This document shows positions 1 through 32,561 of a DNA stretch of 32,561 nucleotides, piece by piece (the first letter of the stretch is position 1; each line of letters opens with the position of its first letter). A program made the position numbers and the translations under genes. The stretch lies in IMG/VR virus record IMGVR_UViG_3300001199_000027, positions 1 to 32,561 of that record. The stretch is one strand, 5' to 3'. Below the pieces are notes generated by a model. It made no database searches, had not been told where the DNA came from, and saw nothing but the letters and a program-made list of their open reading frames with translations. The stretch comes from a virus.

Positions 1-79
1 CCCCGCCGATCGGTCTCTGCGATAGTCTCAAGCTCGAGAACGGCCAGCTTGTCGCTGAAGGCTTTTTTGCCCCTGAAGA
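1..79. repeat. 79-nt terminal overlap, identical to 32483..32561 (closure of a circular or permuted assembly)
   Basis: Base-by-base comparison: ccccgccgatcggtctctgcgatagtctcaagctcgagaacggccagcttgtcgctgaaggcttttttgcccctgaaga occurs at both ends. The overlap lies in frame inside one ORF. Confidence 0.95.
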
Positions 80-1124
80 GGCGAATCCTTTCGCACAGCA
101 GGTCCGCCGCATGTACGATCTCGGTATCATTCGCGCGACCAGCGTCGGCTTCATCCCGCTCGAGTTCGATACGAAGGACTCCCGCCGCATCACGAAGGCA
201 GAGCTCCTCGAGTTCTCATTCGTTCCGATCCCAGCGAATCCCTACGCCCTCTCTCTCGGCGTCATGAAGCAGCACTCCATCGATCGCGAGCTCTTTCTCA
301 CGAAGGGTATAAATATCGAAGTGAAGGAAGAGGAGGCAGCACCAGCCGAGGAAGTCGCGGAGATCGCGCCTGAAGCTGAAGCACCGGCAGTCGAAGAGCC
401 TGCAGCAGAGATCCCAGCCGAAAAGGTGGAGGAGAAGGCCGCTACACCGGCCCTAGGTGATACCTGCAGCCTTCCAGACGGCACTGACGGCGTTCTAGCC
501 GTAGATCAGGGCGGAGACGACACATCGCTCGTATGCGTCCCTGTAGAGCAGGTAGCAGCCGCAGAGGTGGAGGATCAGAAGGGCGCTATCGCTGACGAGC
601 TCTCGAAGGATGAGCTGATCGAGGAGAAGTGGATGAAGCTGGACGAGTTCTTCGAGATCATCTATGCCTTCGTCGATGTTTACATGAAACCAGAGACCGC
701 GGTCACGGACTACGATACCCTCGTCGCCGAGCTCGCAGGTCTCCTCACTTCCGCACCTTCCTCCGAAGATGAAGAGAAGAGCATCAGCAAAATGATGGCG
801 GATCGCAAGGCGAAGGGCCTCAAGGCCGGCCGTACGATCTCGACCGCGACATCGAAGAAGCTGACGGCACTCGCTGAATCTCTGAAGGAGATCCAGGGCG
901 TGCACCTCGAAGGCGTTATTTCTGCCCTAGGAGAGCTCACGAGCTCGTCCGACGGTGGGAATGCCGAGACAGAGGAAGATGTCAAAGCGATCGCGGAAGA
1001 GATCCCCGCAGTGTCCGAGGTCAATGACTTCGTATTCGCTCGCACGATCCTACGTGAAATTGATAAATCGGTAGAAGCAGCGCTCGCAGGCTTCAACGCT
1101 CGCGCAGCACGTTCTACCACGTAA
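1..1124 (+). CDS. Prohead (capsid maturation) protease, HK97/S78-like, fused to an acidic linker and a helical scaffold-like C-terminal region. This is the 3' part of the gene starting at 32230.
   Basis: The frame continues from 32230 through the overlap (position 1 is codon position 2). ...PPIGLCDSLKLENGQLVAEGFF...GIIRATSVGFIPLEF...FSFVPIPANPYA is typical of HK97-family prohead proteases. An E/A/P-rich linker and a helical tail follow. The gene sits directly upstream of the capsid gene. Confidence 0.85.
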   Translation, partial: PPIGLCDSLKLENGQLVAEGFFAPEEANPFAQQVRRMYDLGIIRATSVGFIPLEFDTKDSRRITKAELLEFSFVPIPANPYALSLGVMKQHSIDRELFLTKGINIEVKEEEAAPAEEVAEIAPEAEAPAVEEPAAEIPAEKVEEKAATPALGDTCSLPDGTDGVLAVDQGGDDTSLVCVPVEQVAAAEVEDQKGAIADELSKDELIEEKWMKLDEFFEIIYAFVDVYMKPETAVTDYDTLVAELAGLLTSAPSSEDEEKSISKMMADRKAKGLKAGRTISTATSKKLTALAESLKEIQGVHLEGVISALGELTSSSDGGNAETEEDVKAIAEEIPAVSEVNDFVFARTILREIDKSVEAALAGFNARAARSTT

Positions 1125-1135
1125 ACCTCACCAAT

Positions 1136-2323
1136 ATGGATGAATCCAAAATCAAAGAAGCCGTGATGGGCGCCTTTGATGAGGCAATGCAGAAGAAGCT
1201 CGAGCCGATGATCGGTGTGATCGCAGCAGAGAAGGCCCGCGAGGTCGTCTCCACGCTCGCATCACAGCGCGCGGCATTCGGAAAGGACGTCACACTCCTC
1301 TCCGATACAGCTAAGAAGGATTTCGTGAATGTTGCTCGCGCAGCAGCCGGATCCTTCACTGATCTCGACGTAAAGGCCAACGAGGCCCTTATCGAAGAGC
1401 AGGATAATCGCGGCGGCTTCCTCGTCTCTCATGACGTAGCATCCGCGATCCTTCGTATCGCAGCATCAGTCGGCACCATCATGAGCCAGGCTATGAAGTG
1501 GCCTATGACCACTGACGAGCTCGGCATTCCGAACTATACGGGAGCGTTCCTTACAGGCGCGTACCTCGGCGTAGACGTCGCGGGTACCGTTCAGGGCCTC
1601 ACGTTCGGACAGGCAGTGCTCATCGCAAAGAAGTGGCAGCTCGCGTTCACCGTCGGCAACGACCTGCTCGCAGATGCCTCGGTCAACCTCGCAGACTGGC
1701 TCCTGGCTATCGCCGGAGAGTCGCTCGCGAACATGATCGACCAGCAGGGCTTCATCGGTACTGGCGCTCCGTTCCAGGGTATTCTCACGAATCCTAACGT
1801 CACCAGCTACGTGCTTCCGGCAGCTACGACTTACGCAGGTTTCCTCGTCATGGACGACTCGTCCCAGATGATCGGAAACCTCGAGGAGTCGGTGCTCGAC
1901 GGCGCAGCGTTCTACATGCACCGCTCGGTGTGGGCTTCCATCCGCGTCCAGAAGGACACGGCTGGAAACTACATCCTGCCGTACGCAGGACTCGCGCAGC
2001 CAAGCCCAACGCTGACGATGGAAGGTACTGGCGGTCCTATCCGTCCAGCAGGTTCCATCCTCGGATTCCCGGTCTTCACGAACCGCTGGCTCCCAGCGAC
2101 TTCGGTCGGATCGCAGGCCGCTACTCCGTTCCTCATCTTCGGCAACATGAAGGCAGTCGCCTTCGGAGATAAGGGCGAGATGCGCGTTTCGCAGTTCGAG
2201 TCCGGCGCGTTCGGCGGAAAGGAAATCGCTCTCGCAGATCAGCGTGGCATCGTGTACAAGCACCGCCATGCTCTCGTGACAGCGCTTCCTGCAGCCTTCG
2301 TGGTTGCATCGACGCACGCATAG
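1136..2323 (+). CDS. Major capsid protein, HK97 fold
   Basis: 395-aa ORF immediately after the protease. It has a helical N-terminal delta-like segment followed by a capsid-like core (NYILPYAGL, GFPVFTNRWLP, LIFGNMKAVAFGD). The protease-then-capsid order is canonical. Confidence 0.85.
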   Translation: MDESKIKEAVMGAFDEAMQKKLEPMIGVIAAEKAREVVSTLASQRAAFGKDVTLLSDTAKKDFVNVARAAAGSFTDLDVKANEALIEEQDNRGGFLVSHDVASAILRIAASVGTIMSQAMKWPMTTDELGIPNYTGAFLTGAYLGVDVAGTVQGLTFGQAVLIAKKWQLAFTVGNDLLADASVNLADWLLAIAGESLANMIDQQGFIGTGAPFQGILTNPNVTSYVLPAATTYAGFLVMDDSSQMIGNLEESVLDGAAFYMHRSVWASIRVQKDTAGNYILPYAGLAQPSPTLTMEGTGGPIRPAGSILGFPVFTNRWLPATSVGSQAATPFLIFGNMKAVAFGDKGEMRVSQFESGAFGGKEIALADQRGIVYKHRHALVTALPAAFVVASTHA

Positions 2324-2414
2324 CCCTCGCGGCTCCTTTGTGGGGACCTTCCTATTCCCCACGGGAGGATCTACGAGATCCGGTCGACCATTACCAGATA
2401 GTTTGAAAACCGAT

Positions 2415-2756
2415 ATGAGCGATCTTAAGGAATATCGAACAGTGCGCCCTATCGCGCTCGGAGGCCGAATCGAAGCTGGCACCGTCATTGAAATGACGGA
2501 CGAGCAGGCAGAGCGCTATATCGCCAGCGGAGACGTTCGTCTCGTTGGCGATGAAGGCTCGGAGGAGGTTGTAGAGACCACCGAAGAGACGACGACCACA
2601 GATGAAACCGTGACGACTCCTGAAGAGGGGACGACCACGGAAGAGACTGCAGTCGTCGAAGCTGGTGCAGACACAACCGAGGGCGGATCCGAAGTGGTAG
2701 AGACCACCGAAGAGACGACCACGGACGCGCCTGCAGCAGAAGAGGTATCAGCATAG
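2415..2756 (+). CDS. Hypothetical head-module protein with a Thr/Glu-rich acidic tail
   Basis: ATG at 2415, in frame with track ORF 2304..2756, whose upstream part covers hairpins. Starts MSDLKEYRTVRPIAL.... The C-terminal half is T/E-rich with an internal duplication (VVETTEETTT twice). Confidence 0.6.
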   Translation: MSDLKEYRTVRPIALGGRIEAGTVIEMTDEQAERYIASGDVRLVGDEGSEEVVETTEETTTTDETVTTPEEGTTTEETAVVEAGADTTEGGSEVVETTEETTTDAPAAEEVSA

Positions 2757-2869
2757 TCCGAAGGGAATACCTCACCCACCGCGCTGATCATTCGTCCGTC
2801 CGGGCGAGCCAATAGGTCGGATCAGCGAGGCGCCTGACAAGGCATAGGATCAACAATTCAAACACATAT

Positions 2870-3316
2870 ATGCGTTCAATTTACGACAACGTATCGCTAG
2901 CACAGTCGCTCATTCCGCAGTCCGTGACTGGAGCCTCCGCTGTAAACGGCACTGCCGTCGACACGAAGGGATTCAACACCGCTATGCTCTCGGCATATGC
3001 AGGACTCACGTCGAGCAACCCATCGGTAGCGAACATGGTGTACAAGCTCCAGGAGTCCGATACTTCCGGCGGCACGTACACTGATGCGCTCGACAACACC
3101 GGCACGGTGATCGGCGGAACTATTGCAGTAAACGCTGCAGCAGGTTCGCTCGTTCGCCGCATCGAGGGTCTCGGTCTGAACCGCAAGCGTTTCCTCCGTG
3201 TAGTGATCACCCCGGCTTTCACCGGCGGTACCTCTCCGGCGGTTCTGCTTGACGGACAGATCGTCCTCGGCCGTGCGTATCAGCTTCCGACGAACACTGG
3301 CGTTAGCAACACCTAG
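2870..3316 (+). CDS. Hypothetical virion protein, possibly a head decoration or accessory capsid protein
   Basis: 148-aa ORF between the capsid and connector genes. Composition is beta-rich (Gly/Thr/Ala/Val). It is preceded by TAGGAT and followed by a strong hairpin. Function is inferred from position only. Confidence 0.55.
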   Translation: MRSIYDNVSLAQSLIPQSVTGASAVNGTAVDTKGFNTAMLSAYAGLTSSNPSVANMVYKLQESDTSGGTYTDALDNTGTVIGGTIAVNAAAGSLVRRIEGLGLNRKRFLRVVITPAFTGGTSPAVLLDGQIVLGRAYQLPTNTGVSNT

Positions 3317-3420
3317 CTTCGGCTGGGACGTTGTGCTCTCGCAGGCGCGTCCTGAAACTCCGTTTCGGGACGCGACGCGAGGGAGGGAATATCTACCCAC
3401 CTTCACGAACATACCTACCC

Positions 3421-4095
3421 ATGGCAACATCCACCGAAAAAGTCTATCCATACGCCCTCACGACCCTCACCCGCGTGAAGGAGCGTCTTGGTAAACCGCT
3501 ATCGGAAGATGCCTTCGATGCGGTCCTCACACGCATGATCAATGCGGCGACGGACTATATTCAGCAGAAGTGCGGCGGCAGGCAGTTCGCGAAGACCGTA
3601 TGGCTGAATGAGGTATACACGCCCGAGCGCGGCGCCCGTATCCTCAACCTGCGCAATTTTCCGATCATCTCCGTAGAATCGTTCCAGTACCGCGCCGGTC
3701 CTAACAGCGCGCCATCCTGGACCAGCTTCCTCGTCGACGAATACGATATCCTCAACCCGCGCCCGATCCCTGGGCAGCCGGGTACGCTTTGGTATCCAGA
3801 CGGGCAGCTTCAGCTCTACGGAGGACTCCCGAGCATGTACGGGAATACCGTCCGCGTCTCCTATACGGCCGGCTACGCGATCGACTGGCCGAATGCAGGC
3901 AATGGCACCACGCACCTGCTTCCCGCTGATCTGACGGACGTATGCGAGAACATCGTGATCCGCCGATTTAAGCGCCGCGAGCTCGCCGGCAAGCAGAGCG
4001 AGGGACTCGATAATGCAAGCACCTCATGGCGCAACGCGATCGACCAGGAGGACCAGGAAGTGATCGATAGCTACGCTCTGGTGCCCATCTTCTAG
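3421..4095 (+). CDS. Head-tail connector/adaptor (gp6-like, Phage_connect_1-type)
   Basis: The N-terminus LTTLTRVKERLGKPLSEDAFDAVLTRMINAATDYIQQKCGG and the C-terminal YTAGYAIDW...LPADLTDVCENIVIRRFKRRE match the gp6-like connector pattern. ATG 3421 was chosen over the TTG at 3331, which would run through a hairpin. Confidence 0.7.
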   Translation: MATSTEKVYPYALTTLTRVKERLGKPLSEDAFDAVLTRMINAATDYIQQKCGGRQFAKTVWLNEVYTPERGARILNLRNFPIISVESFQYRAGPNSAPSWTSFLVDEYDILNPRPIPGQPGTLWYPDGQLQLYGGLPSMYGNTVRVSYTAGYAIDWPNAGNGTTHLLPADLTDVCENIVIRRFKRRELAGKQSEGLDNASTSWRNAIDQEDQEVIDSYALVPIF

Positions 4096-4098
4096 CCT

Positions 4099-4572
4099 AT
4101 GGCAGATTCTCCTTTCGACATTAAGATCGATGGAGCGCGCCAGATGATCAGTGCGTTCGATAAGGCCCCGGACATCGTTCAGCCGATCATGCAGCGAGCG
4201 ATCGTCGGCGGCACTGCACTCCTCGCGAAGCACACCACTGTGCGCGAGGTTCCTTTTCATACCACCAACCTCCTGCACTCATTCCGCCAGGAGATCAACC
4301 CGTTGATGAGCCGATGGTTTCCTACCGCGAAGTATGCGGAGGCCGTGCAGTTTGGCACGAAAGCGCACTTCCCGCCGTATAAAGATGCAGGCTTCCAGAA
4401 GTGGGCGAACGATCACGGCATCAATGCGTTTGTGCTCGCTCGATCGATATCCCGCAAGGGAACCAAGGCGAACCCGTACATGGAGCGTATACTAAAGGCA
4501 TCGAAGACCGAGATCGGCGATCTCTTCGAGAAGGCACTCGCAAAGGTGACTGCCGCACTCGCCACTACCTAA
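4099..4572 (+). CDS. HK97 gp10-like head-tail joining / tail completion protein
   Basis: 157 aa. ...FDKAPDIVQPIMQRAIVGGTALLAKHTTVREVPFHTTNLLHSF...KYAEAVQFGT resembles the HK97-gp10 family. It sits after the connector. Confidence 0.65.
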   Translation: MADSPFDIKIDGARQMISAFDKAPDIVQPIMQRAIVGGTALLAKHTTVREVPFHTTNLLHSFRQEINPLMSRWFPTAKYAEAVQFGTKAHFPPYKDAGFQKWANDHGINAFVLARSISRKGTKANPYMERILKASKTEIGDLFEKALAKVTAALATT

Positions 4573-4579
4573 CCCCTCT

Positions 4580-5029
4580 ATGTCACGCCTCTCCGGTCCG
4601 ATCAAAGATGAGATCATCACCATCCTGCAAGAGCTGAAGGACGCCGATATAATCGGTGCATACCTCGCTGACGATCTCTCGCCGAATCCGCTCTCGATGG
4701 ATTTCCCCGGCTATCCCTGCATCGTCCTGGGCATGTGCTCGCAGGAGTCCGGATACGAAACGAACCAGCAGAACATGCGCACGTATGAGTATCCGCTCCT
4801 GATCGTCGCGCGTCCGGATAGCTATAAAAACGATCCGAAGGGATTCGAGAACTTCATCGACGACATCTCTGATGCCTTCGATAATAAGTTCGATCTGAAT
4901 GGAAAAGCGAACGGAGGCGTGGATGCGACCTTCACTCGGCCGGCCCCTATCAACAGCTCCGACAACACGTACCTCGTCACCTTTGCTATCATTAGAGCAA
5001 GGGCCGTCGTGGACCTAACCCTCAACTAA
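4580..5029 (+). CDS. Putative neck / tail-terminator-like protein
   Basis: 149-aa ORF between the gp10-like gene and the major tail protein. Assignment is by position only. Confidence 0.45.
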   Translation: MSRLSGPIKDEIITILQELKDADIIGAYLADDLSPNPLSMDFPGYPCIVLGMCSQESGYETNQQNMRTYEYPLLIVARPDSYKNDPKGFENFIDDISDAFDNKFDLNGKANGGVDATFTRPAPINSSDNTYLVTFAIIRARAVVDLTLN

Positions 5030-5035
5030 AACTCT

Positions 5036-5248
5036 ATGATCGAATCCGCAAGAAATAAGGATATGGGCGCACCGAAGAGCGAATACTTTTTCGCTGGATC
5101 GACGCAGTACCTACCGATCACGATCACTGCAGCGTCTCTCGCTGAAGCGACCGAGGAGTGGAAGAAGGTGCGGGTTTCATGCGACCAGGACTCCACCGAA
5201 GCACCTACGGCCGAGGAGAAGCCGCAGATTATAACCGAAGATATTTAA
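5036..5248 (+). CDS. Hypothetical small protein
   Basis: 70-aa ORF filling the gap before the major tail gene, on the same strand and tightly packed. Confidence 0.5.
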   Translation: MIESARNKDMGAPKSEYFFAGSTQYLPITITAASLAEATEEWKKVRVSCDQDSTEAPTAEEKPQIITEDI

Positions 5249-5257
5249 TACCCACTT

Positions 5258-6442
5258 ATGGCTAAAGGAATAGGACGCCTCGTGCAGATCGGAATCGCGA
5301 AGGAAACGACCCGCGGCACTACGCCAGCGTCTCCGACGTACTGGATCCCATTCATGGATGGCTCCGAGATCACGGAGAAGTTCGATAACGTACGCAACGA
5401 AGCCGTATACGGCGTGATCGAGGATAACGTCGGCCAGGAGCGCATCAAGAACTGGGCCGAGGCAACGCTCACCGGCAACGTCTCCGATGTGATCTTCCCG
5501 ATCCTCCTCCTTTCGCTCTTCGGTACCGATACTCCGGTCGGACCTACGGACAGCACGTACACGCACACCATGACGGTGCAGCAGGGCGCGCAGCACCAGT
5601 CCCTCTCCCTTTACCGCCACGATCCCGTGAGCGGCGTCGATCGTTCCTACGCTAACGCGGTAGTCGCGAAGCTGGATCTCGATTTCGTCCTCGGCAAGTT
5701 CATCACATACACCGCGACTCTCATGGCGCAGCAGGGCGCAGTACAGTCTTCGTACACTCCGGCGAACACCACGGAGAACCGCTTCCTCCCGCAGAACTTC
5801 GCATTCAAGACTGCACCGACGATCGCAGGTGCTCTCGGTACGCTCACTGCTACCGGAACCGCAGCGACGACCGTGAACGTGACTGCACTCTCTATCAGCA
5901 CCACGCTCATACGCGTCGGTATGACCGTCACCGGAACGAACGTACCAGTCGGTGCAACCGTTGCCGCTATCGTGAGTGCATCCGCATTCACGCTCTCTGC
6001 AGCCACTACTGGCGCAATGGGTACGATCACCTTCGGTCCGCTCGTACTTCCAGTGATCAGTGCAAAGCTCTCTATCGATGCAGGTAGCGATGCGTACCAG
6101 CCACTCGGTACTGTCACCCCTTCAGATTTCTTCAATAAGGAGTTTAAGGCGACTGGCGAGCTCGAGCTCCTCTGGCAGAACGAGACAGATATGAAGAATG
6201 GCGTCCTCGCGAACCTCTCACCAGCGATCCTGATGGAACTCGTGAACACGAATGCCGTCCTCGGCGCAGCGACGAACCCGAGTCTCAAGTTCCAGCTCCC
6301 AGACGTATACTTCACCGAGCTCGGCCAGCCGATCAAGGTAAAGGATATGCTCTCGCAGACGGTGAAGTTCGAGGCAGCATTCTCCCTCACCGACTCATTT
6401 ATGATCAAGGCTATCGCGGTCAACACCGTCGCAGCCTACTAA
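5258..6442 (+). CDS. Major tail (tube) protein with an inserted or C-terminal Ig-like segment
   Basis: 394 aa. The N-terminus GRLVQIGIAKETTRGTTPASPTYWIPFMDGS is typical of siphovirus major tail proteins. The chaperone pair and tape measure follow directly, and there is no sheath/tube pair. Confidence 0.7.
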   Translation: MAKGIGRLVQIGIAKETTRGTTPASPTYWIPFMDGSEITEKFDNVRNEAVYGVIEDNVGQERIKNWAEATLTGNVSDVIFPILLLSLFGTDTPVGPTDSTYTHTMTVQQGAQHQSLSLYRHDPVSGVDRSYANAVVAKLDLDFVLGKFITYTATLMAQQGAVQSSYTPANTTENRFLPQNFAFKTAPTIAGALGTLTATGTAATTVNVTALSISTTLIRVGMTVTGTNVPVGATVAAIVSASAFTLSAATTGAMGTITFGPLVLPVISAKLSIDAGSDAYQPLGTVTPSDFFNKEFKATGELELLWQNETDMKNGVLANLSPAILMELVNTNAVLGAATNPSLKFQLPDVYFTELGQPIKVKDMLSQTVKFEAAFSLTDSFMIKAIAVNTVAAY

Positions 6443-6455
6443 CCTATAATCGAAT

Positions 6456-6785
6456 ATGGAACGAGAGACCAAGAGCTTCGAGACGCCGGGCGGTCGCACG
6501 ATCGTCGTAAAGTCCTATCTCACCGGCCGCGAATCCGATGCGATCAAGAACGTACTCCTTAGCCAGATCAAGATGAGCATGGAGGATATGGCAGGCGGCA
6601 CGCCTTCCATCGATCAGATCCCTGCATCGTTCATCACGGACCAGGAGAATAAGACCGTCGAGATGATGCTCGTCTCCATCGATGGCACCTCGGAGAATGT
6701 CTTCGACGCATACCAGGATCTCCCGGAGAATGAGTGCGCTTTCATCAGCGACGAGATCAAGAAGATCCGAACCCCTTTAGCGTAG
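6456..6785 (+). CDS. Tail assembly chaperone (G-like, zero-frame product)
   Basis: 109-aa acidic ORF between the major tail and tape measure genes. It ends two codons after a slippery heptamer. Confidence 0.75.
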   Translation: MERETKSFETPGGRTIVVKSYLTGRESDAIKNVLLSQIKMSMEDMAGGTPSIDQIPASFITDQENKTVEMMLVSIDGTSENVFDAYQDLPENECAFISDEIKKIRTPLA

Positions 6786-6973
6786 GAGAACTAGCGACGG
6801 CATGGCGCCGCTATTTCTCGCACGGCAGTCTCGAATACCATGACCAACTGATCGCGCTCATCTGCCGCGAGATGAAATGGACATATGGGGAGTACCTCGA
6901 TCAGCCCGAGGGTTTTGTTGCTACACTTATAGAGATGATGAAGGCCGAAGCTGCTCACTCGAATAAACGATAG
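6456..6973 (+). CDS. Tail assembly chaperone GT-like fusion, made by a -1 programmed frameshift at 6773..6779 (predicted 172 aa)
   Basis: The zero-frame codons C CCT TTA fit X XXY YYZ. The -1 frame is open from there to TAG 6971..6973 (PFSVGELATAWRRYFSHG...). The tape measure ATG is at 6976. Confidence 0.7.
6773..6779 (+). promoter_or_regulatory. Slippery heptamer CCCTTTA for -1 ribosomal frameshifting
   Basis: The heptamer is correctly phased with the chaperone frame. Stop codon TAG lies at 6783..6785. Confidence 0.7.
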
Positions 6974-6975
6974 CC

Positions 6976-8745
6976 ATGGACTCACGTACTCTACAGATCG
7001 TCCTTCAGCTAAAAGACCAGGCATCCGCCGGGTTTAAAAAGCTGAATGACTCACTGAAGCAAAACGAGGCGACGATCAAGGGCGTGGGCGTAGCATCCGC
7101 AGCAGTATTTGCGGGCCTCGGCGCGATCGCGGCGAAGTCGATCTCCGACTATGGGGATGCAGAAAAATCGGCGAAGCAGCTCGAGCATGCCGTGATCGAT
7201 GTTTCACATGCAACACAGGCGCAGCTCGCAGCGACGTCTGATCTCGCTGACGCCCTCGAGCGGAAGGGCGTGCTCGATGGAGACAATATCAAGATGGGCC
7301 TCGCGCAGCTCTCTACCTTCGGCCTCTCGAATACGGCCGTCCAGGGCCTCGCAGGATCTCTCGCGGACCTTGCCGTGAACCAGTTCGGCGTGAATGCCTC
7401 CGGAGAGCAGCTCTCTGATACGGCCAACATGATTGCCAAAGCGCTGAATGGGCAGTTCGGCGTGCTCGAGAAGAGCGGTATCCGCTTCAACGAAGCGCAG
7501 CGGCATATGATAATGTTCGGCACCGAGATGGAGAAGGTGAAAGCGATCAATGAAGGTTTCTCGCAAAACCTGAAGTACACGAATGACGTCGCCCTCACCA
7601 CGATGGAAGGCAAGCTCGCGAAGGCGAAGGTGCAGCTCGGCAACATTTCCGAGGCACTCGGCGGATCGCTGCAGGAGGCACTGAACTCGACGCTCGTCGT
7701 GCTCGCCCCATTCATTCAGAAGCTCCTGGATTTCGTCACGGCGCACCCGAAGATCGTCGCGGCGATATTCGGTATCGTTGCTGCAGTCACCGGCCTGACC
7801 GCCGTCGTCTCTGCGCTTGCTCTGGCAACAGTCGCATTCACAGCAGTCGCTTGGCCGATCGTCGGAATCATTGCTCTCATTGTTGCCGGCATCATCGCTC
7901 TCGTTGCGATCGGATACGAACTGTATACGCACTGGGACCAGATCAAGGCATTCGCCATCGAGGTCTGGGGATCCATCGCGAACGTATTCACGGAGACCTG
8001 GGCATCGATCTCCGGGACCGTTAGCGGCGCACTGGATGCGATCTTCCAGGTATTCCAGACCGTCTTTAATGCGATCGCGACATTCGTCGGATTCATTATT
8101 AACTTTATAGCGGGAGCGATCATCACGGATCTCGATGCGCTCTTCCCGCACTGGCAGGAGTTTCTCCTGTCCCTATACGACGCCTGGGTAGCGGCGTGGA
8201 TGTCCGTGCTCACATACATCTCAAACGTGGTGCTGCCGGCAATACGCGCGGTCCTAGCATCCATTTCCGAGGCGTGGAGTAGCGCATGGGGAGCGATCAG
8301 CCAGTTCTTCACCGGCGTGTGGAACTCGATAAAGACCACGATCGGCGGCGCGATCGATTACATCATCGACAAGATCAATAGCCTCATTGCGAAGGCGGCC
8401 GAGATCTCCGGAAAGGTCCTCTCTCCGATCCAGAAAGCGCTCTCTGCAGCAGGAGGTGCTACCTCTTCGGCCGGCAAGGCAGTAGGGTCCGCGATCAATG
8501 CCGTCGCAGCGACCGGCGCGAAGGTCACGAAAGTGAACGATGCAGTGATCACTCCGAACGGCCAGGTGATCCAGACGCATCCGGACGATTACCTTTTCGC
8601 GACGAAGACACCGGGCAGCATGGGAGGAGGCAGCGTGATCGTGCAGATCATGGGCGGATACTATCTCGATCAGGGCGCAGCGACAGAGATCGGCAATGCG
8701 CTCGCGAAACAGATCGGGCAGCAGCTCAAGCTAAGGACGATCTAG
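6976..8745 (+). CDS. Tape measure protein
   Basis: 589 aa, the largest tail-module ORF. The N-terminal half is helical and Ala/Leu/Gln-rich. A long hydrophobic central stretch (AAIFGIVAAVTGLTAVVSALALATVAFTAVAWPIVGIIALIVAGIIALVAIG) follows. It sits right after the G/GT pair. Confidence 0.85.
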   Translation: MDSRTLQIVLQLKDQASAGFKKLNDSLKQNEATIKGVGVASAAVFAGLGAIAAKSISDYGDAEKSAKQLEHAVIDVSHATQAQLAATSDLADALERKGVLDGDNIKMGLAQLSTFGLSNTAVQGLAGSLADLAVNQFGVNASGEQLSDTANMIAKALNGQFGVLEKSGIRFNEAQRHMIMFGTEMEKVKAINEGFSQNLKYTNDVALTTMEGKLAKAKVQLGNISEALGGSLQEALNSTLVVLAPFIQKLLDFVTAHPKIVAAIFGIVAAVTGLTAVVSALALATVAFTAVAWPIVGIIALIVAGIIALVAIGYELYTHWDQIKAFAIEVWGSIANVFTETWASISGTVSGALDAIFQVFQTVFNAIATFVGFIINFIAGAIITDLDALFPHWQEFLLSLYDAWVAAWMSVLTYISNVVLPAIRAVLASISEAWSSAWGAISQFFTGVWNSIKTTIGGAIDYIIDKINSLIAKAAEISGKVLSPIQKALSAAGGATSSAGKAVGSAINAVAATGAKVTKVNDAVITPNGQVIQTHPDDYLFATKTPGSMGGGSVIVQIMGGYYLDQGAATEIGNALAKQIGQQLKLRTI

Positions 8746-8746
8746 T

Positions 8747-10201
8747 ATGGCGATCCAGGTAAAGCACACCCCGGTGGGCGGATCCCAAGCGACCATCACC
8801 GGCTCCATAGATTTCCCGTCTCTACGCATCATCTTCGTCGCAACGAAAGAAGTCTCTCGCCTGAACTTCGACGTCATGAAGGCAACGGGAAACACCATCC
8901 CGAACGTAGGCGATGCGATCGATATATACGAGGATCAGTCCTCCGGGAACGTGCACATATTCGGCGGCACCATCACGGAGCGGAATCTCTCGATCGATGG
9001 CGGCATCCTCGGCCGGTACACGTACACGGTGATCGATGGCAGCTATAAGTTTGATTCGCGCGCGGTAGTGAAGAGCTATGCGGGTATGGATCCAGGAGCG
9101 ATCGTACTGGACATCATCGCGAACTTCACGACCGGATTCACCGGCACGAATGTGAACCTTGCCGGCTTCAATATGCCTTCGATCTCATTCAGCTATCAGC
9201 CGCCGACTAAATGCCTGCAGAAGATCGCGAATATGATCGGCTGGGACTGGTACATCGATGCGAACTTCGACGTGCATTTCTTCAGCTCGGAGACGCGCCC
9301 GGCACCATTTGCGATCACTGATACGTCCGGAACCCTGGACTGGAAGACGCTCGAGCTCGATGCCTCGATCCAGAACATGAAAAATAGCGTGTACGTGATC
9401 GGCGGGAACTATCGCCGCACGTATACCGCGATCACCACGCCGGACACGTATACCTCGGTCGCGGGTACGCTGATCTATCCGCTCGCCTATTCCTATGATC
9501 CGACGACGATACAGGTCACGCTTGGTGGAGTCGCGCAGACGATCGGTATCGATCAGCAGGATAATCCGCTTTCATACAACGTGCTCTATAACCCAGGCCA
9601 GGGCGGCGTGGGCGCCTTTCTGCGCTGGACCACGGATCCCGGAGCGGCTCATACGATCAAAGCCTTCGGAGATGCGCAGATCCCGGTCCTCGGGCATGCC
9701 TTTAATCCCTCTTCAATTACCGCCTACGGCGAGTTTCAGGACTCTATCGTAGATCGGCTCATCACGACCGTCGCAGAGGCGCAGAAGCGCGCACAGGCGG
9801 AAATAGCGATATACGGGGACCCGGAATACTCCGTTTCTTTCAGGACGAGCGAGACGGGCCTCACGGTGGGCCAAAATATCACGATCAACTCGACGCTCAT
9901 GGGGATCTCCGGATCCTTCACGATCAAGCGCATCACCGGAAAACTTCGCTCACCTACCGCATTCGATTACACCGTCGAGGCACGCGCAACCGAGGACGTT
10001 TCCTTCATCGATATCATGACATTGCTGCTCGAGCAGGAGCTCAATGCGAATCAGGTCGATCCATCGACGGTCCTCGAGGTCCTCATCGTGGTACAGGAAG
10101 CACTCACAGTCGGAGACTCCGCCGCGATCAGCACCACGACAGGTCCGTATGTGTACGGTGGCACAACAGCAAAGTGGGGATTCAGCACATGGGGTCCTTA
10201 G
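8747..10201 (+). CDS. Minor tail protein (distal tail / tip hub-like)
   Basis: 484 aa, immediately after the tape measure. The segment ...PTKCLQKIANMIGWDWYIDANFDVHFF... resembles tail tip and baseplate hub proteins. Confidence 0.6.
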   Translation: MAIQVKHTPVGGSQATITGSIDFPSLRIIFVATKEVSRLNFDVMKATGNTIPNVGDAIDIYEDQSSGNVHIFGGTITERNLSIDGGILGRYTYTVIDGSYKFDSRAVVKSYAGMDPGAIVLDIIANFTTGFTGTNVNLAGFNMPSISFSYQPPTKCLQKIANMIGWDWYIDANFDVHFFSSETRPAPFAITDTSGTLDWKTLELDASIQNMKNSVYVIGGNYRRTYTAITTPDTYTSVAGTLIYPLAYSYDPTTIQVTLGGVAQTIGIDQQDNPLSYNVLYNPGQGGVGAFLRWTTDPGAAHTIKAFGDAQIPVLGHAFNPSSITAYGEFQDSIVDRLITTVAEAQKRAQAEIAIYGDPEYSVSFRTSETGLTVGQNITINSTLMGISGSFTIKRITGKLRSPTAFDYTVEARATEDVSFIDIMTLLLEQELNANQVDPSTVLEVLIVVQEALTVGDSAAISTTTGPYVYGGTTAKWGFSTWGP

Positions 10202-10222
10202 CGTAAATGCTACGATATATTT

Positions 10223-10870
10223 ATGCAGCACCGCATCTCCACACCCGATCTCCTCGAACCGAAGGGTATGATCCGTCTCAAGACGTACCGCGCCGGTACG
10301 ATCGATGCCATGATGCCGCATCTACTACTCGCGCGTCGGCTTCGTCATGCGGCCGGTGACGGCCAGGGAATCATCCGCTCAAAGATGATGGAGCGCGTTA
10401 TTGCAGCCGATGCTCTCGTGAAGCAGATCCTCGAGGAAGGATTCATCGAGACTGCCGTCGAATGCCCGAACCTGATCATGCAGGGAGCGCTCACAGGAAA
10501 GGATCTCTTCGTTCAGTATCTCTGCGCGACAGGTCTCGTCGGTGCGACCATCTATCCAGGAGGCATTAACTATGCGGGAATCGGATCCGGATCTACCGCT
10601 CCGACCGTTTCCGACACGCAGCTTCAGACCGAGGTGGTCCGCGTCGCGATCGCGAATGCCATCGACTTCGGATATAACCAGGCGCAGCTTCAGTTCTTTT
10701 TCACTGACGCTCTGCTTGCGAATGGCACTTACCGCGAGGTGGGCACATTCATGAATGCGACAGGCACAGCGAACTCCGGGAAAATCTTCAACCGATCGCT
10801 CCTCGGCACGCCGTACGTGAAGACGACCGGCATCGATACGACGCTCGAGGTCGATATAACTCTCACTTAA
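10223..10870 (+). CDS. Tail tip/fiber-associated protein. Its C-terminal domain is paralogous to that of 27103..27735.
   Basis: 215 aa (an alternative start exists at 10268). The C-terminal motif IGSGSTAPTVSDTQLQTEV ... EVGTFMNAT ... TLEVDITLT is shared with the 27103 ORF. Confidence 0.6.
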   Translation: MQHRISTPDLLEPKGMIRLKTYRAGTIDAMMPHLLLARRLRHAAGDGQGIIRSKMMERVIAADALVKQILEEGFIETAVECPNLIMQGALTGKDLFVQYLCATGLVGATIYPGGINYAGIGSGSTAPTVSDTQLQTEVVRVAIANAIDFGYNQAQLQFFFTDALLANGTYREVGTFMNATGTANSGKIFNRSLLGTPYVKTTGIDTTLEVDITLT

Positions 10871-10872
10871 TT

Positions 10873-11910
10873 ATGGCCATCGTAAACGGGCAGCAGATCA
10901 GTGACTCGGATTTCATCGCAACTCCATCAGGAGCCAGCGATAGCGGAAAGGTGGCCAAGCTCAATGCCTCCGGCGTTATACATTCTGGATTTATCAAAGG
11001 ATTCGGCGGTACCGGAGCCGATGGTGCGCTAACTGTTTCATCAGGCACCACTACACTCGACCTAGCAAATGCGCGGTTTTATATAAAGAACTACACCAGC
11101 ATTAGCATCACTGGTACCGGAAAAGTCGCTTTCATTAACCCGCGTGCGAACGGTTCGACGATCATGTTTAGATCGCGCGGAAACGTCACGCTCACATCTT
11201 CCCAGACACCGATGATAGATGTTTCGGGACTCGGGACTCCTGGTGGTGGTGGTACAAGTGTTTCAGGATCAGGTTCCTCAACTAACAGCGGCGGTAGCGG
11301 CACTAACGGCCAGTCGTATGCAGATTTCGATACTATCGCTGGCGCAGGAGCGATCAGCTTCAATGCGGGCGTTGACGGAGTAGTTCCGAGCTCGTATTCC
11401 TTTCACGCATACCTTTCTGATAACTCTCTACCACTCTCGACATTGCTACCGTTCGAGAGATATGGAAGGCGTCTATGGACTGGTACCGGCGCTGGTGGAG
11501 GAAGCTCATATAACAACTCGGGATCGACACACCCACACACCGCTGGTACGGGCGGTACCGGCGGCGGTAGTCTCATTATTGAATGTGCGGGAGCGTGGAA
11601 TTTCACGACAGCAAACGGTATTTCAGTCGCCGGTACGAATGGTACTGCCGCTACCGGCGACGTTGGTGGTACTAACCATGGTGCCGGAGGTGGAGGAGGT
11701 GGAGCTGCAGGATTTTTCCTTGCCGTGTATGAAACACTAACTGCAAATACTGGTACCGTCACGACCACAGGCGGCTCGCCGGGCGCGAGCAGTGCGGGTA
11801 CAGGAAACTTTAATCGTGGTGGCGGTGGCGGCAACGGAGTAAATGCCGGATCTGGTGGAACCGGGGCAACAGGACTTGCAACCGTAATGGCAAATGCCGA
11901 ATTCGCATAA
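10873..11910 (+). CDS. Glycine-rich tail fiber protein
   Basis: The N-terminus ISDSDFIATPSGASDSGKVAKLNASGVIHSGFI is a typical fiber attachment motif. The remainder is Gly/Thr/Ser-rich with GGGG runs. Confidence 0.65.
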   Translation: MAIVNGQQISDSDFIATPSGASDSGKVAKLNASGVIHSGFIKGFGGTGADGALTVSSGTTTLDLANARFYIKNYTSISITGTGKVAFINPRANGSTIMFRSRGNVTLTSSQTPMIDVSGLGTPGGGGTSVSGSGSSTNSGGSGTNGQSYADFDTIAGAGAISFNAGVDGVVPSSYSFHAYLSDNSLPLSTLLPFERYGRRLWTGTGAGGGSSYNNSGSTHPHTAGTGGTGGGSLIIECAGAWNFTTANGISVAGTNGTAATGDVGGTNHGAGGGGGGAAGFFLAVYETLTANTGTVTTTGGSPGASSAGTGNFNRGGGGGNGVNAGSGGTGATGLATVMANAEFA

Positions 11911-11919
11911 TGAAATACT

Positions 11920-12111
11920 ATGGATGAAAATATACAAACACCCGAAGAGCAGGCTCCAGATAAAATCGTGGAGTTGATATGCACTGCAGCAGGATGCAAT
12001 ACAAAGGTGGGGGAGATCGCTTTTCCAGCAGATCACCCTATTGATCCTGAAAATGTTAGCCATCTGGATCTGGGTTTCGCTGACGTACGGTGCGAGGAGC
12101 ACCCTTCATAG
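11920..12111 (+). CDS. Hypothetical small Cys-containing protein
   Basis: 63-aa ORF between the fiber gene and the lysis genes (CTAAGC ... CEEH). Confidence 0.5.
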   Translation: MDENIQTPEEQAPDKIVELICTAAGCNTKVGEIAFPADHPIDPENVSHLDLGFADVRCEEHPS

Positions 12112-12119
12112 GAAACACC

Positions 12120-12491
12120 ATGGACCCGGACCAGACTAGACACATGCTCCCGCAAAGCGATCACGATGCGATCGTACGACTCGGCACCATCACGGACCGA
12201 GCGATCACTGATATCCGAGATCTGCACTCGGGCCTTTCGAGTATCGAGAAGAGTATCGATAACCTGACGCTGAATCTCGATGCCAAGATCGCTGCAGCCG
12301 TATCCTCTAAGATCGAACGATCGGAAGTCGCGGAGTGGCGCAAGCTGGGAGAAGAAGAGCATAAGAAGCTCTGGGACGCACACGCAATAATGGAAAAGAA
12401 AGTCGACTGGCTCACTAAACTCGCATACGGAGGGCTCGGTATCATCGGCTTCGTGCAGCTCCTCGTCTCCACAGGTGTATTCGGAGGGTAA
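12120..12491 (+). CDS. Lysis-associated membrane protein, XhlA-like architecture (coiled coil plus C-terminal TM anchor)
   Basis: ATG 12120 is in frame with track ORF 12090. The N-terminal part is helical (IRDLHSGLSSIEKSIDNLTLNLDAKI...) and there is one C-terminal hydrophobic helix (LAYGGLGIIGFVQLLVSTGVFGG). The gene is directly upstream of the endolysin. Confidence 0.5.
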   Translation: MDPDQTRHMLPQSDHDAIVRLGTITDRAITDIRDLHSGLSSIEKSIDNLTLNLDAKIAAAVSSKIERSEVAEWRKLGEEEHKKLWDAHAIMEKKVDWLTKLAYGGLGIIGFVQLLVSTGVFGG

Positions 12492-12515
12492 AATTCTCGG
12501 TGCTATCATCGAGAG

Positions 12516-13562
12516 ATGAACCCTATCGACATACTTGGCGTACATCCTTCAGGCGCTCACGCCCGCGCATTTGATGAAAGAGACTATGGACTCGGATCAC
12601 CCGAGATCGGCCAGGCAATAGAACCGTTCAACTGGAAAGAGGGATACGACATCGAGAAGGATCTCGATTTCATTCTCCCTACGAAGGATCAGGGCTCTGC
12701 CGGATCCTGCGGAGGAGAGACGATCTCCGAATACGCACAAACGATCACTTCAGCATTCCTGCATGAGACGAGCGAGAAGAGCGCGAAGGCGCACTATTCA
12801 CAGGTCTTCGTTCCCGGAGGCGGATCTAACTCTCGTGCACTCGGCGATGTGTGCGTGAAGCAAGGTTTTTATAAAGAAGCTCTGGTCCCTTCCTACCCGA
12901 AGCCAGGCGTACCGCCTACCGAGGCGTTCATGGAGCGCGCAGCAGACATCAGCGCAGCAGCTCGAGCTGACGCAGCAAAGACGGCCGGCCTCGTCGCATA
13001 CGTGTACCCGGCGATCAACATCGATGTGATGGCCGCAGCGATGAAGGCGAACAAGGGCATACTGATCGGCATTCACGGATCGAATAACGGCACCTGGCTC
13101 TCCTCACATCCTTCGCCGAAGCAGGTCGGAGATTTCTGGGCGCATTTCATGTTCGGCGGAAAGGCCGGCATCGTAAAAGGGAAGAAGGGTATCTGGGCAA
13201 AGCAGTCCTGGGGAGCTGACTGCGCTCCGGATACGAACGGCTGGCAGTTCATCAGCGAGGATCATTTCACTGCAGGAAGGATCTGGGATGCGATGGTCCT
13301 GGTATACAGCGAGAAGCCAGTCAAACCTCATCACGTCTTCAGTGTGGATATTGCATACGGCCAGACGAGCGAGGAAGTCGCAGCGCTGCAGAACACACTC
13401 GCAGCGGACGGTTGCTTCAACCTCGCACCGACCGGATACTACGGCGACATCACGGCGCAAGCGGTTCTGAAGTTCCGCGTGAAGCACGGCGTCGATTCCT
13501 CAACGGATCCGAAAGGCCGCATCGTAGGACCGCGCACGCGCTCCGCTCTGAATGCGCTCTAA
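12516..13562 (+). CDS. Endolysin: papain-like (C1-type) cysteine peptidase domain plus a C-terminal PG_binding_1 domain
   Basis: DQGSAGSCGG (Cys codon at 12708..12710), then AHFMFGG...GKKGIWAKQSWG, which is like papain H...GxxYWxxKNSWG. The C-terminus EEVAALQNTLAADGCFNLAPTGYYGDITAQAVLKFRVKHGV is a classic peptidoglycan-binding repeat. Confidence 0.8.
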   Translation: MNPIDILGVHPSGAHARAFDERDYGLGSPEIGQAIEPFNWKEGYDIEKDLDFILPTKDQGSAGSCGGETISEYAQTITSAFLHETSEKSAKAHYSQVFVPGGGSNSRALGDVCVKQGFYKEALVPSYPKPGVPPTEAFMERAADISAAARADAAKTAGLVAYVYPAINIDVMAAAMKANKGILIGIHGSNNGTWLSSHPSPKQVGDFWAHFMFGGKAGIVKGKKGIWAKQSWGADCAPDTNGWQFISEDHFTAGRIWDAMVLVYSEKPVKPHHVFSVDIAYGQTSEEVAALQNTLAADGCFNLAPTGYYGDITAQAVLKFRVKHGVDSSTDPKGRIVGPRTRSALNAL

Positions 13563-13899
13563 GTGGATAACCTGGGGACAAGTGATTCAGAAGTGCGATG
13601 ATATATACATGAAAACCATAAACCGCGCACTCAACTGGATACTGCTTTCCTCGAAGCACCCGATGGAGGCTTCACTCACTGCAAAGGGCGTCGTGGTCAT
13701 GTACATCCCGCTAGTAATAACGCTCCTCGGCCTCACAAACCTGAATATCGATGGCAGCGCAGTGAATCAGATCGTCGACGCGACATTTAATCTACTTAAT
13801 GCTATCCTCACGCTCGTCGGTCTAGCGATCACGCTCGTCGGCTTGATCCGGAAGACCTGGCTCACTGCCACTGGAAAAAGCGTGAACACGACAATTTAG
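13552..13899 (+). CDS. Putative holin (two TM helices)
   Basis: Hydrophobic helices VVVMYIPLVITLLGL and LLNAILTLVGLAITLVGLI with a basic C-terminus. The gene is adjacent to the endolysin. An alternative ATG exists at 13609. Confidence 0.55.
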   Translation: MRSKWITWGQVIQKCDDIYMKTINRALNWILLSSKHPMEASLTAKGVVVMYIPLVITLLGLTNLNIDGSAVNQIVDATFNLLNAILTLVGLAITLVGLIRKTWLTATGKSVNTTI

Positions 13900-14070
13900 G
13901 TGCTATCGTTAATTTAGATCATTCATCGGGAGGAAGAGATGGCTAAGAAAACGCATCGCCGCAAGGTGAAGCAAGCGCTCCGGCAACTCGTGATCTGTTC
14001 AAATCTAGCCAGAAAGTGAGGTGATCCATATCTACCTGCGCACCGGCTACCAGCCCGCGCTGGGCATATG

Positions 14071-14101
14071 AAAGGGGAGGGACAAATTGTCCCTCCCCTT
14101 T
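14071..14101. terminator. Bidirectional intrinsic terminator between convergent transcription units
   Basis: A perfect 13-bp stem aaaggggagggac / gtccctccccttt with loop aaatt, flanked by an A-tract and a T-tract. It lies between the end of the late operon and the stop codon of the minus-strand gene. Confidence 0.75.
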
Positions 14102-14319
14102 TACTTTGCTGCCTGCCTGCGTGCTCGATCTCGTTCGCGACGGAGAGCTTTCTTTTCCTCGAGCCTGGCCTCTTCGGCCCGGACCTTATCCCAGCGGGAT
14201 CTGGCGGCTGCGCTGCAGAATGCGCTCCATTGCTTTTTCGTCATTTTCTTCCGGGAAGCAATGCCGCCCATCTTTCCGAGGACCTGCGCCTTGTTCTTTA
14301 CATTCGTGATCATGACCAT
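14101..14319 (-). CDS. Small, highly basic protein, the only minus-strand gene. Possible DNA-binding regulator.
   Basis: 72 aa: ...LGKMGGIASRKKMTKKQWSAFCSAAARSRWDKVRAEEARLEEKKALRRERDRARRQAAK. It is divergent from the early operon and ends at the terminator hairpin. Confidence 0.55.
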   Translation of the reverse strand: MVMITNVKNKAQVLGKMGGIASRKKMTKKQWSAFCSAAARSRWDKVRAEEARLEEKKALRRERDRARRQAAK

Positions 14320-14336
14320 GAGTCTACCACGGGAAT

Positions 14337-14411
14337 TACCGACCGCTCGGAACCTTATCCACAGCTAGAAAATACCGACCGCTCGGCATGATGATACAGT
14401 GAAGCGGTCGG
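14337..14411. promoter_or_regulatory. Divergent control region: two direct copies of TACCGACCGCTCGG, one inverted half-site, and a perfect TTATCCACA box
   Basis: TACCGACCGCTCGG at 14337..14350 and 14373..14386. TTATCCACA at 14355..14363. Inverted arms CCGACCGCT 14375..14383 and AGCGGTCGG 14403..14411. TGATACAGT (extended -10-like) at 14392..14400. Confidence 0.5.
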
Positions 14412-14454
14412 GCGTTAGTCGCAGCCAGAAGCGACGAGTAAACAAACAAATACC

Positions 14455-14655
14455 ATGCAAATAGTAGACCCTCATGTATTGAACCGGATCCAGCTCATAG
14501 AGCGGCTCCGGTCTTTTGTGTCTCCCCGGAGATACCAGATGGTCACTCGATCCTATTCCACGGCGATGCTGCGAGCACTCCTCGCATTCCATCAGTCCGC
14601 GGAGACCGATCGCATCGTCCCCGGTCTCGGGAATAAGGAAGTCTGGTCATACTAG
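14455..14655 (+). CDS. Hypothetical early protein
   Basis: 66-aa ORF, the first gene after the control region, preceded by the AAACAAACAAA leader (14440..14450). Confidence 0.5.
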   Translation: MQIVDPHVLNRIQLIERLRSFVSPRRYQMVTRSYSTAMLRALLAFHQSAETDRIVPGLGNKEVWSY

Positions 14656-14698
14656 GCTCTCGTGCCCGTGCGCATCTATTCACTAGCAAACAAACAAA

Positions 14699-15787
14699 AT
14701 GGCAATAGAAATAAGAACAGCCGCCCGCCGCAAAGCAAAGCTCCGTATCGGTTTCTCTGGTCCCTCGGGATCTGGAAAGACGTACTCTTCGCTGCTCGTC
14801 GCGCGCGGCCTCGTCGACTCCTGGGAGGAAGTGCTGCTCATCGATACCGAGAACGGATCGGGAGAGCTCTACTCGGATCTCGGCGCATACAAGATCATCA
14901 CGCTGACAGCACCCTTTACTCCGGAGAGCTACATCGCAGCGATCGATGCTGCCGAGGCATCCGGCGTGAAAGCGATCGTGATCGATTCCGTGTCTCATGA
15001 GTGGGACGGGAAGGGCGGACTGCTCGAGGCGAATGAGCTCCTCGCGCGTGCGAAGTTCAAAGGCAATACCTGGGCCGCATGGTCCGAGACGACGCCACGC
15101 CATCAGAAGTTCATCCAGTCGATCGTGCAGTCCGGCTGCCATCTGATCACTACCGCCCGAGCGAAGACTGATACGGTCCAGGTCGACGGAAAGGTGAAAA
15201 AGGTCGGAACGAAAGAGATCCAGCGTGAGGGATTCGAGTACGAGCTCACGGTCAACTTCAACCTCGATCGCGATGGCAACTATGCGATCGCATCGAAGGA
15301 CCGTACCGAGATCTTCATCCATCGAGATCCCTTCGTCATTTCCCAGAAGACCGGAGAGGAGCTCCGCGCCTGGAACGAAGCTGGCATCGATGCGCCAGAT
15401 CCTCGGATCGTTAAGGCGAAGAAGGATATAGTCGCTCGCCTCAAGTACCTGGGCACCACTGATCTCGCGAATGCAGCAGCGGACGTAAAGCGTCTCACTG
15501 GCCTCGATCTCACACCAGAGAACTATGAGGAGATCATTGCGCGCCTGGGCGCTATAGCACAGGAACGCCAGGAAGCCGCGAAGGCAGCTCCACCGGCACA
15601 CGCTCCAGAGGCTCAAAATGCCCCTGTAGAGGTCGCGCCAGCGCCGGTAGCCCCTTCGCCCGTTTCGGCACCCGAACCGGCTCCTACGCCTGAACCAGCC
15701 GCAGATCCGGAGGCCACAGTTTACGTTAAGGACACCACCCTGGCGTATCCGGACGAAGATATCAACCCCGAGGATATTCCCTTCTAG
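14699..15787 (+). CDS. Sak4-like / AAA_24-type RecA-superfamily ATPase (recombination) with a Pro/Ala-rich linker and an SSB-like acidic C-terminal tip
   Basis: Walker A GFSGPSGSGKT, LLIDTENG, and Walker B-like AIVIDSVSHEW. The core length and order match phage Sak4/AAA_24 proteins. The C-terminus is ...PDEDINPEDIPF. Confidence 0.75.
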   Translation: MAIEIRTAARRKAKLRIGFSGPSGSGKTYSSLLVARGLVDSWEEVLLIDTENGSGELYSDLGAYKIITLTAPFTPESYIAAIDAAEASGVKAIVIDSVSHEWDGKGGLLEANELLARAKFKGNTWAAWSETTPRHQKFIQSIVQSGCHLITTARAKTDTVQVDGKVKKVGTKEIQREGFEYELTVNFNLDRDGNYAIASKDRTEIFIHRDPFVISQKTGEELRAWNEAGIDAPDPRIVKAKKDIVARLKYLGTTDLANAAADVKRLTGLDLTPENYEEIIARLGAIAQERQEAAKAAPPAHAPEAQNAPVEVAPAPVAPSPVSAPEPAPTPEPAADPEATVYVKDTTLAYPDEDINPEDIPF

Positions 15788-15790
15788 CCT

Positions 15791-16009
15791 ATGGGAGTAC
15801 GAAAATACCCTCACGAAGAGGCAGAACGCGGTCCTGGGAAATGCAATGGTTGCCAGAAGAAGCTCACGCGCATCGTCCGCTACGGCGGCGGCCATAAGTT
15901 CAGCACCGTCGAATGCGGCGAGGCGCACATCTGCATCACCGCTGACTGCACCCGTTCGGTAGATCTCTCAAAGGTCCCGAGCTGGCGGATACCAACTGCT
16001 CACGCCTAA
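15791..16009 (+). CDS. Hypothetical Cys-rich (zinc-ribbon-like) protein
   Basis: 72 aa with CNGC ... CGEAHIC...C. Joined to the previous gene by a TAGCCTATG junction. Confidence 0.55.
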   Translation: MGVRKYPHEEAERGPGKCNGCQKKLTRIVRYGGGHKFSTVECGEAHICITADCTRSVDLSKVPSWRIPTAHA

Positions 16010-16013
16010 GCCT

Positions 16014-16199
16014 ATGGAAGACATCCAGGAAGGATCGAGACGAGTGAAGTGCGTCGAAGAGGAGTGCTTCCATGAGATCTTCGTGATCGAACCGCACGAG
16101 ATCGAGTGGTACCGGACTCAAGGCTTCCCGCTCCCGAAGCGCTGCCCGCCATGCCGTGAACGTCGTCGTCTGAAAAAAGAAGAAGAAGCCCGATCGTAA
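16014..16199 (+). CDS. Zinc-ribbon protein (zf-trcl-like)
   Basis: KCVEEECFHEIFVIEPHEIEWYRTQGFPLPKRCPPCRERRR matches the C..C-F-f...E..fy...Gf..P.RC..CR pattern of that small zinc-ribbon family. Confidence 0.6.
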   Translation: MEDIQEGSRRVKCVEEECFHEIFVIEPHEIEWYRTQGFPLPKRCPPCRERRRLKKEEEARS

Positions 16200-16205
16200 A
16201 GATCA

Positions 16206-16251
16206 GGCTCTCGCCGGGTCCGCGGAAAATGCGCGGGCCCTACCGAGAGCC
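16206..16251 (+). other. Long bipartite GC-rich hairpin. Could be a U-tract-less terminator, an RNA stabiliser, or part of the origin-proximal region.
   Basis: Outer stem ggctctcg / cgagagcc (16206..16213 with 16244..16251). Inner 9-bp stem gggtccgcg / cgcgggccc with one G-U pair and loop gaaaatg. Confidence 0.5.
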
Positions 16252-16263
16252 CGTATCCCCAAC

Positions 16264-16308
16264 TTATCCACCTGTAATCCACATGCAGATATGCCGACCG
16301 CCCCGCAT
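16264..16308 (+). promoter_or_regulatory. Two DnaA-box-like 9-mers plus a CCGACCGC-type motif upstream of, or overlapping, the initiator gene start
   Basis: TTATCCACC 16264..16272, TAATCCACA 16275..16283, TGCCGACCGCCCCGCAT 16292..16308, and CATAAT 16304..16309. Confidence 0.45.
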
Positions 16309-17067
16309 AATGAAGAAATCATGACGACCTCCATGCAATATCCGGATTTCCTGATCATCCCGTACCAGCTCCTCGCTGATGCGAACCTGGTCGCGAGCGA
16401 TCGGATCGTCTATGCGATCGTGTACTGGTTCGCGAACATGAAGCTCGAGAAGTGCACGGCGAGCAACGTCACCCTCGGGAAGTTCTCCATGATCGACCCG
16501 AAGCAGGTAGGGAAATGCCTGGTCCGCCTCGAGGAGAATGGCTACATCCAGAGGATCTATTCGGATCCAGAGACCATGAAGAATCGGACCGAGATCGTGC
16601 CCCTGGTCGCCTTCACGAAGAACGTCGTCGGCAAGGGGTACCGCCTGCAGGCGGTACCGCCTGGAAGCGGAACTGGTACCGCCCACAGGCGGATCAACGT
16701 ACCGCCTGCAGGCGGACAGAGAAGTAATACTAAAAGTAAAAGGAATAGTATTGCGGCATCCGCCGCGGCGGCCACTCCGGCTCCGCCATTCAATGCAACG
16801 GAAACGAAGACCAAATGGTACGAGGGAGACAAGGAAGACTTTCAGCTCCTCGCCTGGTTTTTCGATCAGAAGGGCCTCTGGAAGAAGTTCGACTCCCGTG
16901 CGAAGGTAGAGCACGCGGTCCAGCGCCACATCCGGAGCTGCCGCCGGATCGTGAATGCCGGATGGAGCCAGGGCGAGTGCGAGAAGGCAGCCAGCAAGAT
17001 GAAGGAGAACGAGAAGCTCCGATCCGAATGGACGCTCGAGACGCTTGAAAAATATCTAACAAAATAA
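16291..17067 (+). CDS. Replication initiator-like protein (N-terminal winged HTH, low-complexity linker, C-terminal domain), analogous to lambda O
   Basis: LIIPYQLLADANLVASDRIVYAIVYWFANMKLEKCTASNVTLGKFSMIDPKQVGKCLVRLEENGYIQR is wHTH-like. Iterons and an AT-rich stretch lie inside the ORF. The true start may be ATG 16321, because 16291 lies within the regulatory motif. Confidence 0.65.
   Translation: MPTAPHNEEIMTTSMQYPDFLIIPYQLLADANLVASDRIVYAIVYWFANMKLEKCTASNVTLGKFSMIDPKQVGKCLVRLEENGYIQRIYSDPETMKNRTEIVPLVAFTKNVVGKGYRLQAVPPGSGTGTAHRRINVPPAGGQRSNTKSKRNSIAASAAAATPAPPFNATETKTKWYEGDKEDFQLLAWFFDQKGLWKKFDSRAKVEHAVQRHIRSCRRIVNAGWSQGECEKAASKMKENEKLRSEWTLETLEKYLTK
16639..16771. repeat. Candidate replication origin: four 16-nt iterons, an AT-rich unwinding stretch and a related palindrome
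   Basis: TACCGCCTGCAGGCGG at 16639 and 16700. TACCGCCTGGAAGCGG at 16655. TACCGCCCACAGGCGG at 16677. An AT-rich 33-mer at 16720..16752 has 7 G/C. CCGCCGCGGCGG at 16760..16771. Confidence 0.65.
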
Positions 17068-17070
17068 TTT

Positions 17071-17649
17071 ATGGTCCAACAGACACGAAGCACACGCAGG
17101 TTCTCATCTCCCGGAAGCGCAGAGCGCGATGCGGTCGAGGATCAGTGGAAGATCCTCACCACCCGCCAGTTCGATGAATACGAGCTCGAGGAGTTCGATA
17201 AGCGCCTCGCAGATTTTAATTCCCTCCGGACCGTAAAGGATCTCGAGCGGTACTATGTGCACGTAGGTGCTGCCCGCTGGGGATACCCACCAAACCAGAA
17301 GATGCTGATCTACTTCCGCGATAAGGAAAACCCTGCGCACCTCTGCATCGATCGCGTCGATAACAAGATCTCGCAATGGAGCGACTGGCGCCGGAAGAAG
17401 TTCCCGCTCTCCCGGATCAACGACTATGCGAAGATGGCACGAGAGACCGCGCAGCATGCACGCATCGACGGGTATGATCTGGGCGAGCTCGCGTCGGAGT
17501 TTCCGGAGGAGAAGCCGCTGCCGAAGATCGGCCGCAACACCCTCACCCGGTCCGGCCTGAATCGTTATTTCAAGAATCATGGGCAGCACTATCAGATCCC
17601 GGAAGGGACGACCGTGATCGAAGATGAAGAACCGTTATCCACAGGGTAG
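17071..17649 (+). CDS. Hypothetical early protein in the position of a replication accessory or loader (function unknown)
   Basis: 192-aa ORF immediately after the initiator gene. I recognised no motif. Confidence 0.55.
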   Translation: MVQQTRSTRRFSSPGSAERDAVEDQWKILTTRQFDEYELEEFDKRLADFNSLRTVKDLERYYVHVGAARWGYPPNQKMLIYFRDKENPAHLCIDRVDNKISQWSDWRRKKFPLSRINDYAKMARETAQHARIDGYDLGELASEFPEEKPLPKIGRNTLTRSGLNRYFKNHGQHYQIPEGTTVIEDEEPLSTG

Positions 17650-17687
17650 GGATGCCGACCGCTCGGCATAGAAAAATGTGCTATAGT
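17635..17687 (+). promoter_or_regulatory. Composite element (TTATCCACA-N11-CCGACCGCTCGGCAT) followed by an extended -10-like TGCTATAGT
   Basis: TTATCCACA 17635..17643, CCGACCGCTCGGCAT 17655..17669, TGCTATAGT 17679..17687. An AAACAAACAAACA leader follows, leading to ATG 17715. Confidence 0.5.
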
Positions 17688-17714
17688 CCTTAAGTACCCG
17701 TAAACAAACAAACA

Positions 17715-18053
17715 ATGTCAAACCACGATTTCGATATACCAAAGTCCCTCCGCCGCGATTCAAAAGAGTCGAGGCACTGGCACCAGGTCAAGATTCCGAC
17801 CCCGTTCCAGGAAACGCTGGGCATGATTTTAAGCGCCGTGTTCATGGTCATATTCGTCGGCCTTCTGGTCGTCCTCGCCGTCGCCCTCGAGACACCGGAG
17901 GATGCTAAGGCAGACGGCCTCGCATATGCACCGAAGATCCAGGTGAACGGAAAGCTGCAGACCGCTTCCGATTTCTGCATCATGGCCCGTGCTGATCACA
18001 AGACGATCGGAGAGAAAATGACCGGCGATCTCGCCGCTCTCTGCGGAAAATAG
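17715..18053 (+). CDS. Membrane protein (single TM)
   Basis: 112 aa with the hydrophobic helix GMILSAVFMVIFVGLLVVLAVAL. It is preceded by the A/C-rich leader. Confidence 0.6.
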   Translation: MSNHDFDIPKSLRRDSKESRHWHQVKIPTPFQETLGMILSAVFMVIFVGLLVVLAVALETPEDAKADGLAYAPKIQVNGKLQTASDFCIMARADHKTIGEKMTGDLAALCGK

Positions 18054-18055
18054 AT

Positions 18056-18577
18056 ATGGCTGACCGACCTGTAAAATTCACGGCCTCCGTATGCGGCGGA
18101 TGCGATCAGACGAAGGACTATGCGATGGCGCTCGATCGTGGGACCGCGCTCATCATGATGGCCTTCGCGAATGCAGTACGCCGGCTGGACCGGAACCGCA
18201 TCCACGTCACGGATGAAATGATCGGCGCGGCTGCACGCGGCGATGATTTCTTCCGCCAGATCGAGCAGGGCTTCATGACGCTATCGATGCAGCACAATAT
18301 CGCGAAGCCCCGCTATCACGGACTGCTCGCATTCGCCGGCCGCGGGTCCGGGGAATACATCCTCACGAGGAAGGGCGCCGAATTCCTGAAAGGCGGAAAG
18401 GTTCCGCGCGTCGCGATCATCGATAAGGTCCACGGAAAGAATGCGGGATACTGGGAGCCAGGAGGCGAAGTCACCATCCTGCAGCTCCTCCGATCGCGCG
18501 GCGAGTTCTGGGACTGGGATATGACGACCGTCGAGCACACTGCAGAACATACCAACCTAACCGAATCACTCTTATGA
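18056..18577 (+). CDS. Hypothetical early protein
   Basis: 173-aa ORF on the same strand, tightly packed against its neighbours. Confidence 0.6.
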   Translation: MADRPVKFTASVCGGCDQTKDYAMALDRGTALIMMAFANAVRRLDRNRIHVTDEMIGAAARGDDFFRQIEQGFMTLSMQHNIAKPRYHGLLAFAGRGSGEYILTRKGAEFLKGGKVPRVAIIDKVHGKNAGYWEPGGEVTILQLLRSRGEFWDWDMTTVEHTAEHTNLTESLL

Positions 18578-18792
18578 AAGACGAACGATGCCCATCCTGC
18601 GAGCGCCTTACGCTGATGGATCAGAAAAGCTACTACCTCCGCCTCGCCGGCGTCATGGCCTGCCTCGCAATAGTATTCTTCCCTCTCATCCCGTTCTTCC
18701 TGATCGTGATCCTCGCGCTCGTGATCTACGCATACCGCGTGAAGCCGGGAAGCACGATCTGCGCGAAGTGCCGTTATACGCCCCGTGTATAA
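18574..18792 (+). CDS. Small membrane protein with flanking CxxC pairs
   Basis: CPSC ... TM (LAGVMACLAIVFFPLIPFFLIVILALVIYAY) ... CAKC. ATGA overlap with the upstream gene. Confidence 0.55.
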   Translation: MKDERCPSCERLTLMDQKSYYLRLAGVMACLAIVFFPLIPFFLIVILALVIYAYRVKPGSTICAKCRYTPRV

Positions 18793-18801
18793 AATTCACC
18801 T

Positions 18802-19059
18802 ATGACTGATTTCCCAATGTACGACGGTCCTTTCACTCCCGAGCATATCGCTGCTCTGAAGGCGAGTCGCTGCCCGTTCTGCGGATCCGATCTATACCCG
18901 AAGGAGGCGATGATCTACTGCCAACAAGTGATCGATGATTCCGAGGGCGGAGAAACCGGCTGCCAGTTCTGGACCTCACAGGCATACGCGCAGGGATGGA
19001 TCGGAACGAATCCATGGTCCTTCGATGTGAAGCTGATCAACCGAGAGCCGCCAGCATGA
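18802..19059 (+). CDS. Hypothetical small Cys-containing protein
   Basis: 85 aa (CPFC...C...C), preceded by a CCTATG junction. Confidence 0.55.
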   Translation: MTDFPMYDGPFTPEHIAALKASRCPFCGSDLYPKEAMIYCQQVIDDSEGGETGCQFWTSQAYAQGWIGTNPWSFDVKLINREPPA

Positions 19060-19271
19060 AGTACGATCCTTCCGTCGTCGACTGCGGCATATACCGAGGA
19101 GTAGCGTGGGCAGACGTCCCGCTCAATTATCTCTTTTATCAGGTGAATCACACGAACAGGAAAGCGCCGTTCCACATCAAATGCCGGGCCGAAGTAGTAC
19201 GCCGATACGCACTGATGGGACAGCCTGATCCGTGGGCGAAGGAATCCGATCATGAAAAAGCGAACACCTAA
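19056..19271 (+). CDS. Hypothetical small protein
   Basis: ATG 19056 forms an ATGA overlap with the previous stop and is in frame with track ORF 18996..19271. Starts MKYDPSVVDCGIYRGVAWADVPLNYLFYQV.... Confidence 0.5.
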   Translation: MKYDPSVVDCGIYRGVAWADVPLNYLFYQVNHTNRKAPFHIKCRAEVVRRYALMGQPDPWAKESDHEKANT

Positions 19272-19416
19272 CACACGCAGATCGGCATATTTCTACATCT
19301 GCATAGGCGGCTGCGGCCGTAAGCGCGTGACGTTCGATTTCGCCCGCTTCACCCGGAAGGAATGCGCGCGCTGCGAGAACGATAAACCGGATCCTAACCA
19401 GGCAACACTTATATGA
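19252..19416 (+). CDS. Possible 54-aa zinc-ribbon protein (below the track length cutoff)
   Basis: MKKRTPNTRRSAYFYICIGGCGRKRVTFDFARFTRKECARCEND.... It fills the gap and ends in an ATGA overlap with the next gene. Confidence 0.4.
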   Translation: MKKRTPNTRRSAYFYICIGGCGRKRVTFDFARFTRKECARCENDKPDPNQATLI

Positions 19417-19754
19417 TCGAGACGTATACAGGCACTGGCGTCGTCATAAATCAGATCATGGCTCGGGAATACGGATACTCGCAGGAGAACATATCGCGGG
19501 CGCGCACACATCCGAAAGGACTGCTGCAGCAGGAAGGTCTCCCGGACGTATACCTCACCACCCTGCTCGAAAGCACGAACGTCGCCCCTCGAGGTCCGGA
19601 GATCCTGAACCGCACGCAGCGCCGCATGCTCGATCGCACGAATCCATCCTGCCGGAACTGCTCGATCAGATGGTCCGATCGTTTCGATATGTGGAGTACG
19701 TGCACCGTTCAGTCACCGCCATCTTTAATCGCCGAAGGCCATCGTTTCCTATGA
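19413..19754 (+). CDS. Hypothetical early protein
   Basis: 113-aa ORF with ATGA overlaps at both ends. Confidence 0.5.
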   Translation: MIETYTGTGVVINQIMAREYGYSQENISRARTHPKGLLQQEGLPDVYLTTLLESTNVAPRGPEILNRTQRRMLDRTNPSCRNCSIRWSDRFDMWSTCTVQSPPSLIAEGHRFL

Positions 19755-20002
19755 CTCAAAAACAGCAATACCTCGCCGCCGGTCTCAAGCTGATGCCTTC
19801 CGGACGGATCAACACGTACCAGATGGCGCGCATCACCGGCCGCCTCGGCAGCAAGAAGGATCACACCTGGATGCGGGATCCGAAACGATCCGGCAAGGGC
19901 CAGCATTCGTGCTGCGGATCGAAGAGAGATTATTACCACAAAGTAGCCTGCCCTCTGACGATGGAGGGACCAGACGATCTAAGCGACCTAAAAGATATAT
20001 GA
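19751..20002 (+). CDS. Hypothetical basic protein
   Basis: ATG 19751 (CCTATGA junction) is in frame with track ORF 19670..20002. Confidence 0.5.
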   Translation: MTQKQQYLAAGLKLMPSGRINTYQMARITGRLGSKKDHTWMRDPKRSGKGQHSCCGSKRDYYHKVACPLTMEGPDDLSDLKDI

Positions 20003-20127
20003 AACCGTACATGACAGAGCAGGAGATGCAGGCGCGCATACGTGTCCTGACGATCGCATCGATCCTCCAAGGGATCGCGATCATACTCCTCGGGATCACC
20101 TGCGTGATGATGAGCGTCCGGATATGA
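19999..20127 (+). CDS. Possible 42-aa membrane peptide
   Basis: MKPYMTEQEMQARIRVLTIASILQGIAIILLGITCVMMSVRI, with ATGA overlaps on both sides. Confidence 0.4.
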   Translation: MKPYMTEQEMQARIRVLTIASILQGIAIILLGITCVMMSVRI

Positions 20128-20591
20128 CCGTATACAGCTTCCTGGTCCACGGAAACCACGAAGACGTCACCGGCAACCCCGTCCCCTTCCAGCGCGTCAT
20201 AAAGCAGAAAATGCGGGCTTCTGCAGCCCGCTATCTCATGTGGCAGCAATACGTCCGCGCTTGCTTTTACGACTATGCGAATAAGAACGGGATCCGGATC
20301 CTGGGCATGAAGCACCCGATCGAGCTCGCCAAGGGCCAGCGCTGCATGATGCTGATCCTGATCGGCTGGGCCAATGGGCATCACGGAGATACGGATAACG
20401 TCTGGAAAGGGATCGCCGATGCTCTCTTCGTGAACGATAAGGACATCGATGTATTCGCTGCGGGCATCGCATCGAACATGAAACGCGGATACGTGCACAT
20501 CCGCATCGTGATCCTGGAAGCCGGAGAGTCGTACGATCCGCTCGCGCTAGTCCGAACCGAAACGGTACCCTTGTCCACATACCACGAGTGA
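20124..20591 (+). CDS. rusA: RusA-like Holliday junction resolvase
   Basis: HHGDTDNVWKGIADALFVNDKDI matches the RusA motif D.DN..K...Dal......DD..v. The size of 155 aa is compatible. Confidence 0.6.
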   Translation: MTVYSFLVHGNHEDVTGNPVPFQRVIKQKMRASAARYLMWQQYVRACFYDYANKNGIRILGMKHPIELAKGQRCMMLILIGWANGHHGDTDNVWKGIADALFVNDKDIDVFAAGIASNMKRGYVHIRIVILEAGESYDPLALVRTETVPLSTYHE

Positions 20592-20623
20592 TGCCGAGCA
20601 AGAGGATGCTATCGTGACAGCAC

Positions 20624-20869
20624 ATGCCGAGCCTCGGGAAGAACATTCGCCCAGAGGTGCTAGAGCTTGCGGAGCGACTCCGTGAATATCAGCACCGGCA
20701 GGACGTATGGGCAGACCTGATACGGCGTGGTGTTCTCGTGAAGGAGAAGAAGGGACGAGGACGCCCACCGAAAACACTCGAAGCGATCATGGAAGAGGAT
20801 CCAGTCGCAGAGGATGAGGAGGCAGACGACACTGAATTTTTAACCACTAACGAATCACCCTATGGATGA
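20624..20869 (+). CDS. Small protein with an AT-hook-like GRGRP motif and an acidic tail
   Basis: 81 aa: ...KEKKGRGRPPKTLEAIMEEDPVAEDEEADD.... Confidence 0.5.
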   Translation: MPSLGKNIRPEVLELAERLREYQHRQDVWADLIRRGVLVKEKKGRGRPPKTLEAIMEEDPVAEDEEADDTEFLTTNESPYG

Positions 20870-21332
20870 AGATCTGCAGAACGAGTTTAGAAAGGATCAG
20901 ATCAAGGTATGGAAGCGGGACGCCTGGAATAAGCTCTGCCAGGCATCGATGCTCGCCCGGACCATGCAAGAGCTGACCGTCACCCGGAATCAGGCAGCAA
21001 AACTGGCCGACGAGCTCGACGTCACTCTTAAGCAGATGAAGGGAGACACCAGCCCGGAAGGAAATACCAAGCAGCACCGGGATAATATCAAGTCTCTCGC
21101 AGACACCATCCGGAAGGTCCGTGAATCGCTCGAGACATACGATAAGCAGTACGAGGAGGATCGCAAGACGATGAACCTCGAGCGCAGCAAGGCGATGCAC
21201 CTCCTGAAGCTCTGCACCTACGCAGAGACGTACACGTACAACGCTCCGCCAGAAGCCGCTGATGCACCTCCTGTAGAGGCGTACAGCGCAGAAGCAGCCG
21301 GCCAGAAGCCAGCACTCGATATAGCAGCATAG
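20862..21332 (+). CDS. Hypothetical coiled-coil protein
   Basis: 156 aa, charged and helical in composition, with a CCTATG junction. Confidence 0.55.
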   Translation: MDEDLQNEFRKDQIKVWKRDAWNKLCQASMLARTMQELTVTRNQAAKLADELDVTLKQMKGDTSPEGNTKQHRDNIKSLADTIRKVRESLETYDKQYEEDRKTMNLERSKAMHLLKLCTYAETYTYNAPPEAADAPPVEAYSAEAAGQKPALDIAA

Positions 21333-21334
21333 CC

Positions 21335-21517
21335 ATGGGACGCGCGAAACAGCTCAAGGCGACGCGAAAGGAAGCACGCAGACAGGTATCCTCATTCATC
21401 GAATCAGAGGGCGCACAGCTCGCTCGCAGGATCATGAAGGACCGTCCACGCTTCATGCCGAAGTTCCTCTGGAGGCTGATCGCACGTATCAACATCAAGG
21501 TTCCGATAGATCTCTAG
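21335..21517 (+). CDS. Hypothetical small basic protein
   Basis: 60-aa ORF with a TAGCCATG junction. It is the last gene before the structured non-coding region. Confidence 0.45.
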   Translation: MGRAKQLKATRKEARRQVSSFIESEGAQLARRIMKDRPRFMPKFLWRLIARINIKVPIDL

Positions 21518-21700
21518 CGCGTTAGGCGCGCAGAGGGAGGGAGCCTTAGACGCCTCGCCCCACTGCACCCTGGGCCTCGAGCACGCGCCGAGTGATCACG
21601 CATCCGCGAGGACGTGACAGCATACGTGTCGGCTGGACATACACCTCGAGCAGCTCCCTGCCCCTGCGCACCTGATCGCATTACCAGTTATAATTTCAGT

Positions 21701-21916
21701 ATGATCACTATCGATAAGATGAAAGCAAAGCCGAAGGTATCGGCGCAGAAGATGGCGGACGATCTCATCGCCGGCAACCCGGTAGAGGCCGCTCCCGCAG
21801 TTCCTACGTTCGAGATGGAGCTCAAGCTGACCGGATCACTCGAGGATATTCGCGAGATTGTTGATTTCGTGAAAAGCAAGGCAACACAAAGCTCGACTGC
21901 CGTCAAAACGTCGTAA
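21701..21916 (+). CDS. Hypothetical small protein, first gene of the packaging/late unit
   Basis: ATG 21701 lies 7 nt after TATAAT (21689..21694) and is in frame with track ORF 21614, whose upstream part lies in the structured GC-rich region. Confidence 0.5.
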   Translation: MITIDKMKAKPKVSAQKMADDLIAGNPVEAAPAVPTFEMELKLTGSLEDIREIVDFVKSKATQSSTAVKTS

Positions 21917-21922
21917 AACGAT

Positions 21923-22579
21923 ATGCCGATCATCCCGTACCGAAAGGAAGAGGAGATCATGAAAGTGATCCGCCGCGCAATGATCAAAGACCCGATGTAC
22001 ACCACTACCGGGATCCAGATCGCGCTAGCAAAAGCTGGATACGAGACATCATCCGGACATGCTCTTCATCGGCAGTACGTGGAGAAACTGATGCGGAAGA
22101 TCAAGGCAGGCGCCGAGCATTACTCCTCACATGAGCTCGAGCTCGAGCGCATCACGAAGACGCGTGAACGATACAACCTCGTCGCAGAGAGGCTCTTTAA
22201 GATCGCCTTCTGGGATCTCGACTCACTGCGCGAAATGATCCCCATGCCTACCGTTGGAGAGCAGGTATCAGCGCTCAAGGCCATCGTGGAGCTCGATCTG
22301 AAACTGTTCGAGGCAGAGCGCATCGCGGGCCTATTCATGAAGCAGGGCGAGAAGCTGGGCGATGCAGAGTGGAGATTCCGCCCTATGCCGTCCGAGTTCT
22401 ACGAGAACGTGGTGAAGGCATTCTCATCGCATGGCTTCGGACCCGATCGTTTGAAAGAGATCGCTGCACGGGCCGATGCAGCGCGTGCAGCCGCAGCAAC
22501 CCCGATACATGGAACCGATATCACCTCTACCCTCATCCCCGCAGCCGCAAGCGCCGCAAAGCCTGGCGTGGTGGGATAA
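21923..22579 (+). CDS. Putative terminase small subunit
   Basis: 218 aa, directly upstream of and overlapping the large terminase ORF. The N-terminus looks HTH-like (TTGIQIALAKAGYETSSGHALHRQYVEKLM) and the middle is helical. Assignment is mainly positional. Confidence 0.5.
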   Translation: MPIIPYRKEEEIMKVIRRAMIKDPMYTTTGIQIALAKAGYETSSGHALHRQYVEKLMRKIKAGAEHYSSHELELERITKTRERYNLVAERLFKIAFWDLDSLREMIPMPTVGEQVSALKAIVELDLKLFEAERIAGLFMKQGEKLGDAEWRFRPMPSEFYENVVKAFSSHGFGPDRLKEIAARADAARAAAATPIHGTDITSTLIPAAASAAKPGVVG

Positions 22580-22613
22580 CACCCCCTTTAATGATTTCTA
22601 TTTCCGCCAGGAG

Positions 22614-24002
22614 ATGCGGAAGACGCTCGAGGGTTTCTGCCTGGTGTATCTGCCGCATTACTTTTACCTTCCGCCTCCTGATCATGAGCACGAGCTGCTC
22701 ACGGCCCTGGACGACGACGAGCTCAAGCGCCTGCTGATCCTCGGCTTCCGCGGATCGGGAAAGTCGACGGACGGATCACTGGCCCTGCCGCTATACGCTG
22801 CGCTAGAGAAGCCGGATCTCTACCCCTTCATCGTTCCGATCGCCGATACCGGCATGCAGGCAGCACTGAACATCGCCTCGATCAAGTACGAGCTCGAGAA
22901 CAACTGGCTGCTGATAAACGATTACGGGCACATCCCTACCAAGCGCGTGCACGATCAGTCTCCGGAGCCGACGCTCGAGAGTGAAGAGGAATGGCAGGCG
23001 AAGAACCTGCTGCTCGATACCGGCGTGCGTATCCTCGCTCGATCAACCGGACAGAAAGTCCGCGGTATCCGTCATAGGCAGCATCGTCCGAGCCTGGTGA
23101 TCCTCGACGACCCGGAGGACCTCAAGCGCGTGAAGACGAAAGAGAGTCGCGATGCTAGTGATAGCTGGCTGCGCGGCGAAGTGCTGCCTGCAGTAGATCA
23201 GAAGCGCGGCCGTGTGATCGTGATCGGGAACCTGCTGCACATGGATTCGCTGATGGCTCGCCTGCGATCCCGCGGGACGTTCACCACGCTCGAGTACGCA
23301 CTGCTGCGCCCAGGAGACGAACCGGAGCTCGAGCGCTGCACCTGGAAAGCAATGTTTCCCACGCAGGCAGATCTCGATGCGAAGCGGAAGGATATGGGAG
23401 AAGTGTCCTGGCACCGCGAGATGCTGCTCGAGGTCGTCGCTGAAGAGGGACAGGTGATCACTCCCGAGGACATCACGTACTACGACGAGATCCCGGAAGC
23501 GCCCCGCGGCTTCATCGGTCATGGCGTGGACCTTGCGATCGGAAAGAAAACAACGAACGACTATACGGCCGTGGTATCCGGAGACGTGCGATACGTGGAG
23601 GATCGGCCATTCGTCTTCGTGCTGCCGAACGTGATCAACGCCCGGATGGATTTCCATACGACGATAGGGACCCTGGCCGAGATGCCTCGAGCCGGAGGCG
23701 TGCATCTATTCTGCGTGGAGAACGTCGCATATCAGGCCGCAGCTCTGCAGGAGATGGAACGCATGATGCTCGCCGTACGCCCTATGCGCCCGAACACGGA
23801 CAAGCGTGCACGTCTGACCGTCGCATCGACGTACATCAAGAACGGGACCGTACGCTTCCCTCGCACCGGCTGCGAAGCCTTGCTCGCGCAGCTCTTCGGC
23901 TTCGGTGCAGAGAGCCATGACGACATGGTAGACGCCCTGGTGTATCTGATCCTCGGTCTCGCAGAGGAAGGCATCGACCTTCCCCAAGTACACAGCCTCT
24001 AG
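22614..24002 (+). CDS. Terminase large subunit
   Basis: Walker A GFRGSGKST, Walker B LVILDDPED, and a C-terminal nuclease-like segment (CVENVAYQAA...ESHDDMVDALVYLI). The ORF is open from 22476. ATG 22614 is the first start after the upstream stop, so the start is uncertain. Confidence 0.85.
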   Translation: MRKTLEGFCLVYLPHYFYLPPPDHEHELLTALDDDELKRLLILGFRGSGKSTDGSLALPLYAALEKPDLYPFIVPIADTGMQAALNIASIKYELENNWLLINDYGHIPTKRVHDQSPEPTLESEEEWQAKNLLLDTGVRILARSTGQKVRGIRHRQHRPSLVILDDPEDLKRVKTKESRDASDSWLRGEVLPAVDQKRGRVIVIGNLLHMDSLMARLRSRGTFTTLEYALLRPGDEPELERCTWKAMFPTQADLDAKRKDMGEVSWHREMLLEVVAEEGQVITPEDITYYDEIPEAPRGFIGHGVDLAIGKKTTNDYTAVVSGDVRYVEDRPFVFVLPNVINARMDFHTTIGTLAEMPRAGGVHLFCVENVAYQAAALQEMERMMLAVRPMRPNTDKRARLTVASTYIKNGTVRFPRTGCEALLAQLFGFGAESHDDMVDALVYLILGLAEEGIDLPQVHSL

Positions 24003-24020
24003 CATCTATGCTCGGCAGTC

Positions 24021-24347
24021 ATGGGATATACTCAAAATATGGAACTACTCACGCATAGCGTGCGCCGCGTCGCATCTCCCGACGATCTGCAGCTACCCGG
24101 GGACTATACGATCACTGATCATCTCGAGACCGGCGGCAAGATCTGCCACTCGGTCATTCTCAACTGCGCATTTTGCAATACCCCGAACGGCCTCGTCATG
24201 CCGCAGCCGAATGTGATCCAGCGCGTATTCGCCTTCCTGGTCCGTGGGATCCGCCCGCTCACCATTCCCGGCGTGATCGTGTGCTACGGCAATACTAAGC
24301 ACCGCTTCGCCGTGCGGAAAGGCGCAATAATCCCAGCCATCGTATGA
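24021..24347 (+). CDS. Hypothetical protein between terminase and portal
   Basis: 108-aa ORF with an ATGA overlap onto the portal gene. Confidence 0.55.
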   Translation: MGYTQNMELLTHSVRRVASPDDLQLPGDYTITDHLETGGKICHSVILNCAFCNTPNGLVMPQPNVIQRVFAFLVRGIRPLTIPGVIVCYGNTKHRFAVRKGAIIPAIV

Positions 24348-26704
24348 ACATTCGAGAACAGGCCGCAGAGGTGATCGGAAAAGGTGCAGCAACCGTCATG
24401 CGCTGGATAGCGCCTACCATCGAGGATTTCCCTACCAGCTACGTCTTCGGAGCGAAGGGGATCATGCCCGGAAAGGACATGCCCGGAGGAACGGACGGCA
24501 TGGTGCTCTGGCGCCCGAGCTCTGGCAAGCGCGTCTCTGCTGCTGCAGCCATGGCTCGCAATACCGGCTGGGTATATGCCGCTACCAAGGCGATCGCTGA
24601 CGAGATCGGAAACATCGAATGGCGCCTCTTCCGGATCATGGGCAACGACGACCAGGAGGAGCTCTTCGATAACGAAGCGTTGGATCTGCTCAATGGCGTG
24701 AACGAGCATCAGACCGGCGTGGAGTTTAAGCACCTGATCGCCTCGCATCTCGAGATCACCGGAAACGCCTACATCCTCATGCTCGGCGCTGACGGCAAGC
24801 CGGTAGCATCGTACACGGATAAGCCGAGCTCCATGACGCTGCTCGATCCATCGCGCGTTTCTCTCACATTCGACAAGAGCAGCTATCCGTACATCGTCAC
24901 CGGATACCGCTTCGTATTCGAGGGCCGTGAGTGGACCTATGCGCCGGAGTGCATTTTGCATATTAAGTATCCGGATCCTAATGATCAGTACGTCGGTATC
25001 GGTACGGTCCAGGGTATCCCTGAATGGCTCGATAACGACCAGGCCGTGCTCGAGTGGAATCGCCAGTTCTTCCTCAAGGGAGCGAAACCATCCGGCACGC
25101 TCACATCGCCGTATAAGACCGAGGCCCAGATCTCTCGCCTGCGTGCAGGGTTCGAGCAGAGCTATGGCGGAGGCATCAAGAGCGGAAACGGGCAGAACGT
25201 CGCCGTACTTCCGGAGGGCGTGAAGTTCACTGCAGACGCTACGCCGAAGGACATGGATTTCGGCACGCTCCTGGACCGCATGAAGGAACGCATCCTCGCC
25301 GGCTTCCGCGTATCGAGCACGATCCTCGGCAGCGCAGAGCAGGATACGAACCGCGCCACTGCGGAGACCGCGGACTATATCTTCGCGAAGCGTACGATCA
25401 AGCCGAAGATGATGCTGATCACTGCATACCTGAACGAGTTCCTGATCCCACGTTTCGGAGAGGATCTCTATCTCTCATTCAATGATCCGGTACCGGAGGA
25501 TAAGGAATACCGCACCACCGAGATGCAGGCCGCAGTCGGCAGCCAGCCGGTGATCTCGATCAACGAGGCCCGTGAGAAGTACATGGGCGCAGGTCCCGTC
25601 GATGGAGGCGATGAGGTGATGGTTAGCACTATGTACCAGCCGCTCGGTGAACCGATCCCAGCAAAGCCAGAGGACGGCGAAGAGAAGGCAGTGATCGATG
25701 TAGAAACGAAGGAGATCGATGCGGAGACGCGCAAGGTAGCGCCGCGCCGTACCAAGTTTACTGCACGACCCGCTGCGGTCCCGGTTTACTACGTGAAGGC
25801 AGGCAAGGTCACGACCCGGCATGCGCGCAATGCGAAGATCCGGGCAGAGCTCTCGGAGGCATTCGCTGAACGCTTCACGAAGCAGCTCGAGGCGATCAAA
25901 GAGAAGAACCTATGGGATCTGACCGATGAGGAGTATTACAACGTCTGGAAGGATTTCGCTTCCCGCGTCGAGAAGTACGAGCATAAGTTCGCCGAGGGCG
26001 TGCGTGATCTGAATGATGATCAGCTCGCGGTAGTGCTCGCGAACCTATCGAACGCGACCGGCGTCACGAAGGACGTGGATCCATCCAAGCTCTTTGACGT
26101 CGACAAGTGGACCTCACTCATGATCGATTTCGCAGGACCGCTCCTCAAGAAGCTAGGCAAGGCTGAAGCCGTGCATGCAGCCAATGCGATCGGGAAGCCG
26201 GAAGCGGCGAACGTATTCGATACGCCTGAACATCAGGCTGCACTCGATAAGTCGATCGCGCTGATGGCTGACTCGTATCAGAAGACCACGCTCGATGCGC
26301 TGAAGGGCAAGCTGGACGAAGGGATCCGCACCGGCGCAACCCTGTCCGAGCTCGAGGCTTCGGTCCGGGATGTATACGCATGGAGCGATGAGCGCCGCGC
26401 TGCGATGATCGCGAAGACCGAGACGTTCCGCATTGCGAACGATACGACGAAGGAGACCTGGAAGGCATCCGGAGTGGTAGAGACGATCAAGTGGTACACG
26501 GCCGAGGACGATAAGGTATGCGGGTACTGCGACGATATGGACGGGACCGTGATCTCGATCAATGAAAACTTCTACGATAAGGGCGATACTGCAGGCTCAA
26601 CCGTTGCCGGAGAATCGATGGATCTCGACTATTCAGACGTCGGTGCGCCTCCGCTGCACCCTGACTGCCGCTGCTACGTTCGACCGGAAACCGTCACCGT
26701 CTAG
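24344..26704 (+). CDS. Portal protein (HK97 family) fused to a MuF / SPP1 gp7-like head morphogenesis domain
   Basis: The N-terminal ~430 aa look portal-like (NTGWVYAATKAIADEIGNIEWRLF...HLEITGNAYILML...). The C-terminus WYTAEDDKVCGYCDDMDGTVI...PPLHPDCRCYVRP is the MuF signature. Confidence 0.85.
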   Translation: MNIREQAAEVIGKGAATVMRWIAPTIEDFPTSYVFGAKGIMPGKDMPGGTDGMVLWRPSSGKRVSAAAAMARNTGWVYAATKAIADEIGNIEWRLFRIMGNDDQEELFDNEALDLLNGVNEHQTGVEFKHLIASHLEITGNAYILMLGADGKPVASYTDKPSSMTLLDPSRVSLTFDKSSYPYIVTGYRFVFEGREWTYAPECILHIKYPDPNDQYVGIGTVQGIPEWLDNDQAVLEWNRQFFLKGAKPSGTLTSPYKTEAQISRLRAGFEQSYGGGIKSGNGQNVAVLPEGVKFTADATPKDMDFGTLLDRMKERILAGFRVSSTILGSAEQDTNRATAETADYIFAKRTIKPKMMLITAYLNEFLIPRFGEDLYLSFNDPVPEDKEYRTTEMQAAVGSQPVISINEAREKYMGAGPVDGGDEVMVSTMYQPLGEPIPAKPEDGEEKAVIDVETKEIDAETRKVAPRRTKFTARPAAVPVYYVKAGKVTTRHARNAKIRAELSEAFAERFTKQLEAIKEKNLWDLTDEEYYNVWKDFASRVEKYEHKFAEGVRDLNDDQLAVVLANLSNATGVTKDVDPSKLFDVDKWTSLMIDFAGPLLKKLGKAEAVHAANAIGKPEAANVFDTPEHQAALDKSIALMADSYQKTTLDALKGKLDEGIRTGATLSELEASVRDVYAWSDERRAAMIAKTETFRIANDTTKETWKASGVVETIKWYTAEDDKVCGYCDDMDGTVISINENFYDKGDTAGSTVAGESMDLDYSDVGAPPLHPDCRCYVRPETVTV

Positions 26705-26760
26705 CCTTATGCACATCCACCATTGCGCACTCGACCGCTCGATGGTGTTAGGATAAATAT

Positions 26761-27093
26761 ATGGAACCAACCGAAGCACCTGTATACACGCTCAACATCA
26801 CGGGAGCCGAGAAGCTCAACGTGCAAGCTGACGACACGACGATCCTTTCAGTCTCTTTCGAGATCCTGAAGAACGGCGAGCATGACGTCACTTACACGCA
26901 TGGCTTCCCGCTCGAAACTTCCGAAGTCGACGTGCGCGCATCTCTCGCAGAGTTCCTCGCCAATTACGAAGCCACCCGCGAGGTGTGGAAGCGGAACGAG
27001 GCTTTCACCGTGGCGAATGCCGCTGCGGATGAGACCATCGCGAAGCTCGTCGGCGAGCCGATTATAAACGAAGAGGAAACCCCAACCGCCTAG
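26761..27093 (+). CDS. Hypothetical acidic protein, first gene of the accessory block
   Basis: 110-aa ORF preceded by TAGGATAAATAT, the same 15-mer (including the ATG) found before the protease gene. Confidence 0.6.
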   Translation: MEPTEAPVYTLNITGAEKLNVQADDTTILSVSFEILKNGEHDVTYTHGFPLETSEVDVRASLAEFLANYEATREVWKRNEAFTVANAAADETIAKLVGEPIINEEETPTA

Positions 27094-27102
27094 CCTATTT
27101 TT

Positions 27103-27735
27103 ATGAATTACGCAGTCAAAGCTACCCCGATCTACGCCGGAATGATCGCCCTGGATACGAACGTCCAGATGCGTCACCTTGATTCCTTCGGAAACGCAAA
27201 GCCGATCTTCCAGGAGTTCGGATTCGTCGGATACCTGATCAAGCACGGATATATCTCTCCGAACTGGATCAACTGGCCGGTGCTCGGTTTCCTCATGCGT
27301 CCCTTCATGGGCTTCTGGTCCGATGTGAAGCACACGCGCAACGGTGTCACCACCGTGGGCAAGGCAGCGGTTGCCGGCCTGATCAACGGAGTCGGTTCGG
27401 TCCCTGTATTCGCCTCTATCGGCCAGGGAACGGGCACCACGGCCTTTGCAGCCGGTGACACGACCCTTCAGACGGAGGTCACGGCAGCGGGAGGCGCAGC
27501 ATCCGGTGTGCATGCCGTTGCGGCAGCTACCGCTTCGCTCGTCACCACGACGACCACGAACGATACCTCACAACTCGTGGGAACCGTTTCCGAAGCAGCG
27601 ACGATCGCCATCACTGAATCAGGCGTCTTCAACGCAACGACGAACGGCACGCTCCTCTGCCGCCAGACATTCACGGCAGTGAACGTGGTATCAGGTGACT
27701 CTCTGCAGTTCACTTGGAAGGTGAAAGCAGCCTAA
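27103..27735 (+). CDS. Hypothetical structural-type protein. Its C-terminal domain is paralogous to 10223..10870.
   Basis: The C-terminal IGQGTGTTAFAAGDTTLQTEV ... ESGVFNATTNGTLL ... DSLQFTWKVKA aligns by eye with the tail-tip ORF. Confidence 0.6.
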   Translation: MNYAVKATPIYAGMIALDTNVQMRHLDSFGNAKPIFQEFGFVGYLIKHGYISPNWINWPVLGFLMRPFMGFWSDVKHTRNGVTTVGKAAVAGLINGVGSVPVFASIGQGTGTTAFAAGDTTLQTEVTAAGGAASGVHAVAAATASLVTTTTTNDTSQLVGTVSEAATIAITESGVFNATTNGTLLCRQTFTAVNVVSGDSLQFTWKVKAA

Positions 27736-27811
27736 ACTTGGACTTTCCTTCTATCCCTCTCGGGGGATAGGGATGTGAGCCTAAGACTCTTATAAAGATA
27801 AATTCACTAGA

Positions 27812-28321
27812 ATGGCACTCTACTTAATCGCAAACGGACCAGCACCGACTACCGCTGCACAGGCACCCGTCACGACAGGTACGGCCATCAAGACGCTTCT
27901 GCAGGTGAAGGCAGGCGCGACCATCGTCGCGAAGATCAAGGAATGGGGAGTCTCATTCGATGGATCAGCCGCAGCTACCCCGATCAAGGCAGAGCTCCTG
28001 CAGACAGACGTCGCTGCGACCGTGACTGCACACGTTGCGGCCGGCATCGTGAAGCAGGATGGCAACGCTCTCGCGGGCGGAGATCCTACGACCGCACTCA
28101 TCGAAGTCGGTACTGCAGCGACCGGATACACCGCTAGCGCAGAGGGTACGATCACGGCGACCCGCGTATTCGATGCGCAGTTCGTCGCACCTACTAACCA
28201 GTACATCAAGCAGTACCCTCTCGGCCTCGAGCCGGTCATAGAGATCGGAAAGTTCGGCCGCATCCGTGTCACTGCAGGCGCAGCCGTAAACGCATACGCC
28301 TACATGATCGTGGAGGTATAA
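27812..28321 (+). CDS. Hypothetical beta-rich protein, possibly an abundant virion or decoration component
   Basis: 169 aa, rich in Ala/Thr/Val/Gly. It has its own upstream TATAAAGATAAAT and a strong downstream hairpin. Confidence 0.55.
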   Translation: MALYLIANGPAPTTAAQAPVTTGTAIKTLLQVKAGATIVAKIKEWGVSFDGSAAATPIKAELLQTDVAATVTAHVAAGIVKQDGNALAGGDPTTALIEVGTAATGYTASAEGTITATRVFDAQFVAPTNQYIKQYPLGLEPVIEIGKFGRIRVTAGAAVNAYAYMIVEV

Positions 28322-28455
28322 TGAAGATAGGATTATCCACTTAACCGATACCACGATGATCACTTTCATCACGTATATGGGACACCTATACGCTTGCACA
28401 GCTACGGCTTGCTCGCTCATAGGGGGTCACGTATTCATGCCTTTCTAGGGCAATT

Positions 28456-28491
28456 AACAGCACGCGCACCAGGAATGGTGCGCGTGCTGTT
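28456..28491 (+). terminator. Strong hairpin (16-bp perfect stem, GGAA loop), likely a terminator or insulator before the sulfation cassette
   Basis: aacagcacgcgcacca-ggaa-tggtgcgcgtgctgtt, followed by atactg. The next ATG (28503) is 11 nt downstream. Confidence 0.65.
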
Positions 28492-28502
28492 ATACTGAAA
28501 TT

Positions 28503-28823
28503 ATGATCACTTGGCTAACGGGAAACAGTGGTGCCGGCAAGACGACACTCGCGCACCAAATGCGAAAGCACGAGATCATTCTCGACGGTGATGAGATGCG
28601 AGCAGTATGGCCGGGCCTCGGTCTCACACCTAAAGATCGTCGTGAACAGAATCTTCGTGTCGCACGTCTCGCTAAGACGCTAGAGCTGCAGGGATTCGAT
28701 GTGATCGTTGCCACGATCTGCCCATTCAAGAAGCTGCGCGAGGAGGTGCAGGAGATCACCGGCTGCCGGTTCATCTACCTCGAAGGAGGCCGTGAAGGCG
28801 CAGCATACCCTTACGAAAAATAA
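28503..28823 (+). CDS. Adenylylsulfate (APS) kinase-like P-loop protein, short form
   Basis: ITWLTGNSGAGKTTLA / ILDGDEMR / LTPKDRREQNLRVARLAKTLELQGFDVIVATICPF aligns by eye with CysC VLWFTGLSGSGKSTVA / LLDGDNVR / [35 protein letters not shown]. Confidence 0.7.
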   Translation: MITWLTGNSGAGKTTLAHQMRKHEIILDGDEMRAVWPGLGLTPKDRREQNLRVARLAKTLELQGFDVIVATICPFKKLREEVQEITGCRFIYLEGGREGAAYPYEK

Positions 28824-28834
28824 CTTTTACTGCT

Positions 28835-29257
28835 ATGTGGACGGCCAAGATTACGGATACGAGACTGGTTAATGGAGTGATGCAGGTCACGGTTGAATAT
28901 TCGTGCGAGGATGGAAATATATTTACGGATACGATCACCAGCACGCAGAAGCAGGGAGAGGAGTGGCCGAACAGCATCATCCAGGATCGACTCAAGCACC
29001 TAAGCACCTTTCCAGAGAAGATCGCCGAGCTTGATGCGCGCAAAGAGGAAGTGATAGCTCCGGTAGTCGAGCGCAGGCAGGACGAGCAGATGGGTCAAGC
29101 GAAGAAAGAATATAAAGAAAAGCTGGCGATATTCCACGCATACGTGGTGGCAATTTCCCGCGGATTTACTGGCACCGAGACGCAGGACTTCCTAGAACTT
29201 AAGGGGTATCTCACTGACAATTTCAAACCCGAATATCTCGATTTATTCGGCACCTAG
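28835..29257 (+). CDS. Hypothetical protein between the kinase and the sulfotransferase
   Basis: 140-aa ORF. I recognised no motif. Confidence 0.6.
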   Translation: MWTAKITDTRLVNGVMQVTVEYSCEDGNIFTDTITSTQKQGEEWPNSIIQDRLKHLSTFPEKIAELDARKEEVIAPVVERRQDEQMGQAKKEYKEKLAIFHAYVVAISRGFTGTETQDFLELKGYLTDNFKPEYLDLFGT

Positions 29258-29262
29258 CGCCT

Positions 29263-29847
29263 ATGGATCCCGTCTACCTCATTTCGAGCTTTCGACGGAG
29301 TGGCTCGTCGATGATGGCACGCTGCCTAGAGGGCGGCGGCCTTCCAGTCGTGAAGATGTCGCTCAATGATTCGGAATACAATATTCCGTTTGGCAATACT
29401 GGGTATATTCCTAACCCGAACGGATTCTATTCGATCGAGGGCTATATGGAGTTCGACTTCCCAACATTCTACGAAGAATATAAAGGGCAGGTTTTAAAGA
29501 TACCGCGTACATACATCCGGCTATTGCCTCCTGGAAAATATAAGCTGATATTCATGAATCGCGACGAGAAAGAGATCCTTGCATCCTATCGATCGTTCAT
29601 CGGCTTGCGTGACTGGGGAGAAGTGGAGTCGTCCGTATATTTAAAAGATGTGATATTAGGAGCTGAAAAACAGATCGCAGCAGAGCGTGGTGACATCGAT
29701 ATTATCGAGGTTAATTATAATGAGCTGATGCGAGATCCGCGCGCTGCTTTCGATGCAATTGTTGATTTCGGAGTACCTATTGATCCTGCGGCGGCCGCCG
29801 CTCTCGTTGATCCCGCACTTTATCGGCATCGTTTAGCTGCAAAATAA
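29263..29847 (+). CDS. Sulfotransferase (PAPS-dependent fold)
   Basis: The 5'-PSB-like loop ISSFRRSGSSMM is at 29284..29310. The 3'-PB-like NRDEKEILASYRSF (29560..29586) compares with RNPKDVAVSYYHF of cytosolic sulfotransferases. Confidence 0.7.
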   Translation: MDPVYLISSFRRSGSSMMARCLEGGGLPVVKMSLNDSEYNIPFGNTGYIPNPNGFYSIEGYMEFDFPTFYEEYKGQVLKIPRTYIRLLPPGKYKLIFMNRDEKEILASYRSFIGLRDWGEVESSVYLKDVILGAEKQIAAERGDIDIIEVNYNELMRDPRAAFDAIVDFGVPIDPAAAAALVDPALYRHRLAAK

Positions 29848-29848
29848 T

Positions 29849-30415
29849 ATGGCTACTTCCGGACCAAACTTCCCGACCACGGCGGTTGATGATGCAACCC
29901 AGGGCACTTTGGCGTGGACTAACCCTGGAAATGTGATGGTGGAGGACGGTATCTTTGCTACGCGTTCAGTCTCACCCTCAACGATAACCCACTTTATTAA
30001 GACGACAGGGTACGGATTTTCCATTCCGGCAGGAGCGACTATCGACGGAATCCTTGCAGAAGTGAAGGTAAAGGGAGCTGATACCCAGTCGACTGATAGC
30101 GCTGTAAAAATAGTGCAGGGCGGCACCATAGGAGGAACCGATCAGTCGACTAATGTGCAATTAAGTACCACTCTCGCATATAGAAGTTTCGGAGGCGCAG
30201 CGAATCTATGGGGACTAACCTGGACGGATACCGATATAAATAGTTCAGGCTTTGGATTTTGCTATTCCGTGCGACGAGGAACATCAGAGACATCCTCTAC
30301 CGCGAGCGTCGATGCTATGCGCTTGACCGTATATTACACGCCTTCAGGTGGTGGATCCGTGCAGCAGTCGCAGACCAGAGTCATGCAGGCAATAAATCGC
30401 GCAGCAACGTACTAA
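29849..30415 (+). CDS. Hypothetical beta-rich protein (fiber or adhesin accessory?)
   Basis: 188-aa ORF, Thr/Ser/Gly-rich (…LAWTNPGNVMVEDGIFA…), sitting between the sulfotransferase and the repeat protein. Confidence 0.6.
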   Translation: MATSGPNFPTTAVDDATQGTLAWTNPGNVMVEDGIFATRSVSPSTITHFIKTTGYGFSIPAGATIDGILAEVKVKGADTQSTDSAVKIVQGGTIGGTDQSTNVQLSTTLAYRSFGGAANLWGLTWTDTDINSSGFGFCYSVRRGTSETSSTASVDAMRLTVYYTPSGGGSVQQSQTRVMQAINRAATY

Positions 30416-30424
30416 TATAGAAAT

Positions 30425-31843
30425 ATGGCACGCCTCGGACGAGCACAACCTTTCAAGCCTCTCGTGCAGGCTTTTCGTATTCCCGGTCCCTCGAACTATT
30501 CGCAGGTGTTGGATGAGACGATCACGTTCACCGATTCAATATCGAGGAGTGCAGCACGTCTCTTTTCAGAGACGATCACCTATACGGATACGCTTGCCCG
30601 GCAGGCATTAAAATCATTGCTCGAGACCGTCACGTATACCGATACGCTTGCAAAGATAGCGGCTAAATCGTTCCTAGGGAGCGAGACGATCACCTTCACG
30701 GATACGATGATTCGCAGATCCACAAAGGTCCTATCGGACACGATCACCTATACAGACTCTCTCATCCGATCCATCAGCCGATCTCTCATCGAGACGGTGA
30801 CTTTCACCGATACCTTGCTGAAGCAGGCCACTCGTACTCTCACCGAGACGATCACCTATACAGACTCTCTACTGAAGCGTAGCGGGAAAGTGCTCTCGGA
30901 CACCATGACGTTTACGGACACGCTCATCCGCAGCACAGCTCGTGCACTCACGGAGACGATCACCCTGACCGATACCGTCCTTAAGCAGCTCACCCGAGCG
31001 CTCACAGAAACCATCACCTATACGGATACCGTCGCTCGTCTGGCCGTGCTCACCAAGGCATGCAGCGAAGTGATCGCCTTCACGGACACGCTCGCACGAT
31101 CGACCACGCGCGTCCTTTCGGAGATCGTGACCTATACGGATACCCTGGCGAAGCAGATCCTCCGGACGCTGCTCGAGACTGTCACGTATACGGATAGCTT
31201 CAATGCAGTGAAAGTGACGGCGAAGCTGCTCACCGAGACGATCACGTTCACGGACAGTCTTATACGCCTCGCTGGCAAGGTTCTTTCGGACACGCTGACC
31301 CTGACCGATACGATCATCCGCCGGACCACGCGCGTGCTCACCGAGACTCTGACGCTCACGGATACCATCGTACGCCAGCTCTCCCGATCTCTTTCGGAGG
31401 TGATCACATATACGGATTCCTTGCTACGCCAAGGCGGAAAGGTCCTCGCAGAGACGATCACGTATACCGATGCGCTCACCAAGCGCGCAACGAAGCTGCT
31501 CTCGGATACCGTCTCATTCGTCGATACGATCGCAACGGTTCTCACCTCGGGAGTGATCTCGAAGGTTCTGACCGAAACGATCACATTCACCGATAGCATG
31601 GTGCGCCGTAGTGGGAAGGTGCTCACCGAGACTCTGACGCTCCTCGATACACTCACGCGCCGAACTTCACGCGTATTCTCTGAAGTGATCTCCTTCATCG
31701 ATACGATCGTTTTCGGCACTGTCCCCATCCTCGCTTCATATACGCTGCGTCTCCTGTATCCAGTGGGCGTTATAATAAAACAAGCGCGCCGCCTCTTTAC
31801 TGCAAAAGCTGAAGATCGCGATCACACTATAAAAAGACAATGA
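30425..31843 (+). CDS. Repeat protein: about 22 tandem 18-aa units with core (E/D)T(I/V/L)T(Y/F/L)TD(T/S). Candidate fiber or solenoid.
   Basis: The translation shows ETITFTDS, ETITYTDT, ETVTYTDT, DTITYTDS and similar, each followed by L.R....(R/K).L(S/T). Confidence 0.8.
   Translation: MARLGRAQPFKPLVQAFRIPGPSNYSQVLDETITFTDSISRSAARLFSETITYTDTLARQALKSLLETVTYTDTLAKIAAKSFLGSETITFTDTMIRRSTKVLSDTITYTDSLIRSISRSLIETVTFTDTLLKQATRTLTETITYTDSLLKRSGKVLSDTMTFTDTLIRSTARALTETITLTDTVLKQLTRALTETITYTDTVARLAVLTKACSEVIAFTDTLARSTTRVLSEIVTYTDTLAKQILRTLLETVTYTDSFNAVKVTAKLLTETITFTDSLIRLAGKVLSDTLTLTDTIIRRTTRVLTETLTLTDTIVRQLSRSLSEVITYTDSLLRQGGKVLAETITYTDALTKRATKLLSDTVSFVDTIATVLTSGVISKVLTETITFTDSMVRRSGKVLTETLTLLDTLTRRTSRVFSEVISFIDTIVFGTVPILASYTLRLLYPVGVIIKQARRLFTAKAEDRDHTIKRQ
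30515..31714 (+). repeat. In-frame tandem repeat array, unit about 54 nt, about 22 copies
   Basis: Recurrent strings include ctcaccgagacgatcac... and acgatcacctatacagactctct (both at ~30741 and ~30853). The period matches the 18-aa protein repeat. Confidence 0.85.
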
Positions 31844-32172
31844 CCAAAATTCGCACCGTACAAAATGACTCTGGATATTCTCTTCAGTTCACGCTGCAGA
31901 ATAACGACGGGACCGCATTCGATCTGACTGGAAACAGCAAGGTCGAGTTCCTCGTGCAGTACGGGACTGCAGCCGCACTCAACGTAGCGGGAGCCATGAC
32001 TGTGACCGGCGCAGCAACTCTCGGAGTCGTGAACTATATCGTCGGCGCTGGCGTGTTCGATGCAGCCGGCGAGTACAACGGAGCGATCCGCGTCACGTTC
32101 GCGAGCGGTCGCGTCGTCACCTTCCCGGACATTGATATCCTCGTTTCTCCGGCGCTCCCGGTGACTCCCTAG
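31840..32172 (+). CDS. Small Ig-like / BppU_N-like domain protein
   Basis: TVQNDSGYSLQFTLQNNDGTAFDLTGNSKVEFLV...GEYNGAIRVTF fits the pattern of phage Ig-like baseplate/fiber accessory domains. ATGA overlap with the repeat gene. Confidence 0.55.
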   Translation: MTKIRTVQNDSGYSLQFTLQNNDGTAFDLTGNSKVEFLVQYGTAAALNVAGAMTVTGAATLGVVNYIVGAGVFDAAGEYNGAIRVTFASGRVVTFPDIDILVSPALPVTP

Positions 32173-32229
32173 ATCTTATGCACACCGAGCAAGCTATATA
32201 GCCGAGATTATTACTGCTAGGATAAATAT

Positions 32230-32561
32230 ATGCACGAAGCACTCATAAAGCTGACTCCTGAATTTCGCGAAAAGTTTGCTGCAGCGATCGGCGCTGCGTC
32301 CTACCTCGAGGTGATCGAGAAGGCGAAGGCTGCAAAAGACTCCGGATCCGATACCGGCCGTTTCCGTGTGATCATCTCAACCGCGGATAAAGACCGCCAG
32401 GGCGAGATCGTGGATCAGAACGGATGGGACACGGAACTTTACATGAAGAATCCAGTGGTCCAGTGGGCCCATGATTACCACACCCCGCCGATCGGTCTCT
32501 GCGATAGTCTCAAGCTCGAGAACGGCCAGCTTGTCGCTGAAGGCTTTTTTGCCCCTGAAGA
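32230..32561 (+). CDS. Prohead protease, 5' part (continues at position 1 after removing the 79-nt overlap; whole gene about 458 aa)
   Basis: MHEALIKLTPEFREKF...GRFRVIISTADKDRQGEIVDQNGWDTELYMKNPVVQWAHDYHTPPIGL is a typical HK97-type protease N-terminus including the catalytic His region. Confidence 0.85.
   Translation, partial: MHEALIKLTPEFREKFAAAIGAASYLEVIEKAKAAKDSGSDTGRFRVIISTADKDRQGEIVDQNGWDTELYMKNPVVQWAHDYHTPPIGLCDSLKLENGQLVAEGFFAPE
32483..32561. repeat. Second copy of the 79-nt terminal overlap
   Basis: Identical to 1..79. Confidence 0.95.

Follow-up and report, generated by a model that had tools for sequence, protein, structure and literature searches.

Why would a bacteriophage keep, among the genes that build its particle, one gene resembling an APS kinase and another resembling a sulfotransferase? 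The preliminary description of this DNA read the three co-oriented genes concerned as a sulfation cassette, in which a kinase that makes PAPS is placed near a transferase that uses it. The answer depends on what the two proteins are, on how regularly they are associated in other genomes, and on how well other explanations account for the same observations.

The window (the whole stretch of DNA that was analysed, 32,561 nucleotides) is a complete circular genome of ~32.5 kb, with an exact terminal overlap of 79 bp. Its three + strand ORFs have the positions and lengths first described: kin106 (28503-28823, 106 aa), p140 (28835-29257, 140 aa), and ST194 (29263-29847, 194 aa). A fourth, tightly coupled ORF on the same strand, p188 (29849-30415, 188 aa), starts 1 nt past the stop codon of ST194 and encodes a beta-rich protein. 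It is followed by the fibre-like p472 (30425-31843, 472 aa, + strand), which is counted here as a neighbour and not as part of the cassette. Around the circle, TerL and portal-MuF are followed by three small genes, the cassette (kin106-p140-ST194), p188, p472, a BppU_N-like protein, the prohead protease, which lies across the contig junction, and the major capsid protein. The cassette had been placed between head genes, and this is true if the contig is taken as a circle. The relatives of TerL and of the capsid protein are all below 30% identity, so the host is not assignable; no tRNAs were found in the window, and the DNA of the cassette had no nucleotide match among 50,697 deposited phage records.

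The strong hairpin noticed just before the first gene is indeed present (28455-28492, + strand). It has a perfect 17-bp stem and a 4-nt loop, lies within a 181-nt gap 3' of a gene encoding a 169-aa protein, and ends 10-11 nt before the ATG of kin106. Its folding energy is -33.5 kcal/mol (z = -7.96), and none of 200 shuffled sequences folds as well. There is no U-tract, a simple terminator scan gives no call, and no Rfam family matches, so that neither a canonical terminator nor a known RNA is supported. The element is probably an attenuator devoid of a U-tract, or an RNA-stability element, that bounds the cassette upstream.

The predicted kinase and sulfotransferase

The translation of kin106 contains all the kinase motifs on which the initial assignment was based: TGNSGAGKTT (residues 6-15), LDGDEMR (27-33), DRREQNLRVARLAK (45-58), and ATICPF (70-75). 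It matches the Pfam family APS_kinase (PF01583) with an E-value of 1.1e-16 and 61.6 bits (cut-off 21.1), over just positions 4-97 of the 152 of the profile, and scores 60.6 with the NCBIfam equivalog TIGR00455, far under the cut-off of 138.7. All 20 sequence matches in the PDB are APS kinases. Searching the PDB with an AF2 model (pLDDT 95.3) using Foldseek gave, among the best 50 matches listed, only APS-kinase entries or PAPS-synthase/ATP-sulfurylase entries carrying an APS-kinase domain, with query-normalised TM-scores of 0.64-0.83 and rmsd of 1.2-5.1 Å (most of the 50 at 2.2-3.8 Å). Identity to the solved enzymes found by either route is 26-36%. Profile and structure searches thus lead to the APS-kinase family and to no other family of P-loop kinases, as expected for the CysC-type protein first proposed.

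The alignment of kin106 across 28 relatives has 18 invariant residues, among which G7, G12, and K13 of the P-loop (GNSGAGKTT, residues 7-15), L27, D28, G29, D30, R33, R46, N50, R52, and I72-C73-P74. The Walker A (GxxGxGK[ST]), LDGDxxR, and DRxxNxR motifs align with those of solved APS kinases, and by homology with those enzymes we take the arginines and the asparagine among R33, R46, N50, and R52 to be the residues contacting APS. The protein shares with canonical APS kinases (CysC, or the domain of PAPS synthases) the P-loop, the DGD motif, the DRxxNxR helix, an ICP motif resembling ISP, and the core fold. In contrast to them, it lacks the helix-loop-helix of the mobile lid and the C-terminal strand and helix, elements that in canonical enzymes lie over the active site and the adenine of ATP and provide contacts to the substrate and to this adenine, and it ends in a conserved GG+xGxxYPYE tail. 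The C-terminal third is missing: residues 3-93 align with residues 25-124 of a solved enzyme of 192 residues, after which 13 residues remain in kin106 and 68 in the enzyme. This short length is conserved, since most of the ~290 metagenomic homologues have 106-130 aa; longer relatives keep the C-terminal strand and helix, and their lid still has just ~8 residues. The possibility that p140 is the missing portion of the kinase was rejected, because p140 has no similarity to APS kinases and the length of 106 aa is conserved among relatives. As judged from sequence and model, kin106 is an APS-kinase homologue that has no lid and is truncated at its C-terminus, and it is predicted to form PAPS (APS + ATP -> PAPS + ADP). 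We infer that the lidless form is catalytically competent; we know of no lidless APS kinase that has been assayed.

ST194 carries both PAPS-binding signatures quoted in the preliminary description, FRRSGSS (residues 10-16) and NRDEKEILASYRSF (99-112). Its match to the Pfam family Sulfotransfer_3 (E-value 4e-5, 24.4 bits) is under the 27-bit gathering cut-off, and 9 of the 14 homologues listed have a precomputed sulfotransferase match in Pfam (eight to PF13469 and one to PF17784). When the profile of the family is compared with the PDB, it retrieves SULT4A1 (E-value 3.4e-5), and members of the sulfotransferase family account for 31 of the 35 sequences with E <= 1. The AF2 model (pLDDT 87.7, pTM 0.85) has sulfotransferase-fold entries as its best 37 Foldseek matches in the PDB, with E-values down to 4.8e-5; these include Teg14, TPST2, StaL, SULTs, and retinol dehydratase. 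The predicted 5'-phosphosulfate loop, SFRRSGSS, lies between a strand (4-9) and a helix (15-24), is conserved in homologues, and aligns in the family profile with tyPKSGTS of SULT4A1. The 3'-phosphate motif would consist of R100 and S108, placed around the end of a strand (93-99) and along a helix (102-112) and aligned with RNPKD..VSY of SULTs; the two residues are eight positions apart, which is also the spacing of the Arg and the Ser in SULTs. Across 15 homologues, R100, E104, S108, and the NPNGF loop are all invariant.

Teg14, Teg12, StaL, TPST2, and cytosolic SULTs have the same strand-loop-helix for the 5'-phosphosulfate and the same R...S pair for the 3'-phosphate. ST194 differs from them by its much smaller size (~194 aa, where solved relatives have 240-300 aa) and by the NPNGF loop of its own, and the TM-scores of 0.42-0.59 and identities of 13-20% are values from which the type of substrate is not readable. 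E104, the N51-P-N-G-F55 loop, and K79 are the invariant candidates for a catalytic base or for the acceptor site, and no catalytic base is assignable among the invariant residues. The fold and the conservation of both cofactor loops indicate that ST194 is a compact PAPS-dependent sulfotransferase, in line with its initial assignment.

Kinase neighbourhoods in other phages and in CPR bacteria

The preliminary description proposed a search for the same arrangement in metagenomic phages, and the pairing of kinase and sulfotransferase (ST) was found in other phage genomes, where ST genes were sought around kinase loci by HMM searches of all ORFs. Sulfotransferases are the commonest Pfam family next to the kinase, downstream and upstream alike, and an ST lies within 1.5 kb of the kinase in 11 of 47 non-redundant IMG/VR kinase loci; in about three-quarters of the phage kinase loci, no ST is detectable in the vicinity. 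Conversely, 6 of 12 non-redundant loci with an ST of the A1 type lack a kinase in the surrounding 3 kb, and contig ends interrupt several of these loci. The ST abuts or overlaps the stop codon of the kinase in three ST lineages: the A1 family, a Sulfotransfer_1-like protein of ~173 aa (L007, L021, L025, L028, L032), and a Sulfotransfer_1 protein of 264 aa (L058-L061). In the window, p140 stands between kin106 and ST194, so that translational coupling between them is absent in this genome. In the unrelated phage L058, the cassette is located between head-completion and tail-tube genes. The other neighbours of the kinase are enzymes that build glycans, not genes of cysteine synthesis, and many related loci have the kinase within glycan-biosynthesis islands (GDP-mannose dehydratase, GT2/GT1, epimerases, methyltransferases, LicD). 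The adjacency of kinase and ST is more than chance, because it recurs in independent phage lineages and conserved homologues exist for each of the three proteins.

A nucleotidyltransferase resembling NMNAT (NT, ~115 aa, signature GRWQPFHxGH...YGRxVG...ISATKIR), sought by the same searches, is encoded in sister phages and in bacteria of the candidate phyla radiation (CPR). It lies beside the kinase or, as in the locus L045, is fused to it, in proteins of ~210-330 aa, the two domains together amounting to ~230 aa. Longer antisense ORFs overlap some of the ST and NT genes in related loci. The NT is the partner of the kinase in about half of the phage loci and in most CPR loci, and one Peribacteria genome (L081) has an ST-NT-kinase operon. 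It was never found together with CysDN, and it may for this reason stand in for ATP sulfurylase. Replacing CysDN beside the kinase in CPR bacteria and phages, it may represent a third type of ATP sulfurylase; if it is a minimal form of this enzyme, its fusion with the kinase would amount to a full PAPS synthase in miniature.

In five loci of Peribacteria/Peregrinibacteria, the kinase ORFs have 578-618 aa. The one scanned among the five (L091) encodes a CysN (GTP_EFTU) fused to a lidless kinase domain and preceded by a CysD-like PAPS_reduct protein, which is the canonical NodQ/CysNC architecture. The presence of the lidless domain in fusion with CysN and downstream of CysD supports a real APS-kinase role.

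The genes flanking ST194 recur as well. For p140, to which no function had been given at the outset, searches of Pfam, NCBIfam, PHROG, and PDB profiles were all negative, and an exhaustive search returned unnamed proteins of ~135 aa, some spurious repeat matches, and nothing else. Clustered at 50% identity, its full-length homologues fall into ~80 groups, and their genes lie immediately 5' of the ST, or 5' of a block of NT, kinase, and ST, in several loci (L001, L002/L040, L063, L067, L127, L129, L132, L135). Of these loci, L067 is on a Paceibacterota contig, which together with the CPR affinities gives a lead to possible hosts. Hence p140 is a recurrent neighbour of the ST194 family, and it may act as an adaptor or in assembly. 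Homologues of p188 follow the ST in all close relatives (L001, L002/L040, L063, L067, L127, L128, L129, L135). The protein of the window has no match in Pfam, NCBIfam, PDB, or PHROG, and its family is widespread (145 matches), with no Pfam domain and with Hint or FN3 extensions in some members; one homologue is found in Symmachiella. We regard p188 as a candidate virion component or acceptor. Both families are much wider than the ST family, which is why their adjacency to the ST may reflect backbone synteny rather than function. A universal backbone pair of p140 and p188 is unsupported, since two phages bearing p188 have no p140.

Proposed sulfation, its acceptor, and the alternatives

The families of the two proteins, their folds, the conservation of cofactor- and substrate-binding residues, and the recurrent tight linkage of their genes all support the sulfation cassette suggested at first sight. 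We estimate at roughly 0.65 the probability that the two enzymes make up a sulfation module encoded by the phage and expressed along with its late or structural genes. APS would be provided by the ATP sulfurylase of the host; kin106, as a minimal lidless APS kinase, would phosphorylate its 3'-OH to give PAPS; ST194 would bind PAPS by the SFRRSGSS loop (5'-phosphosulfate) and by R100...S108 (3'-phosphate), and would then sulfate an acceptor by transfer of the sulfuryl group, with release of PAP. The absence of an ATP sulfurylase, stated in the preliminary description, holds for the whole 32.5-kb circular genome, so APS would have to be host-derived; no nucleotidyltransferase was found elsewhere in the window either. 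Many bacteria reduce APS directly and hold little or no PAPS, and for this reason a phage-borne kinase makes sense. In phages with this pairing, some acceptor is probably sulfated while the virions are being assembled.

The likeliest acceptor, a choice we make tentatively, is a virion-associated protein or its glycan encoded in the same gene block, such as p188 or the fibre-like neighbours, with p140 as a possible accessory. The protein p472 has 22 repeats of ~18 aa, of the form (E/D)T(I/V)T(Y/F/L)TD..., gives weak PHROG matches to tape-measure families and families of unknown function, and has no DNA-level repeat detected by TRF. The aromatic position of its repeats is Y in 9, F in 9, and L in 4, and looks therefore like a core position. 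Tyrosine sulfation of the ETITYTD repeats was set aside on these counts, and it is unlikely that their tyrosines are dedicated sulfation sites.

The same genes could be given other roles. The kinase might be an auxiliary metabolic cysC that raises assimilatory sulfate reduction in the host (APS -> PAPS -> sulfite -> cysteine), with an unrelated ST nearby, which is how viromics papers have read short viral CysC proteins of 109-135 residues (PMC9529941, PMC12482060). The many phage loci that hold the kinase with no recognisable sulfotransferase fit this explanation, as does a marine podovirus-like contig where the kinase stands alone beside a small terminase subunit. Several observations speak against it. 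A CysD query of the PAPS_reduct family had no match in the complete genome (a search that a divergent CysH could escape), the Pfam-scanned ORFs of the genome have no PAPS_reduct or ATP-sulfurylase domain, and the lists of the 25 commonest families upstream and downstream of the kinase, both headed by sulfotransferases, do not include PAPS_reduct. Furthermore, the stop and start codons of the kinase and the ST overlap in three ST lineages, the remaining neighbours make glycans instead of cysteine, and the CysD/CysN-kinase unit of CPR bacteria sits among NeuB, glycosyltransferase/GNAT, and methyltransferase genes. We consider a role in cysteine supply very unlikely. It is also unlikely, if to a lesser degree, that kin106 is no working APS kinase and is instead a subunit binding APS or PAPS, a regulator, or a kinase of another adenylylated substrate, in which case the transferase may rely on host PAPS or on another 3'-phospho-nucleotide donor. 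The match restricted to profile positions 4-97 of 152, the ~68 C-terminal residues of solved enzymes that have no counterpart, the score below the NCBIfam equivalog thresholds, and the NT partner, which leaves room for an adenylate other than that of sulfate in about half of the phage loci and most CPR loci, all point in this direction. They must be set against the invariance of K13, D28, D30, R33, R46, N50, R52, and I72-C73-P74 in aligned relatives, the superposition of a confident model on APS-kinase cores, the place of the canonical CysC domain taken by the lidless one in CysN fusions, and the 3'-phosphate motif of the adjacent transferases, which demands the exact group that this type of kinase installs.

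A further alternative accepts an active cassette and moves its acceptor away from the virion, to a small molecule or to a glycan or protein of the host envelope (with receptor masking, superinfection exclusion, or lysis timing as outcomes). The glycan islands that surround the kinase in many related loci could equally modify host polysaccharide, the best structural matches of ST194 include the small-molecule sulfotransferases Teg14, StaL, and SULTs, and the tyrosine of the p472 repeats is unconserved. The position of the cassette inside a morphogenesis block, both here and in the unrelated L058 phage, and the 1-nt coupling of ST to p188, which follows it in all close relatives, argue for the virion, in both cases indecisively. 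An acceptor outside the particle is conceivable, if somewhat improbable.

Relation to known systems

The sulfation module proposed here is a known logic in a new form. In NodPQ with NodH (sulfation of Nod factors), RaxPQ with RaxST, and the mycobacterial CysDNC with Stf0, a PAPS-forming kinase likewise accompanies a PAPS-dependent sulfotransferase and serves a dedicated product. In contrast to these systems, the pair described here is encoded by a phage, inside a virion-morphogenesis block. Its kinase has no lid and reaches about half of the usual length, and the NodPQH and RaxPQ-RaxST loci differ further by their ATP sulfurylase, which is absent from the window and in whose place sister phages have the NT. 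Our search of the literature found no paper on a coupled kinase-sulfotransferase cassette in phages and no report of sulfation as a phage-made modification, and we know of none. A comparable layout is known from virion glycosylation in mycobacteriophages, whose structural modules encode glycosyltransferases presumed to decorate virion proteins. The modifying enzyme is there also among structural genes; here the group is sulfate instead of sugar, an enzyme supplying the cofactor is added, and the system is known from its genes.

Short viral genes of the cysC type are already catalogued as auxiliary genes under a different functional reading (PMC9529941). For those of the Challenger Deep (109-135 residues), models were built on APS kinases, and the proteins form clusters distinct from cellular CysC; together with cysH, they were assigned to assimilatory sulfate reduction (PMC9529941). 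They resemble kin106 in size and annotation, in a comparison made by description only; the reported partner is cysH, whereas the recurrent partner in our data is a sulfotransferase and the other neighbours are mostly glycan enzymes. If short viral cysC genes usually feed sulfotransferases, readings of them in terms of the ecology of sulfur assimilation change.

An enzyme supplying the donor and a transferase using it, encoded together in a morphogenesis block, would bring a new chemistry to the decoration of virions or host surfaces, and sulfate groups could affect adsorption, the evasion of immunity or defence, and the charge of the particle. The lidless 106-aa kinase is also a natural minimal scaffold on which the requirements of APS kinases can be tested. 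It is possible, though doubtful, that these phages sulfate a protein or glycan of their own particles with the help of this kinase, and that the NT is an unrecognised minimal ATP sulfurylase. If so, this would be the first sulfated bacteriophage virion, and it would be made with the smallest APS kinase known.

Gene order and reading frames around the cassette

The two ends of the window are identical (positions 1-79 and 32483-32561, an exact overlap of 79 bp), which is why we read the window as a complete genome, circular-mapping and some 32.5 kb long. Its G+C content is 56%, it contains no tRNA genes, it has no nucleotide match to deposited phages, and searches with its TerL and capsid proteins retrieved only distant relatives. 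TerL (22476-24002) is followed by a 786-aa portal fused to a Mu-F-like head-morphogenesis domain (24344-26704), and then by proteins of 110, 210 and 169 aa, of which the second weakly matches the podophage GP4 fibre I. A related portal fusion occurs in the unrelated L058 phage. After a hairpin come, directly and in this order, the genes for a 106-aa APS-kinase homologue (kin106, 28503-28823), a 140-aa protein (p140, 28835-29257), a 194-aa putative sulfotransferase (ST194, 29263-29847), and a 188-aa protein (p188), whose ORF starts 1 nt past the stop codon of ST194. Next is a 472-aa protein (30425-31843), probably fibrous, that contains 22 repeats, each some 18 aa long, of consensus (E/D)T(I/V)T(Y/F/L)TD(S/T)LxRxxxKxL; these are too diverged at the DNA level for TRF to find any. 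It is followed by a second 110-aa protein, BppU_N-like, and by a probable prohead protease, whose ORF starts near 32230 and crosses the circular junction, upstream of the genes for the major capsid protein (1136-2323), the connector, and the tail tube (5258-6442). This order places the cassette in an accessory island, with the portal on one side, protease and capsid on the other, and fibre-like genes adjoining, in agreement with the preliminary description, which had put it between head genes and beside fibre-like genes.

The same description had reported three co-oriented ORFs, their motifs, and a strong upstream hairpin: the ORFs of kin106, p140 and ST194 are indeed co-oriented at these coordinates, all quoted motifs occur in the translations, and a perfect 17-bp hairpin (28455-28492) lies upstream, with 10-11 nt between it and the first ATG. 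It folds at -33.5 kcal/mol (z = -8; 0/200 shuffles fold equally well) and lacks a U-tract; a simple terminator scan gave no call and Rfam no family match. The public gene call for ST194 is a 178-aa protein starting at Met17, which drops positions 29263-29310 and, with them, the PAPS-binding loop; the same kind of start cuts off the loop in at least two homologues (P0129, P0132). Since the first 16 residues are kept across the homologue alignment, the correct ORF is the longer one.

A lidless kinase and a sulfotransferase fold

Profile and structure searches concur in assigning kin106 to the APS kinases, the family proposed for it from sequence motifs. Pfam APS_kinase is the top model (E 1.1e-16; 61.6 bits, cut-off 21.1), followed by generic P-loop models at E >= 3e-4, and all 20 PDB sequence matches are APS kinases. 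The AF2 model (pLDDT 95.3) retrieves, among the best 50 Foldseek matches listed, only APS kinases, PAPS synthases or ATP sulfurylases bearing an APS-kinase domain (query-normalised TM 0.64-0.83, identity 26-36%). kin106 covers positions 4-97 of the 152 of the profile, lacks the lid and the C-terminal strand and helix, and scores below the NCBIfam equivalog thresholds. Judged from conservation, the short form is not the result of decay, because most of its 290 homologues, on phage-sized contigs, are 106-130 aa long, 28 relatives share invariant residues (W4, G7, G12, K13, L27, D28, G29, D30, R33, R46, N50, R52, Q63, I72, C73, P74, R79, and F90), and the C-terminal tail GG+xGxxYPYE is kept. Distant relatives of about 150-180 aa have the C-terminal strand and helix, with still only some 8 residues at the lid position.

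Across 185,579 species genomes scanned, the lidless subfamily occurred mainly in bacteria of the candidate phyla radiation (CPR), i.e., Peribacteria, Peregrinibacteria, Parcubacteria, and Saccharibacteria, with many matches on contigs of 100-870 kb. The kinase ORF reaches 578-618 aa in five CPR loci (L091, L096, L108, L115, and L121). In L091, a CysN-type GTPase (GTP_EFTU with its C-terminal domain) ends in the lidless domain and comes after a 303-aa PAPS_reduct-family protein, an architecture that equals the classical CysD plus CysN/CysC (NodPQ); L121 has the same 303-aa ORF before a 600-aa kinase ORF. The APS_kinase footprint in the CPR fusion is again 4-97 of 152. Among the evidence for the predicted phosphorylation of APS by the lidless subfamily, this fusion of domains is the strongest.

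ST194 matches Pfam Sulfotransfer_3 (E 4e-5) slightly below the gathering score; among its 14 homologues listed, 8 match PF13469 and one matches PF17784, another sulfotransferase family. Conserved in the alignment are SFRRSGSS, the 5'-phosphosulfate loop, and, as invariant positions, E104, the NPNGF loop, and R100 and S108, whose eight-residue spacing we take to be the 3'-phosphate motif geometry of SULT and TPST structures. The AF2 model (pLDDT 87.7) places the cofactor motifs on strand-loop-helix elements, and the 37 top-ranked PDB matches to it all have the sulfotransferase fold, including Teg14, TPST2, StaL, Teg12, CurM-ST, SULTs, retinol dehydratase, and Stf0. The family profile reaches SULT4A1 (E 3.4e-5), and sulfotransferase-family proteins make up 31 of the 35 PDB sequences that it matches at E <= 1. 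With profile and structure searches agreeing and both cofactor motifs conserved, as first proposed, the fold is established from the model, an assignment that covers the fold and not the acceptor class.

Recurrent linkage and the source of APS

Among the loci examined, 56 kinase loci from IMG/VR and several long contigs from metagenomes, three separate lineages of sulfotransferase lie directly beside the kinase, and the stop codon of one gene usually overlaps the start codon of the next: the ST194 family (L001, L002/L040, L003, L004, L045, L063, L067), a family of about 173 aa matching Sulfotransfer_1 (L007, L021, L025, L028, L032), and a 264-aa Sulfotransfer_1/3 protein (L058-L061) from an unrelated 43-kb phage, with head-completion genes on one side and tail-tube genes on the other. 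Sulfotransferase genes lie within 1.5 kb of the kinase in 11/47 non-redundant IMG/VR loci. They are the top Pfam family among kinase neighbours, downstream (54 scanned) as well as upstream (48 scanned); glycosyltransferases and sugar-nucleotide enzymes are also frequent, and PAPS reductase is absent from the common families listed in these scans. Reciprocally, ST194-type genes occur in 13 IMG/VR loci (12 without one duplicate), half of which have a kinase within 3 kb, several others ending at contig edges.

In many phages besides these, the mini-kinase is found in glycan-building islands beside structural genes (L065:1-8330, L012-L017, L019, L049), with genes for GDP-mannose dehydratase/epimerase, GT1/GT2, methyltransferase, and acetyltransferase. 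The gene directly after the kinase in L065 encodes a DUF4915/TIGR03032 protein.

The search for the same arrangement in metagenomic phages thus recovered the kinase-sulfotransferase neighbourhood, whereas the kinase-before-p140 order of the window proved unusual. The genes usually run in the order p140-[NT]-[kinase]-ST-p188, where NT is an NMNAT-like nucleotidyltransferase that is absent from the window. Homologues of p140 lie directly upstream of the sulfotransferase, or of the NT-kinase-sulfotransferase block, in at least 8 other phage loci, most of which have a p188 homologue after the sulfotransferase. Both families are wider than that of the sulfotransferase, and Pfam, NCBIfam, PHROG, and PDB profile searches gave neither an assignable fold or function. 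They may be cassette partners or targets, or reflect mere backbone synteny; p188 is, with modest confidence, a candidate acceptor. Its domain is elsewhere fused to Hint or FN3 modules and lies within two Peribacteria proteins of about 1,160 aa (L109:6892-10359 and L117:6775-10284, both on the minus strand), probably surface proteins, which have FG-GAP/VCBS-like DxDGD repeats and an NT-kinase pair some 1.4 kb away. This location hints that the domain is tied to sulfate activation or that these phages infect CPR bacteria. A p140-kinase-ST-p188 block (L067:4578-8163), with the p188 domain N-terminal in a 753-aa protein, lies on a contig of 108,875 bp that binning assigned to Candidatus Paceibacterota, a prophage or mis-binned phage and a possible host clue. 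In a phage without sulfation genes, a 474-aa methyltransferase-domain protein (L138:1118-2542) precedes a 147-aa gene and then a p188 homologue; the position upstream of p188 homologues may be a site that varies in the modifying enzyme it carries.

The complete genome encodes no ATP sulfurylase, and the earlier proposal that APS would have to come from the host holds. Sister phages (L001, L002/L040, L063) carry, directly upstream of the kinase, the NT, a nucleotidyltransferase of the HxGH type, about 115 aa long (PF01467; L001:1284-1646, L063:3678-4004), with motifs GRWQPFHxGH, invariant YGRxVG, and ISATKIR, and an N-terminal half nearest to archaeal NMN adenylyltransferase. It is beside or fused to the lidless kinase in 25/47 phage loci (17 adjacent, 8 fused, the fusions in L042-L056) and 42/50 loci of the CPR set L070-L121 (35 and 7); a further NT of this kind is at L125:2246-2707. 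Long CysN-type kinase ORFs number 0 and 5, and 22 and 3 loci have neither; no locus combines the two. Their complementary distributions suggest that the NT stands in for ATP sulfurylase, as a candidate new minimal form of this enzyme; NMN or phosphopantetheine as its substrate are formal alternatives. A Peribacteria genome (L081) has an ST-NT-kinase operon.

Proposed sulfation by the phage

We consider it reasonably probable (about 0.65) that kin106 would turn host-made APS into PAPS, from which, as late genes are expressed, ST194 would pass the sulfate on to an acceptor. Short viral cysC genes are already catalogued as auxiliary genes, and the literature reads them as assimilatory (PMC9529941, PMC12482060). 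Such a role is disfavoured for kin106: a CysD query, which a divergent CysH could escape, found no PAPS_reduct match in the window, and the neighbour statistics favour sulfotransferases over PAPS reductase. The missing lid would suit a kinase that is non-catalytic or of different specificity, an option made less attractive by the invariance of residues among relatives and by the CPR CysN fusions. As for the acceptor of the proposed sulfation, it is most likely part of the particle, a protein or its glycan, and may instead be the host envelope or a small molecule.

Viral sulfotransferases are likewise already listed as auxiliary genes. In the literature searched, we found no description of cysC and a sulfotransferase as a coupled cassette, nor of the kinase as lidless or of its NT partner. 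NodPQH and RaxPQ/RaxST follow the same logic of PAPS supply plus sulfotransferase. This logic is thus known; the cassette described here differs from those systems, and is new, in being encoded by a phage, in having a minimal kinase, and in lying among structural genes.

Follow-up and report, generated by a model that had tools for sequence, protein, structure and literature searches.

A three-gene module, gp34-gp36, has been described in Alishewanella phage LSH1, and all of its products were found in virions by mass spectrometry (PMC13243795). Besides a GP4-like fibril protein and an Ig-like protein, the module encodes an adhesin, which carries an N-terminal binding or depolymerase domain; the C-terminal domain of the adhesin is poorly predicted and was suspected by the authors of holding a repetitive motif (PMC13243795). 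By the description of that module, the locus analysed in this study may be likened to LSH1 gp34-gp36 and to fiber I of the short-tailed Ralstonia phage GP4, which likewise appear accessory and non-essential. Common to the LSH1 module and the module in our window (the whole stretch of DNA analysed, 32,561 nucleotides) are a region refractory to AlphaFold and, as candidates whose family matches here fall below threshold, a small protein resembling GP4 gp80 and an Ig-like protein, whereas the module in the window has an extra 169-aa jelly-roll protein and a binding domain that is split off. No tblastn match was obtained to the LSH1 relatives Slicko01 and Slickus01, provided that these are in the phage collection searched.

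In tentaclins, an N-terminal domain is responsible for binding, a repetitive spacer comes next, and a short element at the C-terminus provides the anchor (PMC10743442). Like tentaclins and capsid fibres, which are accessory adhesins with spacers of variable length, the protein described here would space a binding function from the particle, but in those proteins the spacer consists of Ig domains, of a helix-turn-helix supercoil or of collagen, whereas here an 18-aa Thr-rich unit is repeated. Neither the tentaclins nor T4 Hoc, phi29 gp8.5 and SPP1 gp12 show sequence similarity to the repeat protein, and no diversity-generating element was seen at the locus. The genes of these three capsid fibres sit among head genes. 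Triple beta-spiral shafts, such as those of adenovirus fibre and reovirus sigma1, are homotrimers; their repeats of about 15 aa, in which hydrophobic residues alternate, each have two strands and a tight, obligatory Gly/Pro turn, and the number of repeats sets the length of the fibre. In contrast, the 18-aa repeat would form one long strand per unit, has Gly or Pro in only about a third of its turns and contains an invariant Asp, and no database match to the triple beta-spiral family was found for it. Taken together, the analyses below make it probable that the 472-aa repeat protein serves as the shaft, or spacer, of an accessory adhesion fibre on the virion.

A probable fibre module located among head genes

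The window is a complete genome of a long-tailed phage with a 79-nt terminal repeat, in which the late genes are all on the + strand. The module and the parts of the repeat gene are as follows (comparison loci are denoted L and homologous proteins P).

26761-27093, +: 110-aa protein opening the module; L004, L007 and L011 have homologs of it in front of the 210-aa gene
27103-27735, +: 210-aa fibre-like protein, constant partner of the repeat gene (phrog_5417, E 6e-13)
27812-28321, +: 169-aa jelly-roll protein, assigned by sequence conservation and an AlphaFold beta sandwich
28503-29847, +: inserted cassette of a short APS kinase (28503-28823; PF01583), a 140-aa protein (28835-29257) and a sulfotransferase (29263-29847; PF13469)
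29849-30415, +: 188-aa protein with a W-x-NP-x-N / DLWG-type beta domain and a short tail ..TRVMQAINRAATY, assigned by its match to a domain of P0023
30425-30514, +: first 30 aa of the repeat protein, opening with the conserved motif MARLGRAQPFKP, which some homologs share
30515-31735, +: 22 tandem 18-aa units (aa 31-437), three of them 20 aa and one 23 aa, located by regex
31736-31843, +: C-terminal 35-aa hydrophobic/basic tail ..VIIKQARRLFTAKAEDRDHTIKRQ and stop codon, the best-scoring part of the AlphaFold model
31840-32172, +: 110-aa BppU_N-like (Ig-like) protein (PF10651)

The module adjoins the portal gene on one side and scaffold/capsid genes on the other. Since it lies amid head genes and far from the tail-tip genes, its position suggests that the accessory fibre is a head or neck fibre. 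Against this, the module of the short-tailed contigs occupies the usual place of the tail genes. A promoter and terminator scan of 26600-32561 returned fewer sites than shuffled sequences.

In all 10 of 10 independent loci, from both long- and short-tailed phage contexts, the repeat gene has the 210-aa gene ahead of it, with homologs in this upstream position in L001, L002/3, L004, L006, L007, L011, L013, L014 and L015. These loci include SU10-like contigs of the short-tailed type, a 1.14-Mb contig with a prophage, and giant repeat proteins of 1,837 aa and 3,699 aa. The PF23140 (GP4 fiber I gp80 family) matches for the gp80-like fibril protein, at E 0.005 (the weak match of the 210-aa gene, below the curated cut-off) and 0.0008, both fell below the cut-off. 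In INPHARED, the 210-aa protein had one weak match, to a "tail collar fiber protein", and a profile search with it did not reach PDB entry 8JOU.

The 169-aa protein is 66-78% identical in L002/3, L004, L007, L012 and L013, and is predicted by AlphaFold to be a beta sandwich (pTM 0.73). It is represented by more than 7,221 clusters at 90% identity, and among the 120 matches listed nearly all are exactly 169 aa long. Sequence and profile searches of the PDB returned nothing for the repeat, 210-aa, 169-aa and 188-aa proteins, nor for the 210-aa profile. At the other end of the module, the start of the BppU_N-like gene overlaps the stop of the repeat gene; its PF10651 match (E 1.3e-4) scored 22.2 bits against a cut-off of 23.1, and a 42%-identical homolog with PF10651 on record directly follows the 1,097-aa repeat gene of L011. 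The 110-aa and 140-aa small proteins were considered as paralogs, an idea dropped at a BLASTP E value of 0.16.

An 18-aa repeat under selection

The repeat protein is encoded by an ORF at 30425..31843 (+) with an ATG start. Its 472 aa and its 22 tandem units, both already read by the first-pass annotation, were borne out by the ORF and by a regex count of the core motif, which placed the units from aa 31 to aa 437. Neighbouring units are spaced by 18 aa in 17 cases, by 20 aa in three and by 23 aa in one. The consensus is E-T-[IVL]-T-[Y/F/L]-T-D-[TS]-[LIV]-x-[RK]-x-x-x-[RK]-x-L-[ST], in which D7 is invariant (22/22 units), Thr occupies positions 2, 4 and 6 in a regular T-x-T pattern in 18-19 of the 22 units, position 8 is Thr or Ser in 21, and positions 11 and 15 are Arg or Lys. 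The residue counts reported earlier for the central position 5 (Tyr in 9 units, Phe in 9 and Leu in 4) also stand. The unit is mirror-symmetric about positions 4 and 13.

In 10,000 residue shuffles of the protein, the motif matched 0.003 times on average and once at most, as against 22 matches in the real protein. Self-identity reaches 0.39 at lag 18 compared with about 0.05 at lags 15, 17, 19 and 21. The array is invisible to Tandem Repeats Finder at the DNA level, and DNA copies 54 nt apart are 60-82% identical. Pairwise unit identity amounts to 43% for protein and 51% for DNA compared with 35% at third codon positions, indicating that the units are old and that selection acts on them. The reading of the protein as a real and highly regular repeat, of the type seen in fibrous virion proteins, is supported.

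Outside the repeats, the start motif MAR[LF]GR..P also opens the ortholog in L004 and, among 251 homologs, seven (P0005, P0015, P0039, P0053, P0055, P0098 and P0256). Short C-terminal tails of several types occur among the homologs, with a median of 58 aa; the 35-aa tail of the repeat protein, which is modelled best, is a candidate docking or oligomerisation segment.

Distribution and architecture of the repeat family

No named match to the 18-aa repeat was found in Pfam, NCBIfam, PDB sequences or profiles, or cultured phages, so that the first reading of it as unlike any described phage fiber repeat holds for these collections; a single PHROG of unassigned function matches the repeat protein. 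In INPHARED, the cultured phages gave no DNA match for 24344-32561 and no protein match for the repeat protein or the 169-aa protein. A first search yielded 126 homologs, and among metagenomic representatives of clusters at 50% identity there were 4,794 matches at E<=1e-3 and 1,838 at E<=1e-10, the largest proteins of the family being about 3,900 aa long. Judged from this distribution in sequence databases, the 18-aa unit is a widespread, hitherto undescribed repeat of uncultured phages that appears to be fibre-building. The contigs carrying homologs have 38-64% GC, and their bins are labelled Patescibacteria, Burkholderiales, Gemmatimonadetes and Blastocatellia.

The comparison of repeat number among relatives that the first-pass annotation had proposed gave a median of 11 units and a maximum of 42 among 232 homologs. 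The non-repeat N-terminus of these proteins has a median of 345 aa, and 114 of the 232 have at least two repeat blocks more than 40 aa apart, the pattern expected from inserted domains; such insertions were read in the sequences of P0023, P0069, P0015, P0091 and L007. The fused domains include LamG (6/62), DUF2341, a Kelch propeller and F5/8C (on record), and lectin-like domains (LamG, Kelch, jelly rolls) usually stand N-terminal to the repeats or are inserted into them. The repeat-only architecture of the 472-aa protein was found in only 9 of the 232 homologs.

Position frequencies of the family were computed over 2,941 units. At position 5, the family has L 39%, I 13%, V 11%, F 6%, H 5% and Y 2.4%, with each protein having its own preference. 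Because Leu, Ile and Val together make up 63% of this position, a buried core residue, which had been offered earlier as a fallback for the Y/F/L alternation, is the preferred reading of it.

Geometry of the repeat unit

AlphaFold2 modelling of the full repeat protein from a 62-sequence alignment gave a poor model (pLDDT 47, pTM 0.28). In this low-confidence monomer, strands of 13-15 residues and turns of 3-7 residues form long hairpins and not a solenoid, and C-terminal helices are placed at 416-430 and 441-471, in a block with pLDDT up to 72. A Foldseek search with the model (pLDDT 47) returned no match at E<=0.001, in keeping with the quality of the model, and the weaker matches it gave carry no meaning. 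Family-wide, Pro accounts for 9% of position 13 and Gly for 22% of position 14, Gly or Pro being present in about a third of turns, and length variation maps between positions 11 and 15, which corresponds to one turn or insertion site per unit. Units are 18 aa long in 68% of cases, 20 aa in 23% and 19 aa in 5%, with 21, 22 and 25 aa each at <=1%; such a preference for even (+2) lengths is expected for hairpins. On the evidence of the turn residues, of where insertions fall and of the +2 preference, long beta-hairpins are more likely than an alpha-helix. Side-chain-volume covariation between adjoining units, examined for hairpin versus parallel arrangements, was uninformative, as centring over short runs produced artefactual negative correlations.

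The hydrophobicity of the unit points in another direction. The family profile has a Fourier power of 48.7 at period 3.6 compared with 3.4 at period 2, and its hydrophobic moment is 0.43-0.60 at 100 degrees compared with 0.02-0.19 at 170-180 degrees. A dominant 3.6-residue period is exactly what would be given by a continuous amphipathic alpha-helix with 18 residues per five turns, building a straight coiled-coil stalk whose function would be unchanged, with L17, I3, T6, I10 and position 13 in the core and E1/D7/R11/K15 forming i/i+4 salt bridges opposite. The mirror symmetry of the unit fits such a helix too, and the weak sequence matches of the repeat are all to helical proteins (designed helical repeats, viral heptad regions and tape measure PHROGs). 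It was reported by Hartmann et al. 2016 that 2-residue insertions were not accommodated in a helical coiled coil and gave beta-layers (PMC4786415), while 1-residue insertions are demanding and insertions of 3, 4 and 7 residues are tolerated (PMC4786415). The repeat family has the opposite spectrum, with +2 (23%) and +1 (5%) variants common and +3, +4 and +7 each at <=1%; furthermore, the Gly at position 14 and the Pro at position 13 would fall in the middle of the helical core, each unit contains four Thr and many beta-branched residues, and AlphaFold, which is prone to long helices, returned strands for the repeats. The helical stalk is considered unlikely, and beta-hairpin geometry with oligomerisation of the shaft is the most likely arrangement. 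An alpha/beta coiled coil with beta-layers was also considered and set aside, as neither its [aliphatic]-A-T-K-[polar]-[DE] motif nor its nonad/hexad spacing fits the unit.

Insect antifreeze proteins contain TxT and TxTxTxT arrays, and the repeat protein is like beta-solenoid antifreeze and ice-binding proteins in that Thr recurs regularly at alternating positions over many rungs, the T-x-T-x-T-x-T pattern formed by T2, T4, T6 and T8 being present in almost all units. A single-chain beta-solenoid whose flat Thr array binds ice, crystalline polysaccharide or an S-layer would make the repeats the adhesin itself and not a spacer, which would suit a 472-aa protein with no binding domain of its own. 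With a single turn site, however, one unit cannot close a coil, for which each repeat would require at least two corners, and no solenoid appears in the AlphaFold model. The context also differs from that of ice-binding solenoids, being a phage fibre with lectin domains, and relatives nearly always add lectin-like domains to the repeats, one of which is encoded next door here. We regard the solenoid adhesin as distinctly improbable. The resemblance to solenoid TxT ladders noted in the first-pass annotation is thus retained in part: a Thr ladder along one face of a strand is still plausible, whereas a single-chain beta-solenoid is disfavoured by the one turn per unit and by the hairpins of the low-confidence model.

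The proposed 188-aa partner and the sulfotransferase cassette

The repeat gene had been described as lying immediately downstream of the sulfotransferase gene; the distance of 578 nt is arithmetically right, but the 188-aa ORF (29849-30415) intervenes. Within the shaft of P0023, aa 204-383 make up an inserted domain with 44% identity to the 188-aa protein (E 5e-43), and a domain of the same type is present in P0091. Half a repeat unit comes after the inserted domain in P0023, and the tail ..TRVMQAINRAATY of the 188-aa protein can be aligned with it. In L007, the protein encoded in the equivalent place resembles the N-terminal domain of P0025, a fused homolog (49%, E 8e-51), and the upstream proteins have similar C-terminal ends (..QAINRAATY, ..RQAVKRAASY and ..RQAIKRSYFF). 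The 188-aa protein is best read as the detached binding-domain partner of the repeat shaft. Fusion of the 188-aa and repeat ORFs by read-through or frameshift was considered and rejected, since the two share a frame here but differ in frame from each other in both L004 and L007, so that the arrangement is not a conserved one.

In the same late gene block as the repeat gene, the cassette encodes a PAPS-type sulfotransferase (PF13469, E 4e-5) and a short APS kinase (PF01583, E 1e-16), and Tyr in the 472-aa repeats is flanked by E at -4 and by D at +2. On these grounds, the Thr/Tyr ladder might be modified by the neighbouring sulfotransferase, or by another phage enzyme, with a change in host binding; for other enzymes, the module of L007 is preceded by a gene that looks glycosyltransferase-like by eye but has no Pfam match, and P0039 terminates in a GT2 fragment on a 1.8-kb contig. 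The comparison of loci argues against this. No sulfotransferase match was found in any of the nine other repeat loci, the search covering L001-L007, L011 and L013-L015, and the repeat gene is absent from all three sulfotransferase loci (L008-L010), where the constant neighbours of the sulfotransferase are homologs of the 140-aa and 188-aa proteins, kept in the order 140-aa homolog, sulfotransferase, 188-aa homolog. The APS kinase was also found in L008. In the closest syntenic phage, L004, the fibre module is present without the APS kinase, 140-aa and sulfotransferase genes, and the syntenic module of L007 likewise has no cassette. Position 5, moreover, is Tyr in just 2.4% of units family-wide and swaps with Phe and Leu inside the 472-aa protein itself. 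The earlier proposal of the ladder as a sulfation substrate thus finds no backing in this comparison, and we consider it highly improbable. From the shared gene order in L008-L010 and the lack of co-occurrence in the other repeat loci, the cassette is linked to the 188-aa domain and not to the repeats. It is a possibility that the Thr face or a docked 188-aa domain is modified by phage enzymes such as those of the cassette.

Proposed role as the shaft of a split fibre

In the proposed shaft, each unit would contribute one beta strand of about 15 residues, running from position 15 to position 11 of the next unit, and a tight turn at positions 12-14, and successive units would stack into an elongated, probably oligomeric beta structure. 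T2, T4, T6 and T8 would share one face of the strand, and I3, Y/F/L5, L9 and L17 would lie on the opposite face, between E1/D7 and R11/K15. Such a shaft would keep a carbohydrate-binding-type domain at a distance from the particle. That domain is fused N-terminally or inserted in most relatives and would here be split off as the upstream 188-aa protein, whose half-repeat-like C-terminal tail may dock on the shaft. The fibre would be part of the virion, at the position on the particle suggested by its gene order, and is probably co-assembled with the 210-aa fibre-like, 169-aa jelly-roll and Ig-like 110-aa proteins.

Weak matches of the repeat protein to tape measure PHROGs (phrog_305, E 1.2e-4; phrog_167, E 2e-3) could be taken to mean that it is a tape-measure-like or internal, ejected protein. 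This reading is contradicted by gene order, as a clear tape measure protein (phrog_58, E 3e-33) is encoded elsewhere, at 6976-8745, in the canonical place after the tail tube; homologs of the repeat protein are in addition fused to lectin-like domains, and the tape-measure reading is scarcely conceivable. Within the shaft reading, a further step can be put forward only tentatively and is open to real doubt: the E-T-x-T-x-T-D unit may define a new fibrous fold, a mirror-symmetric ribbon of long beta-hairpins with a Thr-only face, which uncultured phages of many lineages, in proteins as long as about 3,900 aa, would employ as a universal shaft for interchangeable lectin-type domains, either fused or docked in trans via a half-repeat tail.

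Fibres set which cells a phage can attach to. The repeat, its 210-aa partner and the 169-aa protein are abundant in metagenomes, and are unnamed and without a solved structure or a cultured host system; recognition of the unit would provide an annotation handle for thousands of fibre genes now called "hypothetical". The question of the sulfotransferase would be redirected to the 188-aa domain, which would be the better candidate for the study of phage-encoded sulfation. The locus would offer a clear natural case of one fibre occurring in fused and in split (domain and shaft) forms.

Sequence and family of the repeat

The repeat protein is the product of one open reading frame:

30425-31843, +: repeat protein, 472 aa

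A regular-expression search recovered 22 core-motif units in this protein between aa 31 and 437, spaced by 18 aa in 17 cases, by 20 aa in three and by 23 aa in one, and 10,000 shuffles of the protein gave at most one motif match. Self-identity is highest at lag 18 (0.39 vs ~0.05 at lags 15, 17, 19 and 21). The unit reads E/D1, T2, I/V/L3, T4, Y, F or L at position 5 (9, 9 and 4 units, respectively), T6, an invariant D7, T/S8, L/I9, R/K11, R/K15, L17 and S/T18. Per-position counts and the regular expression thus agree with the 22 regular 18-aa units, the consensus and the Y/F/L counts of the first-pass annotation. Because inter-unit identity is 43% for the protein and 35% at third codon positions, and TRF did not detect the array in the DNA, the array is old and under purifying selection, with no recent expansion. 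A V-, S- and R-rich 198-aa antisense ORF within the gene (31132-31728, -) mirrors the repeat and is therefore an artefact of codon periodicity, not a gene.

Searches of Pfam, NCBIfam and PDB sequences with the repeat protein returned nothing real, and tblastn found no match in cultured phages, consistent with the first-pass annotation, which did not recognise it as a described phage fibre repeat. In PHROGs, the protein matches one family, phrog_12240 (E 1.5e-12), whose function is unknown. Tape-measure PHROGs match weakly; a tape measure protein was ruled out, the true tape measure lying at 6976-8745. A metagenomic protein collection held 126 homologs, and an exhaustive phmmer search yielded 4,794 representatives with E<=1e-3, of which 1,838 reach E<=1e-10 and 216 reach E<=1e-30; lengths of 1,000-3,900 aa are frequent among the representatives. 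Taken over 490 units from 120 homologs plus the window protein, the family consensus reads E-T-[IVL]-T-[hydrophobic]-T-D-[TS]-[LIV]-[ILV]-[KR]-x-x-x-[KR]-[VTI]-[LF]-[ST].

Over 2,941 units, position 5 is L in 39%, I in 13%, V in 11%, F in 6%, A in 6%, H in 5% and Y in 2.4%. Its preference is protein-specific: Y/F in the window protein and homolog P0001, L at locus L004, H/L at L007, and I/V at L002 and L015. Since each protein has its own preference there, position 5 behaves as a packed position, unlike a conserved modification site; together with the family-wide share of Leu, this supports the alternative first raised for it, a buried core residue. In some homologs (P0004, P0025 and L007 4056-5684) His predominates at this position (ETVTHTDT; 9 of the 16 units in L007). 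A His ladder would there occupy the place of Tyr or Phe in the window protein, making metal binding a candidate possibility.

Predicted fold of the repeat

AlphaFold2 modelled the repeat protein (monomer, 62-sequence alignment) at low confidence (pLDDT 47, pTM 0.28), with strands of 13-15 residues, turns of 3-7 residues and helices only at the C-terminus. A turn at positions 12-14 is indicated by the residues found there (position 13 is Pro in 9% of units, position 14 Gly in 22%) and by the longer units, whose extra residues are inserted between positions 11 and 15. Units are mostly 18 aa (68%) or 20 aa (23%), less often 19 aa (5%), with 21, 22 and 25 aa each at 1% or less; given this +2 preference, strand faces would stay in register.

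The strands of the model, the turn residues, the insertion sites and the +2 lengths make a beta-hairpin ribbon likelier than an 18/5 amphipathic helix. The helix would account for the main period of the unit hydrophobicity profile, 3.6 residues. The unit also shows mirror symmetry around T4 and position 13 (score 1.26 vs mean -0.41, SD 0.54); antiparallel pairing would explain this, but so, equally well, would an amphipathic helix. Against the helix stand Pro at 13, Gly at 14 and the +2 insertions; in a helical coiled coil, 2-residue insertions were not accommodated and gave beta-layers (Hartmann et al., PMC4786415). On a strand of the favoured hairpin ribbon, T2, T4, T6 and T8 would lie on one face. 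The proposed Thr ladder therefore holds if the unit is a strand; its single-chain solenoid form is not supported by the tests.

Genomic context of the probable fibre module

Because bases 1-79 equal 32483-32561, an exact direct terminal repeat of 79 nt, the window is a complete phage genome with a unit length of 32,482 bp. The phage is long-tailed, with the following gene order:

22476-24002: terminase
24344-26704: portal fused to MuF domain
26761-32172: fibre-module block, after the portal
27103-27735: 210-aa protein within the block, phrog_5417, weak PF23140 (GP4 fiber I gp80)
111-1124: scaffold/protease, across the genome ends after the block
1136-2323: major capsid protein, after the scaffold/protease
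between major capsid protein and tail tube: adaptors
5258-6442: tail tube
6976-8745: tape measure
after the tape measure: distal tail genes
12516-13562: endolysin

The module block thus lies in the head-gene region, away from the tail-tip genes. A homolog of the 210-aa protein is found upstream of the repeat gene at every locus examined (L001, L002/3, L004, L006, L007, L011, L013, L014 and L015), including SU10-like short-tailed phage contigs (L001 and L002/3), long-tailed phages (L004 and L007), a prophage within a 1.14-Mb contig (L006) and giants (L014 and L015). In L004 and L007, the 100-aa, 210-aa, 169-aa, variable-domain and repeat genes follow one another as in the window; in L004 they are flanked by the capsid gene and a Mu gp36-like gene, and in L007 they lie upstream of a tail-terminator gene. 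In L011, an Ig-like BppU_N protein directly follows the repeat gene, as a BppU_N-like one does in the window.

Between contigs of 38-64% GC, copies of the 169-aa protein share 66-78% identity. AlphaFold predicts a jelly-roll sandwich (pTM 0.73). In BFVD this model matches uncharacterised phage proteins throughout (TM 0.55-0.67), and its PDB matches are only weak, to TNF-like or viral jelly rolls. The protein (27812-28321, +) has >7,221 clusters at 90% identity; among 120 listed matches nearly all have a length of exactly 169 aa, with 74-89% identity, and most come from phage-sized contigs of 30-45 kb. An annotation was found nowhere among its matches.

Other features were recorded alongside. 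A second, divergent copy of the 210-aa protein (10223-10870, +; phrog_5417 E 1.2e-8, 22% identical) lies in the tail-tip module after the distal tail protein. Directly after the capsid gene, an ORF with no family match (2304-2756, +) contains Glu/Thr-rich 18-nt tandem repeats at 2565-2736 (TRF 2576-2647; direct repeats D8 and D9). In the replication-gene region, 16631-16716 contains tandem repeats of 16 and 22 nt (GGTACCGCCTGCAGGCGGAACAA), which could be iterons or an origin. In L007, a 360-aa protein (679-1761) immediately precedes the fibre module; it looks glycosyltransferase-like (GT-B type) by eye and has no Pfam match. Homolog P0039, encoded on a 1.8-kb contig, has a GT2 fragment at its end, after the repeats.

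A putative binding domain split from the shaft

The 232 homologs with recognisable units have a median of 11 units (maximum 42), a non-repeat N-terminus of median 345 aa and a C-terminal tail of median 58 aa; only 9 are repeat-only like the window protein. Repeat blocks lie >40 aa apart in 114 of the 232, the pattern expected from inserted domains; the sequences of P0023, P0069, P0015, P0091 and L007 were read. Added domains include LamG (6 of 62 members), DUF2341 and a Kelch propeller and, on record, F5/8C and others.

The 188-aa protein (29849-30415), which fills the 578-nt gap between the sulfotransferase and repeat genes and so contradicts the earlier description of the two as immediately adjacent, shares 44% identity (E 5e-43) with a domain that interrupts the P0023 shaft at aa 204-383, and P0091 carries an inserted copy of the same domain. 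In L007, the protein encoded upstream of the repeat gene has 244 aa and shares 49% identity (E 8e-51) with the N-terminal domain of P0025, a fused homolog. The upstream proteins of the window, L004 and L007 have unrelated domains and similar C-terminal tails (..QAINRAATY, ..RQAVKRAASY and ..RQAIKRSYFF, respectively), and their repeat proteins share the start MARLGRAQPFKP. In P0023 a half repeat unit comes after the inserted domain, and the 188-aa protein's tail aligns with it. By these comparisons, the putative binding domain is split off from the shaft in this phage as the 188-aa protein, whose C-terminal tail would dock it onto the shaft.

The sulfotransferase cassette

The sulfotransferase has 13 homologs with 37-61% identity, which were followed on three longer contigs, L008, L009 and L010. 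There the gene is flanked by homologs of the 140-aa and 188-aa proteins, and the repeat is absent. None of the other repeat loci examined gave a sulfotransferase match, and the L004 module has no cassette. These distributions, with Tyr at only 2.4% of position 5, speak against the proposal that the Thr/Tyr ladder is a sulfation substrate, which is not supported. Any partner of the sulfotransferase would rather be the 188-aa domain or its ligand. Because the L008 and L009 copies of that domain lack the ..QA..RA..Y tail, a sulfotransferase-linked domain appears to have been joined to a putative fibre-docking tail in this phage.

The order of 140-aa protein, sulfotransferase and 188-aa W-x-NP-x-N domain (window 28503-30415) is kept on the same three contigs, with GT2, methyltransferase and M23 peptidase genes as neighbours and, in L008, the short APS kinase and a CTP_transf_like gene. 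The cassette could be a phage-borne sulfation system. The 106-aa APS kinase (28503-28823, +) covers positions 4-97 of a 152-position Pfam model, without the C-terminal third; as L008 has the same short kinase in a 109-aa version (69% identical), this is a conserved form rather than a broken gene.

A probable modular accessory fibre

The module is likened by description to its closest described analogue, an 'extra structural module' in the cultured phage LSH1. That module comprises an adhesin whose C-terminal part could not be modelled by AlphaFold, an Ig-like protein, and a fibril protein resembling the GP4 fibril protein that links adhesin to nozzle collar; mass spectrometry detected all three in virions (PMC13243795). 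Tentaclins, with an N-terminal lectin, a spacer and a C-terminal anchor (PMC10743442), share the topology of the repeat-family fibre. The best explanation for the repeat protein, which is real and very regular, is that it forms the shaft of a split, modular accessory fibre; the repeat from which this shaft would be built is widespread but undescribed.
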